Shown: positions 1 to 64,000 of the stretch, piece after piece
How the letters are laid out: each line of letters opens with the position of its first letter
How positions within the stretch are numbered: position 1 is the stretch's first letter
IMG/VR virus record: IMGVR_UViG_3300013947_000024
Coordinates: 32,001-96,000 of that record
Reading direction: 5' to 3' (one strand)
Length of the DNA: 64,000 bases
Origin: a virus
Taxonomy: Duplodnaviria; Caudoviricetes
Made by a program: the position numbers and the translations under genes
Notes under the pieces: model-generated
Told to the model about the DNA's origin: nothing
Database searches by the model: none
Seen by the model: only the letters and a program-made list of their open reading frames with translations

Positions 1-65
1 CCATGATTTACGCTAACGACAACGATGTCTTTGTGGATGCGGAAGACTTTGTAGAAATTGACTGA
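1..65 (+). CDS. 3' end of a CDS entering the window (hypothetical)
   Basis: Open frame ...MIYANDNDVFVDAEDFVEID* ending in TGA at 63-65. Confidence 0.5.
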   Translation, partial: MIYANDNDVFVDAEDFVEID

Positions 66-83
66 GGAAATTCTTAAAAGTAG

Positions 84-112
84 TTGACAAACAATCCCTC
101 TTGTGATACAAT
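84..112 (+). promoter_or_regulatory. sigma70/sigmaA-type promoter
   Basis: TTGACA (84-89), 17-nt spacer, TACAAT (107-112) with an extended -10 TG; AGGAGG RBS at 121-126. Confidence 0.8.
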
Positions 113-131
113 AGAACCATAGGAGGGATTT

Positions 132-617
132 TTGATGAAACTCGTACACACCGACCATCTTTTAGAGATGGCGAATATTCGCGGGAAGGATATGAAGAGA
201 GAGGATATTCACTTCTCTTTCTTCTTCTCGCGCAAATATCCTAATCACGCTCCCAGAATCAAGATTTGCTGGAACAGAGAAAAGATGACTCATGATACAG
301 GTAATCTTGAAATTCATGGTGATTACGCCTATACACAGGATTCTTCTTGCAGGTATAAACCAGATACGGTTGATATTGCTACGGCTCGGTATTTTGCAAA
401 GAAGTACAAAGTCCTTTTGACTGCTGTATGGGAAGAGAAACTCGACCCTAACGATTTGATCGACTGGTTCAGAGAGAGAATCGGCTGGAAGGAACTTATG
501 AGTTGCTTTGTCAATATCGACCCAACCATGTCAAGACTTCTTCTATGCGTAGCGCCGAGTGTGAGTAATCTGGAGCTGTTTGTACGCGAGCACAACCTTT
601 GGAATCTATACGACTAA
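132..617 (+). CDS. Hypothetical protein (H-x-P-R-I-K motif, DUF4160-like)
   Basis: 161-aa ORF with strong RBS and promoter; N-terminal LLE-MAN motif. Confidence 0.7.
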   Translation: MMKLVHTDHLLEMANIRGKDMKREDIHFSFFFSRKYPNHAPRIKICWNREKMTHDTGNLEIHGDYAYTQDSSCRYKPDTVDIATARYFAKKYKVLLTAVWEEKLDPNDLIDWFRERIGWKELMSCFVNIDPTMSRLLLCVAPSVSNLELFVREHNLWNLYD

Positions 618-636
618 TTAAACAGGAGATATAATT

Positions 637-1356
637 ATGAAACTTCTTAAAGAAGAGAAGCTCGACAGAAAGCAGATTGCTATTGAAGAGCTTGCCAAGA
701 AACTTGAACTTGACCCGAAGACGCTTAAGGCGGAGGAAGAGCGTTCGGATAATCAGTACATCTACTATACCGTAGAGACGGAAGACGGTGAGAGATATGT
801 GGTAGCAGATCATGTAACAGCGGAAGATCTTGCCAAGTCAGATGTTAAATCCGTTGTTGATGACCTCGGTATTGAATCTTTTACGAAAGAGTATCAGAAA
901 AAGATTTTCGATAAATTCGCAGATGAAGAGCCTTTTCGTCAAGCGTTTGATGAGTCGTATCGTTCTTATATTGAAGATATTAAGAGCGAAGATGACGACG
1001 AGTACGAAAATCGTTTTGTAAGAGAGCTTGTTGAAAATGAGATTGTCTCTGATGATGATCTTGTGGAAAACGAAGACGGACTTCTTGCTCTGAAAGAAGA
1101 CGCTGATGAAGACGACCTTGTTGACCGCTTTGTTGACGCTATGGCTAATGCGTGGAATTATGATTATGTCAATTGGATGAAGACTGAATTTGGTCTTGAT
1201 GAAGTGACTCGTTTTATTAAAGAGACCGACGCTGTTGATTGGGACGCAGTTGCCAAGGACGCTGTTGATGTTGATGGCATTGCTCATTTCGTAGCCTCTT
1301 ATGACGGCGAAGAGCTTGAACTTGGCGCTGATCTTTACGCATACAGAATTGACTAA
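637..1356 (+). CDS. Acidic hypothetical protein, candidate internal head protein
   Basis: 239-aa ORF, AGGAG RBS, very D/E rich, starts MKLLKEE. Confidence 0.75.
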   Translation: MKLLKEEKLDRKQIAIEELAKKLELDPKTLKAEEERSDNQYIYYTVETEDGERYVVADHVTAEDLAKSDVKSVVDDLGIESFTKEYQKKIFDKFADEEPFRQAFDESYRSYIEDIKSEDDDEYENRFVRELVENEIVSDDDLVENEDGLLALKEDADEDDLVDRFVDAMANAWNYDYVNWMKTEFGLDEVTRFIKETDAVDWDAVAKDAVDVDGIAHFVASYDGEELELGADLYAYRID

Positions 1357-1374
1357 AATAGAGAGGGAGAAACA

Positions 1375-2100
1375 ATGAAACTTAATAAAGCAATTAACGA
1401 AGCCATGGAAGCGAAGCCTTTTGCTATCAGAGAGCCGAAGGTTATTGCGGCTGACAGACAGTCCTATGTAGTGGCTGTTGACGACATCAACAAGGCGGCA
1501 GATGAAGCAGAGAAAGTGAATGCAGAGCTTGAGAAGACCATCGATGATTCTATTGTCCCGAAGGTTACTAAGGCAATGGAGGATAAAGTCCTCTTCCGTA
1601 AAAAGCTTGATGAATCCCTCTTTGACGGCGAAAAGAAATCCGTTGTAGAGAGAATCATGATTAAGCCCAAACGCAAAATTGAAGAGTCGAAAGTTGAAGA
1701 GGAAGTACTCGAAGAGAAGAAGAAAGAGATCGAAGGCGTCCCCGAGGATGTATGGACTGTTGCTTATGACAGACTTTTCCCTGGTAACCGTTTTAAGAAG
1801 CCTCTTATCGCACAGGACATTAAGAAGCAGTATGACCCTTCTCAGTATTATAAGACGGCTGGCTCTATTCATGACATCGGTATCTTTGTGGAATCTCCTG
1901 AAGACGCCGACCTTGCCAAGAAGGTAGCCGACGAGCTCCTGCTTATCAGCACAAAGCCGAAGAAGGTTGACGAAGACAAGTATGCGGTTGTTATCAGAAT
2001 CACAGAGGACGATTTCAATCTTCCCTTTGAAGAGTACTGCAAGAAGTATGGTCTTGATTATTCCGCTATCATTCCTGTCGCTTCTTCTACCAAAGACTAA
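1375..2100 (+). CDS. Hypothetical protein, candidate internal head protein
   Basis: 241-aa ORF, GGGAG RBS, motifs INEA, LDES, IEES, LEE. Confidence 0.75.
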   Translation: MKLNKAINEAMEAKPFAIREPKVIAADRQSYVVAVDDINKAADEAEKVNAELEKTIDDSIVPKVTKAMEDKVLFRKKLDESLFDGEKKSVVERIMIKPKRKIEESKVEEEVLEEKKKEIEGVPEDVWTVAYDRLFPGNRFKKPLIAQDIKKQYDPSQYYKTAGSIHDIGIFVESPEDADLAKKVADELLLISTKPKKVDEDKYAVVIRITEDDFNLPFEEYCKKYGLDYSAIIPVASSTKD

Positions 2101-2126
2101 TACTACAACGAGGGAGTGATATAGCT

Positions 2127-2768
2127 ATGTCGATGTTCGACAATTACAAAAACCTTAATCCAGACTATATTCCCGACAACAGAAAAGAAACACTCCCTTC
2201 TTGCAATGTTGAATTCGATGACACTCTCCCTAAAGTCTTAAAGGGCTATTGGGGAGAGCCTATCGGATATACATGGCATTATGGAGATACTTTTACGGCT
2301 CATATCAATCTGAACAAGCTCATTACCATTGACGAGAGCGATATTGTATATACGGAAGCAGGAGAAGCGCCCGATGAAAATACAAAGGGAGAATTTCTCC
2401 AGAGCATCTACAATACATACGACCTTAAAAGATGGGTTTGTATGTCTATCGGTCAGTCTGTTTATACATGGAAAGAGATGATCCCCTTCTCTTATCCGCA
2501 ACACGCCAAGAAGCAAGTATATCTTCAAGACGCAAGAGCGTATGAAGGTAAGCCTCTTATCTTCTCTATTCTTAATTTCAGAGGCGAGCCTCTTTATACC
2601 ATAGAGATAGAAGGAACGCAGATTGCAGATATTACCATTGACGAAGAGACTGCTAAGAAACTTATTCCTGGACTTTATAGAGCGTACTTTGTTTCCGACA
2701 ATGACCTTACTGTAAAGACTGTTAAGAGCTTCCAGATTGAAGTCTTGGGCGAGAAAGGAGTTTTCTAA
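2127..2768 (+). CDS. Hypothetical virion protein
   Basis: 213-aa ORF, GGGAG RBS, coupled to the next gene (TAATG). Confidence 0.7.
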   Translation: MSMFDNYKNLNPDYIPDNRKETLPSCNVEFDDTLPKVLKGYWGEPIGYTWHYGDTFTAHINLNKLITIDESDIVYTEAGEAPDENTKGEFLQSIYNTYDLKRWVCMSIGQSVYTWKEMIPFSYPQHAKKQVYLQDARAYEGKPLIFSILNFRGEPLYTIEIEGTQIADITIDEETAKKLIPGLYRAYFVSDNDLTVKTVKSFQIEVLGEKGVF

Positions 2769-3154
2769 TGTTTCAGATTGCACAAGATAATTCTGTCCGC
2801 CTTTCCAGAGGAGATTATGTTGTCTTCTCATGCTTCATCAATGCGGGGAATAAACTGACACTAAGGCGATATACTCTTAATGCAGATAATGAGGCAAGAA
2901 AGGGAGATATTCTCTATTTTGCTATTATGGAGCCTAACCATAAGTTTGAAGACGCAATTGTGAAGAAGACATTTACCGCTGATTCTCCTACAAACGAATT
3001 TGGAGATACTCTTATTGAACTTAAACCAGAAGACACCGAGAATCTTCTCACTGGTCTTTACTATTACACCGTCAAGCTCCAGAGGTTTGCTGATGATGGC
3101 TCGTATTATGTAGACACTATCATTCCTGACAGGCGCTTCGTCATCGAGGATTAA
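2768..3154 (+). CDS. Small beta-rich protein, BppU N-terminal-like
   Basis: 128 aa; pattern RLSRGD...LKPEDTENLLTGLYYYTVKL resembles BppU-type modules. Confidence 0.55.
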   Translation: MFQIAQDNSVRLSRGDYVVFSCFINAGNKLTLRRYTLNADNEARKGDILYFAIMEPNHKFEDAIVKKTFTADSPTNEFGDTLIELKPEDTENLLTGLYYYTVKLQRFADDGSYYVDTIIPDRRFVIED

Positions 3155-3273
3155 GCCACAGGAGGCGTCAGAATTGGCTCTGTTGGGCGTTTGACTATTT
3201 GTTGGTGTAGTAAATAGACTACGCAACAAATCGCAATACGGAGAGTTTTAGAGCCTCTCACGCTAAACCAATC

Positions 3274-3325
3274 AAGACTGTATATTTATGCAGTGCGACG
3301 CATATTTATACAGTCTTTTTCTTTT
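3274..3325 (+). terminator. Intrinsic terminator
   Basis: Stem AAGACTGTATA / TATACAGTCTT followed by a T-run. Confidence 0.6.
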
Positions 3326-3379
3326 GTCTTTCGACACACCAACAAAGAGTGTCAATTTAATAAAACCGTGAAGAGATAG

Positions 3380-3395
3380 CGACAAAATCTATTAG
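3380..3395 (+). promoter_or_regulatory. Candidate phage late-promoter motif, copy 1
   Basis: CGACAAAATCTATTAG; the motif recurs at 24060, 27138, 32166 and 43469. Confidence 0.6.
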
Positions 3396-3433
3396 AAAAA
3401 TAAAAAATATTTTTGGAGAGAGGAGATTCGTGT

Positions 3434-3745
3434 ATGGACAATCAAGTTCTTATGATTATTCTCGATGTGCTGGCGGCTATTGCTATTCTTATCCCTGTTG
3501 GATATAGCATTTTCCGTGTAGTCTCGAAGGCTTTCAAGGACAAGGATTATGCTAAACTTCTCTCTAATGCACTTGATCTTATCGTAGTTGCAGAAGAGAA
3601 GTACAGCAATGGAGAAGACAAGAAGAAATTTGTTCTTGATATGCTTTCCGAGATTGCCAAGAAGGCAGGAATTAAGTACGACGCTGATAAGCTGTCTGCT
3701 ACAATTGACGAGATTATTGCACTCAGCAAGAAAGTAAACAAGTAA
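3434..3745 (+). CDS. Holin (LL-H-like)
   Basis: N-terminal TM helix, VVAEEKYSNGEDKKKFV motif; ATG at 3434 after AGGAG. Confidence 0.7.
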   Translation: MDNQVLMIILDVLAAIAILIPVGYSIFRVVSKAFKDKDYAKLLSNALDLIVVAEEKYSNGEDKKKFVLDMLSEIAKKAGIKYDADKLSATIDEIIALSKKVNK

Positions 3746-3812
3746 CCAAGCAAGGGTAGAGAAAATCTTATCATCTCTGCCCTCTTTTCTTAGAGACGAA
3801 AGGGACAATACG

Positions 3813-4190
3813 ATGGGCGGAGAAATTTTTTGGGAAATTGTTCGTGCCTCTGCGGCACCTATTGCAACAGCTATTGTAACATTTCTCATTACTAAAATCA
3901 GAGCTATTGATAAGCAGAGACAAACCGAACGGGAGATTGCCGAGCGCATGAAAAAAGAGCAGACAGAAACGACGGAGAAGCTGACTGACAGTATGAAGGT
4001 TCTTTTAAGACGCACAATCAAAGAAGATTGCGAGGAATATCTTAAAAGAGGGTTCTGTTCTGTTGAAGAAAGAGAAGAGCTTGAAGAGGCATATAATCTC
4101 TATACTGGCTTTGGAGGGAACCACACAATTCCTCAGTATATGAAGAGGATTGAAAAACTTCCTTTTCACGATCAAAACGCAACACACTAA
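3813..4190 (+). CDS. Holin-associated membrane protein
   Basis: N-terminal TM segment and C-terminal Y..Y..GGN motif typical of lysis-cassette proteins in Bacillota phages. Confidence 0.55.
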   Translation: MGGEIFWEIVRASAAPIATAIVTFLITKIRAIDKQRQTEREIAERMKKEQTETTEKLTDSMKVLLRRTIKEDCEEYLKRGFCSVEEREELEEAYNLYTGFGGNHTIPQYMKRIEKLPFHDQNATH

Positions 4191-4213
4191 TCCCACAAGA
4201 AGGGAGATTAAAC

Positions 4214-6940
4214 ATGAATCAAGACAATATGCTTTTCGGTCAACTTAACCAAGAGATCGAATTGCTTGAATATATCGGGGAAGACACTGATACGGCTAAG
4301 GTTACTGTCGATGGAAAAGCACAGGCAATTGCTGTTGATGTTAAGAAAGTACCGAACAAACTTGTTATCACGGAAGATAGCACAGGAGAAACTCTTATAC
4401 ATGAGTTCGATGGCTCTTCTGAAACTCTTGTAGATCTGACTGGATATGCAAAAGAGGAAGCGACACAAGAAAAACTTGATGCTAAAAGAGACAAGATTGT
4501 AAGAGATGAGACACAAGACCCTCAGTATACTCTTGTCTATTCGCAGAACACTAACGGAGTAGAATCTTCTATCCCTACTACGACCTCTGCTGTTGCTGGA
4601 TCTATTCCTATCCGTAATGCTAACGGAAACTTAATCGGTTACCAAGCACAAGGGCAGGAATACACGCCGTTTTCTCAGGTAGATGCAATTGCTAAAACCA
4701 AGGTCGCAAAGATCACAATACCCAGTGGTAATCCTGCAAAAGTATATGGAGCCAACTCTGCTGGCGAGACCTCTATTCCTGTAGACAAATCCGCTTTAGC
4801 TGATGCTATTGCATGGAGAAACGCAAAGGGGAATCTTGTTGGCAACGACGCCACTGCTGATAACGAGTACACCATTTTATCTCAGGTCAACGCAATTACC
4901 CAAAAAGAAGTAGCAGACTTAGGAGCGGACATCGACGGTAGGCTTTATGAAGTAGAAGAAGATGTACAGACCAAGTATGATAACAGTGTCCATAGAACAA
5001 AGTTGCCTTCGAATCAGGCGGCAAGAGTATACACCGAATATTATGATACTGCAACAGGCACATCTAAGCAAGGGAGTACCGCATATAGTCCCAGTGCTCA
5101 GGCTGGGTACTTTGCTATGCGTACTTCTAACGGACAGCTTAATGCCCCTAATCAGGCTACTTATGAACCGAGTGATGATCAATTCGTTTCTAAGAGATTC
5201 ACCAGCGCTCATTATGTTCCTATAAATGGGAATAGTACAATCACTGGTAATCTTGCTATTACTGGAGATTTAGCTGTATCTGGTACAACTACAACTGAAC
5301 ATCAGAGTCAGCTTTTTGTAGATGCAAATGTCATTGCCACTAACTCTAACAAACAACCTCTTCAGACTGCGTTGTCTGGTCTTGCGATTAACAAGAATGA
5401 AACTTCGACCTATGGTATCATGTATGATCCTTCTGATGATACTGTGAAATTTGGAGAAGGCACTCTTGACGCTGATAATAAGTTTGTGTTTAATACCGGT
5501 GAAGGACACCCTCTTGCTATTCGCGCAGATAGTTCTAAATTCACCGATACTCATCTTGTAAAATGGGATGCAGATTCTATGAGTTTTGTGGATGCGGGCA
5601 TTTCTCTTCTTGGCGGAGACAATGACGCAAAGGAAGCGATTCAGCAGAAGAAACAAACAGGGACTAAGGGAGATGTATTCTATAATACCATTGTAGGATA
5701 TGCGATGAACGATCCCGAAGGGAAAACTGTTGGATTTGATGCGTATAATAAGTATATAGACCCGATCACACACCGAGAAGAAGATAGCGCTACGCCAATT
5801 CTGAATACAGCCGATTACTCCACTGTACTTGGTGGCATTTCCGAAAATACAGCTGGAGAACCTACCGTTGTTCGTCCGCAATGGTCAAGTGACGCAACAA
5901 TCTCTTTTATTGCAGGAAAAAGAAATATTAACTTCGGCAAACATAACGCAATCTTCAATACAGACAATATTGCTTATGGCGCTGACTCATTTATCGCTGG
6001 ACTTCAAAATATTGCCGTTCAAGATGCTGTCAGTATGCTTGGAATGGGACTTATCGCAAATAAGTACGGACAGGTCGTCGTTGGTAGGTGTAATGAACCA
6101 GATGACAGCGCTCGTTTCATTGTTGGCGGTGGATGGCAAGCCGTAAGAGTCGACGGAACCAATCCCGACGGTTCTAAAAGATATGTTCTCGACTCAATTA
6201 CTCGTAAGAACCTTCTAACCGTTAACGATGATGGCGATACGCATTCTTCTGGCAGAATGATTGCTGATGGTGCACCAGTCGGAGATACAGATGTTACGAG
6301 GCTGAAAGAGCTCAATGGTGTCAAGGAATCCCTTTCAGATGATATAAACACCGCTATTACAACCGAAACTGATAGAGCTAAGGAAGAAGAAGAGAAACTT
6401 CAAACCAACATCAATGGCAAGGTAGATAAACTTCTCAAAGATGATCTTACTACCAGAGTATATGCGCAGGAGAAAGATGGAACAGAGACTTTCATTGTCG
6501 CCTCTGTTAATGCTGATGTTAATACCATTCCTTTAAGAGATGATAAAGGAAATATTACTGCTCCTGATCAGACCACCGATGCTCCTGCTGGAAATCAGTT
6601 CATTTCTCTTGATTATGCAGATGGCAGGTATGTTAAGGGCGCGCTTCCTACTATTGGTACCTCTACATCTTCAACCGATCTTAAGAAGATTGTTTATACT
6701 GCCGATGCAGATATTCCCGCTACTCCAGAAGAAGGGGTAGAGTATGCGGTCACTGATTTTATTAGTGAAGCCGATCTTGATAATGCTCTTGCTACTAAAA
6801 TCAATAATGCTCAAGAGAAACTTACTTTTGATACTACTCCTACTTCTGGCTCTACTAATCCCGTTACTTCTGGAGGAATTTATGATGCTATCTCTAAATT
6901 CCTTACTATTCAAGTTTCAGATAGCCTGATGGGAGGCTGA
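4214..6940 (+). CDS. Tail fibre/adhesin-like protein
   Basis: 908 aa, T/G/S/D rich; IPxRxxNGNL repeats, ITGNLAITGDLAVSG beta-repeats, YadA-like region shared with 8490-10451. Confidence 0.7.
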   Translation: MNQDNMLFGQLNQEIELLEYIGEDTDTAKVTVDGKAQAIAVDVKKVPNKLVITEDSTGETLIHEFDGSSETLVDLTGYAKEEATQEKLDAKRDKIVRDETQDPQYTLVYSQNTNGVESSIPTTTSAVAGSIPIRNANGNLIGYQAQGQEYTPFSQVDAIAKTKVAKITIPSGNPAKVYGANSAGETSIPVDKSALADAIAWRNAKGNLVGNDATADNEYTILSQVNAITQKEVADLGADIDGRLYEVEEDVQTKYDNSVHRTKLPSNQAARVYTEYYDTATGTSKQGSTAYSPSAQAGYFAMRTSNGQLNAPNQATYEPSDDQFVSKRFTSAHYVPINGNSTITGNLAITGDLAVSGTTTTEHQSQLFVDANVIATNSNKQPLQTALSGLAINKNETSTYGIMYDPSDDTVKFGEGTLDADNKFVFNTGEGHPLAIRADSSKFTDTHLVKWDADSMSFVDAGISLLGGDNDAKEAIQQKKQTGTKGDVFYNTIVGYAMNDPEGKTVGFDAYNKYIDPITHREEDSATPILNTADYSTVLGGISENTAGEPTVVRPQWSSDATISFIAGKRNINFGKHNAIFNTDNIAYGADSFIAGLQNIAVQDAVSMLGMGLIANKYGQVVVGRCNEPDDSARFIVGGGWQAVRVDGTNPDGSKRYVLDSITRKNLLTVNDDGDTHSSGRMIADGAPVGDTDVTRLKELNGVKESLSDDINTAITTETDRAKEEEEKLQTNINGKVDKLLKDDLTTRVYAQEKDGTETFIVASVNADVNTIPLRDDKGNITAPDQTTDAPAGNQFISLDYADGRYVKGALPTIGTSTSSTDLKKIVYTADADIPATPEEGVEYAVTDFISEADLDNALATKINNAQEKLTFDTTPTSGSTNPVTSGGIYDAISKFLTIQVSDSLMGG

Positions 6941-6946
6941 TGATTT

Positions 6947-7867
6947 ATGAGTTATAAGAAAGTATTGATTACTGGATCAGACGGTTCTTATTGTACAAGT
7001 TATAAAAAAGCATTGATTGCGAATACAAAGAACCTCTTTAATCCTGCTACGGCTAATATTATAGATCATACAACTTATTTTACCCCCACAGGTGGCTCGA
7101 CTACTCATTTCTATAAAATGGCGGTTGAAGCAGGGACAACCTATTATGCGTCATTTGATTTATATGCTCAAGGAGCTAATGAACTAGGATTAGGCATTCA
7201 AACAGGAGATCACTATAGAGATGGTGAGCAACTTGCGATCAATTTAATTGGGCAAGAATCTACCAAAGGATTCGTTCGACATACTGTAAAATTTACAGTC
7301 CCCGCTGACATTACGGAGGTCACTTTTTCAGGATTGCTACCTAATCAATATCGCAACTTCCAAATTGAAAAAGGTGATAGTGCTACTTCTTATGTTCCTT
7401 ATGGATATCTAAATGAAACAAAATCTGCTCTTATCACTCCGACAATCAATCTATTTGATGAAAGTAAAATCATTAAAAAAATCCAACATGATGGCTACTG
7501 GACTTCTTCAGCTGATATTTCTGGAACAACGGGTCACTTTTATGTGATGACAGTTGAACCTAATACGACTTATACTGTTATAAGCGGCTGCTATAATTCT
7601 ACGGCAGGCGACAATAATTTGCTATATTCGGTACAAGTTGGCAACAGTTTCTATGATTATACTACAAGACTTGTCACAGGTCTCGTAGCTTCTTCAAACA
7701 AAGGCTGGAATCGGAGACCATATACTTTTACTGTTCCTGCCAATGTTATGGAAGTCACATTTTCTGCTTTTACTACTACGCAATTTAGGGGGTTTATGGT
7801 GATAAAAGGAAATATCCCTACTGCGACTGCAATTAAACAGCCATACATTCCATATCAATACATTTAA
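6947..7867 (+). CDS. Virion protein with two tandem carbohydrate-binding-like domains
   Basis: Internal duplication KNLFN...HFYKMAVEAGTTY...FTVPADITEVTFS / INLFD...HFYVMTVEPNTTY...FTVPANVMEVTFS. Confidence 0.6.
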   Translation: MSYKKVLITGSDGSYCTSYKKALIANTKNLFNPATANIIDHTTYFTPTGGSTTHFYKMAVEAGTTYYASFDLYAQGANELGLGIQTGDHYRDGEQLAINLIGQESTKGFVRHTVKFTVPADITEVTFSGLLPNQYRNFQIEKGDSATSYVPYGYLNETKSALITPTINLFDESKIIKKIQHDGYWTSSADISGTTGHFYVMTVEPNTTYTVISGCYNSTAGDNNLLYSVQVGNSFYDYTTRLVTGLVASSNKGWNRRPYTFTVPANVMEVTFSAFTTTQFRGFMVIKGNIPTATAIKQPYIPYQYI

Positions 7868-7882
7868 GAGAGGAGGAGACTT

Positions 7883-8485
7883 ATGGCGACAGCTTATAAA
7901 AATAAAATATATACTGGCAAAAATATTACTTGGAATCAGTTAATTCAAGATAATACTGGTTTAACCACAAGAACAGTAAATGGAATAACCTATACAAACA
8001 ATAAAGATGGCACATTTACAGTTTCTGGTATTGCTACCACTGTTTCAACTTGTATTGTTGGAAAATTTACAAATCTTGACTCCTCTCATAAATATCTTTA
8101 TTGTGGCACTCCGTATGGTGGAGCGGGTAATACTTATTCAATGAGAGTCTATGCGTCTGGGGTGGGTCAGTCCGTTGCTTCAGACCTTGGAGAGGGTGCT
8201 GTTATTACTGGAACAAGCGCCAATGAGATGAGAGTTGTTATTGCTGGCACAAATAAAGATTTTGGAATCTTGACATTTACTCCTCAACTCTTCGACCTCA
8301 CTCTTATGTTTGGAGCGGGAAATGAGCCTGCAACAGCTACTGAGTTTTGGAGCCATTTTGATAGAAAGTATTATCCATATAATACTGGAGAAAGTCAGCC
8401 TCTCTTCTTGATTAGTAGAAAGAGAAAGATTAAATCAGGCGATGCCACTCTAATAAGTTATAAGACAAAGATAAAGGAGGGATAA
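7883..8485 (+). CDS. Virion/tail-associated protein
   Basis: 200 aa, NGITYTNNKDGTFTVSG and LFDLTLMFGAGNEP motifs; AGGAGG RBS. Confidence 0.6.
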   Translation: MATAYKNKIYTGKNITWNQLIQDNTGLTTRTVNGITYTNNKDGTFTVSGIATTVSTCIVGKFTNLDSSHKYLYCGTPYGGAGNTYSMRVYASGVGQSVASDLGEGAVITGTSANEMRVVIAGTNKDFGILTFTPQLFDLTLMFGAGNEPATATEFWSHFDRKYYPYNTGESQPLFLISRKRKIKSGDATLISYKTKIKEG

Positions 8486-8489
8486 ACGA

Positions 8490-10451
8490 ATGGCAGAAAT
8501 TACAATGAAACCTATTACAAGACAACAAACAAGATATATGACAAGAGCCGAATTCGATGCTCTTGATAAAACTACCGTTTCTGTCGGTACTGAAATTTGT
8601 ATCGTAGATCAAATTCAAAAAGAGGATTTATCTACTGATTTACAAAATGCGATAACCAAAGCGGAAGATTCTCTTTCTGCTACTGGCGGGACTGTATCAG
8701 GTGATCTTACAGTATCTGGAAATCTTACCGTTAATGGCACGACCACAACGATTGAGTCTACTACTCTTAAAGTAAAAGACAAACTTATTGAAGTCGCCTC
8801 TGACAATACCGTTGCTCTTACTACTCCCGCTGGTATGGTTGCTCCTAAATATGACGGAACGAATAGTGGCGCTCTTGTGTTTGACTATACAGGTACTGCG
8901 TATGTTGGTGATGTTACTCTTAATGCGGATGGAAATATTGATGTTGGCTCATCTGAACTTCAGCCTCTTGCTACGAGAAATCTTTCTTCTGATGATGACG
9001 GAAAACTTGTTCAGTGGGACGAGACCAATAAGACACTGGTAGCTTCTACTAAGTCTTTTGATGATGTCAGCTCTGCTACCAATCTTCAGAATGGCACTGG
9101 CACAAATACTCTTCAGCAGGCTCCCGCACAGTCTACATTTATCAATACGATTGTTGGATATACGAAGAACGACTCCGAAGGTTCTACCGCAGGTGTTGAT
9201 GCTTATGGAGCTTATGTAGACCCAGTCATTTACAACGCTACTGACAATACAACAACAGTGGTGAATAGTGGCGAGAATACCGTTATGCTCGGTGGACTCT
9301 CTCATAGTGCTCACGGAGTCCCTACTGCTGTTCGACCTGACTACACAGGAGATGCCACACAATCCTTTATCTTTGGTCGAAGAAATATCAATATCGGAGA
9401 CTATAATGCCGTTTTCAATACAGATAATATTATTTATGGCGATAACTGTTTCGTAAGCGGATTGAGAAATGTTTCTCTCGCTAATGAGACTACTATGCTT
9501 GGTACAGGACTTGTTAGCAATCACTTAAGACAAATTGTTCTTGGATATTGCAACGAACCTGATGACACTTCTCGCTTTATGATCGGTGGCGGTTGGATGA
9601 CCCAACATAAAGACGGAACTAATCCAGATGGCTCCAATAAGTATGTTCTTGATTCTATCACTCGCAGAACAATCTTCAAAGTAAGTGAGACAGGCGATAC
9701 TTATGCTTATGGTAAGATGAGCGCGAGACTGACTCCTACCGATGATATTGATGTTGTTAGACTGCAGGAGTTGAATAATAAGTCAACAGAGTTAAGTACA
9801 CAATTTGATAATAAACTTAATGGCAAACTTGATAAGCTCACTCCAAAAACAAGCAGTTTGTTGTATGGTCTTACTCCCGAAGGTAATAATATCGGATTCT
9901 CTACGGGCACTGCTACTGTGTCGCAGTACGCTATCCCTCAGAGAGGTACAAATGGTCAGATTGCAATGCCTAACCAGATCACCTATGCACCTACTGATGA
10001 CCAAGCTATCTCCAAGAGATTTGCAGATAATACTTATGTATTAAAAGGTGAGTCTCCTTCTGGTTCCTCAGCTTCATGGCATGATACTGCACCATCTGAT
10101 ACGAGCAAAGTGTTAATGACGGAGATCACAATTAATCCAGCTTCTACAGATGAGGCTTATATTTTCCATGACTCTAAGTGCATTGTTGCTGGTTATCAAG
10201 TGAATGCCATCAGAGGAACATTCCCGTTGAGTTATCTCACTGAAGAATCGAGATATTGGTATGGCTCTTTTACTGGAACTGTATCTGCTTCTGGTAGCAC
10301 ATCCACTCTGGTAGGTGCTTCAACTATCTCTCTTGCTGGCGTTGTTAATGCGGCTACTGCTCAGAGCGGTGATACCGCTGGGACAACGACATATGCGTAT
10401 GATGGCGGAGATTATAACGACGCCTCTGTGACGTTCAGATTCTTATATTAA
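8490..10451 (+). CDS. Tail fibre/adhesin-like protein
   Basis: 653 aa; paralogous modules shared with 4214-6940, 15119-17998 and 22704-24017. Confidence 0.7.
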   Translation: MAEITMKPITRQQTRYMTRAEFDALDKTTVSVGTEICIVDQIQKEDLSTDLQNAITKAEDSLSATGGTVSGDLTVSGNLTVNGTTTTIESTTLKVKDKLIEVASDNTVALTTPAGMVAPKYDGTNSGALVFDYTGTAYVGDVTLNADGNIDVGSSELQPLATRNLSSDDDGKLVQWDETNKTLVASTKSFDDVSSATNLQNGTGTNTLQQAPAQSTFINTIVGYTKNDSEGSTAGVDAYGAYVDPVIYNATDNTTTVVNSGENTVMLGGLSHSAHGVPTAVRPDYTGDATQSFIFGRRNINIGDYNAVFNTDNIIYGDNCFVSGLRNVSLANETTMLGTGLVSNHLRQIVLGYCNEPDDTSRFMIGGGWMTQHKDGTNPDGSNKYVLDSITRRTIFKVSETGDTYAYGKMSARLTPTDDIDVVRLQELNNKSTELSTQFDNKLNGKLDKLTPKTSSLLYGLTPEGNNIGFSTGTATVSQYAIPQRGTNGQIAMPNQITYAPTDDQAISKRFADNTYVLKGESPSGSSASWHDTAPSDTSKVLMTEITINPASTDEAYIFHDSKCIVAGYQVNAIRGTFPLSYLTEESRYWYGSFTGTVSASGSTSTLVGASTISLAGVVNAATAQSGDTAGTTTYAYDGGDYNDASVTFRFLY

Positions 10452-10583
10452 ACGAAATAAACACTCTACAAGGCTTCTAATTGTTTTGGTAGGTAAATTA
10501 TATACCCAAACGCATTTCGCGCGTTATAGCGAATTCTGGAGCCTTGTAGAGCCATATTATTGAAGAAAGGAAGATATATTATT

Positions 10584-10889
10584 ATGCAAATGCGTGAATA
10601 CAAGTTCCAGTATCAACTTAACGGCAAGAATATTGTCCGTATTGAAGCCGTTTCTGATTCTGTACCAGCAGAAATGCCAACCTCTGACAAGATTGACGGC
10701 TTCCCTCAGATGTGGGCACCAGAAACAATTCAATGGGCGGCTGGTAGTCTTGTGTATGTAGTGAATACTGGAGACACCTACATGGCAAATGAAAGCGGTG
10801 TGTTCAAAAAGGTTATTCAAAGCAGTTCTTCTTCTGGTGGTGGCGGCACTGGCGGAGACGATCCTGATGGTGAGACTACCTACTTCTAA
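10584..10889 (+). CDS. Small hypothetical virion protein
   Basis: ORF with ATG at 10584 downstream of AAGGAAG; Ser/Gly-rich tail. Confidence 0.6.
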   Translation: MQMREYKFQYQLNGKNIVRIEAVSDSVPAEMPTSDKIDGFPQMWAPETIQWAAGSLVYVVNTGDTYMANESGVFKKVIQSSSSSGGGGTGGDDPDGETTYF

Positions 10890-10912
10890 TGTTGATGGAG
10901 TGATAGCACATT

Positions 10913-11407
10913 ATGAAATTTGCCTGTGGACCGAAAGAGCGAATTTTAAATGCCATTTCTTCTGGTAAAATAGCAAAAGAGTCGTTGATTCTTACAAGTG
11001 ATGACACGATTGTAGAAATCTTATTTTACGACAAAGACGGGCAACTAAAACAAGCAGATAGAAAATCAAAATTTACCTCCCTTGATGAGGCTCGTACATG
11101 GGCTACTGCATGGGGAGAAGAGGGAGATCTTATCACAGTCAAAGGAAGTGCTGGTTGGCTCCCTTACTATGTTGATACAGATAAGACAGTAAAACAACTT
11201 CCTTCTTCTGGTGGAGGAAGTTCTGGATCATCTGAGGGAATTCAATTCTTTAACTCTGATTTAGATTTTCCTACTAACGGAAGCCATAATATGTTGTATG
11301 TCGATTATGAAAATCGGTATCTGTATTTATGGGATTCTACGGAGGCGAAATACGCTCCGATGAATTATAATTTCCAAAACATTATTATAAATGGAGGACA
11401 AATTTAG
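10913..11407 (+). CDS. Hypothetical virion protein
   Basis: 164 aa, GGAG RBS; FPTNG...LYVD...LYLWD motif, ends IINGG like other fibre proteins. Confidence 0.65.
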   Translation: MKFACGPKERILNAISSGKIAKESLILTSDDTIVEILFYDKDGQLKQADRKSKFTSLDEARTWATAWGEEGDLITVKGSAGWLPYYVDTDKTVKQLPSSGGGSSGSSEGIQFFNSDLDFPTNGSHNMLYVDYENRYLYLWDSTEAKYAPMNYNFQNIIINGGQI

Positions 11408-11408
11408 T

Positions 11409-12677
11409 ATGGCACAAAACACTATTTTGACCACGATTCAGAACAAGCGTGGTCCTGCCGCTAACTGGCAGACAAAGAACCCCGTGCTTGCGGCTGGCGA
11501 GATTGGCGTTGAAACCGACACTCACAAATTTAAGTTTGGTGACGGCGCTACCGCATGGAACGATCTTGCTTATGCTGGTGCAGACGAGGCTCAGATCAAT
11601 GGTCTGATCGCGGCGGCAGAAGACAGATACTTCTCTGTTGTTCGTAATGCTGACGAAGCCGACAACGACGCTATTGCAAGAGCACTCGGAGAAGAGACTG
11701 CAAGCAAGGGCGATATTTGTGTTATCAAGACTGCGCTCGGAACCACTCCTGAATCCTATTCCTTTATGGGATATGTATTCGACGGAGAAAACTGGGGTGC
11801 TATGGATGGCAACATTAGTTCCGAGAACGTTATCCTGTCTAAGGACATCGTGTGCGCTGGCGCGTATACACAGGTCGGAAACATCACAAAGTCTCAGTCT
11901 GGTACTACCACAATCTCTGGAAAGGGCAAGACACTGAACAAGGTTCTTGAATCTATCTTTACGAAGGAACAGAACCCCTCTAAACCCACTCCTACTTGTG
12001 GTGTTACTCTTACTGGTGCTGGCGCAAAGGAAGTTGGTACGGTATTCACTCCTGCTTATACGACTTCTTTCGATAAGAAAGCATACGCTTATGCTCCTAC
12101 CGACACTGGTGTTACGGTAACTGCATGGGAAGTCAAAGACAGCAACGATGTTACGAAGACGACTGCTACTGGCACTTTTGATTCGTTCACTGTTACTGAA
12201 ACCACGAACTATAAGCTGACTGCTAAAGCTACTTATAGCGATGGTAATATTCCTAAGACAAACCTTGGTAATGATTATCCTGCTTCTCAGATTAAGGCTG
12301 GCACCACTGCTTCTGTCAACTCTTCTGCTGTCACTGGTTATCGTAACTGGTTCTATGGTTATAAGAACGCTTCCGGTGTTCTTGATGTTACCGCACTTGA
12401 TTCTGCTAAGATTCGTGCTCTTACCGCTCGCAACGGTTCTTTCCCCGCTACGATTGACACGAACGGAATGCAACAGATGTTCTTTGCTATTCCTGCTGGC
12501 AAGAAGAGCTCGGTTAAGTGTTCTAACAATGTCAACGGCGCTCCCTGCACGATGGTAAAGACTACTGTCAGTGTTGAAGGTGCTAATGGATTTACTGCAA
12601 TTGATTACGATGTTTGGTATGTCAACTCTGCTTCTGCGGACAGTGGCGCCAACACTTACAAGATCGTTGTGGCTTAA
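11409..12677 (+). CDS. Fibre protein with major-tropism-determinant/hyaluronidase-type N-terminal domain
   Basis: NPVLAAGEIGVETDTHKFKFGDG..AWNDL motif; GGAGG RBS. Confidence 0.7.
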   Translation: MAQNTILTTIQNKRGPAANWQTKNPVLAAGEIGVETDTHKFKFGDGATAWNDLAYAGADEAQINGLIAAAEDRYFSVVRNADEADNDAIARALGEETASKGDICVIKTALGTTPESYSFMGYVFDGENWGAMDGNISSENVILSKDIVCAGAYTQVGNITKSQSGTTTISGKGKTLNKVLESIFTKEQNPSKPTPTCGVTLTGAGAKEVGTVFTPAYTTSFDKKAYAYAPTDTGVTVTAWEVKDSNDVTKTTATGTFDSFTVTETTNYKLTAKATYSDGNIPKTNLGNDYPASQIKAGTTASVNSSAVTGYRNWFYGYKNASGVLDVTALDSAKIRALTARNGSFPATIDTNGMQQMFFAIPAGKKSSVKCSNNVNGAPCTMVKTTVSVEGANGFTAIDYDVWYVNSASADSGANTYKIVVA

Positions 12678-12698
12678 TGAGGATGGAGGAATAATAAC

Positions 12699-15092
12699 AT
12701 GACAAGAGAAGAATTTTTTGCCGCTAAAAACGCTGGTGCCCTTTGGGATGTCGGCGTAAGTATTAACAGAACTAACCCTCTGCCTCTGGATAAAAACGCG
12801 GTATTTGACACTCTCGAAAACGCACAGGCATATGCCGAAGGCGTCCTTGCTTATCCTGGTCAGTTTATCGCCGTTGTTGGCGAAACCGCCGTTGATGGCT
12901 ACCTGATTGTAAAGGCTGGAACTGGCGCAGAACTTAGAAAGCTCGCGTCGCAGACTGCAAGCGGAGATATCGTTTCTGACCTGAACTCACTGGCTACCAG
13001 AGTAAGCGGTCTCGAAACTTCAGTTGGAGATATCAAGGCTGAAATCGGTGCCAAGAAAGACGGTGACACTGCCGCTACTGGTATCTACAAGTATGTCGAC
13101 GACGCTGTTTCTGCCGCTACTCCTGATGGATACGACGGCGTAAAGGCTGATGTTGCAAAGCTCGTCGGTACAGACAAGGGTGAAGATGGCAGAGCTAACA
13201 AAACGGTTAGAGAGATTGCAAAAGCCGAAGCAGAAGCCGCAGTTAAGGTTGTCATGGGTGAGGATGTCAACGAAGCATACGACACCCTGAAAGAGATTTC
13301 TGACTGGATTGGTACTCACGGACAGGAAGCTACTGACCTTACAACTCGTGTTAAGGCGAACGAAGATGCGATTACAAAGCTCAACGACGAAGCCACTGTT
13401 GAGGGTTCCGTAGCTCACACTGTTAAGACCGCTATTGATGGCGCTCTTAAAGCTGACGGAAAAGATAAGTATGCTCTTGCTTCTGAGCTTGCTACCACTA
13501 ATACAAATGTCGAGACGGCTAACGGTAAAATCACTGCTCTTGAGACGAAGACTGCTGGTCTGAAGAACGCAGATGGTGAGGATGTTACTGTTAAGGCTTA
13601 TGTAGATGCTGGCGACAATGCTCTCGACGCGAAGATTACCGCTGTCGATCAGAAGGTGGGTAATCTTGGGGCTCTTGCTTCCAAGAGTGAGGTTGCAGAG
13701 GCTGACCTCGCTTCTGCTCTGAAAACAAAGATTGATGGTAAGGCTGATAAAGCTACAACCCTTGCTGGATATGGTATTACTGACGCATATACGAAGTCTG
13801 GTGCTGATGATGCTATCTCTGGTGCTATTGACGCTCTTAAACTTGGCACGATGGCTAAAGAGAGTGCGGCTGATTACAGCAAGACGACGGTTCTCAACGG
13901 AAACGCAGAAACTGACACAGCCGAATCCAATACATTCGCTGGCGTAAGAAAGTATGCCGACTCTAAGGCTTCCTCTGCTCTCACCGATGCCAAGACTTAT
14001 GCTGATGGTCTTGTTGGTGCTGACAGCGCTATTGCTGGTAGAGTGGCTGATCTTGAAAGTAAGCACGCCACTGGTAAGACGGTTGCTCAGGAAGTAACTG
14101 CTGGTATTGAGGCTCTTGATCTTGCTAATACGTATGCGGCAAAGACTCATGCCCACGCGATGACCGATGTTACAGGTCTTTCTGATGAACTTGCGAAATA
14201 TGCGACGACTGATAGCGTTCAGACGATTGCTGAAGGACTGAACACCAAAATAGGATCAATCACTGGGTTTGATTCGATGAGGGCATATGTGGATGATGTC
14301 ACTGGTGCAATCAATAGTGCCGCTAATAGTGCGGAAGCGGGCGTTGCGGCGATCAACACCAAGATCGGCGCAGTCCCCAATGACAAGACTATCGTTGGGA
14401 TGATCGCCGATGCAAAGACCGAGGCTACCTATGACGACGCCGAAGTTAAAGCTAGCATTGCTGACAACAAGGCAAAGATCGAGACTCTTAATGGTGCTGA
14501 GACAGTTGATGGGTCTGTTAAAAAGACTGTTAAAGACGCCATCAATGAGTGGGCAAATCAGGTCACAGAAGACAATAACACCATAGATACCTTCAAAGAG
14601 TTGGTCGATTATGCCGCGTCGCATACTGCAGAATATTCCACACTCGCTGGCGAGGTTCAGTCCAACACAGATAAGATTGCCACTCTCAACGGAGAGGGTG
14701 TCGGCTCCGTCAAGAAAACCGTCGCTGACGCAATTGACAAGATTGGTATTGGCGAATACGCGAAAACCGCTGATATTGAAGCTGGTTATGTTGCTAAAGA
14801 AGAAGGCAAGAGCCTTGTTTCTGACACCGAAATCACAAAGCTCGGAAAGCTGGCTGGTAACGAGCAAGCAAACGTTATTGAAGCGATCAAGGTCGCTGGC
14901 GCAGATGCTGATCTTGCTATTACTGGCAAGAAGGTCACTATCCCTTATGCTACCGAAGATACTGCGGGTATCGTAAAGATCAGCGACGAAGTTGGTCTTA
15001 ATGCAAGCAATCAGCTTGAACTTAAGAAGGTTTCTACCGACCTTCTCTTCAATGGAGTGAACGAACTCATTCTTAACGGTGGAGAAATTTAA
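12699..15092 (+). CDS. Long coiled-coil fibre protein
   Basis: 797 aa, Ala rich; repeats DTLKEISDWI / DTFKELVDYA and GSVKKTV. Confidence 0.7.
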   Translation: MTREEFFAAKNAGALWDVGVSINRTNPLPLDKNAVFDTLENAQAYAEGVLAYPGQFIAVVGETAVDGYLIVKAGTGAELRKLASQTASGDIVSDLNSLATRVSGLETSVGDIKAEIGAKKDGDTAATGIYKYVDDAVSAATPDGYDGVKADVAKLVGTDKGEDGRANKTVREIAKAEAEAAVKVVMGEDVNEAYDTLKEISDWIGTHGQEATDLTTRVKANEDAITKLNDEATVEGSVAHTVKTAIDGALKADGKDKYALASELATTNTNVETANGKITALETKTAGLKNADGEDVTVKAYVDAGDNALDAKITAVDQKVGNLGALASKSEVAEADLASALKTKIDGKADKATTLAGYGITDAYTKSGADDAISGAIDALKLGTMAKESAADYSKTTVLNGNAETDTAESNTFAGVRKYADSKASSALTDAKTYADGLVGADSAIAGRVADLESKHATGKTVAQEVTAGIEALDLANTYAAKTHAHAMTDVTGLSDELAKYATTDSVQTIAEGLNTKIGSITGFDSMRAYVDDVTGAINSAANSAEAGVAAINTKIGAVPNDKTIVGMIADAKTEATYDDAEVKASIADNKAKIETLNGAETVDGSVKKTVKDAINEWANQVTEDNNTIDTFKELVDYAASHTAEYSTLAGEVQSNTDKIATLNGEGVGSVKKTVADAIDKIGIGEYAKTADIEAGYVAKEEGKSLVSDTEITKLGKLAGNEQANVIEAIKVAGADADLAITGKKVTIPYATEDTAGIVKISDEVGLNASNQLELKKVSTDLLFNGVNELILNGGEI

Positions 15093-15118
15093 TCTATAAC
15101 AGCGGAGGGTAACAACCT

Positions 15119-17998
15119 ATGGCTGAATTGAATGTAACTCTTCAAGAGTTGCGTGGCACCTACAAAGAGTTCACGGCTAAGAATCCGATTTTGAAGAACG
15201 GACAGCTTGCGGTTGTGGCTATCGAAACTGGAGATTCCGTAGGGGGCTTTATCGCCCCCTCTACGGGTCTTAAATGTGGAGATGGAGTCACAGCTTTTAA
15301 CAACCTTGGATGGTTGGCTGGTCGTGAACAGCTTATAAATACAGGCAGTGTAGCTTCTAATGCAATACTGCACAAACAAAATCAAGAATTATATATGACA
15401 AGGGCGGAGTTTGATGCGTTAGACAAGACGACTCTTCCTATGGGAACCGAGATCAATATCGTAGACCAAATTCAAAAATCCGACTTGTCAACTGAAATAC
15501 AAAAATCTCTTACAAACGCAGACACAGCGCTCACTAATGCTAATACCGCTAATACCACAGCGAATACAGCGCTCACCACTGCTAACAACGCTCTTCCTAA
15601 AGCGGGAGGAACTATTTCTGGTAATCTTGCCATCACTGGAAATGAGACACTTGATGGTGCTCTTACTGTCTCTGGTCTAGCTACTCTTAATAACACAACA
15701 TTTAATGCTGATAGCGTTATTAAGAGAGTCGATGAGTACGGTGATGAAATCGGAATTGTACAGTTCAAGCATGTTGAAGCTGAAGCACTTCCATTTGGTG
15801 AATTTAAGTCGGGTTATGATTTTCGCATAGGAGATGCAGAGGGAGTTGAATATTTCTTCCCCGAGACGATCTCTAACGACTTCTGGTGTGTTCTTCATTT
15901 CAATAGTGGTACTGAGGCTACCACTTATTATACCGATGATGACTGCGTAATTACTGGGGATGATTGCAAAGATGGGGTCTTTACTCCTGTTGCTAATAAG
16001 AGATACACAGTCCTTGTATGGTATGATGGAACAAAACAGGCGATTGTAAGAGGTGTCCCTACTGACGGTCAGTGGGCTGATGATAATACATCGGCTACTA
16101 TCGGAGCTCTTACCGATTCCGCTCCTGCCTCCCTGAAGAAGATTATCTATTGCAAGTCTTCCGATATTCCTTCTACCCCTGAAACTGGTGTAGAGTATGC
16201 TTGTACTGATTTTATCGGGGAAGCAGACCTTGATACCGCTCTTCAGACAAAACTGAATTCTTTTGCTACAAAGACCGATATGTCCGCTGTTTCTACTGTT
16301 GCCAATAACGCGTTGCCAAAAACTGGTGGCACGGTAACTGGCAACATTGCGGTTCAGCAAGGCGATATTACGATTGACGGCGAGAATGTTGCCAAACAAT
16401 CATATGTAGATCAAGAAGTCGCAAAGGTTAAGAGCGGTTATGACTACACATTTACCGATCTTACATCTCTTAAAGCTCTTCTTACCGCGCAAACGACAAC
16501 CGATTCACTTAAAGGTAAGCACATTCTTTATACTGGCTCTTGGGAAGATTATGGGACAGACGTAGGTGGCGCACAGACGGAAGGAATTTTGGACTTCCAT
16601 GGAGCAGACGTTACGCACGAACATCATTACTCCTATACCGCTGGTAGCGGAGATCACATCTATGGTTCTTTGACAAACATTGGAACTCTCTATGGATATA
16701 AATGGACTGGCGATTATGGCGAAGATATTTGTCCGTGGATTACTGTTCAAGCAGAGACAATCAGAGGTATTGGATGTGGAACTGGTGTAACTCCTACTGC
16801 TGATTTTATTTATGATTCGCATGTTGGTACCTGCATTTCAAAAACTGGAACCACAAGTGCTCCGTTCGGCACAATCGCTAATTGTTTGTTCGATGGAGAT
16901 ATTATTGTATATAATTATTCAAGCGTTATCAACTGTTCTACAACGTCTGCTGACGGTGCTACTACTTTCACTAACTGTACCTATGTTGGTAAGCAATTAG
17001 AGGCTTCGCAGATTGGTTCGTCTGGTGGAAGTGGTGAAGAGTACGACTATACATTTACTAATTATTCGGATCTTCAAACATTTTTGAGTGGTTATACCGA
17101 TGCCAATGCACTTTCTGGTAAGCACATCTTATTTACTGGCGAGTTGGGTGCGTCACTTGATTTTCATAATGCCGATTTGACCTATGAGCATCATTATGAT
17201 CTCCCAAACGCATATTGCTCTTATGGCGGGACGAATAGCGGCACTCTATCCAACATCAACACCTTCTACGGCGACAAATGGACGGCTACATTCGGAGATA
17301 CTTATTCGTATTTTGGAACGACTATTTCTGCTAATACTATTCGTGGTCTTGGGTATGGAGCGTTTCCGACGATTATTGCGGACTATGTGTATAACGCCTG
17401 TGTTGGCAGTTGCATTTCTAAAACAGGAACAAATAGCTCTCCATATGGGACAATATTCAACAGCGTGTTTTACGAGTCGGCGAGCATAAAAAATTATCAA
17501 AGCGTTCTTAACTGTTCAACCTTTAATTCAGAAGGAAAGTTAACAGTTATCGGACTGTCGCCCGTAATCGGAAAAGAGTTGAAAGCCAGTCAACTTTTGT
17601 CATCCGGAGGCTCTTCCGCTAAATGGCACAACGATGATAGTGGCGCAACTCCAAGCAATCCCGTTCAGTTTATTAAGATTCATTGTTCGTCATGGTCGAT
17701 GAATTATTGCAGTAGCGCTCTTACAGCAGATATAACGCTCGCAATTACCCCAAGCACATATGGTTGTAGTGCCAGTACGATGGCGTATGCAGTGGATGCT
17801 GGTCAGATGTATTGTTTCATCGTGAATTTTGACACCAACTCTACTGGTATGATAGAGTCTGGAACGTTAAGTGTGTATCATGCGTATAGTAATTCTAATA
17901 ATTATAGCCTTCTTACATATGCGCAGTGGGCAAGCGGTCATTGGATGGCGGATGATCAGGGCACGGACTTATACACAGAAATGCAATATTATTATTAA
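15119..17998 (+). CDS. Mosaic tail fibre with an internal duplicated domain
   Basis: MTD-N-like start (NPILKNGQ..GDG), modules shared with 8490 and 4214, tandem YDYTFT...GKHIL.TG...LDFH.AD repeats. Confidence 0.7.
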   Translation: MAELNVTLQELRGTYKEFTAKNPILKNGQLAVVAIETGDSVGGFIAPSTGLKCGDGVTAFNNLGWLAGREQLINTGSVASNAILHKQNQELYMTRAEFDALDKTTLPMGTEINIVDQIQKSDLSTEIQKSLTNADTALTNANTANTTANTALTTANNALPKAGGTISGNLAITGNETLDGALTVSGLATLNNTTFNADSVIKRVDEYGDEIGIVQFKHVEAEALPFGEFKSGYDFRIGDAEGVEYFFPETISNDFWCVLHFNSGTEATTYYTDDDCVITGDDCKDGVFTPVANKRYTVLVWYDGTKQAIVRGVPTDGQWADDNTSATIGALTDSAPASLKKIIYCKSSDIPSTPETGVEYACTDFIGEADLDTALQTKLNSFATKTDMSAVSTVANNALPKTGGTVTGNIAVQQGDITIDGENVAKQSYVDQEVAKVKSGYDYTFTDLTSLKALLTAQTTTDSLKGKHILYTGSWEDYGTDVGGAQTEGILDFHGADVTHEHHYSYTAGSGDHIYGSLTNIGTLYGYKWTGDYGEDICPWITVQAETIRGIGCGTGVTPTADFIYDSHVGTCISKTGTTSAPFGTIANCLFDGDIIVYNYSSVINCSTTSADGATTFTNCTYVGKQLEASQIGSSGGSGEEYDYTFTNYSDLQTFLSGYTDANALSGKHILFTGELGASLDFHNADLTYEHHYDLPNAYCSYGGTNSGTLSNINTFYGDKWTATFGDTYSYFGTTISANTIRGLGYGAFPTIIADYVYNACVGSCISKTGTNSSPYGTIFNSVFYESASIKNYQSVLNCSTFNSEGKLTVIGLSPVIGKELKASQLLSSGGSSAKWHNDDSGATPSNPVQFIKIHCSSWSMNYCSSALTADITLAITPSTYGCSASTMAYAVDAGQMYCFIVNFDTNSTGMIESGTLSVYHAYSNSNNYSLLTYAQWASGHWMADDQGTDLYTEMQYYY

Positions 17999-18023
17999 AA
18001 TCCTCAAAGGAGGTATAAAGTTT

Positions 18024-18683
18024 ATGAAAATTTTTGGAAATAGCATTATAACAAAAACAAAAGTAATCTCCGTGGGGGATCACGAAACGGCAGGGCTTGC
18101 GGTGAAAAAATCCGCAAACCTGTCCCTTATCAATCAAGCCGTAGTAGAGGAGAAGGCGTGGAAAGAATTCATGATCTCTGCGGCTAAAGCAAATAAGAGA
18201 TATTATCTTTCCTTCAAGACTTCCGCTCCTATGTGGGTAAGAATTCAGTCTTGCGATGGAATTCAGAACACTTATCATATCATGACTGTTCGTAGTATCC
18301 CGAATGTTCCGTATATGATTCCGATCATGCTTCGTTATGACGCATGTATCAAGATTTGTCTTGATGCTGTCGGAACGGTGTCTAATATTTGTTTCGCTAC
18401 GGAGCAGATTCCTTTTGTGGAATCGAATAACATTACTGTTCTTCTCCCTGCCGATTATCCGCTTCGTGCATGTGGCGAAGTGAGAGACTACTTTGATATT
18501 AGCGAAAATGTCGTAAAATATACGAAGTGCGCCGATGTTGTAGGCGGCAAGCTTGTCGCTCTTGAATCACCTGTTACGACCGAAGTAACTGATGAAGCGC
18601 TTGTTGATGGACTGAAATCCCTTCTCGGCGAACAGAATATTGAAAGCATGAACTGCGTCTCTATTGGCGCGATTGAAGAATAA
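18024..18683 (+). CDS. Hypothetical protein
   Basis: ATG at 18024 after AGGAGG; part of ORF 17871-18683. Confidence 0.65.
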   Translation: MKIFGNSIITKTKVISVGDHETAGLAVKKSANLSLINQAVVEEKAWKEFMISAAKANKRYYLSFKTSAPMWVRIQSCDGIQNTYHIMTVRSIPNVPYMIPIMLRYDACIKICLDAVGTVSNICFATEQIPFVESNNITVLLPADYPLRACGEVRDYFDISENVVKYTKCADVVGGKLVALESPVTTEVTDEALVDGLKSLLGEQNIESMNCVSIGAIEE

Positions 18684-18697
18684 GGAGGAGAGAAATT

Positions 18698-20074
18698 ATG
18701 GCTACAAACTTTACTATGGAAGAACTGATGAATTTTCCTCTTCTTCACTTTGCGCAAGCAAACTATAAGCTTCATGACAACGTGTTTAACAGCGCCATGG
18801 ATTTTTACTATCTTGTCCTGAATTATCGTCATACAGAAGACGATAATGTCAGAGATCGGATTATCGAACATATCAATCTTTTTACATCTCCTGGCAGAGA
18901 ACCGCAATTTGATGTGCACGCCTTTCACTCTTATGTTCCGACCGTCGCGGGTCTGGCTTTGGTAAAGCATACCCCGAATCTCTTCGCCGCATTGAAGAAA
19001 GACACGAAACACAGAGTCAATGTCCTCATGAAAGCGTTTGCCGTGCTTGGAATTATGTATACGAGCTCCAACAACTGGTACCTTTACAACCTTGCCATGT
19101 TTCATGCGTGGTCTAAAGAACAGGCTCCCAATCTTTCCATTCCTACATTCTTCGCGGCTCTTGGCGCTCGGTATTATGCAGGTTCTGAGGAAGCATTTAA
19201 GGAACTGGTCATGGGAGAGGGAGAAGCCTTTGATTATGACGGATTTATTGCAGAGCTTCAGGAGTGCGGCTTCAATAGAGCAATCAGAACTTTTGCTCAT
19301 CAAACACAAGAGTCTGATATTGATGGCATTGAATTCGCAACTATCAAAGATCTGATGGAAACCAGAGCGCAGGAAAAGCAGTTCTATGGCATCACAGTCA
19401 ACAAGATCCCCGAAGAAATCGGTCGCGGCAGAGGCGTCCACTTCCCGTATAGCATCAAAGATTTTATCTCATCCAAAGACGGGTACGCGGCATGGTACAA
19501 TATCGACACTACTGAAGAGCGCCACGAAAAATCGACTTGTGCCTTTAAGAACGGCGTAGATATTTATGGAGAGTGCTATAAGGACAGAATTCCAGCCTAT
19601 CTTCTTCGTTATATTTTCCATGGTGGAAAGTGTAAGAACGAAATCGCCGTAAACAAGTACGCAAGCTGGATTCAGCATACCGGGACGGAGCAGATTCTCG
19701 ATTCGAATGGCGGTACTCTTACCGCGCATACAATGGAGTCCGACAAGATCAATCCTTCTCTCGGGAAAGACGGAATGATCTCTGAATTCGATGTGGGCGG
19801 AAGAAGTGACATGACCTATTGCTATCTTGACTTCGCTATGGCGTCGGTCATCGTTTCTGTTTGCAAGGAGCTCGGATATATCGACGACGGAGAGGTTTGG
19901 ACAAACGCAATCTCTCTTTATAAGAATGGCGCAGAGGATCTGTTCTACAAAGACGAGGTTGGATTTGTTGGATATAATGCATGGGATCAGGACTATAAGG
20001 CTGTTGAATGTCAGAATTGCAATTTCCCGTTCTATCGCATTTCTTGTATGATTCATCAAGAAAATTTGAAGTGA
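18698..20074 (+). CDS. Hypothetical protein (enzyme-like, aromatic rich)
   Basis: 458-aa ORF with AGGAGG RBS; family not recognised. Confidence 0.7.
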   Translation: MATNFTMEELMNFPLLHFAQANYKLHDNVFNSAMDFYYLVLNYRHTEDDNVRDRIIEHINLFTSPGREPQFDVHAFHSYVPTVAGLALVKHTPNLFAALKKDTKHRVNVLMKAFAVLGIMYTSSNNWYLYNLAMFHAWSKEQAPNLSIPTFFAALGARYYAGSEEAFKELVMGEGEAFDYDGFIAELQECGFNRAIRTFAHQTQESDIDGIEFATIKDLMETRAQEKQFYGITVNKIPEEIGRGRGVHFPYSIKDFISSKDGYAAWYNIDTTEERHEKSTCAFKNGVDIYGECYKDRIPAYLLRYIFHGGKCKNEIAVNKYASWIQHTGTEQILDSNGGTLTAHTMESDKINPSLGKDGMISEFDVGGRSDMTYCYLDFAMASVIVSVCKELGYIDDGEVWTNAISLYKNGAEDLFYKDEVGFVGYNAWDQDYKAVECQNCNFPFYRISCMIHQENLK

Positions 20075-20103
20075 ATAATTATTCAGCAGGAACGCATATT
20101 TAT

Positions 20104-20254
20104 GAGGACATGAAAACTTACGACTTTAGTCGTGAGATGACTCGCTAACACGCGAGCACGCAGGGTCGGGACGACCCGTAGAGCCTGTGGAGACGCCCGC
20201 GTTAGCGGGGTCGATGAAGCAGGAATCTTGCCACTTTAGTGGCGAGAGGTTCAA
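20104..20254 (+). mobile_element. Miniature non-autonomous IS200/IS605 element (left end + omegaRNA right end, no ORF)
   Basis: Follows TTTAT (20099-20103); LE hairpin CTTACGACTTTAGTCGTGAG; scaffold GGGTCGGGACGACCC..GCCTGTGGAG..GAAGCAGGAATC; RE hairpin CTTGCCACTTTAGTGGCGAG-AGGTTCAA. Confidence 0.8.
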
Positions 20255-20302
20255 ACAAAAACCATGCGTTCCTGCTATCAAAATAGATGAGGAGAAAGAC
20301 AT

Positions 20303-20905
20303 ATGGAATATTTTGACGGCGTAGTAGCCGCTAAACTTTTTGGAGGCGGTGGTGGCGGTGGAGAACCCGTAGATGTTAGTGGCAAGCTCGACAAGGTAAC
20401 AACGACAGCTCTCGTCCCTCGTGTATACGGCGTAAAAGAAGATGGTAGCCAGCTGACTTATTTTGCCACTCCGAGCACAGACGCAAATACCATTGTCATG
20501 AGAGACGCCTCTAAGCATATCGCCGTCGAAGACGGTGTTGCTCCCAAACAGGCAGTAAACAAATCGCAGTTAGACAAGAAGCTCGACATTGAAGGCGGAG
20601 ATATTACTGGAGACCTTTCTGTGGCTGGTAATGTCGACATCACCGGGGTAGCAACACACACAGCGGAAGCGATTTTTAATAGTGGGCTTGAATCTGATGG
20701 TCCTGTTAATGTGAATAATTCCCTCGTAAAGATTACGAATGTTACGAAAGACATTGTTACACAGTATAACGCGGACATGATTACCCTTGAAGAGAACGGA
20801 GATGCCAAACAGTATAATTATACATTTCCTCGCTCTTCTGGCGCGCTTGCTGTTACAGCTCATTCAGAGATTATCAACGAAGACACAGCGGAACAAACGG
20901 TTGAT
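20303..20905 (+). CDS. Tail fibre-like protein, exon 1 (interrupted by IStron)
   Basis: The ORF's only stop is the first codon of the insertion (TTGAT|TAA); it is in frame with 22704-24017. Confidence 0.8.
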
Positions 20906-21360
20906 TAAGAGCACAACACAAACTTTTGACTTTAGTCATGAGTTAAAGTGTGCAAATAGTTAGCACATAGGGAAACTTGTGTGTAGTGGCGCTTACGGCG
21001 TCCAATATTACTTGAAATGCTGGAAACTCCTAAAGCTATTTGAACCACAACATAATTCATTAAATGGAATAAGTGTGACGGTAACGAAAGTAGAAAGAAT
21101 CAAATAGATGGTGCAGGGTTAAATCCTAAACACTCTTACAAAAAAATGGAGAATCAGCAGGGAAGCTCGAAAGAGAACCCCCAACGACTATTCCTCTTGA
21201 GGGAAGTAGGAGCAAGCGCTCCGAAGTGGGTAAGCCCAAACAGGCAAGCTGTGGGATAAGATATAGTCTGTGCTCATGTGAAAGCATGAGATACCTACCG
21301 CTAAACAATACGGCGGATAAGGATGTGTGAGAGTAGCGACCTCATGCGAACGACAACCTC
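20906..21360 (+). ncRNA. Group I intron catalytic core
   Basis: P AAATGCTGGAAACTCC (21015-21030), Q AATCAGCAGG (21152-21161), R CAACGACTAT (~21182), S AAGATATAGTCTG (21258-21270); 3' limit approximate. Confidence 0.85.
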
Positions 21361-21478
21361 TAAGCGACCGATAACCACGGTTATTGTGTCTTCTACAAAA
21401 TTAACAATTGAATATTGGTAACATCACTCTGAAAGCAAGTGTAAAAAAACTTATATAGAAGTAAGAGGAGGTGTTACA

Positions 21479-22585
21479 ATGGAAAAAGCATACAAGTTAA
21501 GAATCTATCCAAACAAACAACAACGGATTCTTTTAGCTAAAACATTTGGATGCGCCAGATTTGTGTATAATCACTATCTCAACAAGAAGATTGATTTATA
21601 CAAAGAGTCTGGCGAATCAATAAGTAATAACGAATGTTCGAGAGATTTAACACTCTTAAAACAGGAGTTAGAATGGCTACAAGAACCTGACAAGTGCGCT
21701 CTTCAAAACGCTCTAAAAGATTTGGATGCTTCGTATAAAAACTTCTTCAAGAATCCATCTCATTTTGGATTCCCAAGGTTTAAGTCGAGGCATGACAATC
21801 ATAGAGCGTATAGAACGAGCTTCTCCAACGGCAACATTGCAATCGCTGGAAATCATATCAAACTTCCTAAACTCGGACAAGTAAAAATCAGAGATAAGTA
21901 TCTTGTTCAAGGAAGAATTTTGAATGTGACAGTATCGCAAGCGCCGAGCGGGAAATATTTCGCCTCTGTTTGTTGTACGGATATTCCGCAAATAGATCTG
22001 CCGAAGACTGGCTCTGCTATCGGAATTGATGTTGGATTAAAGGAATTCTTAATTACAAGCAACGGCGACAAGGTTGCTAATCCAAGATATTTGAGCAAAT
22101 CCTTAGAAAAACTTGCAAGACTTCAAAGAGAGCTTTCGCGAAAACCAAACGGAAGCAATCGGAGAAATAAGGCAAGAATCAAGGTGGCGCGTCAATATGA
22201 AAAGATTAGCAATCAACGAAAAGACTTCTTAAATAAACTCACAACGAACCTTATTAAAGAGAATGACATCATCTGCGTTGAGGATTTACGGGTTGAGAAT
22301 ATGGTTAAGAACCATAAGCTCGCAAGGTCTATTTCAGATGCGTCGTGGGGTGAGTTTAGACGGCAACTTGAATATAAGGCAAGATGGTACGGAAAGAGAA
22401 TTTCTGCGATAGATTCTTTCTTCCCATCAAGTCAGACTTGTAGTTGCTGTGGATTTAAGAATGTAGGGACAAAAGACTTGTCCGTAAGAGAATGGGTGTG
22501 TCCACAATGCAATACGAAGCACGATAGAGACATCAATGCGGCTATCAACATTCTCAACGAAGGATTAAGACTTGTTACTGCATAA
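21479..22585 (+). CDS. tnpB: TnpB RNA-guided endonuclease (IS605 OrfB)
   Basis: N-terminal [11 protein letters not shown]...[10 protein letters not shown]; RuvC residues GIDVG, VEDL, DRDINAA; zinc ribbon CSCC...CPQC; AGGAGG RBS. Confidence 0.95.
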
Positions 22586-22612
22586 ATTGTTAATAATGTA
22601 GAATATACAATA

Positions 22613-22703
22613 ACCGCTGGAACGGCGGGGATAGCTCGGTAAATATCCCGACAGTAGTCGGGAGTTCCCGAGAACCCTGCGACTTTAGTCGCAGGAGGTT
22701 CAG
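22613..22703 (+). ncRNA. TnpB omegaRNA scaffold of the IStron
   Basis: Stem CCGCT-GGAAC-GGCGG whose loop can pair with the terminal GTTC; RE hairpin; predicted guide is the exon 2 start TCTTGGAAGATTAAAG. Confidence 0.8.
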
Positions 22704-24017
22704 TCTTGGAAGATTAAAGACTCGACTTCTTCTGTCTCTATCTATTACGCAGACAACGGGGTACACACTGGCGCCTTGGTACAGAATGGGCACGCAAGCC
22801 TGACATACTCCGATGCGACTAACACCTCCTCTATTATCGTCGGAGATGGTATTGTTTCTCTTTCTTATCAGCCAACAACTGCTGGCGAACAAGCTACCGC
22901 TCTTGTAATCTCCGAAGAGGGCGCGAAGATTAACGGGCAGAAAATCGTCGTTGCTAATGAGATTACAGGCATTCCTTCTCATATCAACATTATTGCTCCC
23001 GAAGGCGCTACAAGTGGCACTCTTGAAACTGTTCAACTCGAAATTCTTCAAGCCAACCTTAGCAACTTTATCGTATTCGCGCATAAGGAATATCACCTTA
23101 ATGCAGACGGTCTCGTAGAAGGGTATCTCACCTATACCTATGGCGGTTATGAAAACAATAAACACATCACGGAATCTATTACTGTTACGGTAAACACAAG
23201 AGCGTGGGTACTTAATAGAGGGCAACTGGTCACTACTACCGATTATGCTAACGGTAGCGTGTCTGGCGTTGTGAATGTTGACGAAGATTTCAGCAAGGGT
23301 CTTCAGGTGTCAAGCACTGGTAATCTTGGCATTTACAGAGCACTTGATACTGATATTTCGTCTCGTACGACCCTTCGTCCTATCACCCCTCTTAATCTTA
23401 ATACGGCTGTTCTTGCGGCTCTTACAGACGCAAACAAGGTAGCGCCTAACGACACGCAGAAAACTGCTTTTAAGACTGCATGGGGTATTACAAGCGCTAA
23501 CGGCACGCGAGTAATCTTTGCCGCTGACGAACCCGCTACTGGAGATTATTCAGAGGGCGATGTGCTTATCAACACCTCAGATGAGTGCTTCTATTGCTTG
23601 CAGAATGGCGCATGGACAAAGCAGGATTCGTTCGGCAAGCCTTCTTGGCATACAACCGCTCCCGCAGATACCTCAAAGGTTCTTCGTACAGAGATCACAT
23701 GGACGAAGGCTATCCAATACAAGAGTGGGTCTCAAGACACGGTTGAATGCCACTTCTTAAGCTCTGGTGATGGCTATGCGAGGTTCGATACCAACGCAAG
23801 CGGAGAGAAACTCTTGCAGGGTTGTACAAACTGGACAGTCAGCGGTTCTTCTAATGGCACGGACGAAGACGGAACAGCCGTAATTATCAACGGAGTTATG
23901 TTCCACGATGTAGATACCGATATTGCGAAGTTTATTGTATACAGATTTTCTGATAGCTCGTCTCTGTTCGGTATGCACTTTGTGCCTACAGACGCTACAT
24001 TCAGATACTTGTACTAA
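22704..24017 (+). CDS. Tail fibre-like protein, exon 2
   Basis: Open from 22704 (SWKIKDSTSS...) in frame with the ORF at 22776; spliced product ~638 aa; C-terminal SWHTTAPADTSKVL..FRYLY paralogous to the 8490 protein. Confidence 0.8.
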   Translation, partial: SWKIKDSTSSVSIYYADNGVHTGALVQNGHASLTYSDATNTSSIIVGDGIVSLSYQPTTAGEQATALVISEEGAKINGQKIVVANEITGIPSHINIIAPEGATSGTLETVQLEILQANLSNFIVFAHKEYHLNADGLVEGYLTYTYGGYENNKHITESITVTVNTRAWVLNRGQLVTTTDYANGSVSGVVNVDEDFSKGLQVSSTGNLGIYRALDTDISSRTTLRPITPLNLNTAVLAALTDANKVAPNDTQKTAFKTAWGITSANGTRVIFAADEPATGDYSEGDVLINTSDECFYCLQNGAWTKQDSFGKPSWHTTAPADTSKVLRTEITWTKAIQYKSGSQDTVECHFLSSGDGYARFDTNASGEKLLQGCTNWTVSGSSNGTDEDGTAVIINGVMFHDVDTDIAKFIVYRFSDSSSLFGMHFVPTDATFRYLY

Positions 24018-24059
24018 GGCGGAAAATTGAATAAACACAGGCGGATTGCTGAATTAGAG

Positions 24060-24075
24060 CAACAAAATCTAATAG
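24060..24075 (+). promoter_or_regulatory. Candidate late-promoter motif, copy 2
   Basis: CAACAAAATCTAATAG, lying between inverted arms AGGCGGATTGC / GCAATCCGCCT. Confidence 0.6.
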
Positions 24076-24122
24076 GCAATCCGCCTTAATTATGTATTTT
24101 TATGCAAAGGAAATGAATATTT

Positions 24123-26105
24123 ATGCGCATCAGATTAACAGAAACATACCGTTTACACAAGGATATCGGCGAGAAAGACAATCATGGAAACCAACTGACC
24201 AAAGAACAGAAGATCTTTTTCAAGAATAGCAAGGTTCGCGATCAAGATGGCAGACTTCTTGTATGTTATCACAATACAAACGCGGACTTTCAAACATTTG
24301 ATACGCAGAAACAGGGAAGTCGTTTTACTGGTAATCTTGGCAACGGATTTTATTTCACGCCATATAAAGATCAGGCGGATTATTATGGTGGGAAATATAC
24401 GATGGAGGTATATCTTCTCGCCACCAATCTGTTTGACACCAACAGCCAAGAAGATATGGAAAATTTGCTTAGAAAAAATCAAATTGTGTATGATAAAAAA
24501 GCGGTACGCGATGCTATGCAAAAGGGCATGGCAACAAGAAATATTTTGCAGTCTGTCGCAGACTATCGCACGCACACGGGCAACATCAACGACGATTTTA
24601 TCGAGCTAATCATGCGTGCTGGATATGACGGTGTTGTAAATGGCGTAATAGGCACTAATGAAGAATATATGGTTTTTGAACCAAATCAGATTAAATCCAT
24701 ATCAAACACAAACCCCACTCATTCTGACAATATAAACGAATATTTTGGATCGTTGAAAGAATCCTATCTTAACGAAGACATTGACGGAATGAGAAAGTTC
24801 TATCCCAATATCGAAGACGATGCCTTTATGACGTTCATAGAGCTTGACCCTACATATACGAATGGTTCTACAAACGCAGGAAAATACGCCCGTTGGATTC
24901 TTGGGCTCGCCAACAAGGGAATGGGAAAGATTGAAAATATTTCGCACCTTTCTGACGCTCTTCGTAGATTTGACGAAGTTCGTAACGACCTCATCAACAA
25001 AGACGTTATGAGATACAAGAGCGTACAGGAGCTTGAGGACGCACTTAACGCGCCCGAATCATACGCGGAGAAATCTCATAGACAAGAGGTTCGTGGTAGA
25101 CAACAGGCTCGTAAAGAAGCCGATATTACCAAAGACGCTGATATTGTATATCAGGATGCTACATGGACTGTGTATGTACCAAAAACCTATGCGGCTTCTT
25201 GCAAGCTCGGTCAGGGGTCTAAATGGTGTACAGCAAGTACAGAAAGCGATTATTATTACAATTACTACCTTTCTGCATACCCCGACTCCAAATACTACAT
25301 CGTTATCAATAACTCTAACCCAGATGAGAAATATCAACTCCATTTTGAAAGCGGTCAGTTCATGGATAAAGATGATGAGCGCATTCACGGAGGAATTGAC
25401 GCATTTAAGGAATATAAGGGGCTGTATGAATTCTTGAAGGGATTGCAGGCATCTCTGTTCTTGAATCAAATCGGAGTCTCAGCAGAGGAAAAAGAATACG
25501 AAGTGAAGATTACTCACGCGGATTTAGCAGAAGCGCTTAGCGACAACTATAGTCGCGACGCGCTCGGAGCAGATGCCATTCGCAACATACTGGATGGGAA
25601 TGCGTGGGACTTGTTTGATGGGTTTAGCAATTTACCCAGAGACGAAATACAGTCCGTATACGACTACGAGATTAGCTCTGAAAATCTGCAAAAAATCGAA
25701 GAGCTTGGAGCAACAGAAGAGTCTATCTTTGACGATAGGGATGATGTGTATTATGCCATTGGTGGCGCCCTTGCTGATGCTTTGCTTGACAACGCGGTAT
25801 CCAACATCGAACGATCGGTGGAAAGTGGGATAGAGGAGGCAATGCCAGCATGGGCACATATCGACGATATTGGGTTTGGATACAAGAAGTCCACATTCAC
25901 AGTCGACACACAAACCTTCAAGGATGCTGTTTCAGACATCATGAACAACTATGACACTGATGCAATGGGGTCTTTAGAGGAAGTACTTCAAAATGTCATT
26001 GACAACAATAGCAACGGAATTTACTACGAAGATGACTATGACTACGACAAAGACACATTTAACGCATTGCTCGCTGACAACCTTTCGGAATTAAAACCAC
26101 AGTAA
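24123..26105 (+). CDS. Multidomain protein: N-terminal ADP-ribosyltransferase-like (ART-PolyVal-type) domain plus a WCTA-motif domain
   Basis: FFKNSKVRD..GRLLVCYH.T..F..FD...GNGFYFT...YG...VYL...GYDGV...EYMVFEPNQIKS; linker NINE..LKES.LNED. Confidence 0.7.
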   Translation: MRIRLTETYRLHKDIGEKDNHGNQLTKEQKIFFKNSKVRDQDGRLLVCYHNTNADFQTFDTQKQGSRFTGNLGNGFYFTPYKDQADYYGGKYTMEVYLLATNLFDTNSQEDMENLLRKNQIVYDKKAVRDAMQKGMATRNILQSVADYRTHTGNINDDFIELIMRAGYDGVVNGVIGTNEEYMVFEPNQIKSISNTNPTHSDNINEYFGSLKESYLNEDIDGMRKFYPNIEDDAFMTFIELDPTYTNGSTNAGKYARWILGLANKGMGKIENISHLSDALRRFDEVRNDLINKDVMRYKSVQELEDALNAPESYAEKSHRQEVRGRQQARKEADITKDADIVYQDATWTVYVPKTYAASCKLGQGSKWCTASTESDYYYNYYLSAYPDSKYYIVINNSNPDEKYQLHFESGQFMDKDDERIHGGIDAFKEYKGLYEFLKGLQASLFLNQIGVSAEEKEYEVKITHADLAEALSDNYSRDALGADAIRNILDGNAWDLFDGFSNLPRDEIQSVYDYEISSENLQKIEELGATEESIFDDRDDVYYAIGGALADALLDNAVSNIERSVESGIEEAMPAWAHIDDIGFGYKKSTFTVDTQTFKDAVSDIMNNYDTDAMGSLEEVLQNVIDNNSNGIYYEDDYDYDKDTFNALLADNLSELKPQ

Positions 26106-26114
26106 TTTTAACAC

Positions 26115-26150
26115 AAAGACAGTATGGATTTTCTGTACTGTCTTTTCTTT
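26115..26150 (+). terminator. Intrinsic terminator
   Basis: Stem AAAGACAGTA / TACTGTCTTT followed by a T-rich tail. Confidence 0.65.
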
Positions 26151-26800
26151 GTGCTATTTCACACACGCACATTATGGTTGAATGCTCGCCAGACCCACCA
26201 GAATTCGCCACACTGCACGATAATGATGTTGGAGCAATAATCGGAGGGTGAAATGTTTCCGTCGATTTTAGGCATATTCTCGCGCCTTGTGGAGCGTTGT
26301 GCTGTTTTGGCATTAGCAACGAGATGGTTAGTGTGGCTATCCACCTGCGTGATTACAGAAATGAAACGGCGTAGAAGCCGTCAGAATTGCCTACAACGCG
26401 TTTTGCTAATCACACCCTCCAATTACACACCACAAATCCATTCGTCGATTCTGCGCATATTCTCGTGGTTCACAGAGCCATATTACACCCGTTTGGGTAC
26501 GAACACACGCATAGGAAGACGAAAGAATACCCGAAGAGGTGTAATTGGTAAAATATGGAAGCGCGCATTTTCATTGACGCATACCAACCGCTAACGCGGA
26601 GCCCGTACACCGAAAAGGAGGATTAGGAGGATAAGCCTTGTTCTCTCTTTTCTTGCGTAGGAGTAAGAATAAGCCTTAAAAGATTTTGATTAAAAATATC
26701 TATCCGTAACAGAAAAAAGAAATAAGATTAAATACCTTAAAATATGGATTAAATATCTATTTCTTAAAACTTGTTTGTTTGTAACTTCTTTTTTAGCTTT

Positions 26801-26910
26801 TAGGAGTTGAATATTATGAGATATTACGAAGTAATATCGAATAATATGAAAACTCCTATCTATGGAATAATATGAGATATACTTTAGTATATCGAATATT
26901 ATGGAATAGA
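26801..26910. repeat. Two tandem AT-rich palindromic units
   Basis: GAATATTATGAGATATTACGAAGTAATATCGAATAATATG (26809) and GAATAATATGAGATATACTTTAGTATATCGAATATTATG (26865). Confidence 0.75.
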
Positions 26911-27137
26911 TATTTTTGATATTTTAATTTCTTTGTACTCCGTATAGATTATATTATACTTACTAAAGAGAGTAAGAGGTAAAGATTATATATACTAACG
27001 TATATTTATATCTCACTTAATACAGAGTAATTAACGTATATCGCACGCACGCGTATTTACGCGCATGACCCGTCTAACACTTCGTCTCCTTTTGATACGG
27101 AGAAAATGAGCAAAATACACGAAATGCTCTCCAACCA

Positions 27138-27153
27138 CGACTAAATCTAATAG
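27138..27153 (+). promoter_or_regulatory. Candidate late-promoter motif, copy 3
   Basis: CGACTAAATCTAATAG upstream of terminase. Confidence 0.6.
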
Positions 27154-27290
27154 TGGCTCTTTACGAGTCAAACAACCAAGAAGCGCGCATTGCACGGTCT
27201 GGAAATCATACAGCCTCCCCTTACCCGCCTTCTTGTTGTAATACACAGGATCGCGGGTTTTTCTTATTCCAGAGGAAAGGAGGAAACAAA

Positions 27291-29723
27291 GTGGAGAATC
27301 TCCCAAAGGAATTACAAGGACTATCGGAAGAAGAATTAAGAGTAGCCAAAGAAATTCTCTCCCAACTTGCTACAGAGGGAAAATCAGAAAAGTTAGATGA
27401 CCTTAAATATGCAGACTATGCAGAGATACCAGTGGATATTGAGACATTTTTGCACGAAAGACAGTATCTTGGCAATGCTCTATACGATCAAGACGGACGA
27501 TTTACCTTGTTCCCCTATTGGGAAGAGAAATTAAAGGAAATCTTTCCAACGAATACGGAAACAGCCTATAATACTGTTATTTTTACAGGCGCTATCGGAC
27601 TTGGAAAGTCGACCATAGCCGTTATCTGTCTTTTGTATATGCTATATCGGCTACTTTGCTTAAAAGACCCATACTTACACTTTGGCTTGCAACCAGTCGA
27701 TAAGATTACAGTATCTCTGATGAACATCACCATTGAAAACGCCAAAGGCGTTGCTGGTGACAAAATGAATCAAATGATCCTGTCAAGTTCATGGTTTATG
27801 AGCCACGGAGAAATGAATGGGACATCGAACCTGTCATACAAGCCGAACAAGCACATTGAGGTTGTAGCCGCGTCAAGCAATAACCAAGTAATTGGTCGCG
27901 CTATTTATTGCTTAGATGGCGATACTGTTATTTCGACATCTACTGGCTCGTATAAAATCAAAGACCTTGTGTATAAACCAATTCGCGTTTATACCGTCGG
28001 AGAAGATAAAAAACAAACACTTAGTGATATTTGTTGCGTAAAACCAACAATCAGGACAAATTGCGAATGCCGTGTTACTTTGGAAGATGGCACTGTAATT
28101 AGGTGCACCGCGAATCATAGACTAATGCTCCATGACGGTGCATACAAGGAAGCATTCACATTGCATAGCGGAGATCGTCTGTATAGTGTTGGTTTTAATT
28201 CGATGGTCGTTAAATCGGTAGATACTGTGAAATTGTATGAAAAGAAGCAGTTTTATGATGTGGTAGAGTGCAATCCGAATCATAATTTCATTATTAAGAC
28301 GATCACGGGAGAAATCGTCTCGCATAACTGCAACTTTAGTGATGAGGTCAACTGGGGAATTACCAACGACACAGAGAAGCTAAAGAAGAAGTATAAACAA
28401 CTTATTGCGCAGATTGACGCTCGTATGAAGTCTCGTTTCTTGCGAGGGACATATCTACCGACAATGAATATCATTGCGTCTTCAAAGAACAACGAACAAT
28501 CGTTCTTGGACGAATATATCAACCTAAAAAAGAAAAACGAGTCAAAGAATACTCTTATTGTTGATGAGCCACAGTGGGTGGTTGATAATCGAAAAGACAC
28601 GAAGGAAAAGTTTTTTGTAGCAATAGGTAATAGATTCCTTGCTAATGAATTGTTGCCAAGAGACGCCTCTGAAATATTGCTTGATGAATATAGAGCTAAG
28701 GGGTATTCAATTCTTAAAGTCCCTATGGGGTATTTGGAAGACTTTCAGCAGAACATAGACCAAGCGCTTATGGATATTGCTGGAATTGCTACGGCAAGTG
28801 CTACAAAATATATTTCTGGCGTCAGATGGAATGAGATTAAGAATGATAAATATCAGAATCCGTTTGTAAAAGAAATTATCGAAGTCGGAACCGCTAAAGA
28901 CGATATTGCACAGTATAGCGATTTCTTCGATATTTCAAGAATTCCACCAGAGATTCGACATAAGCCGATATATCTTCACCTCGACCTATCTGTTAAAGGA
29001 GACAAAACAGGTATAGGTGCAGTTGCCGCAATAGGCAAAAAACCATCGGTTGAAGGTGCTGACGCGTCGAGAGACATGATATACCGCATTGTTTTTAGTG
29101 TGAGCGTGCAGGCACCAAAAGGCTATGAAATCAGCTTTGATAAATCACGCACATTTGTTAGGTGGTTACGGGAAAATGGATTTAACATTAAGGGCGTTTC
29201 ATTCGACTCGTTCGCCTCCCCACAGTTAAAACAGCAGTTAATAGCAGATGGATTTGTGGCGCAAACAATCTCCGTAGATAGACTTGACCCCGAAACAAAG
29301 CAGTGTCTTCCGTATGCTTATTTCAAGTCAACGGTATATGAGAGACGCATTGAGGTCTATGCTGATTGCCCATTCTTAACAGAGGAAGTTTTAGGGCTTG
29401 AAAGAGAACTTGATGGGCATGTAAACCACCCCGATAATGGTAAAAACGGATCGAAAGATGCAATCGACGCAATCGTAGGAGCGCTCTATCATGCCTCTCA
29501 GCACGCTGAAGAATACGCCTATGATTACGGAGAATCAATAGATGTGATGCTGGAGTCAAACCAAGACGAAGGAATCAATCAAGCAAAAGAACAAGCAACA
29601 GTTGATTTTGCACAAGAGCTACAAAAGGTAATTATGCAAAACCGATCTATTTCCACACTACACCAAGAAGAAGCACAACATCAAGACCTACACGACAACG
29701 GGTTCTATGATGTTGTCATCTGA
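27291..29723 (+). CDS. terL: Terminase large subunit with mini-intein
   Basis: Walker A GAIGLGKST; Walker B (AIY-CNFSDEV after splicing); nuclease HLDLS..GD and SKDAIDA; GTG start after AGGAGG; precedes portal. Confidence 0.9.
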   Translation: MENLPKELQGLSEEELRVAKEILSQLATEGKSEKLDDLKYADYAEIPVDIETFLHERQYLGNALYDQDGRFTLFPYWEEKLKEIFPTNTETAYNTVIFTGAIGLGKSTIAVICLLYMLYRLLCLKDPYLHFGLQPVDKITVSLMNITIENAKGVAGDKMNQMILSSSWFMSHGEMNGTSNLSYKPNKHIEVVAASSNNQVIGRAIYCLDGDTVISTSTGSYKIKDLVYKPIRVYTVGEDKKQTLSDICCVKPTIRTNCECRVTLEDGTVIRCTANHRLMLHDGAYKEAFTLHSGDRLYSVGFNSMVVKSVDTVKLYEKKQFYDVVECNPNHNFIIKTITGEIVSHNCNFSDEVNWGITNDTEKLKKKYKQLIAQIDARMKSRFLRGTYLPTMNIIASSKNNEQSFLDEYINLKKKNESKNTLIVDEPQWVVDNRKDTKEKFFVAIGNRFLANELLPRDASEILLDEYRAKGYSILKVPMGYLEDFQQNIDQALMDIAGIATASATKYISGVRWNEIKNDKYQNPFVKEIIEVGTAKDDIAQYSDFFDISRIPPEIRHKPIYLHLDLSVKGDKTGIGAVAAIGKKPSVEGADASRDMIYRIVFSVSVQAPKGYEISFDKSRTFVRWLRENGFNIKGVSFDSFASPQLKQQLIADGFVAQTISVDRLDPETKQCLPYAYFKSTVYERRIEVYADCPFLTEEVLGLERELDGHVNHPDNGKNGSKDAIDAIVGALYHASQHAEEYAYDYGESIDVMLESNQDEGINQAKEQATVDFAQELQKVIMQNRSISTLHQEEAQHQDLHDNGFYDVVI
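27909..28328 (+). mobile_element. Mini-intein (140 aa) in terminase
   Basis: Begins CLDGDT, has block B TANHRL, ends IVSHN followed by Cys+1; no endonuclease domain. Confidence 0.9.
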
Positions 29724-29738
29724 TGAAAGGAATTTTAT

Positions 29739-31628
29739 ATGTCGAAACTTACTGAAGACGGAGTGAACAACGGCGCGCCTTCTGTTTTTGAAACAGACGA
29801 CAAGGTGTACAACAATCCGATTAAACCTATTCCTAAACCAGCAAAGAATATCGGTATTGATACCGAGGGCGAATTTTATGACAACCTAATTGAAGCGGGT
29901 GAGTCTGGAATTCTTGCTACAGCAAATATTGAACGCTTTTCTCAAGTGTCCGATATGCGTAATCAGCTTTATAACATGATGGATAGCATGATGTCAGACC
30001 CAATCATTTCGACTGGCGTTGAGATTTATGCGGAGAACTGCGCAGAAGCGAATGATAGAGGACATGTGGTATGGGCGGAGTCAGAACAGAAAGAAGTGGC
30101 TGATTATGTCAACCATCTGCTTGATGTTATCAATGTGGATAAACACGCGTACACATGGATTCTTAGCTTAATTAAGTACGGCGACCTTTATCTCCGACTT
30201 TACAGAAATTCAGAATACAACGGTTCAATCTTCAAAAAGAAAGAAAAAGAGAGACTACAAGAGCAGGTCAACATTAAGGCGTACAGCAAGAACGATAAAT
30301 ACGCAAACTATGTAGAGATGGTGAAAGACCCGTCCGTCATGTTTGAGCTTACGAGATTTGGCAAGACAGAGGGGTATATTGAGGCGTCAAACCCTACACA
30401 GATGTATGAGGGTTCCCAGCTTACAGATAACTATGTCAAATTCCAGTTTAATAGTGGAGATGTGAATATCTACGAGGCGACAGAATTTGTTCATGCCTAT
30501 CTTGCGGATAATTCTTCTCGTTATACAGAAACTGTGAATATCGCCAATGGAGAAGACGGCAGGGAATATGAGTATGCTGTTCGTAAAGGAAAGCCAATGC
30601 TCTACGACTTGTACAAGCTATGGAGACAGCAAACTCTTCTTGAAAGCTCTGTGATTCTTAACCGTGTAACCCGTTCGGCTATCACTCGTATTCTTTCCGT
30701 TGATGTCGGAGATATGCCAAAAGATCAGGTACAGAAGCGACTCTCCAAAATCAAGGCTCTCATTGAACAGAAGTCTGCTATTCGTCAGGGCGATGGAATG
30801 ACTGATTATACCGACCCGAGTCCCATCGAGAATATTATTTATCTTCCTGTCAATGGGGAGAAGGGTGCTATCCAGCAGTTGACCATTGGCGGAGATGTGA
30901 ATGTGGGCGACCTTACAGACCTTGATTACTTCAAGAACAAGTATTACGGCGCTCTTGGTATTCCGAAGCAGTACCTTGGTGATACTGGCGATTCTGCTGG
31001 ATTCGACGCTGGTTCAAGCCTTGCACAAATTTCTTCGCAGTTTGCAAAGAAGGTCGGAAGAATTCAGGATTCGTTCATTCAGGCTATCGAAGAGCTTGTT
31101 AACCTTATGCTCCTTGACAGAGACCTTGGCGGGTATATCAATAAGTTTTCTATCAAGATGGTTTCTCCTGCAACGAAAGAAGAAACGGATAGACAGAATA
31201 ACGCCGTTGCTCGTGTTAGCTTTGCAACCGATGTCGTGAACGCCGTAAGTAATGTCATTGACGATGAGGAGACAAGGCTGAAAGTTCTTCGCGCTATGAT
31301 GACCAATGCGGTAGGCGAAACAGAGGTTCCTGCCATTATCGACGAATATATCACTCGCAGAGACGCAGAGATTGCCGAGGACGAGGCAAAAGGCGAAGAC
31401 GAGGGTGAAGATACCGCCGAAGAGGAAACGCGCGAGGAAGAGCCTGTAATGCCCGTTGGAGGCAGTGCTCTTAACAGAGGTATCGGCAGAGCGCCTTTCG
31501 GAGCAGAAGAAGAGACAGAGACGGAAGTATCGGTAGAAGCTCCTGAAGCTCCAGAGGAAAGAGAAGAGACAATTCTTCCTACGCCCGCAGAGCTTAATTT
31601 AGACTTGACAGACAACAGCGAAGCGTAA
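29739..31628 (+). CDS. Portal protein (T4 gp20-like)
   Basis: KYGDLYL, LLESSVILNRVTRS...VDVGDMPK, DLDYFKNKYYGALGIPKQYL motifs; position after terL. Confidence 0.85.
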   Translation: MSKLTEDGVNNGAPSVFETDDKVYNNPIKPIPKPAKNIGIDTEGEFYDNLIEAGESGILATANIERFSQVSDMRNQLYNMMDSMMSDPIISTGVEIYAENCAEANDRGHVVWAESEQKEVADYVNHLLDVINVDKHAYTWILSLIKYGDLYLRLYRNSEYNGSIFKKKEKERLQEQVNIKAYSKNDKYANYVEMVKDPSVMFELTRFGKTEGYIEASNPTQMYEGSQLTDNYVKFQFNSGDVNIYEATEFVHAYLADNSSRYTETVNIANGEDGREYEYAVRKGKPMLYDLYKLWRQQTLLESSVILNRVTRSAITRILSVDVGDMPKDQVQKRLSKIKALIEQKSAIRQGDGMTDYTDPSPIENIIYLPVNGEKGAIQQLTIGGDVNVGDLTDLDYFKNKYYGALGIPKQYLGDTGDSAGFDAGSSLAQISSQFAKKVGRIQDSFIQAIEELVNLMLLDRDLGGYINKFSIKMVSPATKEETDRQNNAVARVSFATDVVNAVSNVIDDEETRLKVLRAMMTNAVGETEVPAIIDEYITRRDAEIAEDEAKGEDEGEDTAEEETREEEPVMPVGGSALNRGIGRAPFGAEEETETEVSVEAPEAPEEREETILPTPAELNLDLTDNSEA

Positions 31629-31645
31629 TCGGAGGATTAAGATAG

Positions 31646-32092
31646 ATGCTTACAAAGAATGACTGCCTGTTACTCCTTCTCGGAATTGATGGAGAAGAGG
31701 CAAAGAAGATGGCAAACGAAGTAGCAAGAACAGGAAAGCTCACATCGCAGATTATTAAATTTATCAACGACAAGAGACCTCTTGACCTTGCGAAATTCTA
31801 TGAAAAGATTCGTCATAGCTACAATCAAAAGAAATCGTCCCTGTATATCAATATCGTAAAAGAGACAGAGGACACAACGGATGTTCTTACGACCCTGTCT
31901 GCTATGGCACTGCAAATCCTCCTGTTCGGCAAGAATGTAGAGGATAAGATGATGTTTTTCCGTCAGGCGAGACTTGCAGAAATATACAAAGCTCTGCATG
32001 ATTATGCAACAACGGGAGATATTATTCCGTGTCAGAAGCTTCTTCGGGTTATCAAAGCCGATATTAAGATGTTGGAGCTTGCTACTCGGTAA
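31646..32092 (+). CDS. Hypothetical protein (head module)
   Basis: 148-aa ORF with GGAGG RBS. Confidence 0.7.
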   Translation: MLTKNDCLLLLLGIDGEEAKKMANEVARTGKLTSQIIKFINDKRPLDLAKFYEKIRHSYNQKKSSLYINIVKETEDTTDVLTTLSAMALQILLFGKNVEDKMMFFRQARLAEIYKALHDYATTGDIIPCQKLLRVIKADIKMLELATR

Positions 32093-32165
32093 TTCGTAAT
32101 TTATGCGAGACGTCATGAAAAGTTATGCAAAAATTTGTGAAAATATGCGTTTTGTTGATTTTGCA

Positions 32166-32181
32166 CAACTAAATCTAATAG
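32166..32181 (+). promoter_or_regulatory. Candidate late-promoter motif, copy 4
   Basis: CAACTAAATCTAATAG upstream of the protease/capsid operon. Confidence 0.6.
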
Positions 32182-32213
32182 AAATGTGTGGCGTCTCGCC
32201 ACGAGGTAATACT

Positions 32214-32688
32214 TTGGAAATTCTTGAAATAGTAAAGGCGTATTACGGTGTCGTCGACTGTCCGTATGATGGTGTGACATACATTCTTCCAGATGGAGCT
32301 ATGTTGGACATGCGAGGGTGCAATCATCATAGCGATGTAGAGAAGTTTCTTGTAGATTCTGGATTGAGCAATGAGCCATACACAGAAATCGGCGGAAGCA
32401 ACACTATCAATCACCCAGCTCCAAATGAGCGTAGACCAATTCAAGTCTGCTGATTGATCAGACTAAGTGCTACGAGCACTCCGTTATTGTAATACGAGGA
32501 GATACTATTTTGAATTACCAAGCAAGCACATTACCGAGGCACAGAAGCGCAAACTCACGGAATGGCTGGATTTTCTGCGAGAGCAGTGCAACTTTGTCAC
32601 ATATTTGTGTGGCAGAGAGCATCACTTCTTTTCGTTACAGAATACACCATTACAGGACATTGTAGAGCGAGGAATATACAGTGATTGA
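32214..32688 (+). pseudogene. Hypothetical gene split by an IscB/HEARO-like fragment
   Basis: TTG start after GAGGT; N-half YILPDG.MLD..H..V ends in insertion-derived sequence; C-half CN...ELP...TEAQ..L.EWLD is in another frame. Confidence 0.5.
32406..32487 (+). ncRNA. Truncated 5' part of a HEARO/IscB omegaRNA-like element
   Basis: ATCAATCACCC...GATTGATCAGACTAAGTGCTACGAGCACTCCGTTA resembles the GTCAAYYACCC...TTGACCAGMCTAAG..CTACGTT opening of HEARO RNAs. Confidence 0.55.
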
Positions 32689-34204
32689 AAAGCTCACGGC
32701 GGAAGATGTTCTTACATACAGACCGCTTACAGAAGAAGAAAAGAACCGTGGTATTCTCGGTAGACTTTACGGCAATGTAGCAGATACATTCCGTGCTACG
32801 AGAAACGGGCGGAAATATAGCGAGCAACTTTGGGAAAAAGTCTTTAATGACAGTCTTGTTAAAGAGGGCTTTCAGAGTGGTGGTATTCCTGGTGAATTAG
32901 ACCACCCTACTGATAGAACAGAGACTTGCTCCGAGAAAATCGCTATTATGATGCCAGCACCGCCCAAGAAGAACAAAGACGGTAAACTGGTAGCATACTT
33001 CGATATTCTTGATACGCCTAACGGAAGAATTGCATATACCCTTGCTAAGTACGGGTATAAATTCGGCATTAGTAGCCGAGGAGACGGCGAGGTTGAAGAG
33101 GATTACGACGGAACTTCCGAAGTGCTCCCCGATAGCTTTGATTTTAAGGCTTTCGACCTTGTTCTTCTGCCCGCAGTAAAGGAAGCGCGTATGCAACTTG
33201 TGGCGGAGTCTTTTGATACAAAGAGAAGTGTTAGGGGCGCTCTTATCGAGTCTCTTAATAATTCCACAGAAGATGAGCGCAAGATTATGGAAGATACGCT
33301 TGATAAATTAAAAATTGATTATAAGCCTGAAAAGGCAGATAATACAGAGTGTGAATCCGAAGAGAAAGAAGAAGCCGACAATGACGGTTCGTTGATCCTT
33401 GAAGATTTGCAAGTTGCGTTAAAAGAAAAGAAGGAACTGGAAGACACGGTTGCAGAGCTTCACGAGAAGTTGTCTGTTTGCTATGCAAAAGAAGCCAAGT
33501 ATGAAGCCGCAGACCAAGAGAGAAAGAAAATCTCTGCAAAGGTGGCAGAACTTACTCGCGCCAACGATGCTCTGAAAGCTACTAACGGTCGTTTAACGGA
33601 ACAGCTCGAAAAGGCAAATACCCATGTAGGAGACTTGAAGAAAGCAAACGCGAGATTGCTTGAATCGAAACGACGCGACGCCGCCAATAACGGCAAAGCA
33701 CTGAATGAAAGCCTTGACAAGAGTAATGCAAAAATTGCGGAACTCCAAGAAAAGATCAAGATCCTTGAAGAGGCAGCGCGTAAAGATGATTCGACCGATA
33801 AGGTGCGGAAGCTAACAGAAAGCATTTCCGAATTAAAGAAAGACGCAACGATCAAGAGTAATGAATACTCGAGAAAGATTGCAAAAGCAAACTCTCTTAC
33901 AGAACAGTATAAGAGTGTTGCTAACATGGCGGTTGATAAGTATATCAATTGTCAAGCGGTAAAACTTGGAATCGAAGCCGAAGAGATTAAGAGTCGACTT
34001 TCTGAAAATTATTCTCTTGAGGATATTGACAGATTGTGCGAAGCTATTCAGTCTCAGCAGGCAAGAGATAACAGGTTACCATTTAACACCAAATCAAACA
34101 AATTATCCATTAAAGTGTCTGCTCCTAAGAAGGATAACTCCTACGGAGAATACGATGACACAGTGGATGACAATCTGCTCTATTTAGCGAGCAGATATTC
34201 GTAA
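32681..34204 (+). CDS. Prohead protease (T4 gp21-like) fused to a coiled-coil scaffold
   Basis: TRNGRKY, GELDHP, ILDTPNG, GISSRG, FDLVLLPA motifs; C-terminal coiled coil with many L-x-E-S sites. Confidence 0.9.
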   Translation: MIEKLTAEDVLTYRPLTEEEKNRGILGRLYGNVADTFRATRNGRKYSEQLWEKVFNDSLVKEGFQSGGIPGELDHPTDRTETCSEKIAIMMPAPPKKNKDGKLVAYFDILDTPNGRIAYTLAKYGYKFGISSRGDGEVEEDYDGTSEVLPDSFDFKAFDLVLLPAVKEARMQLVAESFDTKRSVRGALIESLNNSTEDERKIMEDTLDKLKIDYKPEKADNTECESEEKEEADNDGSLILEDLQVALKEKKELEDTVAELHEKLSVCYAKEAKYEAADQERKKISAKVAELTRANDALKATNGRLTEQLEKANTHVGDLKKANARLLESKRRDAANNGKALNESLDKSNAKIAELQEKIKILEEAARKDDSTDKVRKLTESISELKKDATIKSNEYSRKIAKANSLTEQYKSVANMAVDKYINCQAVKLGIEAEEIKSRLSENYSLEDIDRLCEAIQSQQARDNRLPFNTKSNKLSIKVSAPKKDNSYGEYDDTVDDNLLYLASRYS

Positions 34205-34228
34205 AATTAGAAAGGATAAATTTTTATC

Positions 34229-35578
34229 ATGGAAAGAATCAATCTTCTTGAAGCATACAAGTCGAAGCTCTCTCTTGCAGAGTCCGTGTATGCAAAGACT
34301 CACAACGGCGAGACCGCTCCTATGGCGGTTAAACTTGCTACCGCAAAATCCATCCAGACTGTTACCAAGTTCCTGAATGAGAACCTTGCCAGCCTTGGTG
34401 CTACCCAGCTTGGCGATATGGGCGCTTTCAAGCGTGCCGTCACCAGCATCACCACCATTACGCTTCCTTCTCTGATCGCTCCCTCTCTTGTTCATACCAT
34501 TGCAATGCCCTCTCGTGCAAGCTCTTTCGTTTACATGGAGATCGTTGCTGGTTCGAATAAGGGTGGGGTGAAGAAGGGCGACCTTATCAACAACCCCTTC
34601 GCTCTTGGCAACATTGAGTCTGACTACTCGGGTGCAAGAGTCGTCGAGGATGTTACCCTTGACGCAGAGACGAAGGCTCAGCTCGCTTGGTCTCCTGTCC
34701 TCCTTACCTCCGATAACAAGCTCCTTGCTGGTTATGACGCTGACGGCAACGAGATTGCTGTGACTCTGACCTACAATGGTGCGGCTGTTACCTATACCGC
34801 TACGGCTGATGGTGTTATCACCGTTACTGCTGGTGCGGCGGCTACGAATGTTCTGAAGGTTAAGTATATCTACGACAACGCGTTCATTCCTGCTCGTGAC
34901 ATTCCTACCATCACCGCTCGTGAGAGAAATATTCCTCTGTATGCTAAGGTTCGCAGACTTGCTATCTACTACAGCCAGCTCGCCGCGTTCCAGAGCAAGC
35001 AGGACTATGGTATGGATCTCGAGAAGACGCTCTCTACTCAGGCGGTTGCAGAGCTTCAGTATCAGATCGACACCGAAGTTTGTGATATGCTCGTTGATGG
35101 CGCTACCGAGGAAGCCGCTCTCGTTTGGAGCAAGACTCTCCCGATCGGTGTGTCGAAACGCGACCACTTTGATGGTTTTAGCGAGATGATTTCTCTTGCT
35201 CGTTCTATCGTGTTTAAGAGAACTCAGAAGTATGCTCCAAACTGGATGCTTTGCGCTCCCGATGTTCTCCCTGTCCTTAAGATGGTTACTGGCTTCCGTG
35301 CGGCTCCCGCGTCTGTGATGGCTGGTCCGTATCTTGCTGGCGAGATCGACGGCATGAAGGTGTTCGTGTCTGCTCATCTTGAGGATGGTGTGTACTGCTT
35401 CGGTGCTCAGTACCCCGAGCTTCAGGCAAACTGCGGCGTCCTTGCTACCTACATGCCTATCGTTCCCACGATGCTTGTTATGGGTCCCGATGGTGGCGCT
35501 ACGCAGGGCTTCTCCTCTATGTACGACTGTAAGGTTCTTAACCCCCTGCTCCTCGTCAAGGGTAGAATCACTGCCTAA
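34229..35578 (+). CDS. Major capsid protein (T4 gp23-like)
   Basis: 449 aa after the protease; AKVRRL, ELQYQIDTEV, GVLATYMPI motifs; highly biased codon usage. Confidence 0.9.
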   Translation: MERINLLEAYKSKLSLAESVYAKTHNGETAPMAVKLATAKSIQTVTKFLNENLASLGATQLGDMGAFKRAVTSITTITLPSLIAPSLVHTIAMPSRASSFVYMEIVAGSNKGGVKKGDLINNPFALGNIESDYSGARVVEDVTLDAETKAQLAWSPVLLTSDNKLLAGYDADGNEIAVTLTYNGAAVTYTATADGVITVTAGAAATNVLKVKYIYDNAFIPARDIPTITARERNIPLYAKVRRLAIYYSQLAAFQSKQDYGMDLEKTLSTQAVAELQYQIDTEVCDMLVDGATEEAALVWSKTLPIGVSKRDHFDGFSEMISLARSIVFKRTQKYAPNWMLCAPDVLPVLKMVTGFRAAPASVMAGPYLAGEIDGMKVFVSAHLEDGVYCFGAQYPELQANCGVLATYMPIVPTMLVMGPDGGATQGFSSMYDCKVLNPLLLVKGRITA

Positions 35579-35592
35579 TTTTGAGTTTTTAC

Positions 35593-35655
35593 TTGAAATT
35601 GCGTAAGTAAAATCATATATAGTAGTGTGAGGGGAGAAATCCTCTCCACTACTAT
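35593..35655 (+). promoter_or_regulatory. Promoter plus hairpin upstream of the endonuclease gene
   Basis: TTGAAA-17 nt-TATATA, then hairpin TAGTAGTG..CACTACTA; the motif recurs at 62229. Confidence 0.5.
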
Positions 35656-35704
35656 CAATATGTTCCACAAGCCGTGTTAGGCAGAGGAATACCAAGGAAA
35701 ACAA

Positions 35705-37201
35705 ATGACTTTTGAAAGCGCAAAGAAAAACTTTTCGAAGGAGTTCCTTGAAGATAAATATCTTGCACAAGGACTGTCCAAGGAAAATCTTGCAAAAGAA
35801 ATTGGAATATCTCTCTGTTTGTTGAATCATCTTTTGTCTTGCTATGACATTAAGAAATCACAGGAAGACATTAAGAAGCAGTCTCTCACTGGTTTAATGA
35901 GGCGAGCGCAGAAGCGAAGAGATGTGGCAGAAGAAACTCTGTCTAACATTGACAGAGATGAGCTTTACAGGCTTTACATCGTAGAGAATGCTCGCTATGA
36001 AGATATAGCAAAACATTACGGTGTTTCCTGCTATAGGCTTGATAAGATTTTGGCTGAATACGGCATCCATAAGAGCAAGAAGCAGGCACATATTCTTACA
36101 ACAGAGACAAATATTAAGAAACACGGCTCTATTGAAGCATATCATAAGCAAGCAAGAGAGAGCGCCGTTAAGACGATTCTGAAAAAGAGTGGGTCTCTTG
36201 AAGAACATTATGCGAATGTCGCCAAGAAAATGTCTGCTACCAAGGAAGAGCGTTATGGCTCTCGGCATTACTACAATGTCGATGGTATGCGCAAGACTTG
36301 CTTGGAGAAGTACGGTGTCGAGGCTCCTTGTATGCTCCCACAAGTCCGTATGCACGGGAATGACTCTAAACCGAATAAAGAGTTTGAAGAGCTTTTGATT
36401 GCTAACGGAATTGAATATGAGCGAGAATTTGCTCTTGGAAGTTATTCATATGATTTCCGTATCGGAAAGATTCTCATAGAAATCAATCCTACCGCCACGC
36501 ATAATTCTTCTTATTCTCCGTTCCCCGATAGAACACCGACGGACAGTCGATACCACGAAAAGAAAACGACCTACGCAAGAACGCACGGTTTTCGTTGTGT
36601 CAATGTGTGGGATTGGGATGATAAAGATAAGGTTGTTTCGCTCTTGCAAAAGAGACAGAAGATAAACGCAAGAGATTGTGAAATTGTCTCTATCTCACAG
36701 AACGAAGCGTCTGACTACCTAAATAAGTATCATCTTCAAGGATATGCAAAGGACGAGATTAGATTTGCTCTTACATATCATGGAGAGATTGTTCTCGTGA
36801 TGACATTTGGAAATCCTCGCTACAACAAGAAGTTTGATTATGAGTTAATTAGGCTTTGTTCTCATTGCTATGTTGTTGGAGGGGCAGAAAAAGTATTTTC
36901 GTACTTTCTACGAACATATTCTCCTACATCCGTTGTTAGCTATTGTGACTTTTCAAAATTCAACGGCGATGTCTACGAGCGACTTGGGTTTCGGTTTGAG
37001 GATTATTCTGTGGGAAAACACTGGTACAACCCAAGAACTGGAAGACATATCACCGATGCTCTTCTTCGCGCCAGAGGAGCCGACCAATTGCTTGGTACTG
37101 ATTACGGTATTGGCGCAGACAATAAGGGTATTATGCTGTCTGATGGCTTCGTAGAAATCTATGACGCCGGGCAGGCAAGATATACATACATAGCTCATTA
37201 A
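35705..37201 (+). CDS. Free-standing homing-endonuclease-like protein (Hef-type PD-(D/E)xK with HTH repeats)
   Basis: HTH repeats, TCLEKYGVE motif, YDFRI..ILIEINP..TH nuclease, C-terminal ARDC..HLQG..ELIRLC..GGAEK..SYCD domain; inserted between capsid genes. Confidence 0.75.
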   Translation: MTFESAKKNFSKEFLEDKYLAQGLSKENLAKEIGISLCLLNHLLSCYDIKKSQEDIKKQSLTGLMRRAQKRRDVAEETLSNIDRDELYRLYIVENARYEDIAKHYGVSCYRLDKILAEYGIHKSKKQAHILTTETNIKKHGSIEAYHKQARESAVKTILKKSGSLEEHYANVAKKMSATKEERYGSRHYYNVDGMRKTCLEKYGVEAPCMLPQVRMHGNDSKPNKEFEELLIANGIEYEREFALGSYSYDFRIGKILIEINPTATHNSSYSPFPDRTPTDSRYHEKKTTYARTHGFRCVNVWDWDDKDKVVSLLQKRQKINARDCEIVSISQNEASDYLNKYHLQGYAKDEIRFALTYHGEIVLVMTFGNPRYNKKFDYELIRLCSHCYVVGGAEKVFSYFLRTYSPTSVVSYCDFSKFNGDVYERLGFRFEDYSVGKHWYNPRTGRHITDALLRARGADQLLGTDYGIGADNKGIMLSDGFVEIYDAGQARYTYIAH

Positions 37202-37236
37202 AAAAAAATTAATACATGAGAGAGAGGATTAAAATC

Positions 37237-37692
37237 ATGGCATCTACACTTACTATTGCAAATCCCCAGCTTCTGAAGATTAAGAATGAGGGCGACGCTC
37301 CTGTTACCTTCGTCCCTTATCGTGAGAGCGCGGTTTACACCGTTGAGGCTGGCAAGACCATTGAGCTTGAGGCGGCTACTGCTGGTCAGGCTCTGTACTA
37401 CCTGAAGCAAGCTATCGGCGACCTTGCTGTTACGCAGATTGAGGCGTTTGACGCGGCTTCGGCTGACATCACTGTAATTGATCTTCCTGCTACTGTTACT
37501 ATTAAGAACGGTGGCGAGAAGGATCTTGCTTTTGTTCCTTATCGTGAGAACTTCGGTGAGGTTCTTAAGGCTGGCGATTCTATTGTTCTTCCTGCTTCTA
37601 CTGTTGGTCAGGTTCTTTACTACCTGAACCTCAACAGATATGGCTTTACTGTTACTCAGGAAGCCGAGAAGGTTGCGGAAGACGGCGAGTAA
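37237..37692 (+). CDS. Capsid decoration-like protein (two tandem repeats)
   Basis: KIKNEG..FVPYRES..GQALYYL / TIKNGG..FVPYREN..GQVLYYL; capsid-like codon bias. Confidence 0.6.
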   Translation: MASTLTIANPQLLKIKNEGDAPVTFVPYRESAVYTVEAGKTIELEAATAGQALYYLKQAIGDLAVTQIEAFDAASADITVIDLPATVTIKNGGEKDLAFVPYRENFGEVLKAGDSIVLPASTVGQVLYYLNLNRYGFTVTQEAEKVAEDGE

Positions 37693-37761
37693 TTAAATAC
37701 CGCGTGGCGGACGGGCGAACAACTCGTCCGCCTATTTCACTAATAGGAAGGTAGGCTTATC

Positions 37762-38472
37762 ATGGATAGAAAAGCGTTCAAAGACGAAATCGCATTTAGG
37801 CTTACTGGCGGTGTGCTACAACTTGAATTAGACGATGTAGCTCTTGATAATGTCTTAAATGCGGCGTTTAGAGAGGTGCAGAGATATATCGACACCACAA
37901 AGATTGTCACAATCCCATTTCAAAGATGTATCGACTTAAAAGGCGCTAAAGTTAGTGCGGTGTCTACTGTCATGCGGGCAGACCCGAGAGGCGGTGGATT
38001 CACGAATTATGGGGCTTCTATGTCAGACCCTATTACAGCGTCTATGTGGCAAATTATGTCGGGTGGAGCAATGCATAATGTTGCAAATTTTGTGTTAAAT
38101 TATGCGTCATATAATACTCTGCTACAAATAAGAAACACGGTGTCAACCGACTTAGACTTTTATTACGATAAGTCGTCCGAGCAATTGTATATCAATGTGT
38201 TGGATTCACAACCGCCTTATATCACAATTGAATTCGTCCCGAGATACGATGATGTGTCAGAGGTTGTGTCTGATTACTGGATTGATATAATTATGCGAAT
38301 GGCTGTTGCTCTTGCAAAAGTAACGCTCGGTCGAATTCGTTCAAGATATAAACAGACAAATGCTTTGTGGGAAAATGACGGTGATACTCTTCTTACAGAG
38401 GGTAATACCGAACTGTCAGAACTACGTAGCATGTTGTCGTCAAATGCGAATGTCACATACCCGTTAGACTAA
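37762..38472 (+). CDS. Neck/head-tail adaptor (T4 gp13-like)
   Basis: ELDD..LD, ALAKVTLGRIRSRY, GD.LLTEG..EL motifs; synteny. Confidence 0.75.
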   Translation: MDRKAFKDEIAFRLTGGVLQLELDDVALDNVLNAAFREVQRYIDTTKIVTIPFQRCIDLKGAKVSAVSTVMRADPRGGGFTNYGASMSDPITASMWQIMSGGAMHNVANFVLNYASYNTLLQIRNTVSTDLDFYYDKSSEQLYINVLDSQPPYITIEFVPRYDDVSEVVSDYWIDIIMRMAVALAKVTLGRIRSRYKQTNALWENDGDTLLTEGNTELSELRSMLSSNANVTYPLD

Positions 38473-38493
38473 TTTTCAGAGGAGAAAGATTGA

Positions 38494-40836
38494 ATGTTTA
38501 CGGAAGAAATTTTTGAAAAACTCCGCGCTCTTAACGAAGAGGTTTTTACTACTGACAAAGAAGGTATTGAAGACCTTGACGAATTTGAGAAGAATGATGA
38601 AGAGAGCACCGAGGTTGAAGTAATCGACGCAGAGGCAGAGAATGAAGACGAACTGAAAGACTCTTATGTCGGTCAGGTCATTCTTGACTGTTGCGTTTGC
38701 CACTCTAAGATTTTTAGAGATAAGCACAAGATTACTCTTGATGAGACGAGAACTCTTGCCGATGTTGGTGAGGAGTGCCCGTATTGCTATGCCACCGATG
38801 GCTATAAGATTATCGGCGTTGTGTCTGATTTCAACCCCGAGGCAGAAGAGACCGAAGAGGAAATCGAAATCCGCAAGAAGGAAGAGATGAAAGAAGCTCT
38901 TGAAGAAAAGAAGAGAGCGCTTAAAGAATCTTCCGATAGAGTGCTTAATGCTGTCGCCGAGTATTTCAAGTATCAGGACGACGATCTGATTCGTCTTGTT
39001 GCCGATGGACTTGAATCTGTTGACTTCGCCGATGAGGACGATGTTGATAGCGCTATCGATAACATGATGATGTATAATGAAGACATTGTCAAGATCATGC
39101 TTCATTATACGAACCCCGAGCTTGACGAACAGACCGTTGATGAGTTTTCTGAAGATGTAAGAGCTATTGCAAGAGAGCTTGCAGAGAGCAAAGAAGATGA
39201 CGATGCTCTTGATGAGTCTTGGGAACAGAAGACCTTTAAGACAGATGAAGAGCGTAAAAAGTGGAAAGAAGCTAACAAAGACAAGTACCAGATCGACGAT
39301 ATTTTTGTTAATAACGGCTATGGTGTTGAGTATCGCCCGCTGAAGAAGGTTAATCTTGAGAAGTGTGGCGAAAAGAAGGGTCTTAGAGAATCCTACGAAG
39401 AAGTCGACGAGATTGAGGATATTACCACTGGCGAGCTGTTCAGAGTCTTTGGTGGCGGGTTCAATACCAGAGATGCTCTTGTGACTGTCGAAGACGCAGA
39501 GGGCAAGAGAAAGCGTATTGACATTGGCGATGTAATCAATGGCTATCGTTGGCATAAAGATGGCGAGGTCATTCATGAGCCTGTTCTTGAAGAGAGCAAG
39601 AAAGAGCTGAAAGAAGCTCCTATGTACGACCTTGTGCCTACCGATGGTAGAGCGTCTTTCTATGGAAAGGCAAAGGTTATTAAGGACGACGACAGCAAGG
39701 ACGAAAAGCTGTATTCCTATAATACTCTTGTCGCAGAGTTGAAAGATGGCAAGCCCATTGTATATGATACTTATTCCGCTACTACACTTCGCCACATCAA
39801 GGCTTGGCTGACACAGCACGGATTTAAGGCTGATAGTGCAAAGCAGATTATGCAGGATTATGGCGCGCTGAATGAAGCCAATCTGACCGTCGCACAGAGA
39901 CACAACAGAGAGCTTGATCGTGTCTTTAAGTCGAAAGAGCGTCAGGACGCGAAATTTGCGAAGTTCCTTAAGGATCACGGATACACAGACGAGCAGATCG
40001 AAAAACTTCGTGCAGACGACAAACTTTCCGATGAAATTGCTGATAAGTTTGTAAAAGAAGGCGAAAAGCCGTCAGATGTTCTTGGTTCTATCCTTAAAGA
40101 AGACCTTGGCGAAGATGTCGCGAAGTACCAGAGATGGGTTGACTACGACATGAAGAGATACGGAAGAATCTCTGACAAGACCATGGAAGAGGTCACGAAG
40201 GCTGGGCTGAGCGTCGTAAAAGACCAGTACGGCGAGTACGAGGTTATTGCCCACGCTCCCATTGAAGAGGATCTCGAAAAGGTCGAAGTAGAAACAAAAG
40301 ACGAGAAGATTGAAGTAAAGCAAGAGGGCGAAAAAGTAGTGGTTGAAGCAGAAAAGAAAGAGGAAGAGACCATTAAGCCTATGGACGATGAAGTCAAGGC
40401 GGAAATCGCTATTGACGCGGCTAAGGCGGAAGATGACGATTTTGTCGATATTGATATTGACGAGTTTGATGAAGAAACTTTTGACAAGCTTGGTGAGTCC
40501 TATCTGAAGAGAGTGTACAACAACATTGATAGCTATCACACAACGAACGCTTCCACTTCTGGAAAGACGATTACTCTTGAGGGCGTGATTAAGTTTAAGA
40601 GTGGCAACGAAAAGAAGACGGGCTTTGTCTTTGAAGCGGTGAATGTAAACCGCAAGGGCAAGATCGGCTTCCGTGGTGAGAACTGTCAGATTACGCCTAA
40701 TAGGAAGGCGTTCCTTATGAGAGGTGGCGTCGACGGTGGTAAAAAGTTTGTCGCCGAATCTCTTAACTACAACTACCGCGTAGCCACAAAGAATGGCTCG
40801 CAGAGAATGTACGGCACAGTAAGAAGTGGAAAGTGA
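38494..40836 (+). CDS. Large acidic multi-module protein, candidate internal head polyprotein
   Basis: 780 aa; CCVC..CPYC zinc site; unrelated small modules separated by LKES, LDES, LRES, LEES/LKEA, LNEA, LKED, IEED. Confidence 0.7.
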   Translation: MFTEEIFEKLRALNEEVFTTDKEGIEDLDEFEKNDEESTEVEVIDAEAENEDELKDSYVGQVILDCCVCHSKIFRDKHKITLDETRTLADVGEECPYCYATDGYKIIGVVSDFNPEAEETEEEIEIRKKEEMKEALEEKKRALKESSDRVLNAVAEYFKYQDDDLIRLVADGLESVDFADEDDVDSAIDNMMMYNEDIVKIMLHYTNPELDEQTVDEFSEDVRAIARELAESKEDDDALDESWEQKTFKTDEERKKWKEANKDKYQIDDIFVNNGYGVEYRPLKKVNLEKCGEKKGLRESYEEVDEIEDITTGELFRVFGGGFNTRDALVTVEDAEGKRKRIDIGDVINGYRWHKDGEVIHEPVLEESKKELKEAPMYDLVPTDGRASFYGKAKVIKDDDSKDEKLYSYNTLVAELKDGKPIVYDTYSATTLRHIKAWLTQHGFKADSAKQIMQDYGALNEANLTVAQRHNRELDRVFKSKERQDAKFAKFLKDHGYTDEQIEKLRADDKLSDEIADKFVKEGEKPSDVLGSILKEDLGEDVAKYQRWVDYDMKRYGRISDKTMEEVTKAGLSVVKDQYGEYEVIAHAPIEEDLEKVEVETKDEKIEVKQEGEKVVVEAEKKEEETIKPMDDEVKAEIAIDAAKAEDDDFVDIDIDEFDEETFDKLGESYLKRVYNNIDSYHTTNASTSGKTITLEGVIKFKSGNEKKTGFVFEAVNVNRKGKIGFRGENCQITPNRKAFLMRGGVDGGKKFVAESLNYNYRVATKNGSQRMYGTVRSGK

Positions 40837-40846
40837 GGTAAACAGT

Positions 40847-42643
40847 ATGGCAAGAATTTGCGAAGAACTGAAAAACCTCATGGAAGCATTTGATGTTGGC
40901 GAGGGGCATGAAGAACCCCTCGCAAGCACCGATGTTAAGACGAGACTGCGCCACGCTCTGATTGAGGCGGCTTCTGAATTTGACGATGAGTCGGCAGATG
41001 TTAAGTCTGTGGAAGCAGTTCTCCAGTCTACAATTGAGCGTGTTACTGGTATGCCTTGGTACGAAGCAACGAAGTCTAAGATTGTTTGGGATTTGCTTGA
41101 ACATCATAGTATCTCACACACTATCGACGATATTCTTGACAATCTGATTACTGTCGAAGATGAGAGTGAAAAGGTTGAGGAGAAGTTTGAAGGCAGTCTT
41201 ACGCAGAAGGAAGCGGCTGAACTTGCTCTTCGTGCCAAGAAAGAAGACCCTTCGGCATATGCCGTGCTCTATGGCGTGAGATACCCCAATGAGAGAAGAG
41301 CGCACTTCTTCGATCCTGTCTATATCGAAGACGAGAATGAAATGCGTCAGAGAGTTGGTTCCGCTACAATGGTTTATGCTCTCTATAATAAGAAAGACCC
41401 TTTTAAGGAGAGCAAAGAAGACGCAAACGCGCTCATGATGAAGATTGAAAAGCTCTATAATCGCTATCATGATTATATCGACGGCGAGTATACGGCGCAT
41501 AATGAGGTTGAGAGCGATAAGATTATCGACGAGCTTCATGATCTTCTTGTAGAGAACGGTCTGCGCGATGAAGAAATCGGCTGTATTATCGACGCCATGG
41601 ATATTGATTATCGCAAGGACTTTGTTCCCGTTGTTCTTAAATGCCTCCACTCCATGAAAGAAGATGTCGTAAAACAGGGTTCGTACTGGGTAAACAAAGG
41701 CAAGGAAGGAACACACGGCAAATTCAAGACGAAGAAAGAAGCCGAGGCTCAAACTCGAGCAATGTATGCCAGAGGGTTTCGTGAGTCATGGGTTGATAAC
41801 GCGAAAGTAATTGACAGAAAAGATCTGCCTAAACTCGGTGATAAGAAATATGATAGCGTCGTTACGGAAGTTAAAAAGATCGACGAAAAAGATGGATATG
41901 AAATCTACCGTGTATCGTATACGGAAGAGGGATCGATCGGTCTAAGCGATGATGACTTCACGATTGATACGGCGCATTGGGAGTTTGCAGTCCCGAAAAA
42001 TCGCATTGAAGAGAAGGTATCTCCAAAGGATTTTAATCCAACCATCACGGGCAAGGCATATAAAGTGTTCAGAGTGAAGAACGGCAAACTATACCCTCCC
42101 ATGGTGGCTAATGCTGGCAACGAGGCAACTCCTGTCGGGGTTTGGCTTGATGCTGAAGAGGGTGAGTTTGCGGGTTTATCAAAGACTGGTCGAATGAAGG
42201 TAAAGTCTTCCGGTGGTGGAACACTGGCTTATAGACCAGGATGGCACTTAGGTGATTTGCCTCTTGCAAAGCAGTTTTACAGAACAAACAAAGAGACTGG
42301 CGAGAAAGAATTTCCGAAAGACTTTGTTTGGGCTGAATGTGATTATGTGGCTGATATAGACTATCAAGATGAAGCTATGTCTTACGGATATACGCCGAGT
42401 GGAAAGTTTCAACATAGTCTTGCTGGACTTCCTAAACTGCCCAAGGGTGGATATTATAGGTATAGAACAAATCCAAACCCAGATACAGTACCGTGGATTA
42501 TCACTGGAGCAATGAAAGTAAACAGACTGCTCGACGACAAAGAGGTGGCTAACATTCTTGCGAGCCATGGAATCGAAGCTCCGAAGCGAGAGGGAGGAGA
42601 GAAAACTCTTGCTGACCTCGGGCTTAAACAAGTAGGAGAGTGA
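40847..42643 (+). CDS. Multi-module protein with polyvalent-protein-like C-terminal domain
   Basis: Modules separated by LMEA, FKES, MKED, FRES, IEEK; last module KAYKVF..GKLYPPMV..LAYRPGWHLG..WAEC. Confidence 0.65.
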   Translation: MARICEELKNLMEAFDVGEGHEEPLASTDVKTRLRHALIEAASEFDDESADVKSVEAVLQSTIERVTGMPWYEATKSKIVWDLLEHHSISHTIDDILDNLITVEDESEKVEEKFEGSLTQKEAAELALRAKKEDPSAYAVLYGVRYPNERRAHFFDPVYIEDENEMRQRVGSATMVYALYNKKDPFKESKEDANALMMKIEKLYNRYHDYIDGEYTAHNEVESDKIIDELHDLLVENGLRDEEIGCIIDAMDIDYRKDFVPVVLKCLHSMKEDVVKQGSYWVNKGKEGTHGKFKTKKEAEAQTRAMYARGFRESWVDNAKVIDRKDLPKLGDKKYDSVVTEVKKIDEKDGYEIYRVSYTEEGSIGLSDDDFTIDTAHWEFAVPKNRIEEKVSPKDFNPTITGKAYKVFRVKNGKLYPPMVANAGNEATPVGVWLDAEEGEFAGLSKTGRMKVKSSGGGTLAYRPGWHLGDLPLAKQFYRTNKETGEKEFPKDFVWAECDYVADIDYQDEAMSYGYTPSGKFQHSLAGLPKLPKGGYYRYRTNPNPDTVPWIITGAMKVNRLLDDKEVANILASHGIEAPKREGGEKTLADLGLKQVGE

Positions 42644-42649
42644 TGTCTT

Positions 42650-43132
42650 TTGGAAAAATACGGAAAGCTATTAGCTCCAGATGCTAAAATCCAAAGACAA
42701 TATTTCAAAGAGCTTGTTCAATTATACGGAATTCAGGTGATATATAGAGCGCCCAGAGAGGGAAAGCATTATACCACTTATGCAGAGATAGATAGTAATT
42801 ATTACGAACCTATTCTTGTGGGGTGTATTTTTGACGAGCACCCCACACAGAAAACGCTAAAGAAAATCGGGTGGACTTCGGAACTTCAAACGGAGTCCTC
42901 CCTCATTAGCGTTCCGTATGATTTGGAAAAGATTCAGGCTGGTGCTTTGTTCATGATTCCGAGCGGGCTTGATAATGGAAAGGCAAGACTTTTCAGAGTA
43001 AAGGTTTTGTCTAACATTATGATTTATCCCGCTTCTATTACATGCGAGATTGTGCCCGAATACGAGAATGTATACTCTACTGGCTTAAATGTGGTAAAGA
43101 GAGATTCGATGAATGTTTTGAATGAGGAGTGA
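42650..43132 (+). CDS. Head-tail connector/neck (T4 gp14-like)
   Basis: KELVQLYGIQVIY, LKKIGW motifs; synteny; AGGAG RBS. Confidence 0.6.
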   Translation: MEKYGKLLAPDAKIQRQYFKELVQLYGIQVIYRAPREGKHYTTYAEIDSNYYEPILVGCIFDEHPTQKTLKKIGWTSELQTESSLISVPYDLEKIQAGALFMIPSGLDNGKARLFRVKVLSNIMIYPASITCEIVPEYENVYSTGLNVVKRDSMNVLNEE

Positions 43133-43138
43133 TGGAAT

Positions 43139-44065
43139 ATGCTGTTTCGTGTATTAAAAGAAAACATCGGTTATTCCGACATCCCAGACCTTCAAGCAAG
43201 AGTCGAAATCGCAACCAAGGATTTGACGAGCGAACAAGAGCAGTATCAAGCCATTAAAGATGTACTTGACGAAGACACTACTCTTATTCCTGCTAATGTG
43301 AGTGGTTCGCAAAGAGATACGCTTACTACCATTTGGGCGGACACATTACTCTATGACGGATTTGACGGAGAGTTTACAAATCTTCTGATTTCCATGGTGG
43401 GACAGGACGAAATTCTCTCTAATTACGGCGATAAAATCATGCAATTATGGCTTTTGTATGATGAAGGACGACTAAATCTATCAGATGGAATTATTCCACC
43501 AGAAGATTTTTATAGTCACCCTGCTCTTTACAAAGATACCTCTAATGACGACTTTGAATATCTCGTCAATGCAGAGATGATTGTCAACCACAACGATAAG
43601 GTTAGACAGTACATAAAAGCAACCCCGTCGCAGGACGATGTTCGAAAAGTGTTCTTTAAGGGCTTTAGAGGCTCGCAGGGGCTTAATACAGCCGAAGAGG
43701 TATATCAGAACATAGAAGCGCTTTCCGCTAAATATGGAGAGTCTGAGAGCCTTATGAGCATATCTGATGCGGTGAGCAAAGAGTCTGGAGCTGATTTTGA
43801 TAAGATGGATGATTCATCTATTGCTTCGACGCTTAAGGAATATGTGGATAGATACATTAGGCAGATTGATAAGACTTCATTTAAGTCTCAAGGCGGATAT
43901 TCAGTAAACGCTTATCAAGATGCGATTGAAGAGTTGTCTCACAATGGTAGAGATCTAAAATCGCTAATCGACGCAAAGATTGTAAGAGAGGCTACAAGCA
44001 AAGAAATTGCTCTCGCGATTATGGATTGGCTTGAGAAGAATCGTGTGCTCGAGAGGATCAGATAA
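43139..44065 (+). CDS. Hypothetical protein, candidate internal head protein
   Basis: 308 aa, starts MLFRVLKEN; GAGGAG RBS. Confidence 0.65.
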   Translation: MLFRVLKENIGYSDIPDLQARVEIATKDLTSEQEQYQAIKDVLDEDTTLIPANVSGSQRDTLTTIWADTLLYDGFDGEFTNLLISMVGQDEILSNYGDKIMQLWLLYDEGRLNLSDGIIPPEDFYSHPALYKDTSNDDFEYLVNAEMIVNHNDKVRQYIKATPSQDDVRKVFFKGFRGSQGLNTAEEVYQNIEALSAKYGESESLMSISDAVSKESGADFDKMDDSSIASTLKEYVDRYIRQIDKTSFKSQGGYSVNAYQDAIEELSHNGRDLKSLIDAKIVREATSKEIALAIMDWLEKNRVLERIR

Positions 44066-44652
44066 TGGGTGCATTTTTATACGATGAAGCCTTAACAGCA
44101 AAGATTAAAAGATGGTCTGAAAGAACAGAGCTTAGTATTGTAGGACCTGATGAAACAGAACATCTTTTTGAAATGATAGCCGACCAAAACAACGACAAGC
44201 CAATCGCGCTTCCTCTTATCAGTATTGTCAGACCGAATGGATATACAGTAAACCAGCTTGGGAAAAGATGGTCGTCATTCAGTGGTCTTAACATAGAGTC
44301 AACCGAAGATAAATCTTATGTGTTGAACCAAATTCCAATTACAATAGAATACAGGATTGACATATACACCCGATATCAAAAAGAAGCGGATGTATATGCG
44401 AGGAATCTTGTATTTAATATTATAAACTTCCCTAAACTCACAGTTGAAGTTCCTTATGAGGGGACACATTTCAGGCATGATTCCAACATAAGATTGACTG
44501 GCGGAGTAGAAAACACATCGGATCTTTCACAACGAATCGTCGCAGGACAATTCACGAGATATAGTATTGGAATTGATATTGACGACGCTTTCTTGTGGGA
44601 TATACGAGCAAAAGACAATTTGTCTATTGTGCCTGAAGTTGAATTAAAATAA
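44065..44652 (+). CDS. Tail terminator/completion protein (T4 gp15-like)
   Basis: LPLISIVR, PITIEYRIDIYT motifs; immediately before the sheath. Confidence 0.65.
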   Translation: MGAFLYDEALTAKIKRWSERTELSIVGPDETEHLFEMIADQNNDKPIALPLISIVRPNGYTVNQLGKRWSSFSGLNIESTEDKSYVLNQIPITIEYRIDIYTRYQKEADVYARNLVFNIINFPKLTVEVPYEGTHFRHDSNIRLTGGVENTSDLSQRIVAGQFTRYSIGIDIDDAFLWDIRAKDNLSIVPEVELK

Positions 44653-44672
44653 ATGAAGGAGATTTATAAAAG

Positions 44673-46244
44673 ATGCCTAAAATCGTAATTAACGAAAAAG
44701 ACCAGACATCTCCTACCGCAGAACAACTGAGTGAAGATATTGTTTTTATCCCTGGTTTTGCAAATGTGAACGGGAATGTGTATATTAGTACGACAAGGGG
44801 AGAAACTCCAAAAGACGGCGTAGAGGGTACCGGAACAAAGGGTACTATCTATAAAGCTGGCGATACTGTTGACACCGCCAATGACGATCCGAGTATCTTC
44901 TCTAACACCGTTGATCTTAAGTCTTGGCAGTGCAAGCAGGTACCAGACGCTAAAGCCGATCCTCAGGTCACAACTTATGTATGGACTGCGCTGGACACCT
45001 ATGTGGCTCCGCACCCCGAGAATGAGATCGTTGTGTGTTACACCACCGAAGAGTTTCAGCAGAACTTTGGCACGGAGCCAGCTAAGTTCTCTGCCCCACA
45101 GGATCTTACTAATAACTGCTCTGATACGGCAAAATCGTATGCGTTTGAGAATGTTGAGGCGTTTCGCGCCAAAGATGATATTGACCTCTCTTATACAATG
45201 GCTATGGAGTGTCTGACTCTTGGTCTTCCTGTTGCGTATGTGAACATTACGAAGAGAGAAGCTGGTGCCCCGTATGTAGAGAAAAAGATTTCAGATCTTT
45301 ATGATACACTGCCGACTGTTCTTGCAGACCTTGCTGACCCTGATTATGTCTATACAAGATACATCACAAGTGGCGCATATCCTTCTTTTGAAATGCAGAC
45401 CACGAATGGCGCTCGTCTTGATAAGGCGATGATTGCTACGGCGAAAGCAAGACAGGACGCTTATGCGATTATCGACCATGGGGATAATTCCGCAAGACCT
45501 CTGTCTGGTACAAATTCTGTTATTTCGCAAGTTAGAGCTGATTTCGCACAGACAGACAAAGACGACAATAGTAACTCTTATGGCGCGATGTTTACGCCGT
45601 GGGGCACTTATAACATCACCAACCTGAATGAAAACATCGGTGGTGGTACACAGTCGATGCCCGCTTCCTTTGCGTATCTCTGTTGCCTTGGCAAAGCTCT
45701 GTCGGCTGGTAATCCTGCTTATCTTGCAATTGCTAACATTGGCAGAGGAAAGCCTCCGTTCCTGACTCATCTGAATACTACACAGAGACTTTCGAGCACG
45801 ATCGCAAACACGGCAATGCAGAGCGATACGGCTATCTCCATTAACCCTATTACGAATATCAATCCTTACGGACTTGTGATCTACGGAAACAATACGCTGA
45901 AAGATAATGCTTTTTCAAAGGGCAAACAGGCGTCTTCAGACCTTAACATCAGAAACCTTGTGAGCCGTGTTACAAAACTTCTTCGTGATGCCGCCCAACA
46001 GATTATCTTTGAGCCGAACACGGACGCTCTGTGGGTAACATTCAAGGGCAGAATTATGCCGTCTCTTGATACCATGGTAACGAATCAGGGTCTTAAGAGA
46101 TATAACATCGTTAGAGTCGATTCGAGCAATCCCAGAGAGGTTAAGGCAAAGGTTTATCTCTTCCCTGTTTATGCAGTTGAAAAGGTAACGATTGACCTTA
46201 TTCTTTCTGACGCTGGTATTACTGTAGAAGGAGGAAATGAGTAA
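44673..46244 (+). CDS. Tail sheath protein
   Basis: MPKIVINEKD start, SYGAMFTPW, INPITN, IYGNNTL, LNIRNL, FEPN...W motifs. Confidence 0.9.
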   Translation: MPKIVINEKDQTSPTAEQLSEDIVFIPGFANVNGNVYISTTRGETPKDGVEGTGTKGTIYKAGDTVDTANDDPSIFSNTVDLKSWQCKQVPDAKADPQVTTYVWTALDTYVAPHPENEIVVCYTTEEFQQNFGTEPAKFSAPQDLTNNCSDTAKSYAFENVEAFRAKDDIDLSYTMAMECLTLGLPVAYVNITKREAGAPYVEKKISDLYDTLPTVLADLADPDYVYTRYITSGAYPSFEMQTTNGARLDKAMIATAKARQDAYAIIDHGDNSARPLSGTNSVISQVRADFAQTDKDDNSNSYGAMFTPWGTYNITNLNENIGGGTQSMPASFAYLCCLGKALSAGNPAYLAIANIGRGKPPFLTHLNTTQRLSSTIANTAMQSDTAISINPITNINPYGLVIYGNNTLKDNAFSKGKQASSDLNIRNLVSRVTKLLRDAAQQIIFEPNTDALWVTFKGRIMPSLDTMVTNQGLKRYNIVRVDSSNPREVKAKVYLFPVYAVEKVTIDLILSDAGITVEGGNE

Positions 46245-46867
46245 TGATCAAAATCAAAGGCGTTAATAAAGAGAGCACTGTTTCCACTCCTTCTCTTGAA
46301 GCGCATAGCGCATATGCTCTCGCGGATAACCCCGAGCTTTGGGAACCGCAGAGACAGAACAACTTCGAGTTTGTCGTTTCTGACCTTGACAACCTTGTAA
46401 GACCTGGCGTAGACCCCGAGTCCGATAACGCGAGCTTCGGTAACGCGCAGAAACTTCTCCGTCTCTCGGTTATGAGTTCGTCTGTCCCTCACTATACGAG
46501 CAATGTTATCACTCTTAACAGAGGTAACACCTCGATGAAGGTTGCTGGCAGAATGGAATTCCCCGAAGGTCAGCTTGTTATTCGTGATGCTATCGGAGCA
46601 GACACGAAGTCCATTCTCATGGCGTGGCAGATGAAGGCTGGCGACCCGCAGACTGGCAAGGTCGGTCTTATGAGCGACTACTACAAGGACGCGTGGCTTA
46701 TCGAATATACTCCTGATTATCAGGTGGTTCGTCAGTGGAGACTTAAGGGGTGCTGGATTAGCGGTCTGACCGAAGACGCCTACAACATGGATAACGACGG
46801 TGAGAAGACAGTGACTGCTACGATTCAGTACAACATGGGCTATATCGACAATAGCGACATTCTGTAA
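46244..46867 (+). CDS. Tail tube protein (T4 gp19-like)
   Basis: EPQRQNNF, KVAGR, WRLKGCW motifs; follows the sheath. Confidence 0.85.
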   Translation: MIKIKGVNKESTVSTPSLEAHSAYALADNPELWEPQRQNNFEFVVSDLDNLVRPGVDPESDNASFGNAQKLLRLSVMSSSVPHYTSNVITLNRGNTSMKVAGRMEFPEGQLVIRDAIGADTKSILMAWQMKAGDPQTGKVGLMSDYYKDAWLIEYTPDYQVVRQWRLKGCWISGLTEDAYNMDNDGEKTVTATIQYNMGYIDNSDIL

Positions 46868-46879
46868 TGAAATGCTTGT

Positions 46880-46955
46880 ACCGTTGGCGCGACGGAAACA
46901 TAAAGCCTGTGAGGAGCAGGAATCCGAAAGGAAGCGCACAAATACAACGCACGGC
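46880..46955 (+). ncRNA. Stand-alone minimal TnpB omegaRNA-like RNA with putative guide
   Basis: CCGTT-GGCGC-GACGG, AAACATAAA linker, GCCTG..CAGG stem, AA-TCC-GAAA-GGA, AGCGCAC; same element order as the two IS605 omegaRNAs in this window. Confidence 0.6.
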
Positions 46956-46987
46956 GGAGCGGACATGGTTCTGCTTCGCCGTTTTCT
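46951..46987 (+). terminator. Intrinsic terminator after the tube gene/omegaRNA-like element
   Basis: Stem ACGGCGGAGCGGA / TCTGCTTCGCCGT followed by TTTCT. Confidence 0.7.
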
Positions 46988-47005
46988 GTTAGAGAGGGGA
47001 AGATA

Positions 47006-48481
47006 ATGGCAAAGAGACTTAATCCTAACTTATGGGAAGATTCAAGATTAAAGCCAGAAGTATTAGAAGGCGTTAAGAACATATATGAATTCTTCATCCA
47101 CCACTTTATAGACGAGTCAATCCCTCTTGACCCAGTAGATGTGAGAATCGTCGGCTCTAATGCCGCGTATAATTATACAGACAAGTCTGATGTGGATATT
47201 CACATTGTAGACGGAAATACAAACAAAAAAGATATTACCCGATATGCTCAGTGGAAAGCTACGAGAGATTTTAACGATAAATATGAAATCACTCTTAAAG
47301 GCGTCCCTGTTGAGCTTTATATCGAAGACATAGATAAGCCCGCTGTGTCAAACGGTGTTTATTCTGTTACGGATGAAAGATGGCTACGCTATCCTCTTCC
47401 AGAACGCTCGTCAGAGGCGTCAGAATTGCCTACAATCGACGAAAGCAATGAATGGGTACAACTAATCACAAAAGCAGAGAAAAACGCGTCAGCTAAAGAA
47501 ATTCAGGCGCTTATCGACAAACTCTATGCCATGCGCAAGGAATCCATTGCAGATGATGGTGAAAAGGGTAAGGGGAACCTTATGTTTAAGGCTCTCCGTA
47601 ACGCTGGCTATATTGACAGAATCAAGAAGGCATTGGATAAAGCTGTATCAAAGGAATTATCCGTAGAGAGCCTTCATGAGTGCTTGCTTGAAAGAACACG
47701 CTCTGACCTTATTCGCCAGTCAAAAGATAGCGCTAAGGGAAGACAAAGATACGATAGAAGAACAAAATCAAGTGTAGCAAGAACGGTTCAACAGTATAAC
47801 GAGATAGACATGAATAAGCTCTTCAAAGAGGATATTCTCACCGTTGACCTTCCTGTAAGAGGAGAAACAGATAATTATACTGTTAAAGTCAGCTTTGGTG
47901 GATTTCTTGATTCCCTACATGATGAAATGAAGAGGAATAACGGTGAGTTTGATTTCCGAGCCGTAACGAGAGCACTTCTTACTTGCTTTGATAGAGATGA
48001 CACATTTGTAGGGTGTAGTTGCGCCGACTTCCGCTATCGCTTCGCATATGTAGCAACAAAACGAGACTATATGTCAATGCTCCCCCAAATGATTCCCGCA
48101 AATATAACGAATCCAAAAGACTCATTGGGAAGTGCTTGTAAGCATGTTCTTCTTGTACTGGCTAATCATTCATGGCTATTAAAGGTAGCGAGCGTAATAA
48201 AGAACTATGTCACCTATATGGAAAGACATTATCAGAAAATGTACGCAGATATTATTTATCCCGCCATCTACGAGAAACCGTATGAAGGTGGGGTACAAAT
48301 CACTATTGATGACGAGCAAAATGTTCCCCAAAAGGACACCATTACGCAAGCTAATATTGCCGCTCAGCAAGGAAGTAGATTCCAAAAGGGCAATGTGCAG
48401 GGCGTAAGGTTTGCTCCTAAATCAAAGCCTGATGAGCAGATAAGCATTGAAGACGAAGAAGAAGTAACTGAAGAAAATTAA
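47006..48481 (+). CDS. Pol-beta-type nucleotidyltransferase fused to a SWIM zinc-finger domain
   Basis: IVGSNA.YNY...SDVDIH and VELY motifs; linker LSVESLHECLLER; CSC.DF...CKH SWIM motif. Confidence 0.7.
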   Translation: MAKRLNPNLWEDSRLKPEVLEGVKNIYEFFIHHFIDESIPLDPVDVRIVGSNAAYNYTDKSDVDIHIVDGNTNKKDITRYAQWKATRDFNDKYEITLKGVPVELYIEDIDKPAVSNGVYSVTDERWLRYPLPERSSEASELPTIDESNEWVQLITKAEKNASAKEIQALIDKLYAMRKESIADDGEKGKGNLMFKALRNAGYIDRIKKALDKAVSKELSVESLHECLLERTRSDLIRQSKDSAKGRQRYDRRTKSSVARTVQQYNEIDMNKLFKEDILTVDLPVRGETDNYTVKVSFGGFLDSLHDEMKRNNGEFDFRAVTRALLTCFDRDDTFVGCSCADFRYRFAYVATKRDYMSMLPQMIPANITNPKDSLGSACKHVLLVLANHSWLLKVASVIKNYVTYMERHYQKMYADIIYPAIYEKPYEGGVQITIDDEQNVPQKDTITQANIAAQQGSRFQKGNVQGVRFAPKSKPDEQISIEDEEEVTEEN

Positions 48482-48516
48482 CAAAAAATTAACATGAGAA
48501 AACTTCTTGCTTGTAG

Positions 48517-48880
48517 AAAACGAATCATATAACGTAGTGGAACGGAGATTGGCTGACGGAAGGAAGCCAATCGACGTTATGTATTATTACTAAGAGATAA
48601 CGTAATACTATAGACGGTAGGTAAGTATTAAGTATTACGTAATAACTTAGTTATAACGTAATACTACAGACATAACGTTAAGTAGAGAATACTACGTTAT
48701 TTTGAGGTAAATATTCTATTATTCCCCTATGGGGAAATAAAGTATTTACCTCCATTACGTAATACTATAGACATAACGTATGGTTCACGAGATAACGTAA
48801 GATCTTAGTTAATACGTATTATTACAGTATAAACGTATTATAGAGAGTATTACGTAAGATATAAGTATATGATTCGTTTT
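48517..48880. repeat. Non-coding element bounded by 15-bp inverted repeats, with internal direct repeats
   Basis: AAAACGAATCATATA (48517) / TATATGATTCGTTTT (48866); three copies of ACGTAATACTA(T/C)AGAC; many (A/T)ACGT(A/T) cores; two hairpins. Confidence 0.75.
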
Positions 48881-48911
48881 TCGAAAATTCAAGTAAGGAG
48901 ATAAAAATTTA

Positions 48912-49667
48912 ATGGAACTTTCCTCTATTGCAAGTCAATATACACTTCCGTCCCTTGGGAAGATTTACGGAAGAGAGTTTGACCCCGTTGTCACATTACG
49001 GTCTATGACTACTGCTGACGAGATGAGAAGACTTAACCCTACGGATAGACCTTGTAAGGCTATGTCAGAGATTATTGACGCTTGTATTGAACAGAGTCTT
49101 CCTATTTCGTCTTATGATATGTGCCTTGGAGATTATCAATATCTTCTTCATAGACTTCGTGTTGTTACCTACGGAGCAAAATATCCTGTTGTTACGGTTT
49201 GCCCTTATTGTGGCGTATCTTCTAAGCAGGACTTAAATCTTGAAGACCTTCCTGTGTTACAGTATACGGATAATGTTCTTAATCTTATGGAATTTGATCT
49301 TCCTAAGACTGGAAAGCATATTAAGTTAAGATTTCAGACTCCTCGTATGCTTGATGAGGTAGCTCTTCGGGCGAAAGAACTCCGTAAAAAGCAGGGTGAC
49401 GCATTTGTAGACCCGACTCTCTCTCTTACTGTGGAAAGCATGATTGATACGGTTGATGGGCATAAGCCCGACCTTATTAAACTTTCACAATGGGTTTCTT
49501 CTCTCCCAATGATGGACACGAATATCATTCTTCAGAGAGCGGAGAAACTTAATAGCAGTATCGGCGTATCAAGAGAGCTTGACATTGAATGTGATGCTTG
49601 CGGACTTGACTACAAGACGCAGATGCCGATGAACGCAGAATTTTTTCGACCCAGCGCAGACCTCTGA
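48912..49667 (+). CDS. Tail assembly chaperone/baseplate hub (T4 gp26-like)
   Basis: LPSLG..Y, MTTADE, GDYQYLL..LR, CPYCG, C..CG, ends EFFRP; precedes tape measure. Confidence 0.75.
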   Translation: MELSSIASQYTLPSLGKIYGREFDPVVTLRSMTTADEMRRLNPTDRPCKAMSEIIDACIEQSLPISSYDMCLGDYQYLLHRLRVVTYGAKYPVVTVCPYCGVSSKQDLNLEDLPVLQYTDNVLNLMEFDLPKTGKHIKLRFQTPRMLDEVALRAKELRKKQGDAFVDPTLSLTVESMIDTVDGHKPDLIKLSQWVSSLPMMDTNIILQRAEKLNSSIGVSRELDIECDACGLDYKTQMPMNAEFFRPSADL

Positions 49668-49869
49668 TGGAAAGCCGTATAGAGATACTGCGCTAAAGAT
49701 AATCGTACAAAAGAAATATATCATTGCCAAGAAGCTGAATACTCCGTACACGGAAACAGAAAAGATTCCGCCTATGGAGCGAGAAATCTTGCTTTCTATG
49801 ATTCAGGAAGAAGTCAGAAAGCAAGAAGAAGATATAAAAGCGGCTAAGGCGGCTATGAAGAAACACTAA
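49641..49869 (+). CDS. Probable frameshift extension of the tail chaperone
   Basis: +1 frame is open 49633-49869 with no start codon near its 5' end; overlaps GAA TTT TTT C. Confidence 0.6.
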
Positions 49870-49884
49870 TGCGGAGGTATACAC

Positions 49885-52188
49885 ATGGCGTCCAAATTAA
49901 ACGATGCTATCTCGTCAAATGCTGGTTTTTCACAGCGAGACTATGATAGTAGCCTTAAGCTATATTCGCAGTATATCGACGGCGTGTTAAAGCTCGAGCT
50001 TGCTTCCGCGAATCAGGTTGATAAAGTAAAGAGACAGCTTTACGGAAGTAGAACAAAGTATAATAAACAAGAAGAAGCGCGTGCTGAAAAAATTGCCATT
50101 CAATATCAAGAACAGAGATATAAACATATGTCTCTGCTTGAAAAAAAGGCGTTTGATGAAAAGAAGAAGAATGACATCGCTTCTTACAGGGAGCAATTAA
50201 AGGATCAGCAAGCTCTTCAAGAGGCTCGTATTAAGAGTGCGCACATGTCTGCTGACGCGGAGAAAAAGGCACTCGCGAAGGTTCAGGCGTCTTACGCAAA
50301 GAAACAAGCAGAAATCAATCAAGAGGAGCTTGATAACAAAAAGAAGCTCGAGAGATATGATAAAGTTGCATATCAGAGACTTTCGCAAGAGGATAAGTTA
50401 AAAGCAAAGGCACAGAAAAAAGAAGAGGCTTACGAAGAGAAAAAGAAAAAGACAGATGAGGCGAGACTTAAACTCCTTGAATTACAAGAGCGGAAGGCAA
50501 AGGATGCGGCTTCTGTAAGCGATGAGGATATGGCAAAAGCGCAAGCTGAGGCTGACACTGCGGAGGCAGAAGAAGACCGTGCTGGAAAACAGGCGCAGAA
50601 CGCACAGCTCGTGTCGAACATGTATATGTCAGCCGCTAAGGCTATGTTCAATGTTGCCAATAAAATGAACAACGAGGTCGAGTCCGCGATTGATTTCATT
50701 AAAGAGAACCAATCTGCAATCTCTACTCGTCTTCTTGGCACAGGAAAGACATATGAAGGCATTACGGGACTGATTAAATCAAACCTTGCTGTAAGCCCCT
50801 ATGTTACGCAGAGAGCCACTCTTGAAAATCTTGCAAAACTGGTAGACTCTGGTATTTCTTATAATATCGAGCAGAGAGCGTTTCTTGCTACGATTTCAGA
50901 TAAAATTGCTACAACATTTGACGCGTTCGATTCTAACCTGACGCGTCTGATTCGTTTGCAACAGGCGGATATTACAGCGTCGAGACTTGGGATTGAGGCG
51001 TCGTTGAATAGCGCACTTAACTCCATGTTCTCTGACACAAGCTATCTCAAAGATATGTATGATACCGTTGCTGGAGCACTTGTAGACGCGGAATCACAAA
51101 TGACGAGAGAACAGGCAACAGAGTTTGAATACACAGTTCAGAAATATCTCGGTGCTCTGTATTCACTTGGTCTTTCACAATCTGCGGTGAGTCAAATTGC
51201 TACGGGGCTTGGCTATCTTGGCACTGGTAATATTGAGGCGTTGTCTGGCAACTCGCAACTTATGAGCTTGCTTGGCATGGCGGCTTCAAGAGGTGGAGTT
51301 GATTTAGGCTCACTTCTTACGGGTGGCGTTACGGGGCAAAACGCAAACGACCTCTTGAAGGGTATGATTGAATACCTTCGAGAAATTGCCACATCTACCG
51401 ATAACATGGCAACAAAGTCTGCGTATGGTTCCGTGTTCGGTCTTGGAATGTCTGATTTGCGAGCACTTGCTAACTTGACAGCGACAGACATTACAAATCT
51501 GTATAAGCAGGAAATGACATACAGTAAGTCTCTTGATACCGTTCAAACACTGCTGAATACGGTTGGCGGAAGAATTAGTACGACAGAACTTGTAAGCAAT
51601 GTGTTCTCTAATGCTATGTTCTCTTCAGGAGAGGCTCTTGCACAAAGCCCTCTCGGATATATTCCTTGGCTTGTTACATCAACAATTAAGGACTTAACTG
51701 GCGGCACAGAAATCCCCATGGTTATGGGGTCGGGCGCTAACACATCAATTGAAAGCCTTATGCAGACCGCTTTGGTTGGTGCTGGCTTGCTTGGTTCTAT
51801 TGGAAGCATTATGTCGAGCATTGGATCTGGTGGTGGTATTGACCTTGGCAAATGGGGCGGCACTGAATGGACTGTCAGAGGCACGGACTGGAAGGGGATT
51901 ACGGGAGGAGTTAGAACTGGCGTTTCTCTCGGTGCTTATGTTGGTGGTTCTGGTGAAGACATCAAGTCAGATGTTTTGCAGAGATCGCAAGAAGAGATTA
52001 AACAACAAACTGGCGATACAGAAACCATTGATACAGAAGCTCTGTACGCCGCTTTGTTTGGAGGAGAAAAGGGAGAAAGAAAGCCTATCCTTGTTGAAAT
52101 CAATAGCGTTACGAGCGGAGTGAAAATTCCTGTCAATGTAGAAGATACAGAGACTAATCCTATCAATGTAACACCCACAATGCGATAA
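49885..52188 (+). CDS. Tape measure protein
   Basis: 767 aa; charged coiled-coil N-half and G/A/S/L-rich C-half; position; GGAGG RBS. Confidence 0.75.
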   Translation: MASKLNDAISSNAGFSQRDYDSSLKLYSQYIDGVLKLELASANQVDKVKRQLYGSRTKYNKQEEARAEKIAIQYQEQRYKHMSLLEKKAFDEKKKNDIASYREQLKDQQALQEARIKSAHMSADAEKKALAKVQASYAKKQAEINQEELDNKKKLERYDKVAYQRLSQEDKLKAKAQKKEEAYEEKKKKTDEARLKLLELQERKAKDAASVSDEDMAKAQAEADTAEAEEDRAGKQAQNAQLVSNMYMSAAKAMFNVANKMNNEVESAIDFIKENQSAISTRLLGTGKTYEGITGLIKSNLAVSPYVTQRATLENLAKLVDSGISYNIEQRAFLATISDKIATTFDAFDSNLTRLIRLQQADITASRLGIEASLNSALNSMFSDTSYLKDMYDTVAGALVDAESQMTREQATEFEYTVQKYLGALYSLGLSQSAVSQIATGLGYLGTGNIEALSGNSQLMSLLGMAASRGGVDLGSLLTGGVTGQNANDLLKGMIEYLREIATSTDNMATKSAYGSVFGLGMSDLRALANLTATDITNLYKQEMTYSKSLDTVQTLLNTVGGRISTTELVSNVFSNAMFSSGEALAQSPLGYIPWLVTSTIKDLTGGTEIPMVMGSGANTSIESLMQTALVGAGLLGSIGSIMSSIGSGGGIDLGKWGGTEWTVRGTDWKGITGGVRTGVSLGAYVGGSGEDIKSDVLQRSQEEIKQQTGDTETIDTEALYAALFGGEKGERKPILVEINSVTSGVKIPVNVEDTETNPINVTPTMR

Positions 52189-52201
52189 CGGAGGCGTTTG
52201 A

Positions 52202-53716
52202 ATGTTTCAACAGTTTTTCACTACCACTGTTGTTGGTAGTTTTATCAAGGCGTTGTTACAGTCAACGCCTCTTCCTAAATATAAGACAGTAAAAGATGGA
52301 GATAAAGTTCGCGCTGACTTTGTTTATGTTTATGGTATTTACCTGATTAAGTGTACGGAGACTGGAACAATCGGAGGCGACGCGACATACGATATTATTA
52401 AAAATGCCTTTGACGCCCCTACGGATAGCTCTGGAACATTTTTCTTCGGGGAGCAATACGCTGGAAGAACCGACCATATACACTCTCTGAATTCCTATTA
52501 CGACGAAGACACCCATGAGGCTCTTGGTAATTATTTAAGATGTTATCGCGATCTTAAAGGAATTGATCTTATGCCGTTCTACAATTGCTTTTCATATAGA
52601 GTTGCAACGGACTTTTATATGGAGAAAAACGCGAACGGAGAAATGGAAATTAAGGAATCGTATGAAGATAAATATAAGGTGCTTTTGATTCCTATTCGTT
52701 TTAATCAAAAGTATTCCGTCTTCGTGGATAGCATTTCTCCTGTGGTGATTCGTCCAGTCATTTACAACAATGGACTTGTAAGAAACGCGAAGAACGCTAA
52801 TTATTTGTATAACAATGTGGTGTTTGAAGATAATTCGTCGCCATATAAGAGATATAGCCAAAGTTCATATAATTCGCCGATTGTGGTTGGCGTGAAGACC
52901 AAGGAAGATAGCACAAACGACGAACAAAATCAGGCATACGCACAAGAGCGTTATCTTTATCTTGCTCTTCAATTATCAAAAGACAACAAGTCTTCTATCT
53001 GCGTTCTTGAGGGAGAATACAAACACGGTGACAACGCGACATGGACGGTAGGGAACAAATCAAATTGGGATTCTCTTGAATTTAATAACGAATATGAGGC
53101 TCTCCCGTTTGGAACATTAGAAGATCATGGTGCATATCGAGTCGGTGACGCTGATGCAATAGAATATGAATATCCAGACAACGTAAGCGATGGATTTTAT
53201 GCTTTAGTGTCTTTTACACCTCGAGATGGTTTTGGTGGAATAGTCGACTTCTATGATGATATAGAATTCCGTGGCGATGATGTAATAAATAACCAATTCA
53301 CTTATGTGTTGGGGAAATCTTACGATGCACTATTCACATATAATGGCAAGAAAATTGTAACCATTCAGGCTGTGCCAGACAATAATGCGTCTATCGTATC
53401 CGATAGACAACTTTCGACTCTTTCTCTGACACAAATGAACGACGGAAATATCTACGCATTTTCAGACAGACTTGTTGAATATCTTTTGAAGAATGTTATC
53501 GACAGTGACGATACTATCGACGATAATGTAGTGAGGGTGCAATCCAAATCAAAGCAACTTCTTGGATATACGGGCAGTCTTAATGGCGTTTATGGAGACG
53601 ACTTAAAGAAACTCATCTTCAACAAATATATGAGAGAAGTAAATCCAAAAGCATTGGATATTACAGGATATACAGATAAAGATATAGAGGGGTGGCTTGA
53701 TTCGTATGGCAGATAA
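52202..53716 (+). CDS. Hypothetical tail/baseplate protein
   Basis: 504-aa ORF with GGAGG RBS in the baseplate module. Confidence 0.65.
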   Translation: MFQQFFTTTVVGSFIKALLQSTPLPKYKTVKDGDKVRADFVYVYGIYLIKCTETGTIGGDATYDIIKNAFDAPTDSSGTFFFGEQYAGRTDHIHSLNSYYDEDTHEALGNYLRCYRDLKGIDLMPFYNCFSYRVATDFYMEKNANGEMEIKESYEDKYKVLLIPIRFNQKYSVFVDSISPVVIRPVIYNNGLVRNAKNANYLYNNVVFEDNSSPYKRYSQSSYNSPIVVGVKTKEDSTNDEQNQAYAQERYLYLALQLSKDNKSSICVLEGEYKHGDNATWTVGNKSNWDSLEFNNEYEALPFGTLEDHGAYRVGDADAIEYEYPDNVSDGFYALVSFTPRDGFGGIVDFYDDIEFRGDDVINNQFTYVLGKSYDALFTYNGKKIVTIQAVPDNNASIVSDRQLSTLSLTQMNDGNIYAFSDRLVEYLLKNVIDSDDTIDDNVVRVQSKSKQLLGYTGSLNGVYGDDLKKLIFNKYMREVNPKALDITGYTDKDIEGWLDSYGR

Positions 53717-54359
53717 GTACACAGAAGCATATTACAATCAACTCTCACGCAACGCACAAGCCACGACAGCGCACTCTCTGTCGATGATAGACAACTACAT
53801 ATATCTTTACCATACCAACACCGTTATCGTGCTTCCTACCTACCCTGAGACGGTCACAGACAGTATGAGTGCAAACTTCTCTACTACAACACCACTTGGA
53901 AGGTCGGCTCCTATCTACTCCTATTCGAGTTCTGGACCGAGAACGGTTGGTTTTTCGTTAAATCTTCATAGGGATATGATGAACGCAATCAACTATCAAT
54001 CGAGCAACGCAAATATCGAAATTGGCGATGATTATGTTGATGCCATGATTAAACAATTGCAGGCGGCTGTTGTTCCTAAATATAGTGCAACAGAGAGAAT
54101 GGTTAATCCTCCTATTGTAGCCGTTAGACTTGGTGATGATATTTTCTGTAAAGGCGTTGTTACTGGAGCGCTTCAAATCACATATGGACTTCCTATCATC
54201 GAGATTAACGGAAAGAATAAATATGCACAATGCACCGTTTCTTTTAGTGTCAGTGAGATTCAACCTTATGGCGCTGATGAGATTATGAGAGACGGAAGTT
54301 TTAGAGGAGTGTCTACTACACTGGAGCGGAACATTTGGAAAACCACGGGAGGACTTTGA
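53706..54359 (+). CDS. Baseplate/tail-tube initiator-like protein
   Basis: P..VTDS..ANF..LGRS.PIY.YS..GPRTV.FSL...PPIV motifs typical of tube initiators. Confidence 0.7.
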   Translation: MADKYTEAYYNQLSRNAQATTAHSLSMIDNYIYLYHTNTVIVLPTYPETVTDSMSANFSTTTPLGRSAPIYSYSSSGPRTVGFSLNLHRDMMNAINYQSSNANIEIGDDYVDAMIKQLQAAVVPKYSATERMVNPPIVAVRLGDDIFCKGVVTGALQITYGLPIIEINGKNKYAQCTVSFSVSEIQPYGADEIMRDGSFRGVSTTLERNIWKTTGGL

Positions 54360-54364
54360 GTAAT

Positions 54365-54688
54365 ATGTCTGATAAGATTACGCAAAAATCATATAAAGAT
54401 TATGTAAGGCTCTCTCGTTATGCGGCATTCCCGTACTACTTCAATGTGCAGGATAACAAGTATATTTATGGCACTACGGCGAATTTAAGAGATGATACAC
54501 CGTTTACGGCTCATACGGTTGCTGCTGGTGATACTCTTGATACGCTTGCTCTTGAATATTACAATAACCCGACCTATTATTGGGTGATTGCAGACTTCAA
54601 TAGAATCCAAGACCCGTATCAGAAATTGAAAGATGGAGAGATTCTTAAAATACCGTCAATCACGGCGATTAAGTTTGAGGAATACTAA
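54365..54688 (+). CDS. LysM-domain baseplate wedge protein (gp53/tail X-like)
   Basis: HTVAAGDTLDTLALEYYNNPTYYWVIADFN..LKIP. Confidence 0.8.
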   Translation: MSDKITQKSYKDYVRLSRYAAFPYYFNVQDNKYIYGTTANLRDDTPFTAHTVAAGDTLDTLALEYYNNPTYYWVIADFNRIQDPYQKLKDGEILKIPSITAIKFEEY

Positions 54689-55930
54689 ATGCAACTGCTA
54701 ACATTTCCGAGTCTTGTTGAGGCTCCGTTCATTATTGTAAAAATCGGGGATTATACATTCGGCAACTATGACAAGAAGTCGGTAAATAGCAAGTTGTTCG
54801 ATGTAAAGTACCCCAACTTTATGAAGTCGATGAGTATTCGTAAGGTCAACGGCGCTGTCAATACATATACTATCGTTATGGAGTACGGAATTACGCAGGG
54901 AGACGACCCTAACTTCCTTGAAAGAGTTTTTAGCTCTATCTCTGCTAACCGCACTATTGAAATTAGCTACGGCGATTACGCATATCCAACATTCATTTAT
55001 GCAAAAGAGAGTGCTCTGATTTCTAAGATTACAAGTAACACAGACTTTGGCAACTCTCGAATTACTTATACGATTTCGTGTGTTAGTAAGGCGTTTGGTG
55101 CACGAGCTGGCACATACACTTTCCCGAGGACATATAGCAAGCCGAGTTCGGTGATCAGCGATATTATCAGCCAACATAGCTACGGAATTAGTGACATTTT
55201 TCCGGGCATGAGGGACGCAAGCAAGGTATTGTCTTCTGGTCTTATCCCTACAGATGATGTGGCTGTGACAATGGAGTCAAAAACTTGCTCTCTGCTGGAT
55301 TATCTGAATTATGCCGTCAGCTGTATGCAGAGTAGCACTGATAATCCAGATGATGTAATCAAGAAGACAAGATACTATCTCACAATTCGAGATGATGTGA
55401 CAGAAGATTTCGACGGGACTTATTTCCGTATTACGGAAGTCGCTACGGCGTCGAGTGGTAACTCTAATTATGAGAAAGCAGAGAATGTGTATGAGGTGGA
55501 TATTGGTTATCCCACCAACGACCTTGTATCTGGCTTTACAATTAACACAAACGATGTGTATAGTATTTTGTATAACACATCGAAGAATATCAAACAGTCC
55601 GATTATGTCTATCGCATTTCAGACGATGGAACAGTAGAAGATGTTTATTCTCCTACGATTTCCAACAATGTGGATATGCTTCATACAGGAGCGAGCGATA
55701 AAACATGGTGGACGAATATGACGCAGTTCCCTATCACAGCTACAATGACAGTCAAAGGACTACTGCGACCGCTTATGCTTATGAGCTATGTGAAGATAAA
55801 TGTCTACTTCTATGGAGCGAAGCATATATCAAGCGGACTTTATATCATAACGCAACAAGAAGACTTTATAGACCAAAGTGGTTATAAGTCTGTACTAAAT
55901 CTTACGAGAGTGGGTGGGGATAAACAGTGA
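54689..55930 (+). CDS. Baseplate hub protein (gp27/gpD-like)
   Basis: Position after LysM; C-terminal SGLYII...D.I...GY.S.L.LTR motif. Confidence 0.65.
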   Translation: MQLLTFPSLVEAPFIIVKIGDYTFGNYDKKSVNSKLFDVKYPNFMKSMSIRKVNGAVNTYTIVMEYGITQGDDPNFLERVFSSISANRTIEISYGDYAYPTFIYAKESALISKITSNTDFGNSRITYTISCVSKAFGARAGTYTFPRTYSKPSSVISDIISQHSYGISDIFPGMRDASKVLSSGLIPTDDVAVTMESKTCSLLDYLNYAVSCMQSSTDNPDDVIKKTRYYLTIRDDVTEDFDGTYFRITEVATASSGNSNYEKAENVYEVDIGYPTNDLVSGFTINTNDVYSILYNTSKNIKQSDYVYRISDDGTVEDVYSPTISNNVDMLHTGASDKTWWTNMTQFPITATMTVKGLLRPLMLMSYVKINVYFYGAKHISSGLYIITQQEDFIDQSGYKSVLNLTRVGGDKQ

Positions 55931-56391
55931 TTACAAGAGCCTTTATTACCGAAGTAATCAGCGCGAAAAAGGTTCGTGTGAGAATTCCCATCTACGACCG
56001 TATTCCTAAAGCTGGTCTGTCGGTTCAGAACAAAGACTTGTCTATTGCTACGATTTGTACACCTCCGAATATGGTGTATAATCCGCAAGTCGGAGATGTT
56101 GTGTTTGTAGGTTTTGAAGATTATGACGTGGGCAAGCCAGTTGTAATCGGGTATCTTATGACAGATATTGAGAGGTCTGACGCAGAGGGCAATGAATCAA
56201 GCGCCCCTGCATTTAATCCGCTCTCACTAAATGTATCGCAGAGTGCTATTATGCCCTACAACACGAATATAGGCTCTGTACGCCCCGAAGAGATTAAGAC
56301 GCTTGAGAACGCGTCTGCAAACATTCAAGACCAAATAGACGCATTGGTGAGCCGTGTAGAGGCATTAGAGAAGCAGAGCGGAGGTAATTAA
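55927..56391 (+). CDS. Baseplate spike (gp5/gpV OB-fold)
   Basis: KVRVRIP...PQVGDVVFVGFE....PVVIG motif. Confidence 0.75.
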   Translation: MITRAFITEVISAKKVRVRIPIYDRIPKAGLSVQNKDLSIATICTPPNMVYNPQVGDVVFVGFEDYDVGKPVVIGYLMTDIERSDAEGNESSAPAFNPLSLNVSQSAIMPYNTNIGSVRPEEIKTLENASANIQDQIDALVSRVEALEKQSGGN

Positions 56392-56392
56392 G

Positions 56393-56767
56393 GTGCAATC
56401 AATTGCTTTCCCTAACATATTTAGTAATATGTATACAAACACGGTAGAAGATAAAGAGGCAACCAAACAAAACTTGCTTCTTCTTCTATCGTCTGAAAAA
56501 ACATCTCTTTTTGGCGACCCGTATTTCGGAACCACCTTAAAGAAGGTAATATATGAGCAGAACACTGGAATTCTTGCCGATCTTGTAATAGACGCGCTGT
56601 ATACGGCAATTCAGCAGTTCATGCCACAGATATATTTACAGAGGAAAGATATTCGTATTGAGCTCAGAGGTAGAGAGCTTTATGCGAAAATTACATACAG
56701 AAATTTAATCGACTATCAGCTTGATTCCTATACGATCAATCTGACGGAAGATACTTTGGAGGGATAA
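56393..56767 (+). CDS. Baseplate wedge (gp25-like)
   Basis: NL.LLLSSEK..LFGDPYFGT.L motif. Confidence 0.8.
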   Translation: MQSIAFPNIFSNMYTNTVEDKEATKQNLLLLLSSEKTSLFGDPYFGTTLKKVIYEQNTGILADLVIDALYTAIQQFMPQIYLQRKDIRIELRGRELYAKITYRNLIDYQLDSYTINLTEDTLEG

Positions 56768-56773
56768 AGATAC

Positions 56774-59383
56774 ATGGCGGATAATATTTCGGCAATCTCC
56801 TATACAAATAAAGACTTTCAAACGATTTATCCCGAGCTTCTTGATCTTGCCACACGCATTTCTAAGAGATGGACACCCGACCAGACAAACGAGTCAGACC
56901 CTGGCATTGTTCTCGCTAAGATTGCGGCGTTGTGCGCGGATAAGAATAACTACAATATTGACAAAAATGTTCTTGAATATTTCCCGTCCTCCGTTACGCA
57001 GATGCCTAATGCAAGAGAGGTTTTTGCGCAAAGAGGCTATTATATGCACTGGTATCAGGCGGCAGAAGGTGAAATCACTCTTGCGGTAAAGAGCGGAAGT
57101 GATATTGCTGATAGTAGTAGCACCTATACTTCTGTTCGTATTAGTGACACATTATTCCCTACTATTACGGGAAGCGATGGGAAAATTGTTTATACAATCA
57201 AACCAGATTTTGCCGAGAATGATATTAAGAAAGATGGGACACCTCGTACTTTTGAAGTAATTCAGGGTGCCGCAAAGCAGTATACAACTACTGGTGGCTC
57301 TTCAACCATTACGGTTGCTGACTTGGACGCGGAGAGAAGACTGTATTTCCCGAATACATCTGTAGCAGAAAACGGTATCTTTATCTCTCATATAGACGCT
57401 TCAAAAGACTGGAGAGATTGGGAGAGAGTCGCGAGTGTCGACGCAGAGCCTATTGGCGATAATAGATTTATCTACGAGTTTGGTGTCTCACGAGATGGCT
57501 CTAACTGCTATATCCAATTCCCTGATAATATTACTTCGATTATCGGCAACGGTATTGAAATCTGGTATGTAGAATCTATCGGTGTTTCTGGAAATATTCC
57601 CGCGTTTTATCTGACGAAGTTTGCCAATGATATGCAAGGGGATTATCTCCCTGCTAAAGCCGACAAGACGTATGACTCCGTGTCTCTTAATTCCGACAAC
57701 ATTGTGTTTTCACAGTCTTCGTCTATCGTCAATGGAGAAAATCCAGAAACCATCGAAGAGGCGTATAGAGCGTATACAAAGACGGTTGGGACATTTGACA
57801 CGCTTGTTACTATCCGAGATTATGATAACGCGCTCACGAAGGCTCCCGATGTGTCTAACGGTTTTGTTACGGATAGAACAAATGATATTCAGAGGGCATA
57901 TCAGATTATTTCCGAACAGAACAATGTGAATGTTGTTATTGACCATACGCATGAAACGACCGATACGACAACGCAGGCTACCACGGCTGATATGCTTGCT
58001 TTCGACCTCTGTATCTATGAGTTTGATAATATGCCACAGGCATCGACATGGGCTGATAGTGATTATAATATCACATTTGCTATGCTTGCTAATCACGACG
58101 ATAAGATTGACACAAAGATCAATTCCCTTAAGAGTTATTTTGAGCAGAATAACAAGTCGATTCAACATGATTTTGTAACATGGAAACAGGGCAGACCGCT
58201 TTGCATTAAAAACAAGTATAATGTCACTTGCAAGATTATTCCGCAATACTCCGTGACCGAGCTTCAGGCTAACGAAATTAAAAACAATATTACTCAGGCT
58301 CTCTATAAAAATTTGAATTCTTCTAAGATTGATTTCGGCGAAGAGATTACTTTTGAGAGAGTGTATAACATCATTGCTGATTCGGATGAACGAATTAAGA
58401 GTGTCTCTCTTGGGAATATTGAATTTACGCCTTGGATTGTTTATTGGGATAACGAATCTGGATTGAGAGAACTTGAAATTAAGTCTCTTTCGGGATATAA
58501 TAAAGACGCAACAAAAGATTCCGACACATATGTGGCGCAACAGTTTGAGATTGAAATTTTTGCAAAGAGTATTCTTTCTGGACACACACCTCTGTTTAAC
58601 CTCGATAAGAATATCAATTATTCTCTTGCGCAGACCGCGATCAATAATATTGATAACGCAAAGACGGTAACGACAGAGACGAAGATTCCGATTGGCACAT
58701 CGAAATCAACGGCTACAACACTTCTTGATGGTGAGTCCGTCATATTCTACGCACCGTCTATGATTACAGATACGACTTATTCGCTCGGAGTTAAGTATGT
58801 GGTTAATGCGGGTGTATCTGCTAACGAGACGAAGAATGTTGGGTTCGTTGCTCTTTGGAAAAAAGATGGGAAATATTATGCCCATAAATATGACGGCGTG
58901 TATGTTAAGCCGAGCTTTCAGTTGACAACATCGGATAATTACGCAACTATAGCAGGGGCGGTACCAGCCACCAATGTTGATGCGGACGTGTCTGGTGTGG
59001 GCACAATTGTAAATAGCTGGAATTCTCTCGCGAGCATTGCAACGAGTGGGTCTATTTCCGTTATGGTAAAAAACACACAGACAATCGGTACGTCAGATTA
59101 TTGCTCTTGGATTCTGAATAATGTTACTTATGATAGCAAGAATAACGGGCAATGGGTTCTGTTCCCCGCGTCGACTAGTGCAACATCGACTTCGCCAATC
59201 ACACAGGAATATGCGCTTGCTCCTGGTGAATATTTTATTGCCTCTGATAGTCAAAAGCAGAATATGACGATTTTTGGAGCCGGCACGTTGATTTCCCGCA
59301 CGCTGAAGAGCGAAGCAAAGGAGCTATCTATTCCGTCTTATTTTTATGCAACTAACTGGACGAGTGACGGAATGAGTGATTGA
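56774..59383 (+). CDS. Baseplate wedge (gp6/baseplate J-like)
   Basis: SYTNKDF, ESDPG, G..GN, G.NPETIEE, LVTIRDY motifs. Confidence 0.8.
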   Translation: MADNISAISYTNKDFQTIYPELLDLATRISKRWTPDQTNESDPGIVLAKIAALCADKNNYNIDKNVLEYFPSSVTQMPNAREVFAQRGYYMHWYQAAEGEITLAVKSGSDIADSSSTYTSVRISDTLFPTITGSDGKIVYTIKPDFAENDIKKDGTPRTFEVIQGAAKQYTTTGGSSTITVADLDAERRLYFPNTSVAENGIFISHIDASKDWRDWERVASVDAEPIGDNRFIYEFGVSRDGSNCYIQFPDNITSIIGNGIEIWYVESIGVSGNIPAFYLTKFANDMQGDYLPAKADKTYDSVSLNSDNIVFSQSSSIVNGENPETIEEAYRAYTKTVGTFDTLVTIRDYDNALTKAPDVSNGFVTDRTNDIQRAYQIISEQNNVNVVIDHTHETTDTTTQATTADMLAFDLCIYEFDNMPQASTWADSDYNITFAMLANHDDKIDTKINSLKSYFEQNNKSIQHDFVTWKQGRPLCIKNKYNVTCKIIPQYSVTELQANEIKNNITQALYKNLNSSKIDFGEEITFERVYNIIADSDERIKSVSLGNIEFTPWIVYWDNESGLRELEIKSLSGYNKDATKDSDTYVAQQFEIEIFAKSILSGHTPLFNLDKNINYSLAQTAINNIDNAKTVTTETKIPIGTSKSTATTLLDGESVIFYAPSMITDTTYSLGVKYVVNAGVSANETKNVGFVALWKKDGKYYAHKYDGVYVKPSFQLTTSDNYATIAGAVPATNVDADVSGVGTIVNSWNSLASIATSGSISVMVKNTQTIGTSDYCSWILNNVTYDSKNNGQWVLFPASTSATSTSPITQEYALAPGEYFIASDSQKQNMTIFGAGTLISRTLKSEAKELSIPSYFYATNWTSDGMSD

Positions 59384-60401
59384 TAGTGACCGTCTTGTGA
59401 CAGGAGTGGAAATCACTGCAACCGAACGCGAGTATGTAGCTCTTGGCGCTGGAGCTTCGTTGTGGGGAAATCAATCGGCGAGCAGAAAGGCGATCGGGAA
59501 TGATGAGGTCGATGTAAACAAGCTAGCGATTCAATACAGCTCTGATTCTGGTAACGGTAGCCTCGACCAGAGAGGCGATGATATTGGTTGGATGGCTCGT
59601 TCATTCCTTGCGTTCAATACTATGGACGGAGCCATGAAGCTATCTAACAGTAGACAGACTGTTGCTTTCGACAATGCAACATCTGGCGACGCTCAATTTG
59701 TTCAAGGAAATACTACTAATCCTTGGTATATCCAAACATCTCCGCAATATAATATGATTGGTGGAGAAGGGTTGTCTCTGCAATATGTGACATCTGATTC
59801 GACTACTCCGACATCGCCTAATATTATTGTGTATCAAAACGCGTCGCCGTCAACAGAGAAGCCTTTTACCCTGAATGACGACGGTTCTATTACTCTGTCG
59901 AAAGATAATACATCGACATCTTTTACTGTTCCGATTGCATCATATGATCGTGTGTTTAAGGTACAGAAGCCAGAAGATGCCCAATTTACAATTACAGGCT
60001 TCAAGTCTATTGGGTCTGATGATGCAACATATACACATCTTAAGAAGACGGTTATTTATTATAAAATCGACGAAGACGATGCAACTGGAACGAAGGAATT
60101 CAGTATTGAGTATCAAAGTAGTGCAAGTATCACAATCTCTCCTCTGTATAAAGTAAAAAATGTTGAGGACACCGTTATCACGGATACCGCTAATGACGCT
60201 GTATACAGTAAAGTTATCGAGCTTGACCAAAAGGGTGAATTCAACTATATGTATGAAGTCCCCGCAGAAAAGCTGATTAAAGACCCGCTTCTCGGAGAGT
60301 CGTTTGTGAATGTGGAGCATCCGTACAATCAATTCACAATGTGCCAGATGAACACCGATAAGAGTTCTGTCGAAATCTTCAACAAATTAAGTTCGAGGTA
60401 A
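59376..60401 (+). CDS. Baseplate-associated protein (possibly a continuation of the upstream ORF)
   Basis: 341-aa ORF overlapping the previous stop; weak RBS. Confidence 0.55.
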   Translation: MIDSDRLVTGVEITATEREYVALGAGASLWGNQSASRKAIGNDEVDVNKLAIQYSSDSGNGSLDQRGDDIGWMARSFLAFNTMDGAMKLSNSRQTVAFDNATSGDAQFVQGNTTNPWYIQTSPQYNMIGGEGLSLQYVTSDSTTPTSPNIIVYQNASPSTEKPFTLNDDGSITLSKDNTSTSFTVPIASYDRVFKVQKPEDAQFTITGFKSIGSDDATYTHLKKTVIYYKIDEDDATGTKEFSIEYQSSASITISPLYKVKNVEDTVITDTANDAVYSKVIELDQKGEFNYMYEVPAEKLIKDPLLGESFVNVEHPYNQFTMCQMNTDKSSVEIFNKLSSR

Positions 60402-60407
60402 AAGAAT

Positions 60408-61121
60408 ATGGTATTAACGAGATTACAAGATAATACCCCTGAAATATATTCTTCTGCTTCGAGAGACTTCCAGCTTCTTGAGAGACTGTATGATGCGGTG
60501 CTCAACGGGGCGAAATACGACACCTACTCTATGCTTGGAGTGACCGATTCAATGCACTGTAGGGCGTCGCTTCTCCCGTTTTTAAGAACGGCGGTAGGTT
60601 TTATATCTACCGCCAAATATCCAGACAAGGTTTTGAGAATTCTTGTAACAGCGTTCCCGTATCTGATTCGGACAAAGGGGACATTGAATTGTGTTGTGCA
60701 AGCAACAAGAGTATATCTGAAGGCTTATGGTATCTCGGGAGATGTTGTGGCTAATTACGATAAAGATAATGGTGCTGTTAATCTGACTGTTTATTCTGCC
60801 CCTGTTGATGTTATGTCATTGTCTTCGTTCGTTAAGTTTTTTGCGCCGACTGGTTTGAAATTCAACTATACATTCTCAACGCCTTCTAAAGTTTCCACAC
60901 AAACGAGAGAAACAGAAGATGGTGTTGCGGCTACAATTGGAAACTTCTATGGCGCTGGTCTTAGGCACGATTCTCCTTTGAATCTTAAAACAACAGATAC
61001 GAAAACGGCATATAAGAGTTATGTCGATAAATACATCTCGGCGGTTGGCAGTGCTGTTGTCGCCGATAAAGACAACGGTGTATACCCGAGCACATATACA
61101 GAGAAGGAGCTTCAAGGATGA
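60408..61121 (+). CDS. Baseplate protein (P2 gpI/gp7-like)
   Basis: PEIY..SRDFQ, LLP.L...GF, KGT motifs. Confidence 0.65.
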   Translation: MVLTRLQDNTPEIYSSASRDFQLLERLYDAVLNGAKYDTYSMLGVTDSMHCRASLLPFLRTAVGFISTAKYPDKVLRILVTAFPYLIRTKGTLNCVVQATRVYLKAYGISGDVVANYDKDNGAVNLTVYSAPVDVMSLSSFVKFFAPTGLKFNYTFSTPSKVSTQTRETEDGVAATIGNFYGAGLRHDSPLNLKTTDTKTAYKSYVDKYISAVGSAVVADKDNGVYPSTYTEKELQG

Positions 61122-61687
61122 GTGAATACATTGGCTATAAAGGCGAGGTCAGAATAACCTCCAGATATAAAGGTTCTCTTATTAAAGAACAGATTGTGCA
61201 CAATGAGGGTTTATCGTATCTGTTTCAGTATCTCTGCCAATGCCTTGCGGCAATTCAGGGAATCACCGGAAACAATCCGAATCAGATTGCGGTAATCGGC
61301 GGTGGGAACCAATCTCAGAGTAGAAGCGCGACCGCTCGTTATTCGTTTGATGATAGCAAACCTTATGCCGAGTTCTCTGCTACATTTACACAAAATGATT
61401 TTGGTGCTGATGGATATAGCGATGTCACTGGTAACACAGGTAAGGTGCGGTTAAAACTTCGGCGAGATAACAATGATTTTGCTCAGACGTATGTAGATAA
61501 TTTCACAAAGATGTCAAAGGGAGAAGCTGTAACGATTGTATGGAGAATGACATTTACAGATGCTTCTTCTTCCTCTGGCACAAATAATCAATCTTTGGCA
61601 TCTCCTATTGCTGTACAGAAAGTATCGGCGCCGAAGAAGAAGGTAAAAACAACCCGTAAAGAAGTGGAGGTAGTGAAGAATGGCTAA
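61118..61687 (+). CDS. Hypothetical baseplate/fibre-attachment protein
   Basis: 189 aa; GEVRI..HNEG..I.WRMTF pattern. Confidence 0.6.
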   Translation: MSEYIGYKGEVRITSRYKGSLIKEQIVHNEGLSYLFQYLCQCLAAIQGITGNNPNQIAVIGGGNQSQSRSATARYSFDDSKPYAEFSATFTQNDFGADGYSDVTGNTGKVRLKLRRDNNDFAQTYVDNFTKMSKGEAVTIVWRMTFTDASSSSGTNNQSLASPIAVQKVSAPKKKVKTTRKEVEVVKNG

Positions 61688-62189
61688 GATTGCAAGTAAT
61701 AGCATTTCGGTATTCCCTACAGTTAATAGAGGTGATGGAGATCAACTTGGTCGCTCTCAGAGACTGTTTACGGAGCAAAATGTTAGGGATATTGCTAATA
61801 TGGTAAACTCTAAGGATTCTTATGTGATTGATGAAAACACAACCGTGGATGGCAAACAGTGCGTTGAATTTTGCCTCGTTGGGTATCATGTTTATGTTGA
61901 TAAGGATGTGCTGGTGAATCTTGAAGGAATTGGCGTGGGGAACAGCATTTATGCCGTTGCACAGTTCGATACAAACGGCAACTTAGATTCAGATGCAACC
62001 TCTACACCGAATGTATATAACGGCATTACTTTCCAAACCAGCGAACCAGATGAAGACAATTCCAAATATCTACTTCTCGGAGCAAAAACACCGAGCGGAT
62101 TGAGTGTTGCGAAATCGTCCAAAATCATGTATGATGGGGCGAGAGTAGATTCAACATCGCTTGATCTCATTGATGGCGGTACAATCTAA
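61680..62189 (+). CDS. Hypothetical virion protein
   Basis: 169 aa, GGAGG RBS, ends IDGGTI. Confidence 0.6.
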   Translation: MAKIASNSISVFPTVNRGDGDQLGRSQRLFTEQNVRDIANMVNSKDSYVIDENTTVDGKQCVEFCLVGYHVYVDKDVLVNLEGIGVGNSIYAVAQFDTNGNLDSDATSTPNVYNGITFQTSEPDEDNSKYLLLGAKTPSGLSVAKSSKIMYDGARVDSTSLDLIDGGTI

Positions 62190-62290
62190 AATTTTTTAAC
62201 ATTTTGCATAATTATGCGCGCATAAAAGCATATATAGTAGTGAGGGGTGTAAAAACTTCTCACTACTTTTTCTTTATGCGAGGTTATACC

Positions 62291-62593
62291 ATGAAAAATA
62301 ATCGTCAAATTATTACTTGCCCTAAATGCGGAGCGCAATATCTCCCCTCTGAAATCTTCCTCCCGAAACCCTTTCTCGGTCAACCAGAAGACATTGAAAA
62401 GGATTGCTACGGAAAGATTGTATACTATTCTGGAACAGACATGAATCTGAAAGAGTCTTATCTTTGCGATTATTGTGGAAACAATCTCAGAGTAGAAGCA
62501 ACAGTAGAATTCAGAAATATCGGCGATAACAAGAAATTTCAAGAAGAGACTGTTATTCACTTTAATAATAAAGTCTCTATGCCCGAGAACTAA
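62291..62593 (+). CDS. Small zinc-ribbon protein
   Basis: CPKCG...CDYCG; ATG at 62291 after GAGG. Confidence 0.65.
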   Translation: MKNNRQIITCPKCGAQYLPSEIFLPKPFLGQPEDIEKDCYGKIVYYSGTDMNLKESYLCDYCGNNLRVEATVEFRNIGDNKKFQEETVIHFNNKVSMPEN

Positions 62594-64000
62594 TGGTTGT
62601 AATAGAAGAGAAGAAAGCAAAGAAAGTCCCTTGTCTTACATCTCTATTTGTTTCTGTTCCATTTGCGGACAAACAATTATTCCGCATACTTATACATTTA
62701 CATGGTTCGGTGTACGATAAGAAGAGCGGGACATTTGAATTTCCTCCGTCAAGTCTTCAATTCCTTGTTAAACTATTCACGGCAAAAGATGATGTTAAGT
62801 TTATTCCGTTGAAAGAAGAAAGGAAGACAAAGGCGGTTGAAACTCTTAGCAATAAAACAAAATTCAAGAGAGACTTATTTAAGCACCAAAAGGAAGCTAT
62901 TGAATATGGTCTGAACCACGCACAATGGCTTTTAAGAGACGATCAGGGGCTTGGAAAGACAACGAGCGTTATTTGCCTTGCCGATGTATTAAAGCGCAAG
63001 AGAGGTATAAAACACTGCCTTATAGTGTGTGGTGTAAACGCTCTTAAATATACATGGAAAGACGAGATTGCAGAGTCTTCTGACCTTACTGCTTGTATTC
63101 TCGGTGAACGGATAACAAGGACGGGAAAGACGAAGATAGGAAGCGTTCCCGAAAGACTTGAGGCGTTACAGTCTTCTATTAGCGAATTCTTTGTCATAAC
63201 GAATGTGGAGACACTTCAGAACAAGGATTTTGCTAAGGCTTTCAAGAAGAGTAAGACAAAGTTCGACATGATTGTTGTCGATGAGATTCACCGTCTTAAA
63301 TCTTCAGGAAGTAATTCCGCAAAGACGCTTCTTCATCTCGACGCACCTTATAAGGTTGCTCTGACTGGTACAATGGTCGTAAACAGCCCATCAGACGCTT
63401 ATGTGCCTCTTAAATGGATTGGTAGTATAAATAGCAACCTCTCCACGATGAACGGCGTGTACGCGGTTTTCGGAGGCTTTGGGAATAAGCAGATTATAGG
63501 CACACAAAATCTTGACCTTCTCCGTTCCGTTATTCAGACTTGCTCTCTTCGTAGATTGAAGTCGGAAGTGCTTGACCTCCCTCCGAAGATTTATAAGAAA
63601 GAGTATGTAGAGCTTCTCCCAAAGCAGAAAGCATTATATGACGAAGTTAAAACAAAGGTTTTTGAATCTCTGGATAAGTTAGACCATAAGCCCAGCGTCA
63701 TTGAAGAGATTTCGATGAATTTAAGGCTTAGACAGATTACAGCGTCCCCGTCAATGCTTTCGACAGAGGTAAAAGAGTCGGCGAAACTACAGCGTCTTGA
63801 AGAGCTTGTTGAAGATATTACGGAGCAGGGAGATAAAGTTGTGGTGTTCTGCTCTTTTAAGGGGACGGCTACGGAAATATGTGAAAGGCTACAAAAATAT
63901 AACCCTGTTGTGTGTACTGGAGATATTCATGATTCTAAAGAAGTAGAAGTGCGGAAGAATAAATTCATGACAGACCCGTCTTGTAAAGTATTTGTCGGGA
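62593..64000 (+). CDS. SNF2-family helicase (runs off the window end; missing from the ORF track)
   Basis: ATG overlaps the upstream TAA; translates to LFKHQKEA, DDQGLGKT, VDEIH, ALTGT, LRRLK..VLDLPPK, LRQI, SAKL, KVVVF. Confidence 0.9.
   Translation, partial: MVVIEEKKAKKVPCLTSLFVSVPFADKQLFRILIHLHGSVYDKKSGTFEFPPSSLQFLVKLFTAKDDVKFIPLKEERKTKAVETLSNKTKFKRDLFKHQKEAIEYGLNHAQWLLRDDQGLGKTTSVICLADVLKRKRGIKHCLIVCGVNALKYTWKDEIAESSDLTACILGERITRTGKTKIGSVPERLEALQSSISEFFVITNVETLQNKDFAKAFKKSKTKFDMIVVDEIHRLKSSGSNSAKTLLHLDAPYKVALTGTMVVNSPSDAYVPLKWIGSINSNLSTMNGVYAVFGGFGNKQIIGTQNLDLLRSVIQTCSLRRLKSEVLDLPPKIYKKEYVELLPKQKALYDEVKTKVFESLDKLDHKPSVIEEISMNLRLRQITASPSMLSTEVKESAKLQRLEELVEDITEQGDKVVVFCSFKGTATEICERLQKYNPVVCTGDIHDSKEVEVRKNKFMTDPSCKVFVG

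Follow-up and report, generated by a model that had tools for sequence, protein, structure and literature searches.

A well-preserved CdISt1-type IStron without tnpA in a tail-category gene of an uncultured phage

Described IStrons and related elements

Group I introns with homing endonucleases are found in essential phage genes, as in the td gene of T4, with I-TevI, and in the DNA polymerase genes of SPO1 and SP82. Like introns of this type, the element described here encodes a nuclease that would cleave intron-less alleles in co-infecting relatives; unlike them, it is a transposon as well, and its nuclease would be guided by RNA. The closest described system is CdISt1 (CdiIStron) of Clostridioides difficile (Braun 2000; Tourasse 2014, PMC4227781; Zedaveinyte 2023), with which it shares the TTGAT target, the TCAG end, a 5' ribozyme (of IA2 type in CdISt1) with the left-end hairpin in the P1 loop, the register of the internal guide sequence, a long-range stem around the ORF, an IS605-type TnpB, and an 'ORF B only' form of approximately 1.8 kb. 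It differs in sequence, with 62% identity for TnpB and about 66% for the intron DNA, in the internal guide (GUUAG instead of GUCAG), and in having a terminal right-end stem-loop richer in G-C; moreover, CdISt1 occurs in 9-24 copies per bacterial chromosome, whereas the element studied here occurs once, within a virion gene of a phage.

Three other comparisons are useful. Clostridioides phage ES-S-0173-01 (CP067352.1, 1489-3390) carries a CdISt1-type IStron that lies after TTGAT, starts with an in-frame TAA and ends in GGTTCAG; like the present element it interrupts an essential late phage gene, but it comes close to being a C. difficile CdISt1 copy, and the gene interrupted is that for the large terminase. 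This IStron is unannotated in CP067352.1, and we found no paper describing it. CbISt3 and CbISt4 of the Clostridium botulinum phages c-st and D-1873 (Tourasse 2014, PMC4227781) are also phage-borne and combine an IA2 intron with TnpB; in contrast to the element studied here, they belong to group B and are IS607-type, with GG-ending targets, a CGG 3' end and a serine-recombinase partner. The TnpB-omegaRNA system of ISDra2 (Karvelis 2021; Meers 2023, PMC10055086) shows end-to-end TnpB homology with the same catalytic residues, uses the same TTGAT TAM and takes its guide from the DNA adjoining the right end, whereas it lacks a ribozyme and has its own tnpA. Published work already covers phage IStrons (2014), homing by TnpB (2023) and the way in which splicing conflicts with guide RNA (2023, 2026); the phage element is a new, well-preserved IStron of a known kind and introduces no new principle.

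Boundaries, ribozyme and TnpB

The features located in the window, which is the whole stretch of 64,000 nucleotides of phage DNA that was analysed, are listed in Table 1. On re-reading of the window the coordinates agreed with the original prediction of a 1798-bp insertion preceded by TTGAT and ending in GGTTCAG, the latter occupying 22697-22703 and directly abutting exon 2. Group A IStrons span 1779-2213 bp, insert after TTGAT, ATTAT or TTTAT, and have TCAG as their 3' end (Tourasse 2014, PMC4227781); placement of CdISt1 after TTGAT was also described by Zedaveinyte 2023 (bioRxiv 10.1101/2023.11.20.567912). The target and 3' end found here are of this kind, a group I ribozyme lies at the 5' end (RF00028, 56.3 bits over the full model), an IS200/IS605-family ORF B (TnpB) follows it on the same strand, subterminal hairpins occur at both ends with a long-range stem around the ORF, and joining of the exons restores the host gene at the level of sequence, as judged from uninterrupted homologues of 638 aa. 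There was no Y1_Tnp match, and hence no ORF A (Y1 TnpA), within 20906-22703, but since 'ORF B only' elements are a known CdISt1 variant, the missing ORF A is no bar to membership of group A. As judged from its sequence, then, this interval is a complete, non-autonomous CdISt1-type (group A) IStron in an uncultured 130-kb phage.

Table 1. Positions of the IStron, its parts and the gene that it interrupts, in window coordinates
Feature	Position	Strand	Basis	Remarks
Exon 1 of tail-fibre-like gene	20303-20905	+	ORF list	201 codons; ends in TTGAT
TTGAT	20901-20905	+		IS605/CdISt1 target pentanucleotide; expected TnpB TAM; 5' exon half of P1
Whole IStron	20906-22703	+		1798 nt; 'ORF B only' form without tnpA
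Group I ribozyme core, P1-P9	20916-21290	+	Rfam RF00028 (Intron_gpI)	
Left-end subterminal hairpin	20922-20943	+	Repeat family and motif scan	Loop TTTA; inside extended P1 loop
Internal guide sequence GUUAGC	20959-20964	+		Pairs with exon GUUGAU, 20900-20905
Long-range stem, 5' arm	21378-21409	+		32 nt; loops out tnpB
tnpB	21479-22585	+	ORF list and Pfam	368 aa
Long-range stem, 3' arm	22585-22616	+		Overlaps start of first conserved right-end stem
Right end	22610-22703	+		3' part of candidate omegaRNA scaffold; three stem-loops and GGTTCAG
Exon 2	22704-24017	+	ORF list; alignment to homologues	437 codons and stop
Predicted guide, 16 nt (TCTTGGAAGATTAAAG)	22704-22719	+		Equals target in empty allele; adjoins right end

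A motif made from the left end of the IStron and its internal guide sequence retrieved CdISt1 copies of C. difficile and one Proteocatella MAG, and nothing else. Every match sits after TTGAT, including 31 of 31 fetched C. difficile copies, in agreement with the target that the original prediction had given as established. Every CdISt1-type copy with its 3' end inside the fetched DNA finishes in GGTTCAG (14 of 14), and the complete CdISt1 copies that we measured were 1826-2214 bp long (n=14).

The group I intron motifs, the IS605-type hairpins at both ends, the pairing of the 5' splice-site U with GTTAGC and the location of the IS left end in the loop of P1 had all been predicted from the letters, and all were borne out by Rfam, by comparison with CdISt1 and by RNAalifold. 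The Intron_gpI match (E 4.6e-13, model positions 1-253) lies above the gathering score of 50; a gathering-mode run on the whole window returned nothing, and the match appeared in a more sensitive mode, indicating that a filter was responsible. The core motifs are identical to those of CdISt1, and 25 of 130 predicted ribozyme pairs are preserved by two-sided changes relative to C. difficile CdISt1. When the IStron was folded by RNAalifold together with three CdISt1-type copies, the left-end hairpin was paired in all four sequences, and all four had a common P1 register, equal to the GUCAG register of CdISt1. In this register G20959 and U20905 form the U-G wobble at the splice site, and a C of the CdISt1 guide is replaced by U in the phage with preservation of a G-U pair. 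The right-end hairpin, also with a TTTA loop, is at 22676-22695, and the last G of the terminal GGTTCAG is the omega-G of the intron. The arms of the long-range stem, 88% complementary, have counterparts in CdISt1 and the Clostridioides phage copy, where the architecture is the same and the sequence unrelated.

The tnpB gene is preceded at a distance of 8 nt by an AGGAGG ribosome-binding site, and its product contains the Pfam domains HTH_OrfB_IS605 (PF12323), OrfB_IS605 (PF01385) and Cas12f1-like_TNB (PF07282), matches PHROG 506 (E 5e-139) and shares 62% identity with its counterpart in the Clostridioides phage IStron. Alignment to ISDra2 TnpB (8bf8, E 1.9e-112) placed D184, E268 and D351 opposite D191, E278 and D361, so that the three RuvC acidic residues that had been reported are indeed present, and the CxxC...CxxC zinc finger is intact, with CSCC from residue 321 and CPQC at 341. 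Downstream, the stems of the right end are preserved by compensatory changes in an alignment with four related right ends (five elements in all), and the fold of 22520-22703 gave z = -4.3; no Rfam family matched the right end. It looks like an omegaRNA scaffold that would also supply the 3' splice site. Within the phage genome there was no second TTGAT-flanked match to the 16-nt guide at up to four mismatches.

Several related IS605-type right ends are present in the phage and could have misled the assembler, so that a repeated element might have been misassembled into the fibre gene. We find this hardly credible, as the other copies (TnpB 36-43% identical, with short DNA stretches at about 72-75%) are too different to collapse, the insertion is bounded precisely by TTGAT and TCAG in a way that restores the frame, and independent assemblies show the same exon-sized ORFs. 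The split allele itself recurs in other assemblies: P0001 was found on two Logan/ENA contigs, and P0007 likewise ends at TVD.

The interrupted gene and its uninterrupted alleles

Translation of unspliced RNA would stop at once in the IStron, the first bases of which are TAA. When the exons, neither of which contains stops or frameshifts, were joined, 201 and 437 codons gave an in-frame product of 638 aa, as had been foreseen with the junction EQTVD-SWKIKD. Two uninterrupted homologues in the databases, P0002 and P0008, are exactly 638 aa long and read the junction as ...AEQTVDSWKIKDS... (TVD-SWKIKD). They are encoded on Logan/ENA contigs of 61,352 and 122,368 bp, respectively. Both are 99% identical to the joined product over residues 1-519; exon 1 is identical (100%) to P0008 residues 1-201, exon 2 is 89% identical to both, and 45 of the 50 differences across the product sit in the last 118 residues. 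A search for empty alleles in relatives had been suggested, with loss of contiguity at the TTGAT-TCTTGG junction set beforehand as the refuting outcome; because P0002 and P0008 read straight across the junction, the reading withstood this test at the protein level. A degenerate DNA pattern for the empty junction had 0 matches in viral or metagenome contigs, and searches for related loci with P0002 or an alignment of homologues found no relatives in viral, metagenome and genome collections; support for a contiguous TTGAT-TCTTGG in relatives thus comes from protein sequence only.

Gene callers list the two pieces separately (P0010 and P0013/P0001), which might suggest a split gene, in which a 201-aa piece and a 413-aa piece starting from TTG at 22776 assemble and splicing is unneeded. 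This is highly improbable, given that the TTG has no Shine-Dalgarno upstream, that starting there loses 24 conserved codons (22704-22775) that align with uninterrupted homologues, and that every full-length relative is a single chain of 632-662 aa.

We replace the original designation as a tail-fibre gene by that of a putative tail-category gene. The host protein had no match in Pfam, among PDB structures or in GenBank phages, and a weak match to PHROG 8780, 'minor tail protein' (E 1.2e-6). Five of nine distant relatives scanned match PHROGs, every one of the 'tail' category, and ESM Atlas gave 'tail fibre like' leads, all below threshold. The AlphaFold model (pLDDT 38) was too poor to use, and the Foldseek TM of about 0.1 obtained with it is meaningless. 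These weak profile matches suggest a tail-category structural gene, not a proven fibre. The protein is modular, with 871 relatives that share single modules, and this make-up together with the swapped C-terminal 118 aa would fit a fibre. The block that contains it has several further large genes of the tail category. The proposed paralogy of the C-terminus with the product of the gene at 8490 was ruled out in the form stated; BLASTP found two short shared motifs, one of 19 aa (68% identity, E 2e-5) and an N-terminal GG..GDL.V.GN.

Predicted splicing, homing and mobilisation

We consider it very probable that a tnpA-less CdISt1-type group A IStron transposed into the TTGAT of this tail-category gene; the splicing and homing steps that would follow we infer. 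The ribozyme would splice all 1798 nt from late transcripts, and fibre production would therefore depend on splicing. Transcripts folded or processed into TnpB-omegaRNA would be lost to fibre synthesis, and from the same transcripts would come a nuclease whose guide is the first 16 nt of exon 2. In co-infecting relatives this nuclease would cleave intron-less alleles flanked by TTGAT, and the IStron would be copied into the cut allele by recombinational repair (homing). The proposals that fibre production depends on splicing, that TnpB throttles it and that empty alleles are cut are carried over from published work on other IStrons, and the experiments on antagonism between splicing and omegaRNA were done with IS607-type, not IS605-type, elements (Zedaveinyte 2023, bioRxiv 10.1101/2023.11.20.567912). 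Note that the guide-target codons (SWKIK and the first base of D) specify the same residues in P0002 and P0008, and that the nearest residue at which these alleles differ from the joined product is 8 residues downstream. Promoter and terminator scans gave sites no more frequent than chance.

The terminal right-end stem-loop has a predicted stability of -17.7 kcal/mol, as against -11.0 in the Clostridioides phage CdISt1-type copy, and is therefore 6.7 kcal/mol more stable. In CboIStron and CseIStron-1, both IS607-type, a more stable base of the stem-loop abolished splicing. One alternative is a recent, essentially dead insertion: with a stem of this stability splicing would be poor or absent, and the fibre-like gene would then be a fresh pseudogene, tolerated because the phage has other fibre-like genes, as the several large tail-category genes of the block would allow. 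The complete identity of exon 1 to an intron-less allele leaves little time since insertion, and because of it the insertion is possibly too recent for the integrity of the exons to show selection; the intact exons may thus not prove it. Nevertheless, we judge a dead insertion improbable. The ribozyme core is complete, with helices kept through the 25 compensatory changes; P1 with its U-G wobble, the omega-G and the long-range stem are all intact; the split allele is present in more than one assembly; neither exon has decayed; and the rule relating stem stability to splicing is known from IS607-type elements only.

Starting from the preferred reading of a spliced, transposed IStron, one can go further and regard the element as an RNA-guided device for homing and marker exclusion that biases the inheritance of the neighbouring host-range module. 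Repair during co-infection would copy the IStron plus flanking fibre sequence, and the unusually stable terminal omegaRNA stem would shift the transcript pool toward the nuclease and away from the fibre. The only strong divergence between the split and unsplit alleles is in the C-terminal 118 aa. We offer this extension tentatively and regard it as rather doubtful. What the locus does provide is a phage gene for which public data contain both a split and an unsplit allele, with 99% identity around the site. With TnpB, guide and TTGAT intact, the two alleles are a natural substrate pair for testing IStron TnpB-driven intron homing between phages, and the pair is also suited to study of how a transcript is partitioned between virion protein and guide RNA.

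No intron was seen with the bacterial TnpBs closest to that of the IStron, those of Eubacterium ruminantium and a Clostridiales MAG (61-62% identity); one of the contigs stops 113 nt upstream of tnpB, so that the comparison yielded no donor. The three remaining TnpB elements in the phage were considered as IStrons and rejected, since Rfam found no intron in them; this is weak evidence, because Rfam was also blank on the clearly homologous intron in Clostridioides phage ES-S-0173-01 (CP067352.1), and an Intron_gpI blank does not prove absence. One of the three has only about 135 nt between left-end hairpin and tnpB. Insertion of the IStron at new sites would require Y1 TnpA in trans. The statement that tnpA is absent is correct for the IStron but not for the phage, which carries a full Y1 tnpA outside the window, at 104499-104867 of the phage genome. 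This gene, the only tnpA that the phage has, is part of a full tnpA-tnpB IS605 lying about 50 kb from the IStron; this IS605 has a TTCAC end and hairpin stems unlike those of the IStron.

Conceptual excision of the insertion and the uninterrupted alleles

As judged from sequence, all of the parts for splicing and for TnpB-omegaRNA function appear intact, and conceptual excision of the IStron gives a gene that is unbroken in relatives. The boundaries in the original prediction, an insertion of 1798 bp starting after TTGAT and running to GGTTCAG, were borne out by direct reading (table). A search with exon 2 yielded five uninterrupted relatives (632-662 aa), which aligned to exon 1 plus exon 2 with no gap at the joint. 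The homologue P0002 and its cluster mate P0008, on a 61-kb and a 122-kb contig, were exactly 638 aa long and read ...AEQTVDSWKIKDS...; thus the predicted exact restoration of the ORF (EQTVD-SWKIKD, about 638 aa) held at the protein level, and empty alleles, which the prediction had proposed seeking in related phages, were found as proteins. P0008 differed from the conceptual spliced product at 50 positions, five in residues 1-519 and 45 in residues 520-633, and the first difference downstream of the joint was residue 209, past the 16-nt target. From the V-D residues and this near identity, intron-less alleles would carry TTGAT. Over residues 520-638 (window 23860-24014) the C-terminal 118 residues were ~62% identical to P0008, and the first 519 were 99% identical; a mosaic C-terminal tip of this kind is typical of host-range modules. 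The split allele was present in other assemblies as P0001, which has the same sequence as our exon 2 ORF and lies on two Logan/ENA contigs, and as P0007 (ENA contig, 4.7 kb), a variant of exon 1 that has lost 10 aa (HSEIINEDTA) and still stops after TVD, indicating that the IStron-bearing allele has diversified.

Features of the IStron and its host gene (window positions)
Feature	Position	Basis or remark
TTGAT	20901-20905	read in sequence
Inserted block, 1798 nt, terminal GGTTCAG	20906-22703	read in sequence
Exon 1 ORF, 201 codons	20303-20905	directly 5' of insertion
Exon 2 open frame	from 22704, stop at 24015-24017	3' of insertion
Group I intron match	20916-21290	Rfam model, full length
Left-end hairpin	20922-20943	in P1 loop
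Long-range stem, 32 nt	21378-21409 with 22585-22616	88% complementary
TnpB ORF	21479-22585	three Pfam TnpB domains; PHROG 506, E 5e-139
Predicted guide, 16 nt	22704-22719	directly 3' of right end

Ribozyme, TnpB and predicted omegaRNA

The predicted group I intron was confirmed by the Rfam match, which scored 56.3 bits against a gathering score of 50 (E 4.6e-13 locally, 1.3e-11 for the whole window) and was overlooked by the default gathering run owing to its speed filters. When the 5' 435 nt of our element were aligned with three copies of CdISt1 type, the consensus fold had 130 pairs, 25 of them with both sides changed in our sequence but pairing kept; the core motifs were identical. In this fold the terminal exon bases UGAU paired with GUUA of the internal guide, and the splice-site U20905 faced G20959. 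Where the CdISt1 guide has C, ours has U, so that a G-U pair is retained at that position. With P1 lengthened by hand (U20901-G20963 and G20900-C20964), the fold agreed with the predicted pairing of the exon to GTTAGC near 20958, and the P1 loop held the IS left end, also as predicted. The 3' arm of the long-range stem around tnpB entered the first conserved right-end stem; because of this overlap, folding as intron and folding as guide RNA would compete for the same bases.

The tnpB ATG was preceded, 8 nt upstream, by AGGAGG. Over its whole length the protein could be aligned with the ISDra2 TnpB structures (8bf8/8exa/8h1j; E 1.9e-112), placing D184, E268 and D351, the three RuvC acidic residues expected, opposite the catalytic D191, E278 and D361; both CxxC pairs were present.

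No Rfam family covered the right end. When our last 150 nt were aligned with the right ends of the Clostridioides phage IStron, of two other TnpB elements of our phage and of the upstream mini-element, three stems were kept with compensatory changes and the terminal-hairpin loop was TTTA in all five; the region folded better than 200 of 200 shuffles (z = -4.3). From the covarying stems and stable fold, we take the right end to be the 3' portion of a probable omegaRNA scaffold. Elsewhere in the phage genome, no site next to TTGAT came within 4 mismatches of the predicted guide. In the split allele the target follows TTCAG instead of TTGAT, so that self-cutting would be avoided. The terminal stem-loop was predicted at -17.7 kcal/mol, versus -11.0 in the CdISt1-type copy. 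Mortman and Sternberg (2026) showed that IS607-type IStrons no longer splice, yet still cleave, when the base of their 3'-most omegaRNA stem-loop is made more stable; by analogy, this IS605-type element may lean towards nuclease production.

Following published work, self-splicing would restore the mRNA (Tourasse et al. 2014, PMC4227781; Zedaveinyte 2023, bioRxiv 10.1101/2023.11.20.567912), and one transcript would have mutually exclusive fates, omegaRNA maturation or splicing (Zedaveinyte 2023, among other sources). TnpB would cut empty sites, promoting retention or homing, as described in Meers 2023 (PMC10055086).

Relationship to CdISt1-type IStrons

The closest DNA match lay in Clostridioides phage ES-S-0173-01 (L011:1489-3390, CP067352.1), in a stretch that carries no annotation and is, by direct reading, a CdISt1-type IStron (TTGAT, then TAA..., and a GGTTCAG end). 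The gene that it interrupts encodes the large terminase (exon 1, 703-1488; exon 2 from 3391). Both elements had the left-end hairpin, the ATAGTYAGCAYATAGGGAAAC block and an in-frame TAA at the intron start. A pattern built solely from features common to the two had 31 matches among species-representative bacterial genomes, all of them in C. difficile except for one in a Proteocatella MAG. TTGAT preceded every copy, and the 14 copies whose 3' end lay inside the fetched DNA terminated in GGTTCAG and measured 1826-2214 bp. The C. difficile copies are the multi-copy CdISt1 of Tourasse et al. (2014), where group A IStrons are defined by exactly such ends. Our IStron is a distinct lineage: its TnpB shares 62% identity with the CdISt1-type TnpB from the Clostridioides phage and 61-62% with its nearest bacterial counterparts. 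CdISt1 and the Clostridioides phage copy had a 31-nt long-range stem in the same place, but of sequence unrelated to ours. Tourasse et al. (2014) also described CbISt3 and CbISt4, group B IStrons of C. botulinum phages, so that phage-borne IStrons were already on record in 2014. Ours, with its natural empty alleles, is a good test case and not a new kind.

Host gene, phage and other IS605 elements

The source record is a 129,560-bp IMG/VR virus (CheckV completeness 83%), of which the window is bases 32001-96000. The host gene had no Pfam match and no GenBank phage match as DNA or protein; on the latter result, the phage is of an uncultured lineage. Host-protein residues 26-117 matched PHROGs 'minor tail protein' (E 1.2e-6); when 1.84 billion representatives were searched with a profile, 871 relatives sharing single modules emerged, and five of nine scanned matched PHROGs, every one of the tail category. 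A neighbour at 11391-12674 carried tail-fibre N-terminal PHROGs; the terminase and portal genes come after this neighbourhood. The protein had no relative in the PDB, and its AlphaFold model was too poor for use. On these results the predicted tail-fibre gene is likely, but not certain, to be tail-fibre-like. Of the C-terminal paralogy claimed with the other putative fibre gene, at 8490, all that remained was a 19-aa motif plus a second one, GG..GDL.V.GN.

The product of the gene directly 3' of the fibre-like gene (24123-26102, 660 aa) began with an ART-PolyVal ADP-ribosyltransferase domain (E 1.4e-21), typical of polyvalent proteins. The large terminase ORF (27153-29720) was unusually long, 856 aa, with a sub-threshold Pfam Intein_splicing match at residues 287-465 (E 1.3e-4); from its length and this match, it may contain an intein.

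As predicted, tnpA was absent from the IStron, but a full Y1 tnpA lay elsewhere in the phage genome. This single 130-kb phage had four TnpB genes. The three others (36-43% identical) lay past the window end in IS605-type elements (whole phage record, G000:C1 100,4xx-101,807; 104,4xx-106,1xx; 116,2xx-117,646): one tnpB-only, one with tnpB 3' of the full Y1 tnpA (G000 104499-104867) and one with tnpB 3' of a tnpA remnant. Rfam detected no group I intron in these three, and the autonomous element had hairpin stems unlike those of the IStron and the end TTCAC. The fibre start codon was preceded, at a distance of 48 nt, by a protein-less mini IS605 element (PATE; 20104-20255, 151-152 nt), which follows TTTAT, terminates in GGTTCAA and has almost the same right end as the TnpB element at G000 100.4-101.8 kb. 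Its flanks formed a perfect 13-nt inverted repeat (20085-20097 and 20264-20276), an arrangement that insertion into an intergenic hairpin loop would produce.

Follow-up and report, generated by a model that had tools for sequence, protein, structure and literature searches.

The window analysed here is a stretch of 64,000 nucleotides from an uncultured phage with a T4-like capsid and a 129.5-kb genome, and it carries two neighbouring late genes, ORF1 and ORF2, close to the genes of the head (Table 1). The phage is probably a myovirus whose T4-type capsid combines a gp23-like shell with a gp21-like protease fused to its own scaffold. The protease matches phrog_207 'head maturation protease' (E 4.6e-33) and, by tblastn, genes of Synechococcus and Rhizobium phages whose annotation reads prohead protease or 'prohead core scaffolding and protease protein'. 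Its match to PF03420 (S77; E 1.8e-5, 24.8 bits) lies under the curated 27-bit cut-off, a single-sequence comparison against solved chains gave no match, and we assign the protein to the gp21/Peptidase_S77 family as probable. An initial annotation of this DNA had relied on a T4-style protease and capsid and had reported hydrophobic-x-E motifs in the scaffold part of the former and at the N terminus of the latter. Both gene families were recovered, and so were the sites: about 10 hydrophobic-x-E-[SAD] sites occur in the scaffold part, while the capsid propeptide displays three candidate sites (NLLE/A, LAE/S and FLNE/N, the slash marking the candidate cut), all kept in 120 homologues, with F-[LM]-N-E-[AS] conserved in the capsid proteins of the group immediately before the mature fold. 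The two ORFs had also been placed between two neck genes; a neck-gene identity was obtained for the upstream neighbour alone (Ad2-like), and the genes downstream of ORF1 and ORF2 gave no family match.

Table 1. Coordinates of the head genes, ORF1, ORF2 and their modules in the window (slash, candidate cut)
Feature	Position	Strand	Evidence
Candidate third cargo gene: ART-PolyVal ADP-ribosyltransferase, 660 aa	24123..26105	+	PF18760, 78 bits
Probable prohead protease (gp21/S77-like, aa ~1-175) with fused coiled-coil scaffold	32681..34204	+	phrog_207, tblastn, motif count
Major capsid protein, Gp23 family	34229..35578	+	PF07068, 57 bits vs 24.4-bit cut-off
Ad2-like head-tail adaptor gene	37762..38472	+	phrog_211, E 1.8e-11; directly upstream of ORF1 in 41/41 loci
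ORF1 (P0001, 780 aa): core head-module gene, conserved ends, variable middle of putative cargo modules	38494..40836	+	
ORF1 N-terminal peptide and Zn-ribbon domain (CxxC..CxxC), aa 1-145, ending ALKE/S	38494..38928	+	
ORF1 helical modules, aa 146-241 and 242-299; borders ALDE/S, GLRE/S	38929..39390	+	
ORF1 module, aa 300-367, and spacer SKKELKE	39391..39615	+	
ORF1 PF26096/phrog_4264 domain (SFYGKA..TLRHI), aa 375-461; borders LKE/A, LNE/A	39616..39876	+	
ORF1 helical modules, aa 462-536 and 537-592; borders ILKE/D, PIEE/D	39877..40269	+	
ORF1 conserved C-terminal domain, aa 593-780: helix and beta-barrel	40270..40833	+	pLDDT >90
ORF2 (598 aa): accessory polyvalent protein, putative cargo, ~6 modules	40847..42643	+	
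ORF2 mini-module, aa 280-320 (GTHGKFKTKKEA), pI 9.9, between SMKE/D and GFRE/S	41663..41785	+	
ORF2 conserved 210-aa domain (KAYKVF..YRPGWH..)	42014..42640	+	phrog_30118

ORF1 lies between the Ad2-like gene and neck/sheath genes in all 41 loci compared, and it matches 2,356 protein clusters at 50% identity (E<=1e-3). Its smallest forms are cargo-free and reduce to 364 aa, with the N-domain, an acidic linker and the C-domain. ORF1 is a core gene in which expansion is confined to the middle, while the N- and C-terminal domains are conserved. The Zn-ribbon has four invariant cysteines (Cys66, 69, 95 and 98), and the N terminus of the ORF1 relatives (M-x-x-Y-L-x-E-A-F-K) resembles that of the capsid protein. 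A fold search with the C-domain returned generic barrel matches only (Z at most 7.4); the two end domains probably serve assembly. Three conserved hydrophobic-x-E motifs within the C-domain are presumably left uncut, and therefore a cut site cannot be told from the motif by itself.

ORF2 is an accessory gene which occupies a variable slot. Its start is most likely the ATG at 40847, preceded by a GAGG ribosome-binding site, and not the GTG at 40826, and the encoded protein begins with a 13-aa helix ending LME/AF (residues 11–15). Among distinct copies of the mini-module, hydrophobic-x-E-D lies upstream in 10/10 and G-[FY]-x-E follows directly in 9/10. The C-terminal 210-aa domain is 55–77% identical across proteins of 268 to 5,825 aa; it gave no match among solved structures, and a weak ART-like lead is all that bears on its function. 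Sequences of the I-R-E-x-x-P-P type, related to the site before this domain, occur in giant proteins, and the hydrophobic-x-E ahead of it may thus in part belong to the domain itself.

The initial annotation described both ORFs as chains of small modules, and this architecture is borne out. AlphaFold2 models (mean pLDDT 71 for ORF1 and 82 for ORF2) resolve 6–9 separate folded blocks, every border motif that had been named is found in the sequence, and the listed borders coincide with low-confidence linkers or separate structured blocks. Homologues shuffle these blocks, and whole modules are gained or lost exactly at hydrophobic-x-Glu-Ser/Ala linkers, as the comparison of orthologues proposed at the outset was meant to reveal. 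P0003, which is 97% identical to ORF1, lacks exactly aa 301–368, from KKGLRES through VLEES; the missing 68 residues can equally be written as aa 294–367, because KK is repeated. P0005 lacks aa 301–458 and rejoins at an I-N-E-A site, and P0006 lacks most of aa 459–533, with a short EKE remnant left behind. The DNA at the aa 301–368 indel displays AAGAA microhomology only (5 nt), so that the motif cannot be put down to a recombination signal. The chains are thus cassette-like, as expected of the expandable cargo platform initially envisaged; the platform has to be qualified for ORF1, which is more than cargo, being a core gene of which only the middle expands.

In order to quantify the motif, occurrences of [LIVMF]xE[SAGD] were counted across the 129.5-kb genome in every ORF of 100 aa or longer and compared with shuffles of the same protein. 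No protein of the genome shows a stronger excess than the protease-scaffold (12 observed against 3.5 expected; z 4.7), and ORF1 is likewise enriched (17 versus 6.9, z 4.2). For ORF2 taken as one sequence there is no enrichment (6 versus 4.2), and its signal lies in position only. In a set of 101 distinct variable middles taken from ORF1 relatives the motif occurs 723 times against 359 expected (2.0x), with 1.04x for the Asp version and 1.18x for the reversed motif; among 99 representatives of 50%-identity clusters the excess is 2.07x, and 96 of them lie above expectation. These enrichments are corrected for composition and the two sets have some members in common; across both, the Asp version stays at 1.04–1.10x and the reversed motif is mildly up, at 1.18–1.36x. 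We then considered Glu residues only and compared those near homology breakpoints with the others: the motif fraction is 31% versus 11% in the ORF2 family (odds ratio 3.5) and 20% versus 12% in the ORF1 family (odds ratio 1.8), figures that, like the other homologue statistics given here, overcount and whose p-values are overstated because homologues are not phylogenetically independent. For Asp the odds ratios are <1. The expectation that boundaries carry more motif than Glu content predicts thus holds at homology breakpoints but not within ORF1 alone, where the share of Glu residues lying in linkers is not significantly higher for those in the motif than for the rest (Fisher p 0.24), since linkers are themselves Glu-rich. 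Pfam-defined domains of the homologues (ArdA, GNAT, ART-PolyVal, LPD11, LPD3 and YafQ) have the motif at 11–12 of about 17 borders. In giant polyvalent proteins which contain the 210-aa domain, from 59–72 kb phages without a relative of this protease, it reaches only 1.18x.

The linker motif at module borders is Glu-specific and direction-specific, with Leu enriched at P3 and Ser at P1'. Known members of the gp21/S77 family all cleave after Glu (PMC9026906, PMC10052503): T4 gp21 cuts at L/I-x-E and is blocked by Asp at P1 (PMC9026906), while the SPN3US protease cuts at A-x-E and prefers Ser at P1' (PMC10052503). The same linkers could belong to packaged or virion-associated polyvalent proteins that escape cutting, or from which at most an N-terminal propeptide is removed; the motif would then reflect flexible, charged linkers or the exchange of cassettes. 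Full-length delivery is known for N4 vRNAP and a number of plasmid polyvalent proteins (PMC5512222), the SPN3US substrate cleavages found all remove N-terminal propeptides (PMC10052503), linkers are generally Glu-rich and the reversed motif is mildly enriched. We nevertheless judge this reading unlikely, since the motif discriminates against Asp, has a direction, combines P3 Leu and P1' Ser as known S77 sites do, and recurs in the expected substrates of the protease, namely its scaffold part and the propeptide of the capsid protein; besides, the microhomology at the aa 301–368 indel leaves it unexplained by recombination.

A second signal lies at the N termini. Hydrophobic-x-E-[AS]-[FY] is found there in 64/76 capsid proteins, in 59/76 ORF1 relatives (111/126 in a second count) and in 17/40 slot genes spread over at least 8 unrelated clusters, while 4 of 694 background ORFs have it, which makes the signature about 70–140 times commoner in these three sets. 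ORF1 of the present phage has a diverged version (ALNE/E). It seems very improbable to us that ORF1 and ORF2 are late cytoplasmic proteins, or neck or decoration parts, which never meet the head protease and whose motif statistics reflect shared ancestry. The genes adjoin the adaptor gene and a structural search gave no homologue placing either protein inside the head; yet the N-terminal signature is common to the capsid protein and unrelated slot genes, the enrichment recurs in 99 clusters at <=50% identity, and the repertoire of the homologues (ArdA, ART, GNAT, YafQ-like) is typical of proteins co-delivered with DNA (PMC5512222).

Several modules had been thought to resemble stand-alone phage proteins, and this proved right for two of them, the SFYGKA module of ORF1 (phrog_4264, E 2.8e-20) and the KAYKVF..RPGWH domain of ORF2. 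Hydrophobic-x-E precedes all 58 distinct fused copies of the PF26096/phrog_4264 module, and stand-alone genes of 87–94 aa occur in Enterococcus phage EG103P2 and in Bacillus phage Grass, an SPO1-like phage where the gene lies in the terminal repeat. The terminal repeat of SPO1-like phages holds early host-takeover genes. The anti-defence and host-takeover domains anticipated for such a platform are seen in homologues of ORF1 and ORF2, which bear ArdA, ART-PolyVal, GNAT, YafQ-like, LPD3 and LPD11 modules. Neither ORF1 nor ORF2 itself has a Pfam match above cut-off (LPD26 only at E 0.071). A third candidate for cargo is the ART-PolyVal gene, which is separated from the terminase gene downstream by one ORF of 113 aa and whose product begins MRIRLTE/T and has SLKE/S after the ART domain.

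These modules also bear on the possibility that ORF1 is chiefly an accessory prohead-core or scaffold protein, comparable to T4 gp67, gp68 and gp22, with pieces that mostly leave before DNA packaging, in which case its modules would not be delivered effectors. The status of ORF1 as a core gene in a fixed position, its cargo-free form, its very acidic character and its capsid-like N terminus agree with such a role, and T4 core proteins are cleaved at many sites (PMC9026906). We consider it quite unlikely all the same: the ORF1 middle holds folded modules known elsewhere as stand-alone phage genes, their rapid turnover fits conflict functions better than scaffolding, and folded pieces of 8–23 kDa would be unlikely to pass capsid pores.

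Swappable modules joined by linkers that resemble head-protease sites, in two late genes, suggest that the products are packaged, cut and injected. We therefore favour, as the rather probable reading of these sequences, that head-internal cargo, cut apart by the head protease and injected, is encoded by ORF1 and ORF2 and probably also by the ART-PolyVal gene. The N-terminal hydrophobic-x-E-[AS]-[FY] peptide would give entry into the prohead scaffold core, much like the 10-residue capsid targeting sequence of T4, and the activated protease would cut after the Glu of hydrophobic-x-Glu, mostly before Ser or Ala, in short disordered charged linkers. One precursor would yield several compact pieces of ~5–23 kDa, which would be retained in the head and exit through the tail along with the DNA, while the ORF1 middle would act as an insertion platform where cassettes with their own upstream site come and go. 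The predicted fragments match T4 IPI*, IPII* and IPIII* in size (T4 values from PMC9026906). In contrast to the basic T4 internal proteins, many of them have a strongly negative net charge (−10 to −24), and they might be expelled upon DNA entry.

T4 IPI, IPII, IPIII and Alt offer close parallels: the capsid is of the gp23 type and the protease of the gp21 type, the N-terminal peptide is short and has hydrophobic-x-Glu at its end, the products are small and compact (~8–20 kDa in T4, predicted from sequence here) and the cargo is diverse, with anti-defence or host-modifying roles, the nearby ART gene recalling Alt (PMC9026906, PMC3012670). No sequence homology to the T4 internal proteins was seen in ORF1 or ORF2. 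T4 has a separate gene per cargo, with one targeting peptide and removal of terminal propeptides, whereas the present phage has up to ~9 modules per polypeptide, a candidate site at each junction and a conserved core gene, ORF1, as carrier. In phiKZ, 201phi2-1 and SPN3US a diverged gp21 homologue likewise cuts many head proteins after Glu at a 3-residue motif, favours Ser at P1' and cuts long propeptides at several sites (PMC10052503, PMC9026906); P3 is Ala, Ser or Gly there and Leu or Ile here, and for them no cargo chains are described in which shuffled modules fold on their own and are set free as products.

The polyvalent proteins (Iyer, Burroughs, Anand, de Souza and Aravind 2017; PMC5512222) also combine unrelated domains, 2 to 15 per polypeptide, a range into which the 6–9 blocks of ORF1 and ORF2 fit, and they too are encoded among virion and packaging genes. 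They have the domain vocabulary of the homologues (ART-PolyVal, LPD3, LPD11, ArdA and GNAT) in common, and the 210-aa domain of ORF2 recurs in giants of 2,000–5,800 aa. In the published model domains are released by embedded peptidases (zincin-like MPTase and others) and not by the head protease (PMC5512222), such a peptidase being a frequent but non-obligatory trait; a family search at E<=0.1 found no peptidase domain in ORF1 or ORF2. These two proteins are far smaller, and at their junctions stands the motif of the head protease that the phage itself encodes and that would act in trans. A conserved head-associated anchor with variable effectors co-delivered with DNA is likewise known from MuF-fused polymorphic toxins, SPP1 gp7-type cargo and P1 Dar; in ORF1 the variable part lies between two conserved ends and holds several cassettes, and a Pfam search detected no MuF (Phage_Mu_F), DarA or DdrB domain in either ORF. 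RNA-virus polyproteins share with the proposed scheme the single precursor, the protease sites at domain junctions and the equimolar products, but there replication or capsid proteins are cleaved, whereas in this dsDNA phage the maturation protease would cut accessory cargo inside the prohead.

Delivery of several domains on one polypeptide has been published (PMC5512222); its proposed combination with T4-style head processing is new here, as are the core status of ORF1, the N-terminal signature shared with the capsid protein, the anti-restriction and host-modifying modules of the homologues and the third candidate cargo gene. More tentatively, and at somewhat less than even confidence, a large group of uncultured myoviruses may follow a 'cargo grammar', in which the N-terminal peptide admits the protein and Leu-x-Glu/Ser cassettes, located in a core head gene (ORF1) and in the neighbouring slot, are cut by the maturation protease. 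If true, this would represent a genuine polyprotein strategy in a dsDNA phage, the repertoire of injected effectors could be read straight from sequence, and nature would provide a design to load several proteins into phage heads.

ORF1 and ORF2 are surrounded by a late operon on the plus strand of a single virus contig of 129,560 bp, whose bases 32001-96000 form the window (see table). Both translate as the initial annotation had written them and every motif it listed was found; the ORF2 start is more likely the ATG at 40847, with a GAGG ribosome-binding site upstream, which gives a 598 aa protein. AlphaFold2 models obtained with family alignments (mean pLDDT 71 and 82 for the two ORFs) display small folded blocks between low-confidence stretches, and the module borders previously placed at hydrophobic-x-Glu motifs coincide with these stretches. 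As judged from sequence comparison, the strongest evidence for the borders is the loss of blocks in relatives of ORF1. P0003, a relative 97% identical to ORF1, is without exactly aa 301-368, from KKGLRES to VLEES; P0005 is without aa 301-458 and rejoined at an I-N-E-A site, while P0006 is without other blocks. Comparison of 120 relatives shows that ORF1 retains its first 113 and last 190 residues, while the middle is reshuffled. Hydrophobic-x-E stands directly before the PF26096-type module in 58 of 58 distinct fused copies, and the GTHGKF mini-module has the motif before it in all 10 distinct copies and directly after it in 9 of them. Microhomology-driven recombination was considered as the cause of the motif and rejected, since no DNA direct repeat flanking the aa 301-368 cassette is longer than AAGAA.

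Positions of the features discussed (window coordinates, or whole virus contig where marked G000:C1)
Feature	Position	Strand	Remarks
ART-PolyVal ADP-ribosyltransferase protein, 660 aa	24123-26105	+	PF18760, 78 bits; two ORFs upstream of the terminase gene
Large terminase	27153-29723	+	Late operon
Portal	29739-31628	+	Late operon
Protease-scaffold, 507 aa	32681-34204	+	phrog_207, E 4.6e-33; Pfam Peptidase_S77 (T4 gp21 family), E 1.8e-5, just under the curated cut-off
548-aa ORF	34184-35830	-	Overlaps the capsid gene; spurious
Major capsid protein, Gp23 family	34229-35578	+	57 bits
HNH homing endonuclease	35705-37201	+	Between capsid gene and adaptor gene
Ad2-like adaptor	37762-38472	+	phrog_211 profile
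ORF1 (P0001), 780 aa	38494-40836	+	Directly after adaptor
ORF2	40847-42643	+	After ORF1
210-aa domain of ORF2	42014-42640	+	phrog_30118; loci L003-L033
Three genes without family match		+	After ORF2
Tail sheath		+	After the three genes
Tail tube		+	After sheath
656-aa ORF (L111)	G000:C1:29313-31283		Just upstream of the window; DUF3293 (PF11697), E 8.5e-8
282-aa ORF (L110)	G000:C1:115117-115965		Distant from head module; begins MSVLTEV
97-aa ORF (L112)	G000:C1:120266-120559		Distant from head module; begins MKLVKLNES

The occurrence of [LIVMF]-x-E-[SAGD] was compared with per-protein shuffles in genome ORFs of at least 100 aa. The protease-scaffold (12 vs 3.5) and ORF1 (17 vs 6.9) stood out with the top excess; ORF2 overall had none, and whole-protein z-scores fail to single out ORF2-type proteins. 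In the variable middles of 101 distinct ORF1 relatives the motif was found 723 times with 359 expected, while its Asp version reached 1.04x and the reversed motif 1.18x. Across 99 proteins, each representing a different 50%-identity cluster, the ratio was 2.07, with 96 of them exceeding expectation, and 40 distinct relatives translated from IMG/VR contigs gave 429 vs 206. In all-against-all BLAST comparisons, 47% of the homology breakpoints of the ORF2 family have a motif at most 5 residues away (random, 11%), as do 37% of those of the ORF1 family (random, 20%), and no effect was seen with hydrophobic-x-Asp or hydrophobic-x-Lys. The claim that the motif marks borders beyond what Glu content predicts, on which the initial annotation had staked its refutation, was borne out: among distinct Glu contexts of the ORF2 family, 31% near breakpoints and 11% away from them are motifs (odds ratio 3.5), and in the ORF1 family, again with Glu contexts only, 20% and 12% (odds ratio 1.8), while odds ratios for Asp were below 1. 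The residues enriched in the breakpoint Glu contexts are Leu at P3 and Ser at P1'. Of the roughly 17 borders of Pfam-defined ArdA, GNAT, ART-PolyVal, LPD11, LPD3 and YafQ domains in homologues, 11-12 carry the motif. Within ORF1 alone, the preference of Glu for linkers is not significantly stronger at motifs than elsewhere (p 0.24), and the same comparison of linker placement in ORF2 alone gave p 0.025, p-values in these motif statistics being inflated by the mutual relatedness of the sequences. Three conserved motifs lie inside the ORF1 C-domain. Motif depletion inside conserved modules was set aside as evidence because the copies share common ancestry.

The protease encoded upstream has a coiled-coil, scaffold-like C-terminal two thirds. 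It also matches Synechococcus and Rhizobium phage genes whose annotation reads prohead protease or 'prohead core scaffolding and protease protein', and a single-sequence comparison with the PDB gave no match. The cultured phages closest in capsid protein and protease have Firmicutes hosts (Bacillus HSE3 and SP-15, Listeria LIS04, Streptococcus GXN1). Proteases of the gp21 family cleave after the Glu of a three-residue motif, L/I-x-E in T4, where Asp at P1 blocks processing; the T4 enzyme makes many cuts in scaffold and core proteins and strips 10-residue targeting peptides off internal proteins (PMC9026906), while that of SPN3US recognizes A-x-E sites with Ser preferred at P1' (PMC10052503). 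The expected substrates in this phage group bear the same motif as the cargo linkers. About ten sites are present in the scaffold part of the protease, and three are kept in the capsid propeptide of 120 homologues (39-100% identical): N-L-L-E/A at the extreme N terminus, L-A-I-S-E/S, and F-[LM]-N-E/A just before the region aligning to the Gp23 fold (slash, proposed cut). The last corresponds to the maturation site of T4 gp23.

A longer form, hydrophobic-x-E-[AS]-[FY], was found in the first 25 residues of 64 of 76 distinct capsid N termini, of 59 of 76 ORF1-family N termini (111/126 cluster representatives) and of 17 of 40 genes from the variable slot directly after ORF1, the latter spanning 8 clusters without detectable mutual homology; the background is 4 of 694 ORFs and 0.55% of internal windows. 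In this genome ORF2 (LMEAF) and the capsid protein (NLLEAY) carry the signature, and the ORF1 start has diverged. A short HMM of the capsid N terminus was badly anchored and found nothing; a regular-expression census and a position matrix from capsid N termini were used instead, and with the matrix 43% of ORF1-family N termini exceed the 99th percentile of the background. We infer that this signature may be equivalent to the capsid targeting sequence of T4.

ORF1 is a core gene of a large phage group, with matches in 2,356 clusters at 50% identity (E<=1e-3). Its relatives range from 364 aa, a form made of a Zn-ribbon domain, an acidic linker and a beta-barrel domain, to more than 1,100 aa. All 41 IMG/VR loci sampled for synteny, each of at least 18 kb, display the order Ad2-like gene, ORF1, variable slot, homologues of 42650-43132 and 44065-44652, then sheath, which tail tube follows in 40; in loci whose flank extends far enough, the genes for terminase, portal, protease-scaffold and capsid are found upstream. 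ORF2 occupies the variable slot. Its N-terminal part is common to only 5 of these loci, and its C-terminal domain is found at the slot position in none of the 41. The HNH homing endonuclease gene is present in only 9 of the 41 and is therefore a mobile insertion. The Ad2-like protein aligns to only the last quarter of the phrog_211 profile (positions 726-964 of 976), so that the adaptor domain would terminate much longer proteins in other phages.

Copies of the 210-aa domain at the C terminus of ORF2 (55-77% identical) occur alone or with ArdA, ART-PolyVal, LPD3, LPD11, GNAT, YafQ-like, intein and other parts, and also within 2,000-5,825 aa proteins of 40-72 kb phages. These partners and the occurrence in giant proteins make ORF2 a probable member of the polyvalent proteins (Iyer et al., PMC5512222). 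Many residues of the 210-aa domain are invariant (Y-K-V-F, Y-P-P, R-P-G-x-H, Y-R-T-N-P), and it ranks among the best-conserved parts of giant polyvalent proteins. A separate gene of 268-435 aa encodes it in several phages of 100-250 kb (loci L007, L008, L009, L010, L011, L013 and L018, match region 10001-10792), with about 50 residues inserted behind the segment R-P-G-W-H..Q-F-D-R, and some of these genes begin MKLYIRES or MKLQIKES. The domain has no Pfam family and no solved relative, a profile against PDB sequences giving nothing under E 0.14; an Arr/PARP identity, a weak lead from the ESM Atlas only (score 0.81), was not adopted. The ORF1 C-domain had no match in the ESM Atlas, and fold searches with both full-length models (Foldseek against the PDB, BFVD, VIA-align wide) returned only generic helical-bundle or beta-barrel proteins or unnamed viral proteins. 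Fold and profile searches thus assigned no function to any ORF1 or ORF2 module. In the giant polyvalent proteins with the same domain the motif is enriched just 1.18x, and a protein search, on which the absence of S77 rests since the genome-level PF03420 search missed the positive control in this genome, found no relative of the protease in five giant-protein phage genomes (93-100% complete). This comparison mildly supports a tie between motif and protease type and is suggestive at best.

The SFYGKA module of ORF1 (PF26096/phrog_4264) also exists as stand-alone genes of 87-94 aa. One such homologue (L001:1501-1764) lies in the terminal repeat of the SPO1-like Bacillus phage Grass, where its neighbours are small genes, each equipped with a ribosome-binding site and a terminator. 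The terminal repeat region of SPO1-like phages carries early host-takeover genes. The homologue may be an early gene in Grass, whose product the phage under study may deliver ready-made. Two further cargo candidates lie elsewhere in the genome. The ART-PolyVal gene is a third one of the polyvalent kind; its protein begins MRIRLTET, has SLKES and YLNED after its ART domain and is probably packaged as well, as an analogue of T4 Alt. The 656-aa DUF3293 ORF, fourth in the genome for motif excess (9 vs 3.7, z 3.0), may be another cargo protein. The 282-aa ORF (motif 5 vs 1.4, z 3.4) and the 97-aa ORF have no Pfam or PHROG match.

In the mechanism we propose, the N-terminal peptide would take the precursors into the prohead core, where the protease would then cleave the linkers into pieces of 4.7-23 kDa, small enough to exit via the tail still folded, like T4 IPI* (PMC9026906). 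In this way one targeting signal would bring in several effectors in equal numbers, and further cassettes could be inserted into the middle of a constantly expressed and packaged gene. Against cargo, many of the predicted pieces are strongly acidic and might instead be expelled like scaffold fragments, and cleavage in SPN3US removes propeptides only. We consider it rather likely that cleavage inside the head takes place at several linkers at least.

Neither polyvalent proteins nor T4-type head-cargo processing is new in itself. Iyer et al. liken polyvalent proteins to polyproteins and propose that embedded peptidases release their domains (PMC5512222), whereas we propose head-protease sites at the junctions. 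Full-text literature searches returned no paper on cassette chains with a head-protease site at each junction, on an expandable core head gene or on a shared N-terminal signature; the signature common to capsid, ORF1 family and slot genes is new here. Even with uncut sites, these multi-domain proteins of the head module, with their shuffled parts, would still make up a very large and well-defined family. Should the linkers indeed be protease sites, hundreds of uncharacterized small modules from phage metagenomes of gut and rumen could be delimited automatically and ranked as candidate injected anti-defence or host-takeover proteins, a ranking supported by the ArdA, ADP-ribosyltransferase, GNAT and YafQ-like domains known from the same chains. 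The expandable core gene and its short shared N-terminal signal would also be a natural template for loading several foreign proteins into a phage head. Real sites would also offer an alternative to embedded peptidases for domain release and join two fields kept separate, polyvalent proteins and T4-type head targeting and processing.

Follow-up and report, generated by a model that had tools for sequence, protein, structure and literature searches.

A 61-nt scaffold derived from a TnpB omegaRNA, immobile and with a fold that appears to be under selection, in the 3' untranslated region of a phage tail tube gene

Here, we analysed the region downstream of the tail tube gene in a virus genome of 129,560 bp, which is estimated to be 83% complete. 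Bases 32001-96000 of this genome form the 64,000-nt stretch of DNA that we call the window, and all positions given below are those of the window unless they are marked as genome positions. The tube gene (46244..46867, plus strand) is an open reading frame for a protein of 207 aa with a weak match to the Pfam family Phage_T4_gp19, relatives of which carry PF06841. Between its stop codon and its terminator lies a truncated omegaRNA scaffold of 61 nt (46879..46939, plus strand), which sits in the 3' untranslated region of the gene and is separated from the stop codon by a short spacer (46868..46878, plus strand) that varies in an alignment of sister phages. The downstream neighbour of the element is an open reading frame of 491 aa without a Pfam match (47006-48481).

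All parts of the element are encoded on the plus strand. Stem 1 (CCGUU/GACGG, 46881..46895) carries the loop GGCGC, of which bases 2-5 form the 5' strand of a pseudoknot, and is followed by an A-rich linker (46896..46905) that drifts freely by substitutions and by +1 and -1 indels. The base of the central stem (CCUGU/GCAGG, 46906..46920) is closed by the 5-nt loop GAGGA, the distal stem of canonical members being absent. After AA, a 3-bp hairpin (UCC-GAAA-GGA, 46923..46932) takes the place of the TnpA-binding right-end hairpin, and the scaffold ends with A-GCGC-AC (46933-46939), in which GCGC is the 3' strand of the pseudoknot and is followed by the terminal AC (46934..46939). At the position equivalent to a guide lies the flank AAATACAACGCACGGC (46940..46955), which overlaps by 5 nt with the stem of the intrinsic terminator of the tube gene (46951..46987), composed of a 13-bp stem (46951-46982), a 6-nt loop and a T-run. 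A first-pass annotation, made by reading the sequence of 46880-46987, had listed these segments, and each of them was found in its place. Taken by itself, the scaffold is of ordinary thermodynamic stability (z -1.5). In the minimum-energy fold, the spacer segment GCUUGUA (46874-46880) can pair with UACAACGC (46944-46951) and thereby closes the whole scaffold; of this pairing, only UGUA/UACA is conserved among variants. Small open reading frames over the element were considered as coding and were ruled out by the +1 and -1 indels in the linker.

Five canonical omegaRNA scaffolds and four intact tnpB genes occur in the same genome. Each of the four TnpB proteins has preserved its RuvC D-E-D triad as well as the cysteines of the zinc finger. 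Four of the five scaffolds follow a tnpB gene (window 21479-22585; genome ~100558-101700, 104894-105988 and 116416-117507), and the fifth belongs to a protein-free mini element (window 20161-20254). The TnpB IStron element (20906-22703), whose tnpB gene (21479-22585) encodes the Pfam domains OrfB_IS605, Cas12f1-like_TNB and HTH, has its canonical scaffold at the right end (22612..22703, plus strand); that of the mini element lies at 20161..20254 (plus strand). Both had served as reference IS605 omegaRNAs in the first-pass annotation and proved genuine, with 67 and 64.7 bits, respectively, in the family model described below. The IStron-like insert interrupts a tail-fibre-like open reading frame; in our reading, TTGAT (20901-20905) closes exon 1, and exon 2 continues in frame from 22704. 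At gathering score, no group I intron was recognised in the insert by Rfam. Three further full TnpB elements lie outside the window (genome 100558-101807, 104894-106124 and 116416-117646; L008, L077 and L009), and their TnpB proteins are only 36-43% identical to the IStron copy, all in one phage genome. The mini element (20090-20254) is probably a non-autonomous derivative of the second TnpB element: their right ends are 92.6% identical in blastn (genome 101714-101807 for the latter), and TTTAT precedes the left ends of both.

A family model was built from the 3' ends of TnpB relatives in viral and prokaryote contigs, for which 23 canonical scaffolds were aligned and the candidate was excluded. 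In its 5' part, the canonical plan consists of a 5-bp stem 1, a 5-nt loop starting with GG and a short linker ending with AGC; the 3' part comprises a central stem based on CCUGU/GCAGG with a long distal part, a GAA junction, the right-end hairpin and an NNNC-A-N end. Three nested helices are backed by compensatory changes in these 23 canonical scaffolds (RNAalifold). When the window was searched with filters off, 46879-46939 was the third-best match of the covariance model (17.8 bits, E about 0.02-0.03). It aligns to model positions 1-91 with two local ends, and these coincide with the missing distal central stem and the missing right-end hairpin, in agreement with the earlier reading of an omegaRNA-type scaffold with a pruned central stem. 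The fourth-best match in the window reached 11.1 bits and noise in other searches 13.5-15.5 bits, so that the score of the element, which exceeds the best noise match by only about 2 bits, is by itself marginal. The 15.5-bit match (genome 106774-106863) was taken as chance; it covers the end of one gene together with a ribosome-binding site and start codon. Sister variants of the element scored 21.4, 16.9 and 14.9 bits with the same model, and one variant (L046) stayed below 13.5 bits.

Separate support comes from the pseudoknot, since the covariance model cannot see it. The two GCGC strands of the element are complementary at 4/4 positions. All of 27 sequences are fully paired in this helix, three of its four pairs changing on both sides, and covariation is seen among the 24 canonical members (GAAC:GUUC, GGAU/GAAU:AUUC, GGCA/GACA:UGUC and GAAG:CUUC). 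The candidate brings C-G and G-C pair types that occur in no canonical member; pairing was kept through changed bases, just as had been noticed at first reading. A descriptor composed of the family-invariant features found exactly the five canonical copies and the candidate in the real genome, and it gave 13 matches in 200 random genomes (0.065 per genome). One might argue that ordinary small hairpins upstream of a terminator resemble an omegaRNA by chance, given that model noise reaches 15.5 bits and that the invariant-based descriptor does find its rare matches in random genomes. However, the match covers the full length of the model in the right order, the pseudoknot is complementary, the arms of the central stem equal the family consensus, and the element is a discrete indel relative to the sister clade; we regard chance as a very improbable explanation. 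We conclude that the origin of 46879-46939 is the omegaRNA scaffold at the right end of an IS200/IS605 TnpB element. In the alignment columns that both have, the identity of the candidate is 60-77% with canonical scaffolds and 60-69% with the resident ones. As it is no closer to the latter, it is not a recent copy of any of them.

Searches in public collections returned little. Rfam gave no match in the window at gathering score; the canonical scaffolds were missed as well, so this result is uninformative for the omegaRNA family, and with E<=10 only a chance snoRNA match (E 8.6) appeared at the locus of the element. No match was found by blastn of the element region against GenBank phages. Exact and degenerate patterns of the element yielded a single chance match in viral and JGI metagenome contigs, which lies inside a coding region.

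Compared with its canonical relatives, the scaffold is strongly reduced in length (61 nt vs about 92-126 nt). It has kept stem 1, the pseudoknot, the central-stem base, the GAA junction and the terminal CAC; absent are the distal central stem, the TnpA-binding hairpin, the conserved TCAN end, the left end, an adjacent tnpB gene and the TAM. In canonical members, the right-end hairpin has a stem of 5-8 bp and a CTTTAG-type loop; in the element it is reduced to 3 bp with GAAA, a replacement already recognised in the first-pass annotation, and no CTTTAG-type hairpin was found on either side of the element. The terminal TCA(N), which we take to be the right cleavage site of TnpA from established IS608 biology, has a T that is invariant in 24/24 mobile members. 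This T is a G in the element, and its partner in the loop is now a C, so that pairing is kept. Having no left end and no adjacent tnpB gene, and having lost both the TnpA hairpin and the TCAN end, the element cannot transpose.

Relatives of the tube protein fall at 98-100%, 92%, 79% and <=58% identity. All contigs of the 98-100% cluster that extend into the intergenic region carry the element. It is missing from the 92% clade, in which the terminator is identical and the flank nearly so, and also from the 79% clade and from viral contigs at 51%, which have only a different, short terminator. Flank and terminator (46940-46995) are 100% identical across the 98% clade, and the part that starts at ACAACGC and takes in the terminator stem and the T-run is identical even in the 92% clade, despite a difference of 49% at the 4-fold sites of the tube gene; the terminator region is either under strong constraint or was recently exchanged. 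A pattern search for this terminator in viral and metagenome contigs gave no match. Since flank and terminator occur without the element, both pre-date it or at least exist independently. The first-pass annotation had described a scaffold with its own guide and terminator, a view that has to be given up: both are found in element-free relatives and represent the pre-existing terminator region of the tube gene. In a MAFFT alignment, the element-free allele of the 92% clade matches the last bases of the element at 9/12 positions, so that a loss in the 92% clade is as possible as a gain in the 98% clade. Whether gained or lost, the element is dispensable. In one sister contig, a run of N covers exactly the element (L060:2998-3075), and another (L047) ends in Illumina adapter sequence just past the spacer; assembly across the element seems to be difficult when the coverage of a sample is low.

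Does the flank act as a guide? According to this explanation, TnpB loaded with the RNA of the element would cut a TAM followed by AAATACAACGCACGGC, for instance in the element-free allele of co-infecting relatives. The terminal CAC ends the scaffold directly before the flank, like in canonical members; omegaRNAs act in trans (10.1101/2023.11.20.567912); and a related clade does carry an element-free allele. On the other hand, the flank pre-exists as the 5' arm of the terminator, and only about 11 guide nucleotides lie outside the 13-bp terminator hairpin. In the element-free allele, the seed carries a 1-nt indel, and neither TTGAT nor TTTAT precedes it. Moreover, the 129.6-kb genome contains no target for the flank next to TTGAT or TTTAT, the best TAM-adjacent 16-mer having 7 mismatches, which extends to the whole genome the earlier failure to see a TTGAT-adjacent target by eye. 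Other matches to the flank in the genome are at chance level and none of them is TAM-adjacent, and the TAM-plus-guide pattern has no match in viral contigs. A guide aimed at the left ends of IS605 elements was ruled out, as TAM-adjacent 16-mers including these left ends have at least 7 mismatches. Finally, the flank is invariant among sister variants, and because it pre-exists in element-free relatives there is no sign of a guide chosen for a target. We consider a fixed DNA-targeting guide, which would give homing or allele exclusion without a transposon, unlikely.

Further variants of the element were recovered from DNA contigs of sequencing runs, and a small sample of about six variants from three lineages, with tube genes that are 24-36% divergent at their 4-fold sites, could be compared. 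Within the clade, 3/34 paired sites are variable, compared with 11/27 unpaired sites and 44/90 4-fold sites of the neighbouring tube gene (paired vs 4-fold, p = 2e-5; unpaired vs 4-fold, p = 0.5; paired vs unpaired, p = 0.005). Hence, the helices are conserved, and linker and loops evolve at the pace of synonymous sites. Two of the three changes at paired sites keep the pairing (U.G to U-A in stem 1, and C-G to U.G); the third is an A.A mismatch that breaks stem 1 in L046 only, the variant that also lacks the GNRA loop. One variant has GAAG instead of GAAA as the loop of the 3-bp hairpin. The central stem is invariant, whereas its loop exists in four versions (GAGGA, GAATA, AATGT and GAAGA). 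Unpaired bases that are invariant in the family (A2, the first G of the loop, the AA junction and the A of CAC) are variable at 0/5 sites, compared with 11/22 for the other unpaired bases. Compensatory double changes were not found within the clade, and the case for selection is therefore a contrast in conservation and not one of covariation. The first-pass annotation had proposed to test covariation and guide variability in related phages: the helices are conserved, no double change accompanies this conservation, and the guide is invariant. Its central idea, that the fold was kept while mobility was lost, fits the absence of all mobility features and the rarity of changes at paired sites. The immobile omegaRNA-derived scaffold is real and its fold appears to be under selection.

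Might the element nevertheless be a functionless relic? It would then be the right end, now in decay, of an IS605-family element that had its left part and tnpB gene deleted, and the apparent conservation would reflect a small sample or a recent common ancestor. IS605-family elements are numerous in the genome, the element is dispensable, L046 has a broken stem and a lost GNRA loop, and the 9/12 alignment of the element-free allele with the end of the element could be the remnant of a deletion. But loops, linker and spacer diverged at the synonymous rate while the helices did not, and a recent intergenic exchange would have left the loops identical as well, so that we give this explanation a rather low probability. 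About as little weight can be assigned to a structure of the 3' untranslated region that is independent of TnpB, in which the former omegaRNA would serve as a compact fold for stability or termination of the tube mRNA. Its place in a major late gene, after the stop codon and before the terminator, would suit such a role, and so would selection on helices and not on loop sequence. However, in the ancestral arrangement the terminator is sufficient, the stability of the fold is not unusual, the strands of the pseudoknot are conserved, and the family-invariant unpaired bases do not vary (0/5, against 11/22 of the other unpaired bases).

This brings us to TnpB as the possible partner of the scaffold. 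The scaffold is predicted to be a late transcript, at the 3' end of the abundant tube mRNA, and it may have been kept because at least one of the phage's four TnpB proteins, all with an intact nuclease, still binds it in trans. It has been shown that omegaRNAs work in trans and that binding of TnpB to the omegaRNA represses IStron splicing (10.1101/2023.11.20.567912), and protein-free elements encode omegaRNAs that are used in trans (PMC10055086). As a decoy, the scaffold would titrate TnpB away, e.g. from the transcript of the IStron that interrupts the tail-fibre gene. We give an even chance to the proposal that the immobilised scaffold is kept by selection as a predicted TnpB ligand, decoy and guide roles being combined. 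A non-targeting ligand, i.e. a decoy, is taken alone only a tentative proposal, albeit somewhat more likely than a guide. Likewise, it is doubtful whether the minimised 61-nt scaffold is a working ligand of the phage's own TnpB, made in bulk from the tube mRNA, be it as a decoy by which the tail-fibre IStron transcript would escape TnpB and could be spliced, or as a fixed guide directed at rival alleles. As a largely decayed relic could still bind TnpB, the rough stand-alone probabilities of these readings overlap, and the balanced estimate applies to the combined ligand reading. For ISDra2, contacts with TnpB are described for stem 4 and for stem 3a, the latter touching RuvC, and stem 3b alone was shown to be removable (PMC10097598); with stem 3 gone and stem 4 reduced to 3 bp, the element may no longer be bound by TnpB. 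The breakage in L046, the lack of double changes, the small number of variants, the element-free 92% relatives, the ordinary stability and the near-noise model score count against the ligand reading, too.

Among known systems, the closest architecture is that of the ISDra2-type omegaRNA, whose solved structure comprises stems 1-4 and the pseudoknot and is matched by the canonical scaffolds of this genome (PMC10097598). The element shares with it stem 1, the pseudoknot between loop and pre-guide strand, the base of stem 2 and the position of the guide directly after the scaffold. Unlike the ISDra2-type omegaRNA, it has no upstream tnpB gene, left end or TAM, with the tube gene upstream instead; stems 3a and 3b are absent, stem 4 consists of 3 bp with GAAA, GCAC stands for TCAN, and the length is 61 nt vs 116 nt. 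A short cap for the distal stem and a GAAA tetraloop are also found in the engineered Trim2 variant of the ISDra2 omegaRNA (PMC10097598). However, the trimming in Trim2 is confined to the disordered stem 3b, and stems 3a and 4 are left in place, whereas the element is devoid of all of stem 3 and carries GAAA on stem 4. Like PATEs (PMC10055086), the element contains an omegaRNA without a gene of its own that is, here by prediction, dependent on TnpB made elsewhere. PATEs keep both transposon ends and stay mobile, whereas the element has neither end hairpin; the PATE of the window is 20090-20254. The guide RNAs of TldR, a group of repressors that descend from TnpB and are nuclease-dead, are likewise omegaRNA-derived and no longer located in a mobile element (PMC10705468). 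The element differs from them in that it has no adjacent tldR-like gene and that its guide shows no target choice. Concerning a nuclease-dead TnpB as counterpart of TldR, all four TnpB proteins keep D-E-D in the record, which is 83% complete.

If TnpB binds the scaffold, it would be, as far as we found, the first immobile and selected omegaRNA without a transposon, without a tldR-like partner and outside CRISPR, and possibly an intermediate step on the way of guide RNAs out of mobile elements. It would also represent a minimal scaffold of natural origin, much shorter than those obtained by engineering, with potential use in compact genome editors. The decoy reading would tie the element to the conflict between IStron splicing and omegaRNA binding, and the tail-fibre gene of the phage depends on splicing. 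As a structured relic only, the element would be a small curiosity. In two unrelated viral contigs, we observed second omegaRNA scaffolds upstream of tnpB (L012:1334-1425, 85 bits; L020:55-173, 33 bits), which suggest tandem or nested elements.
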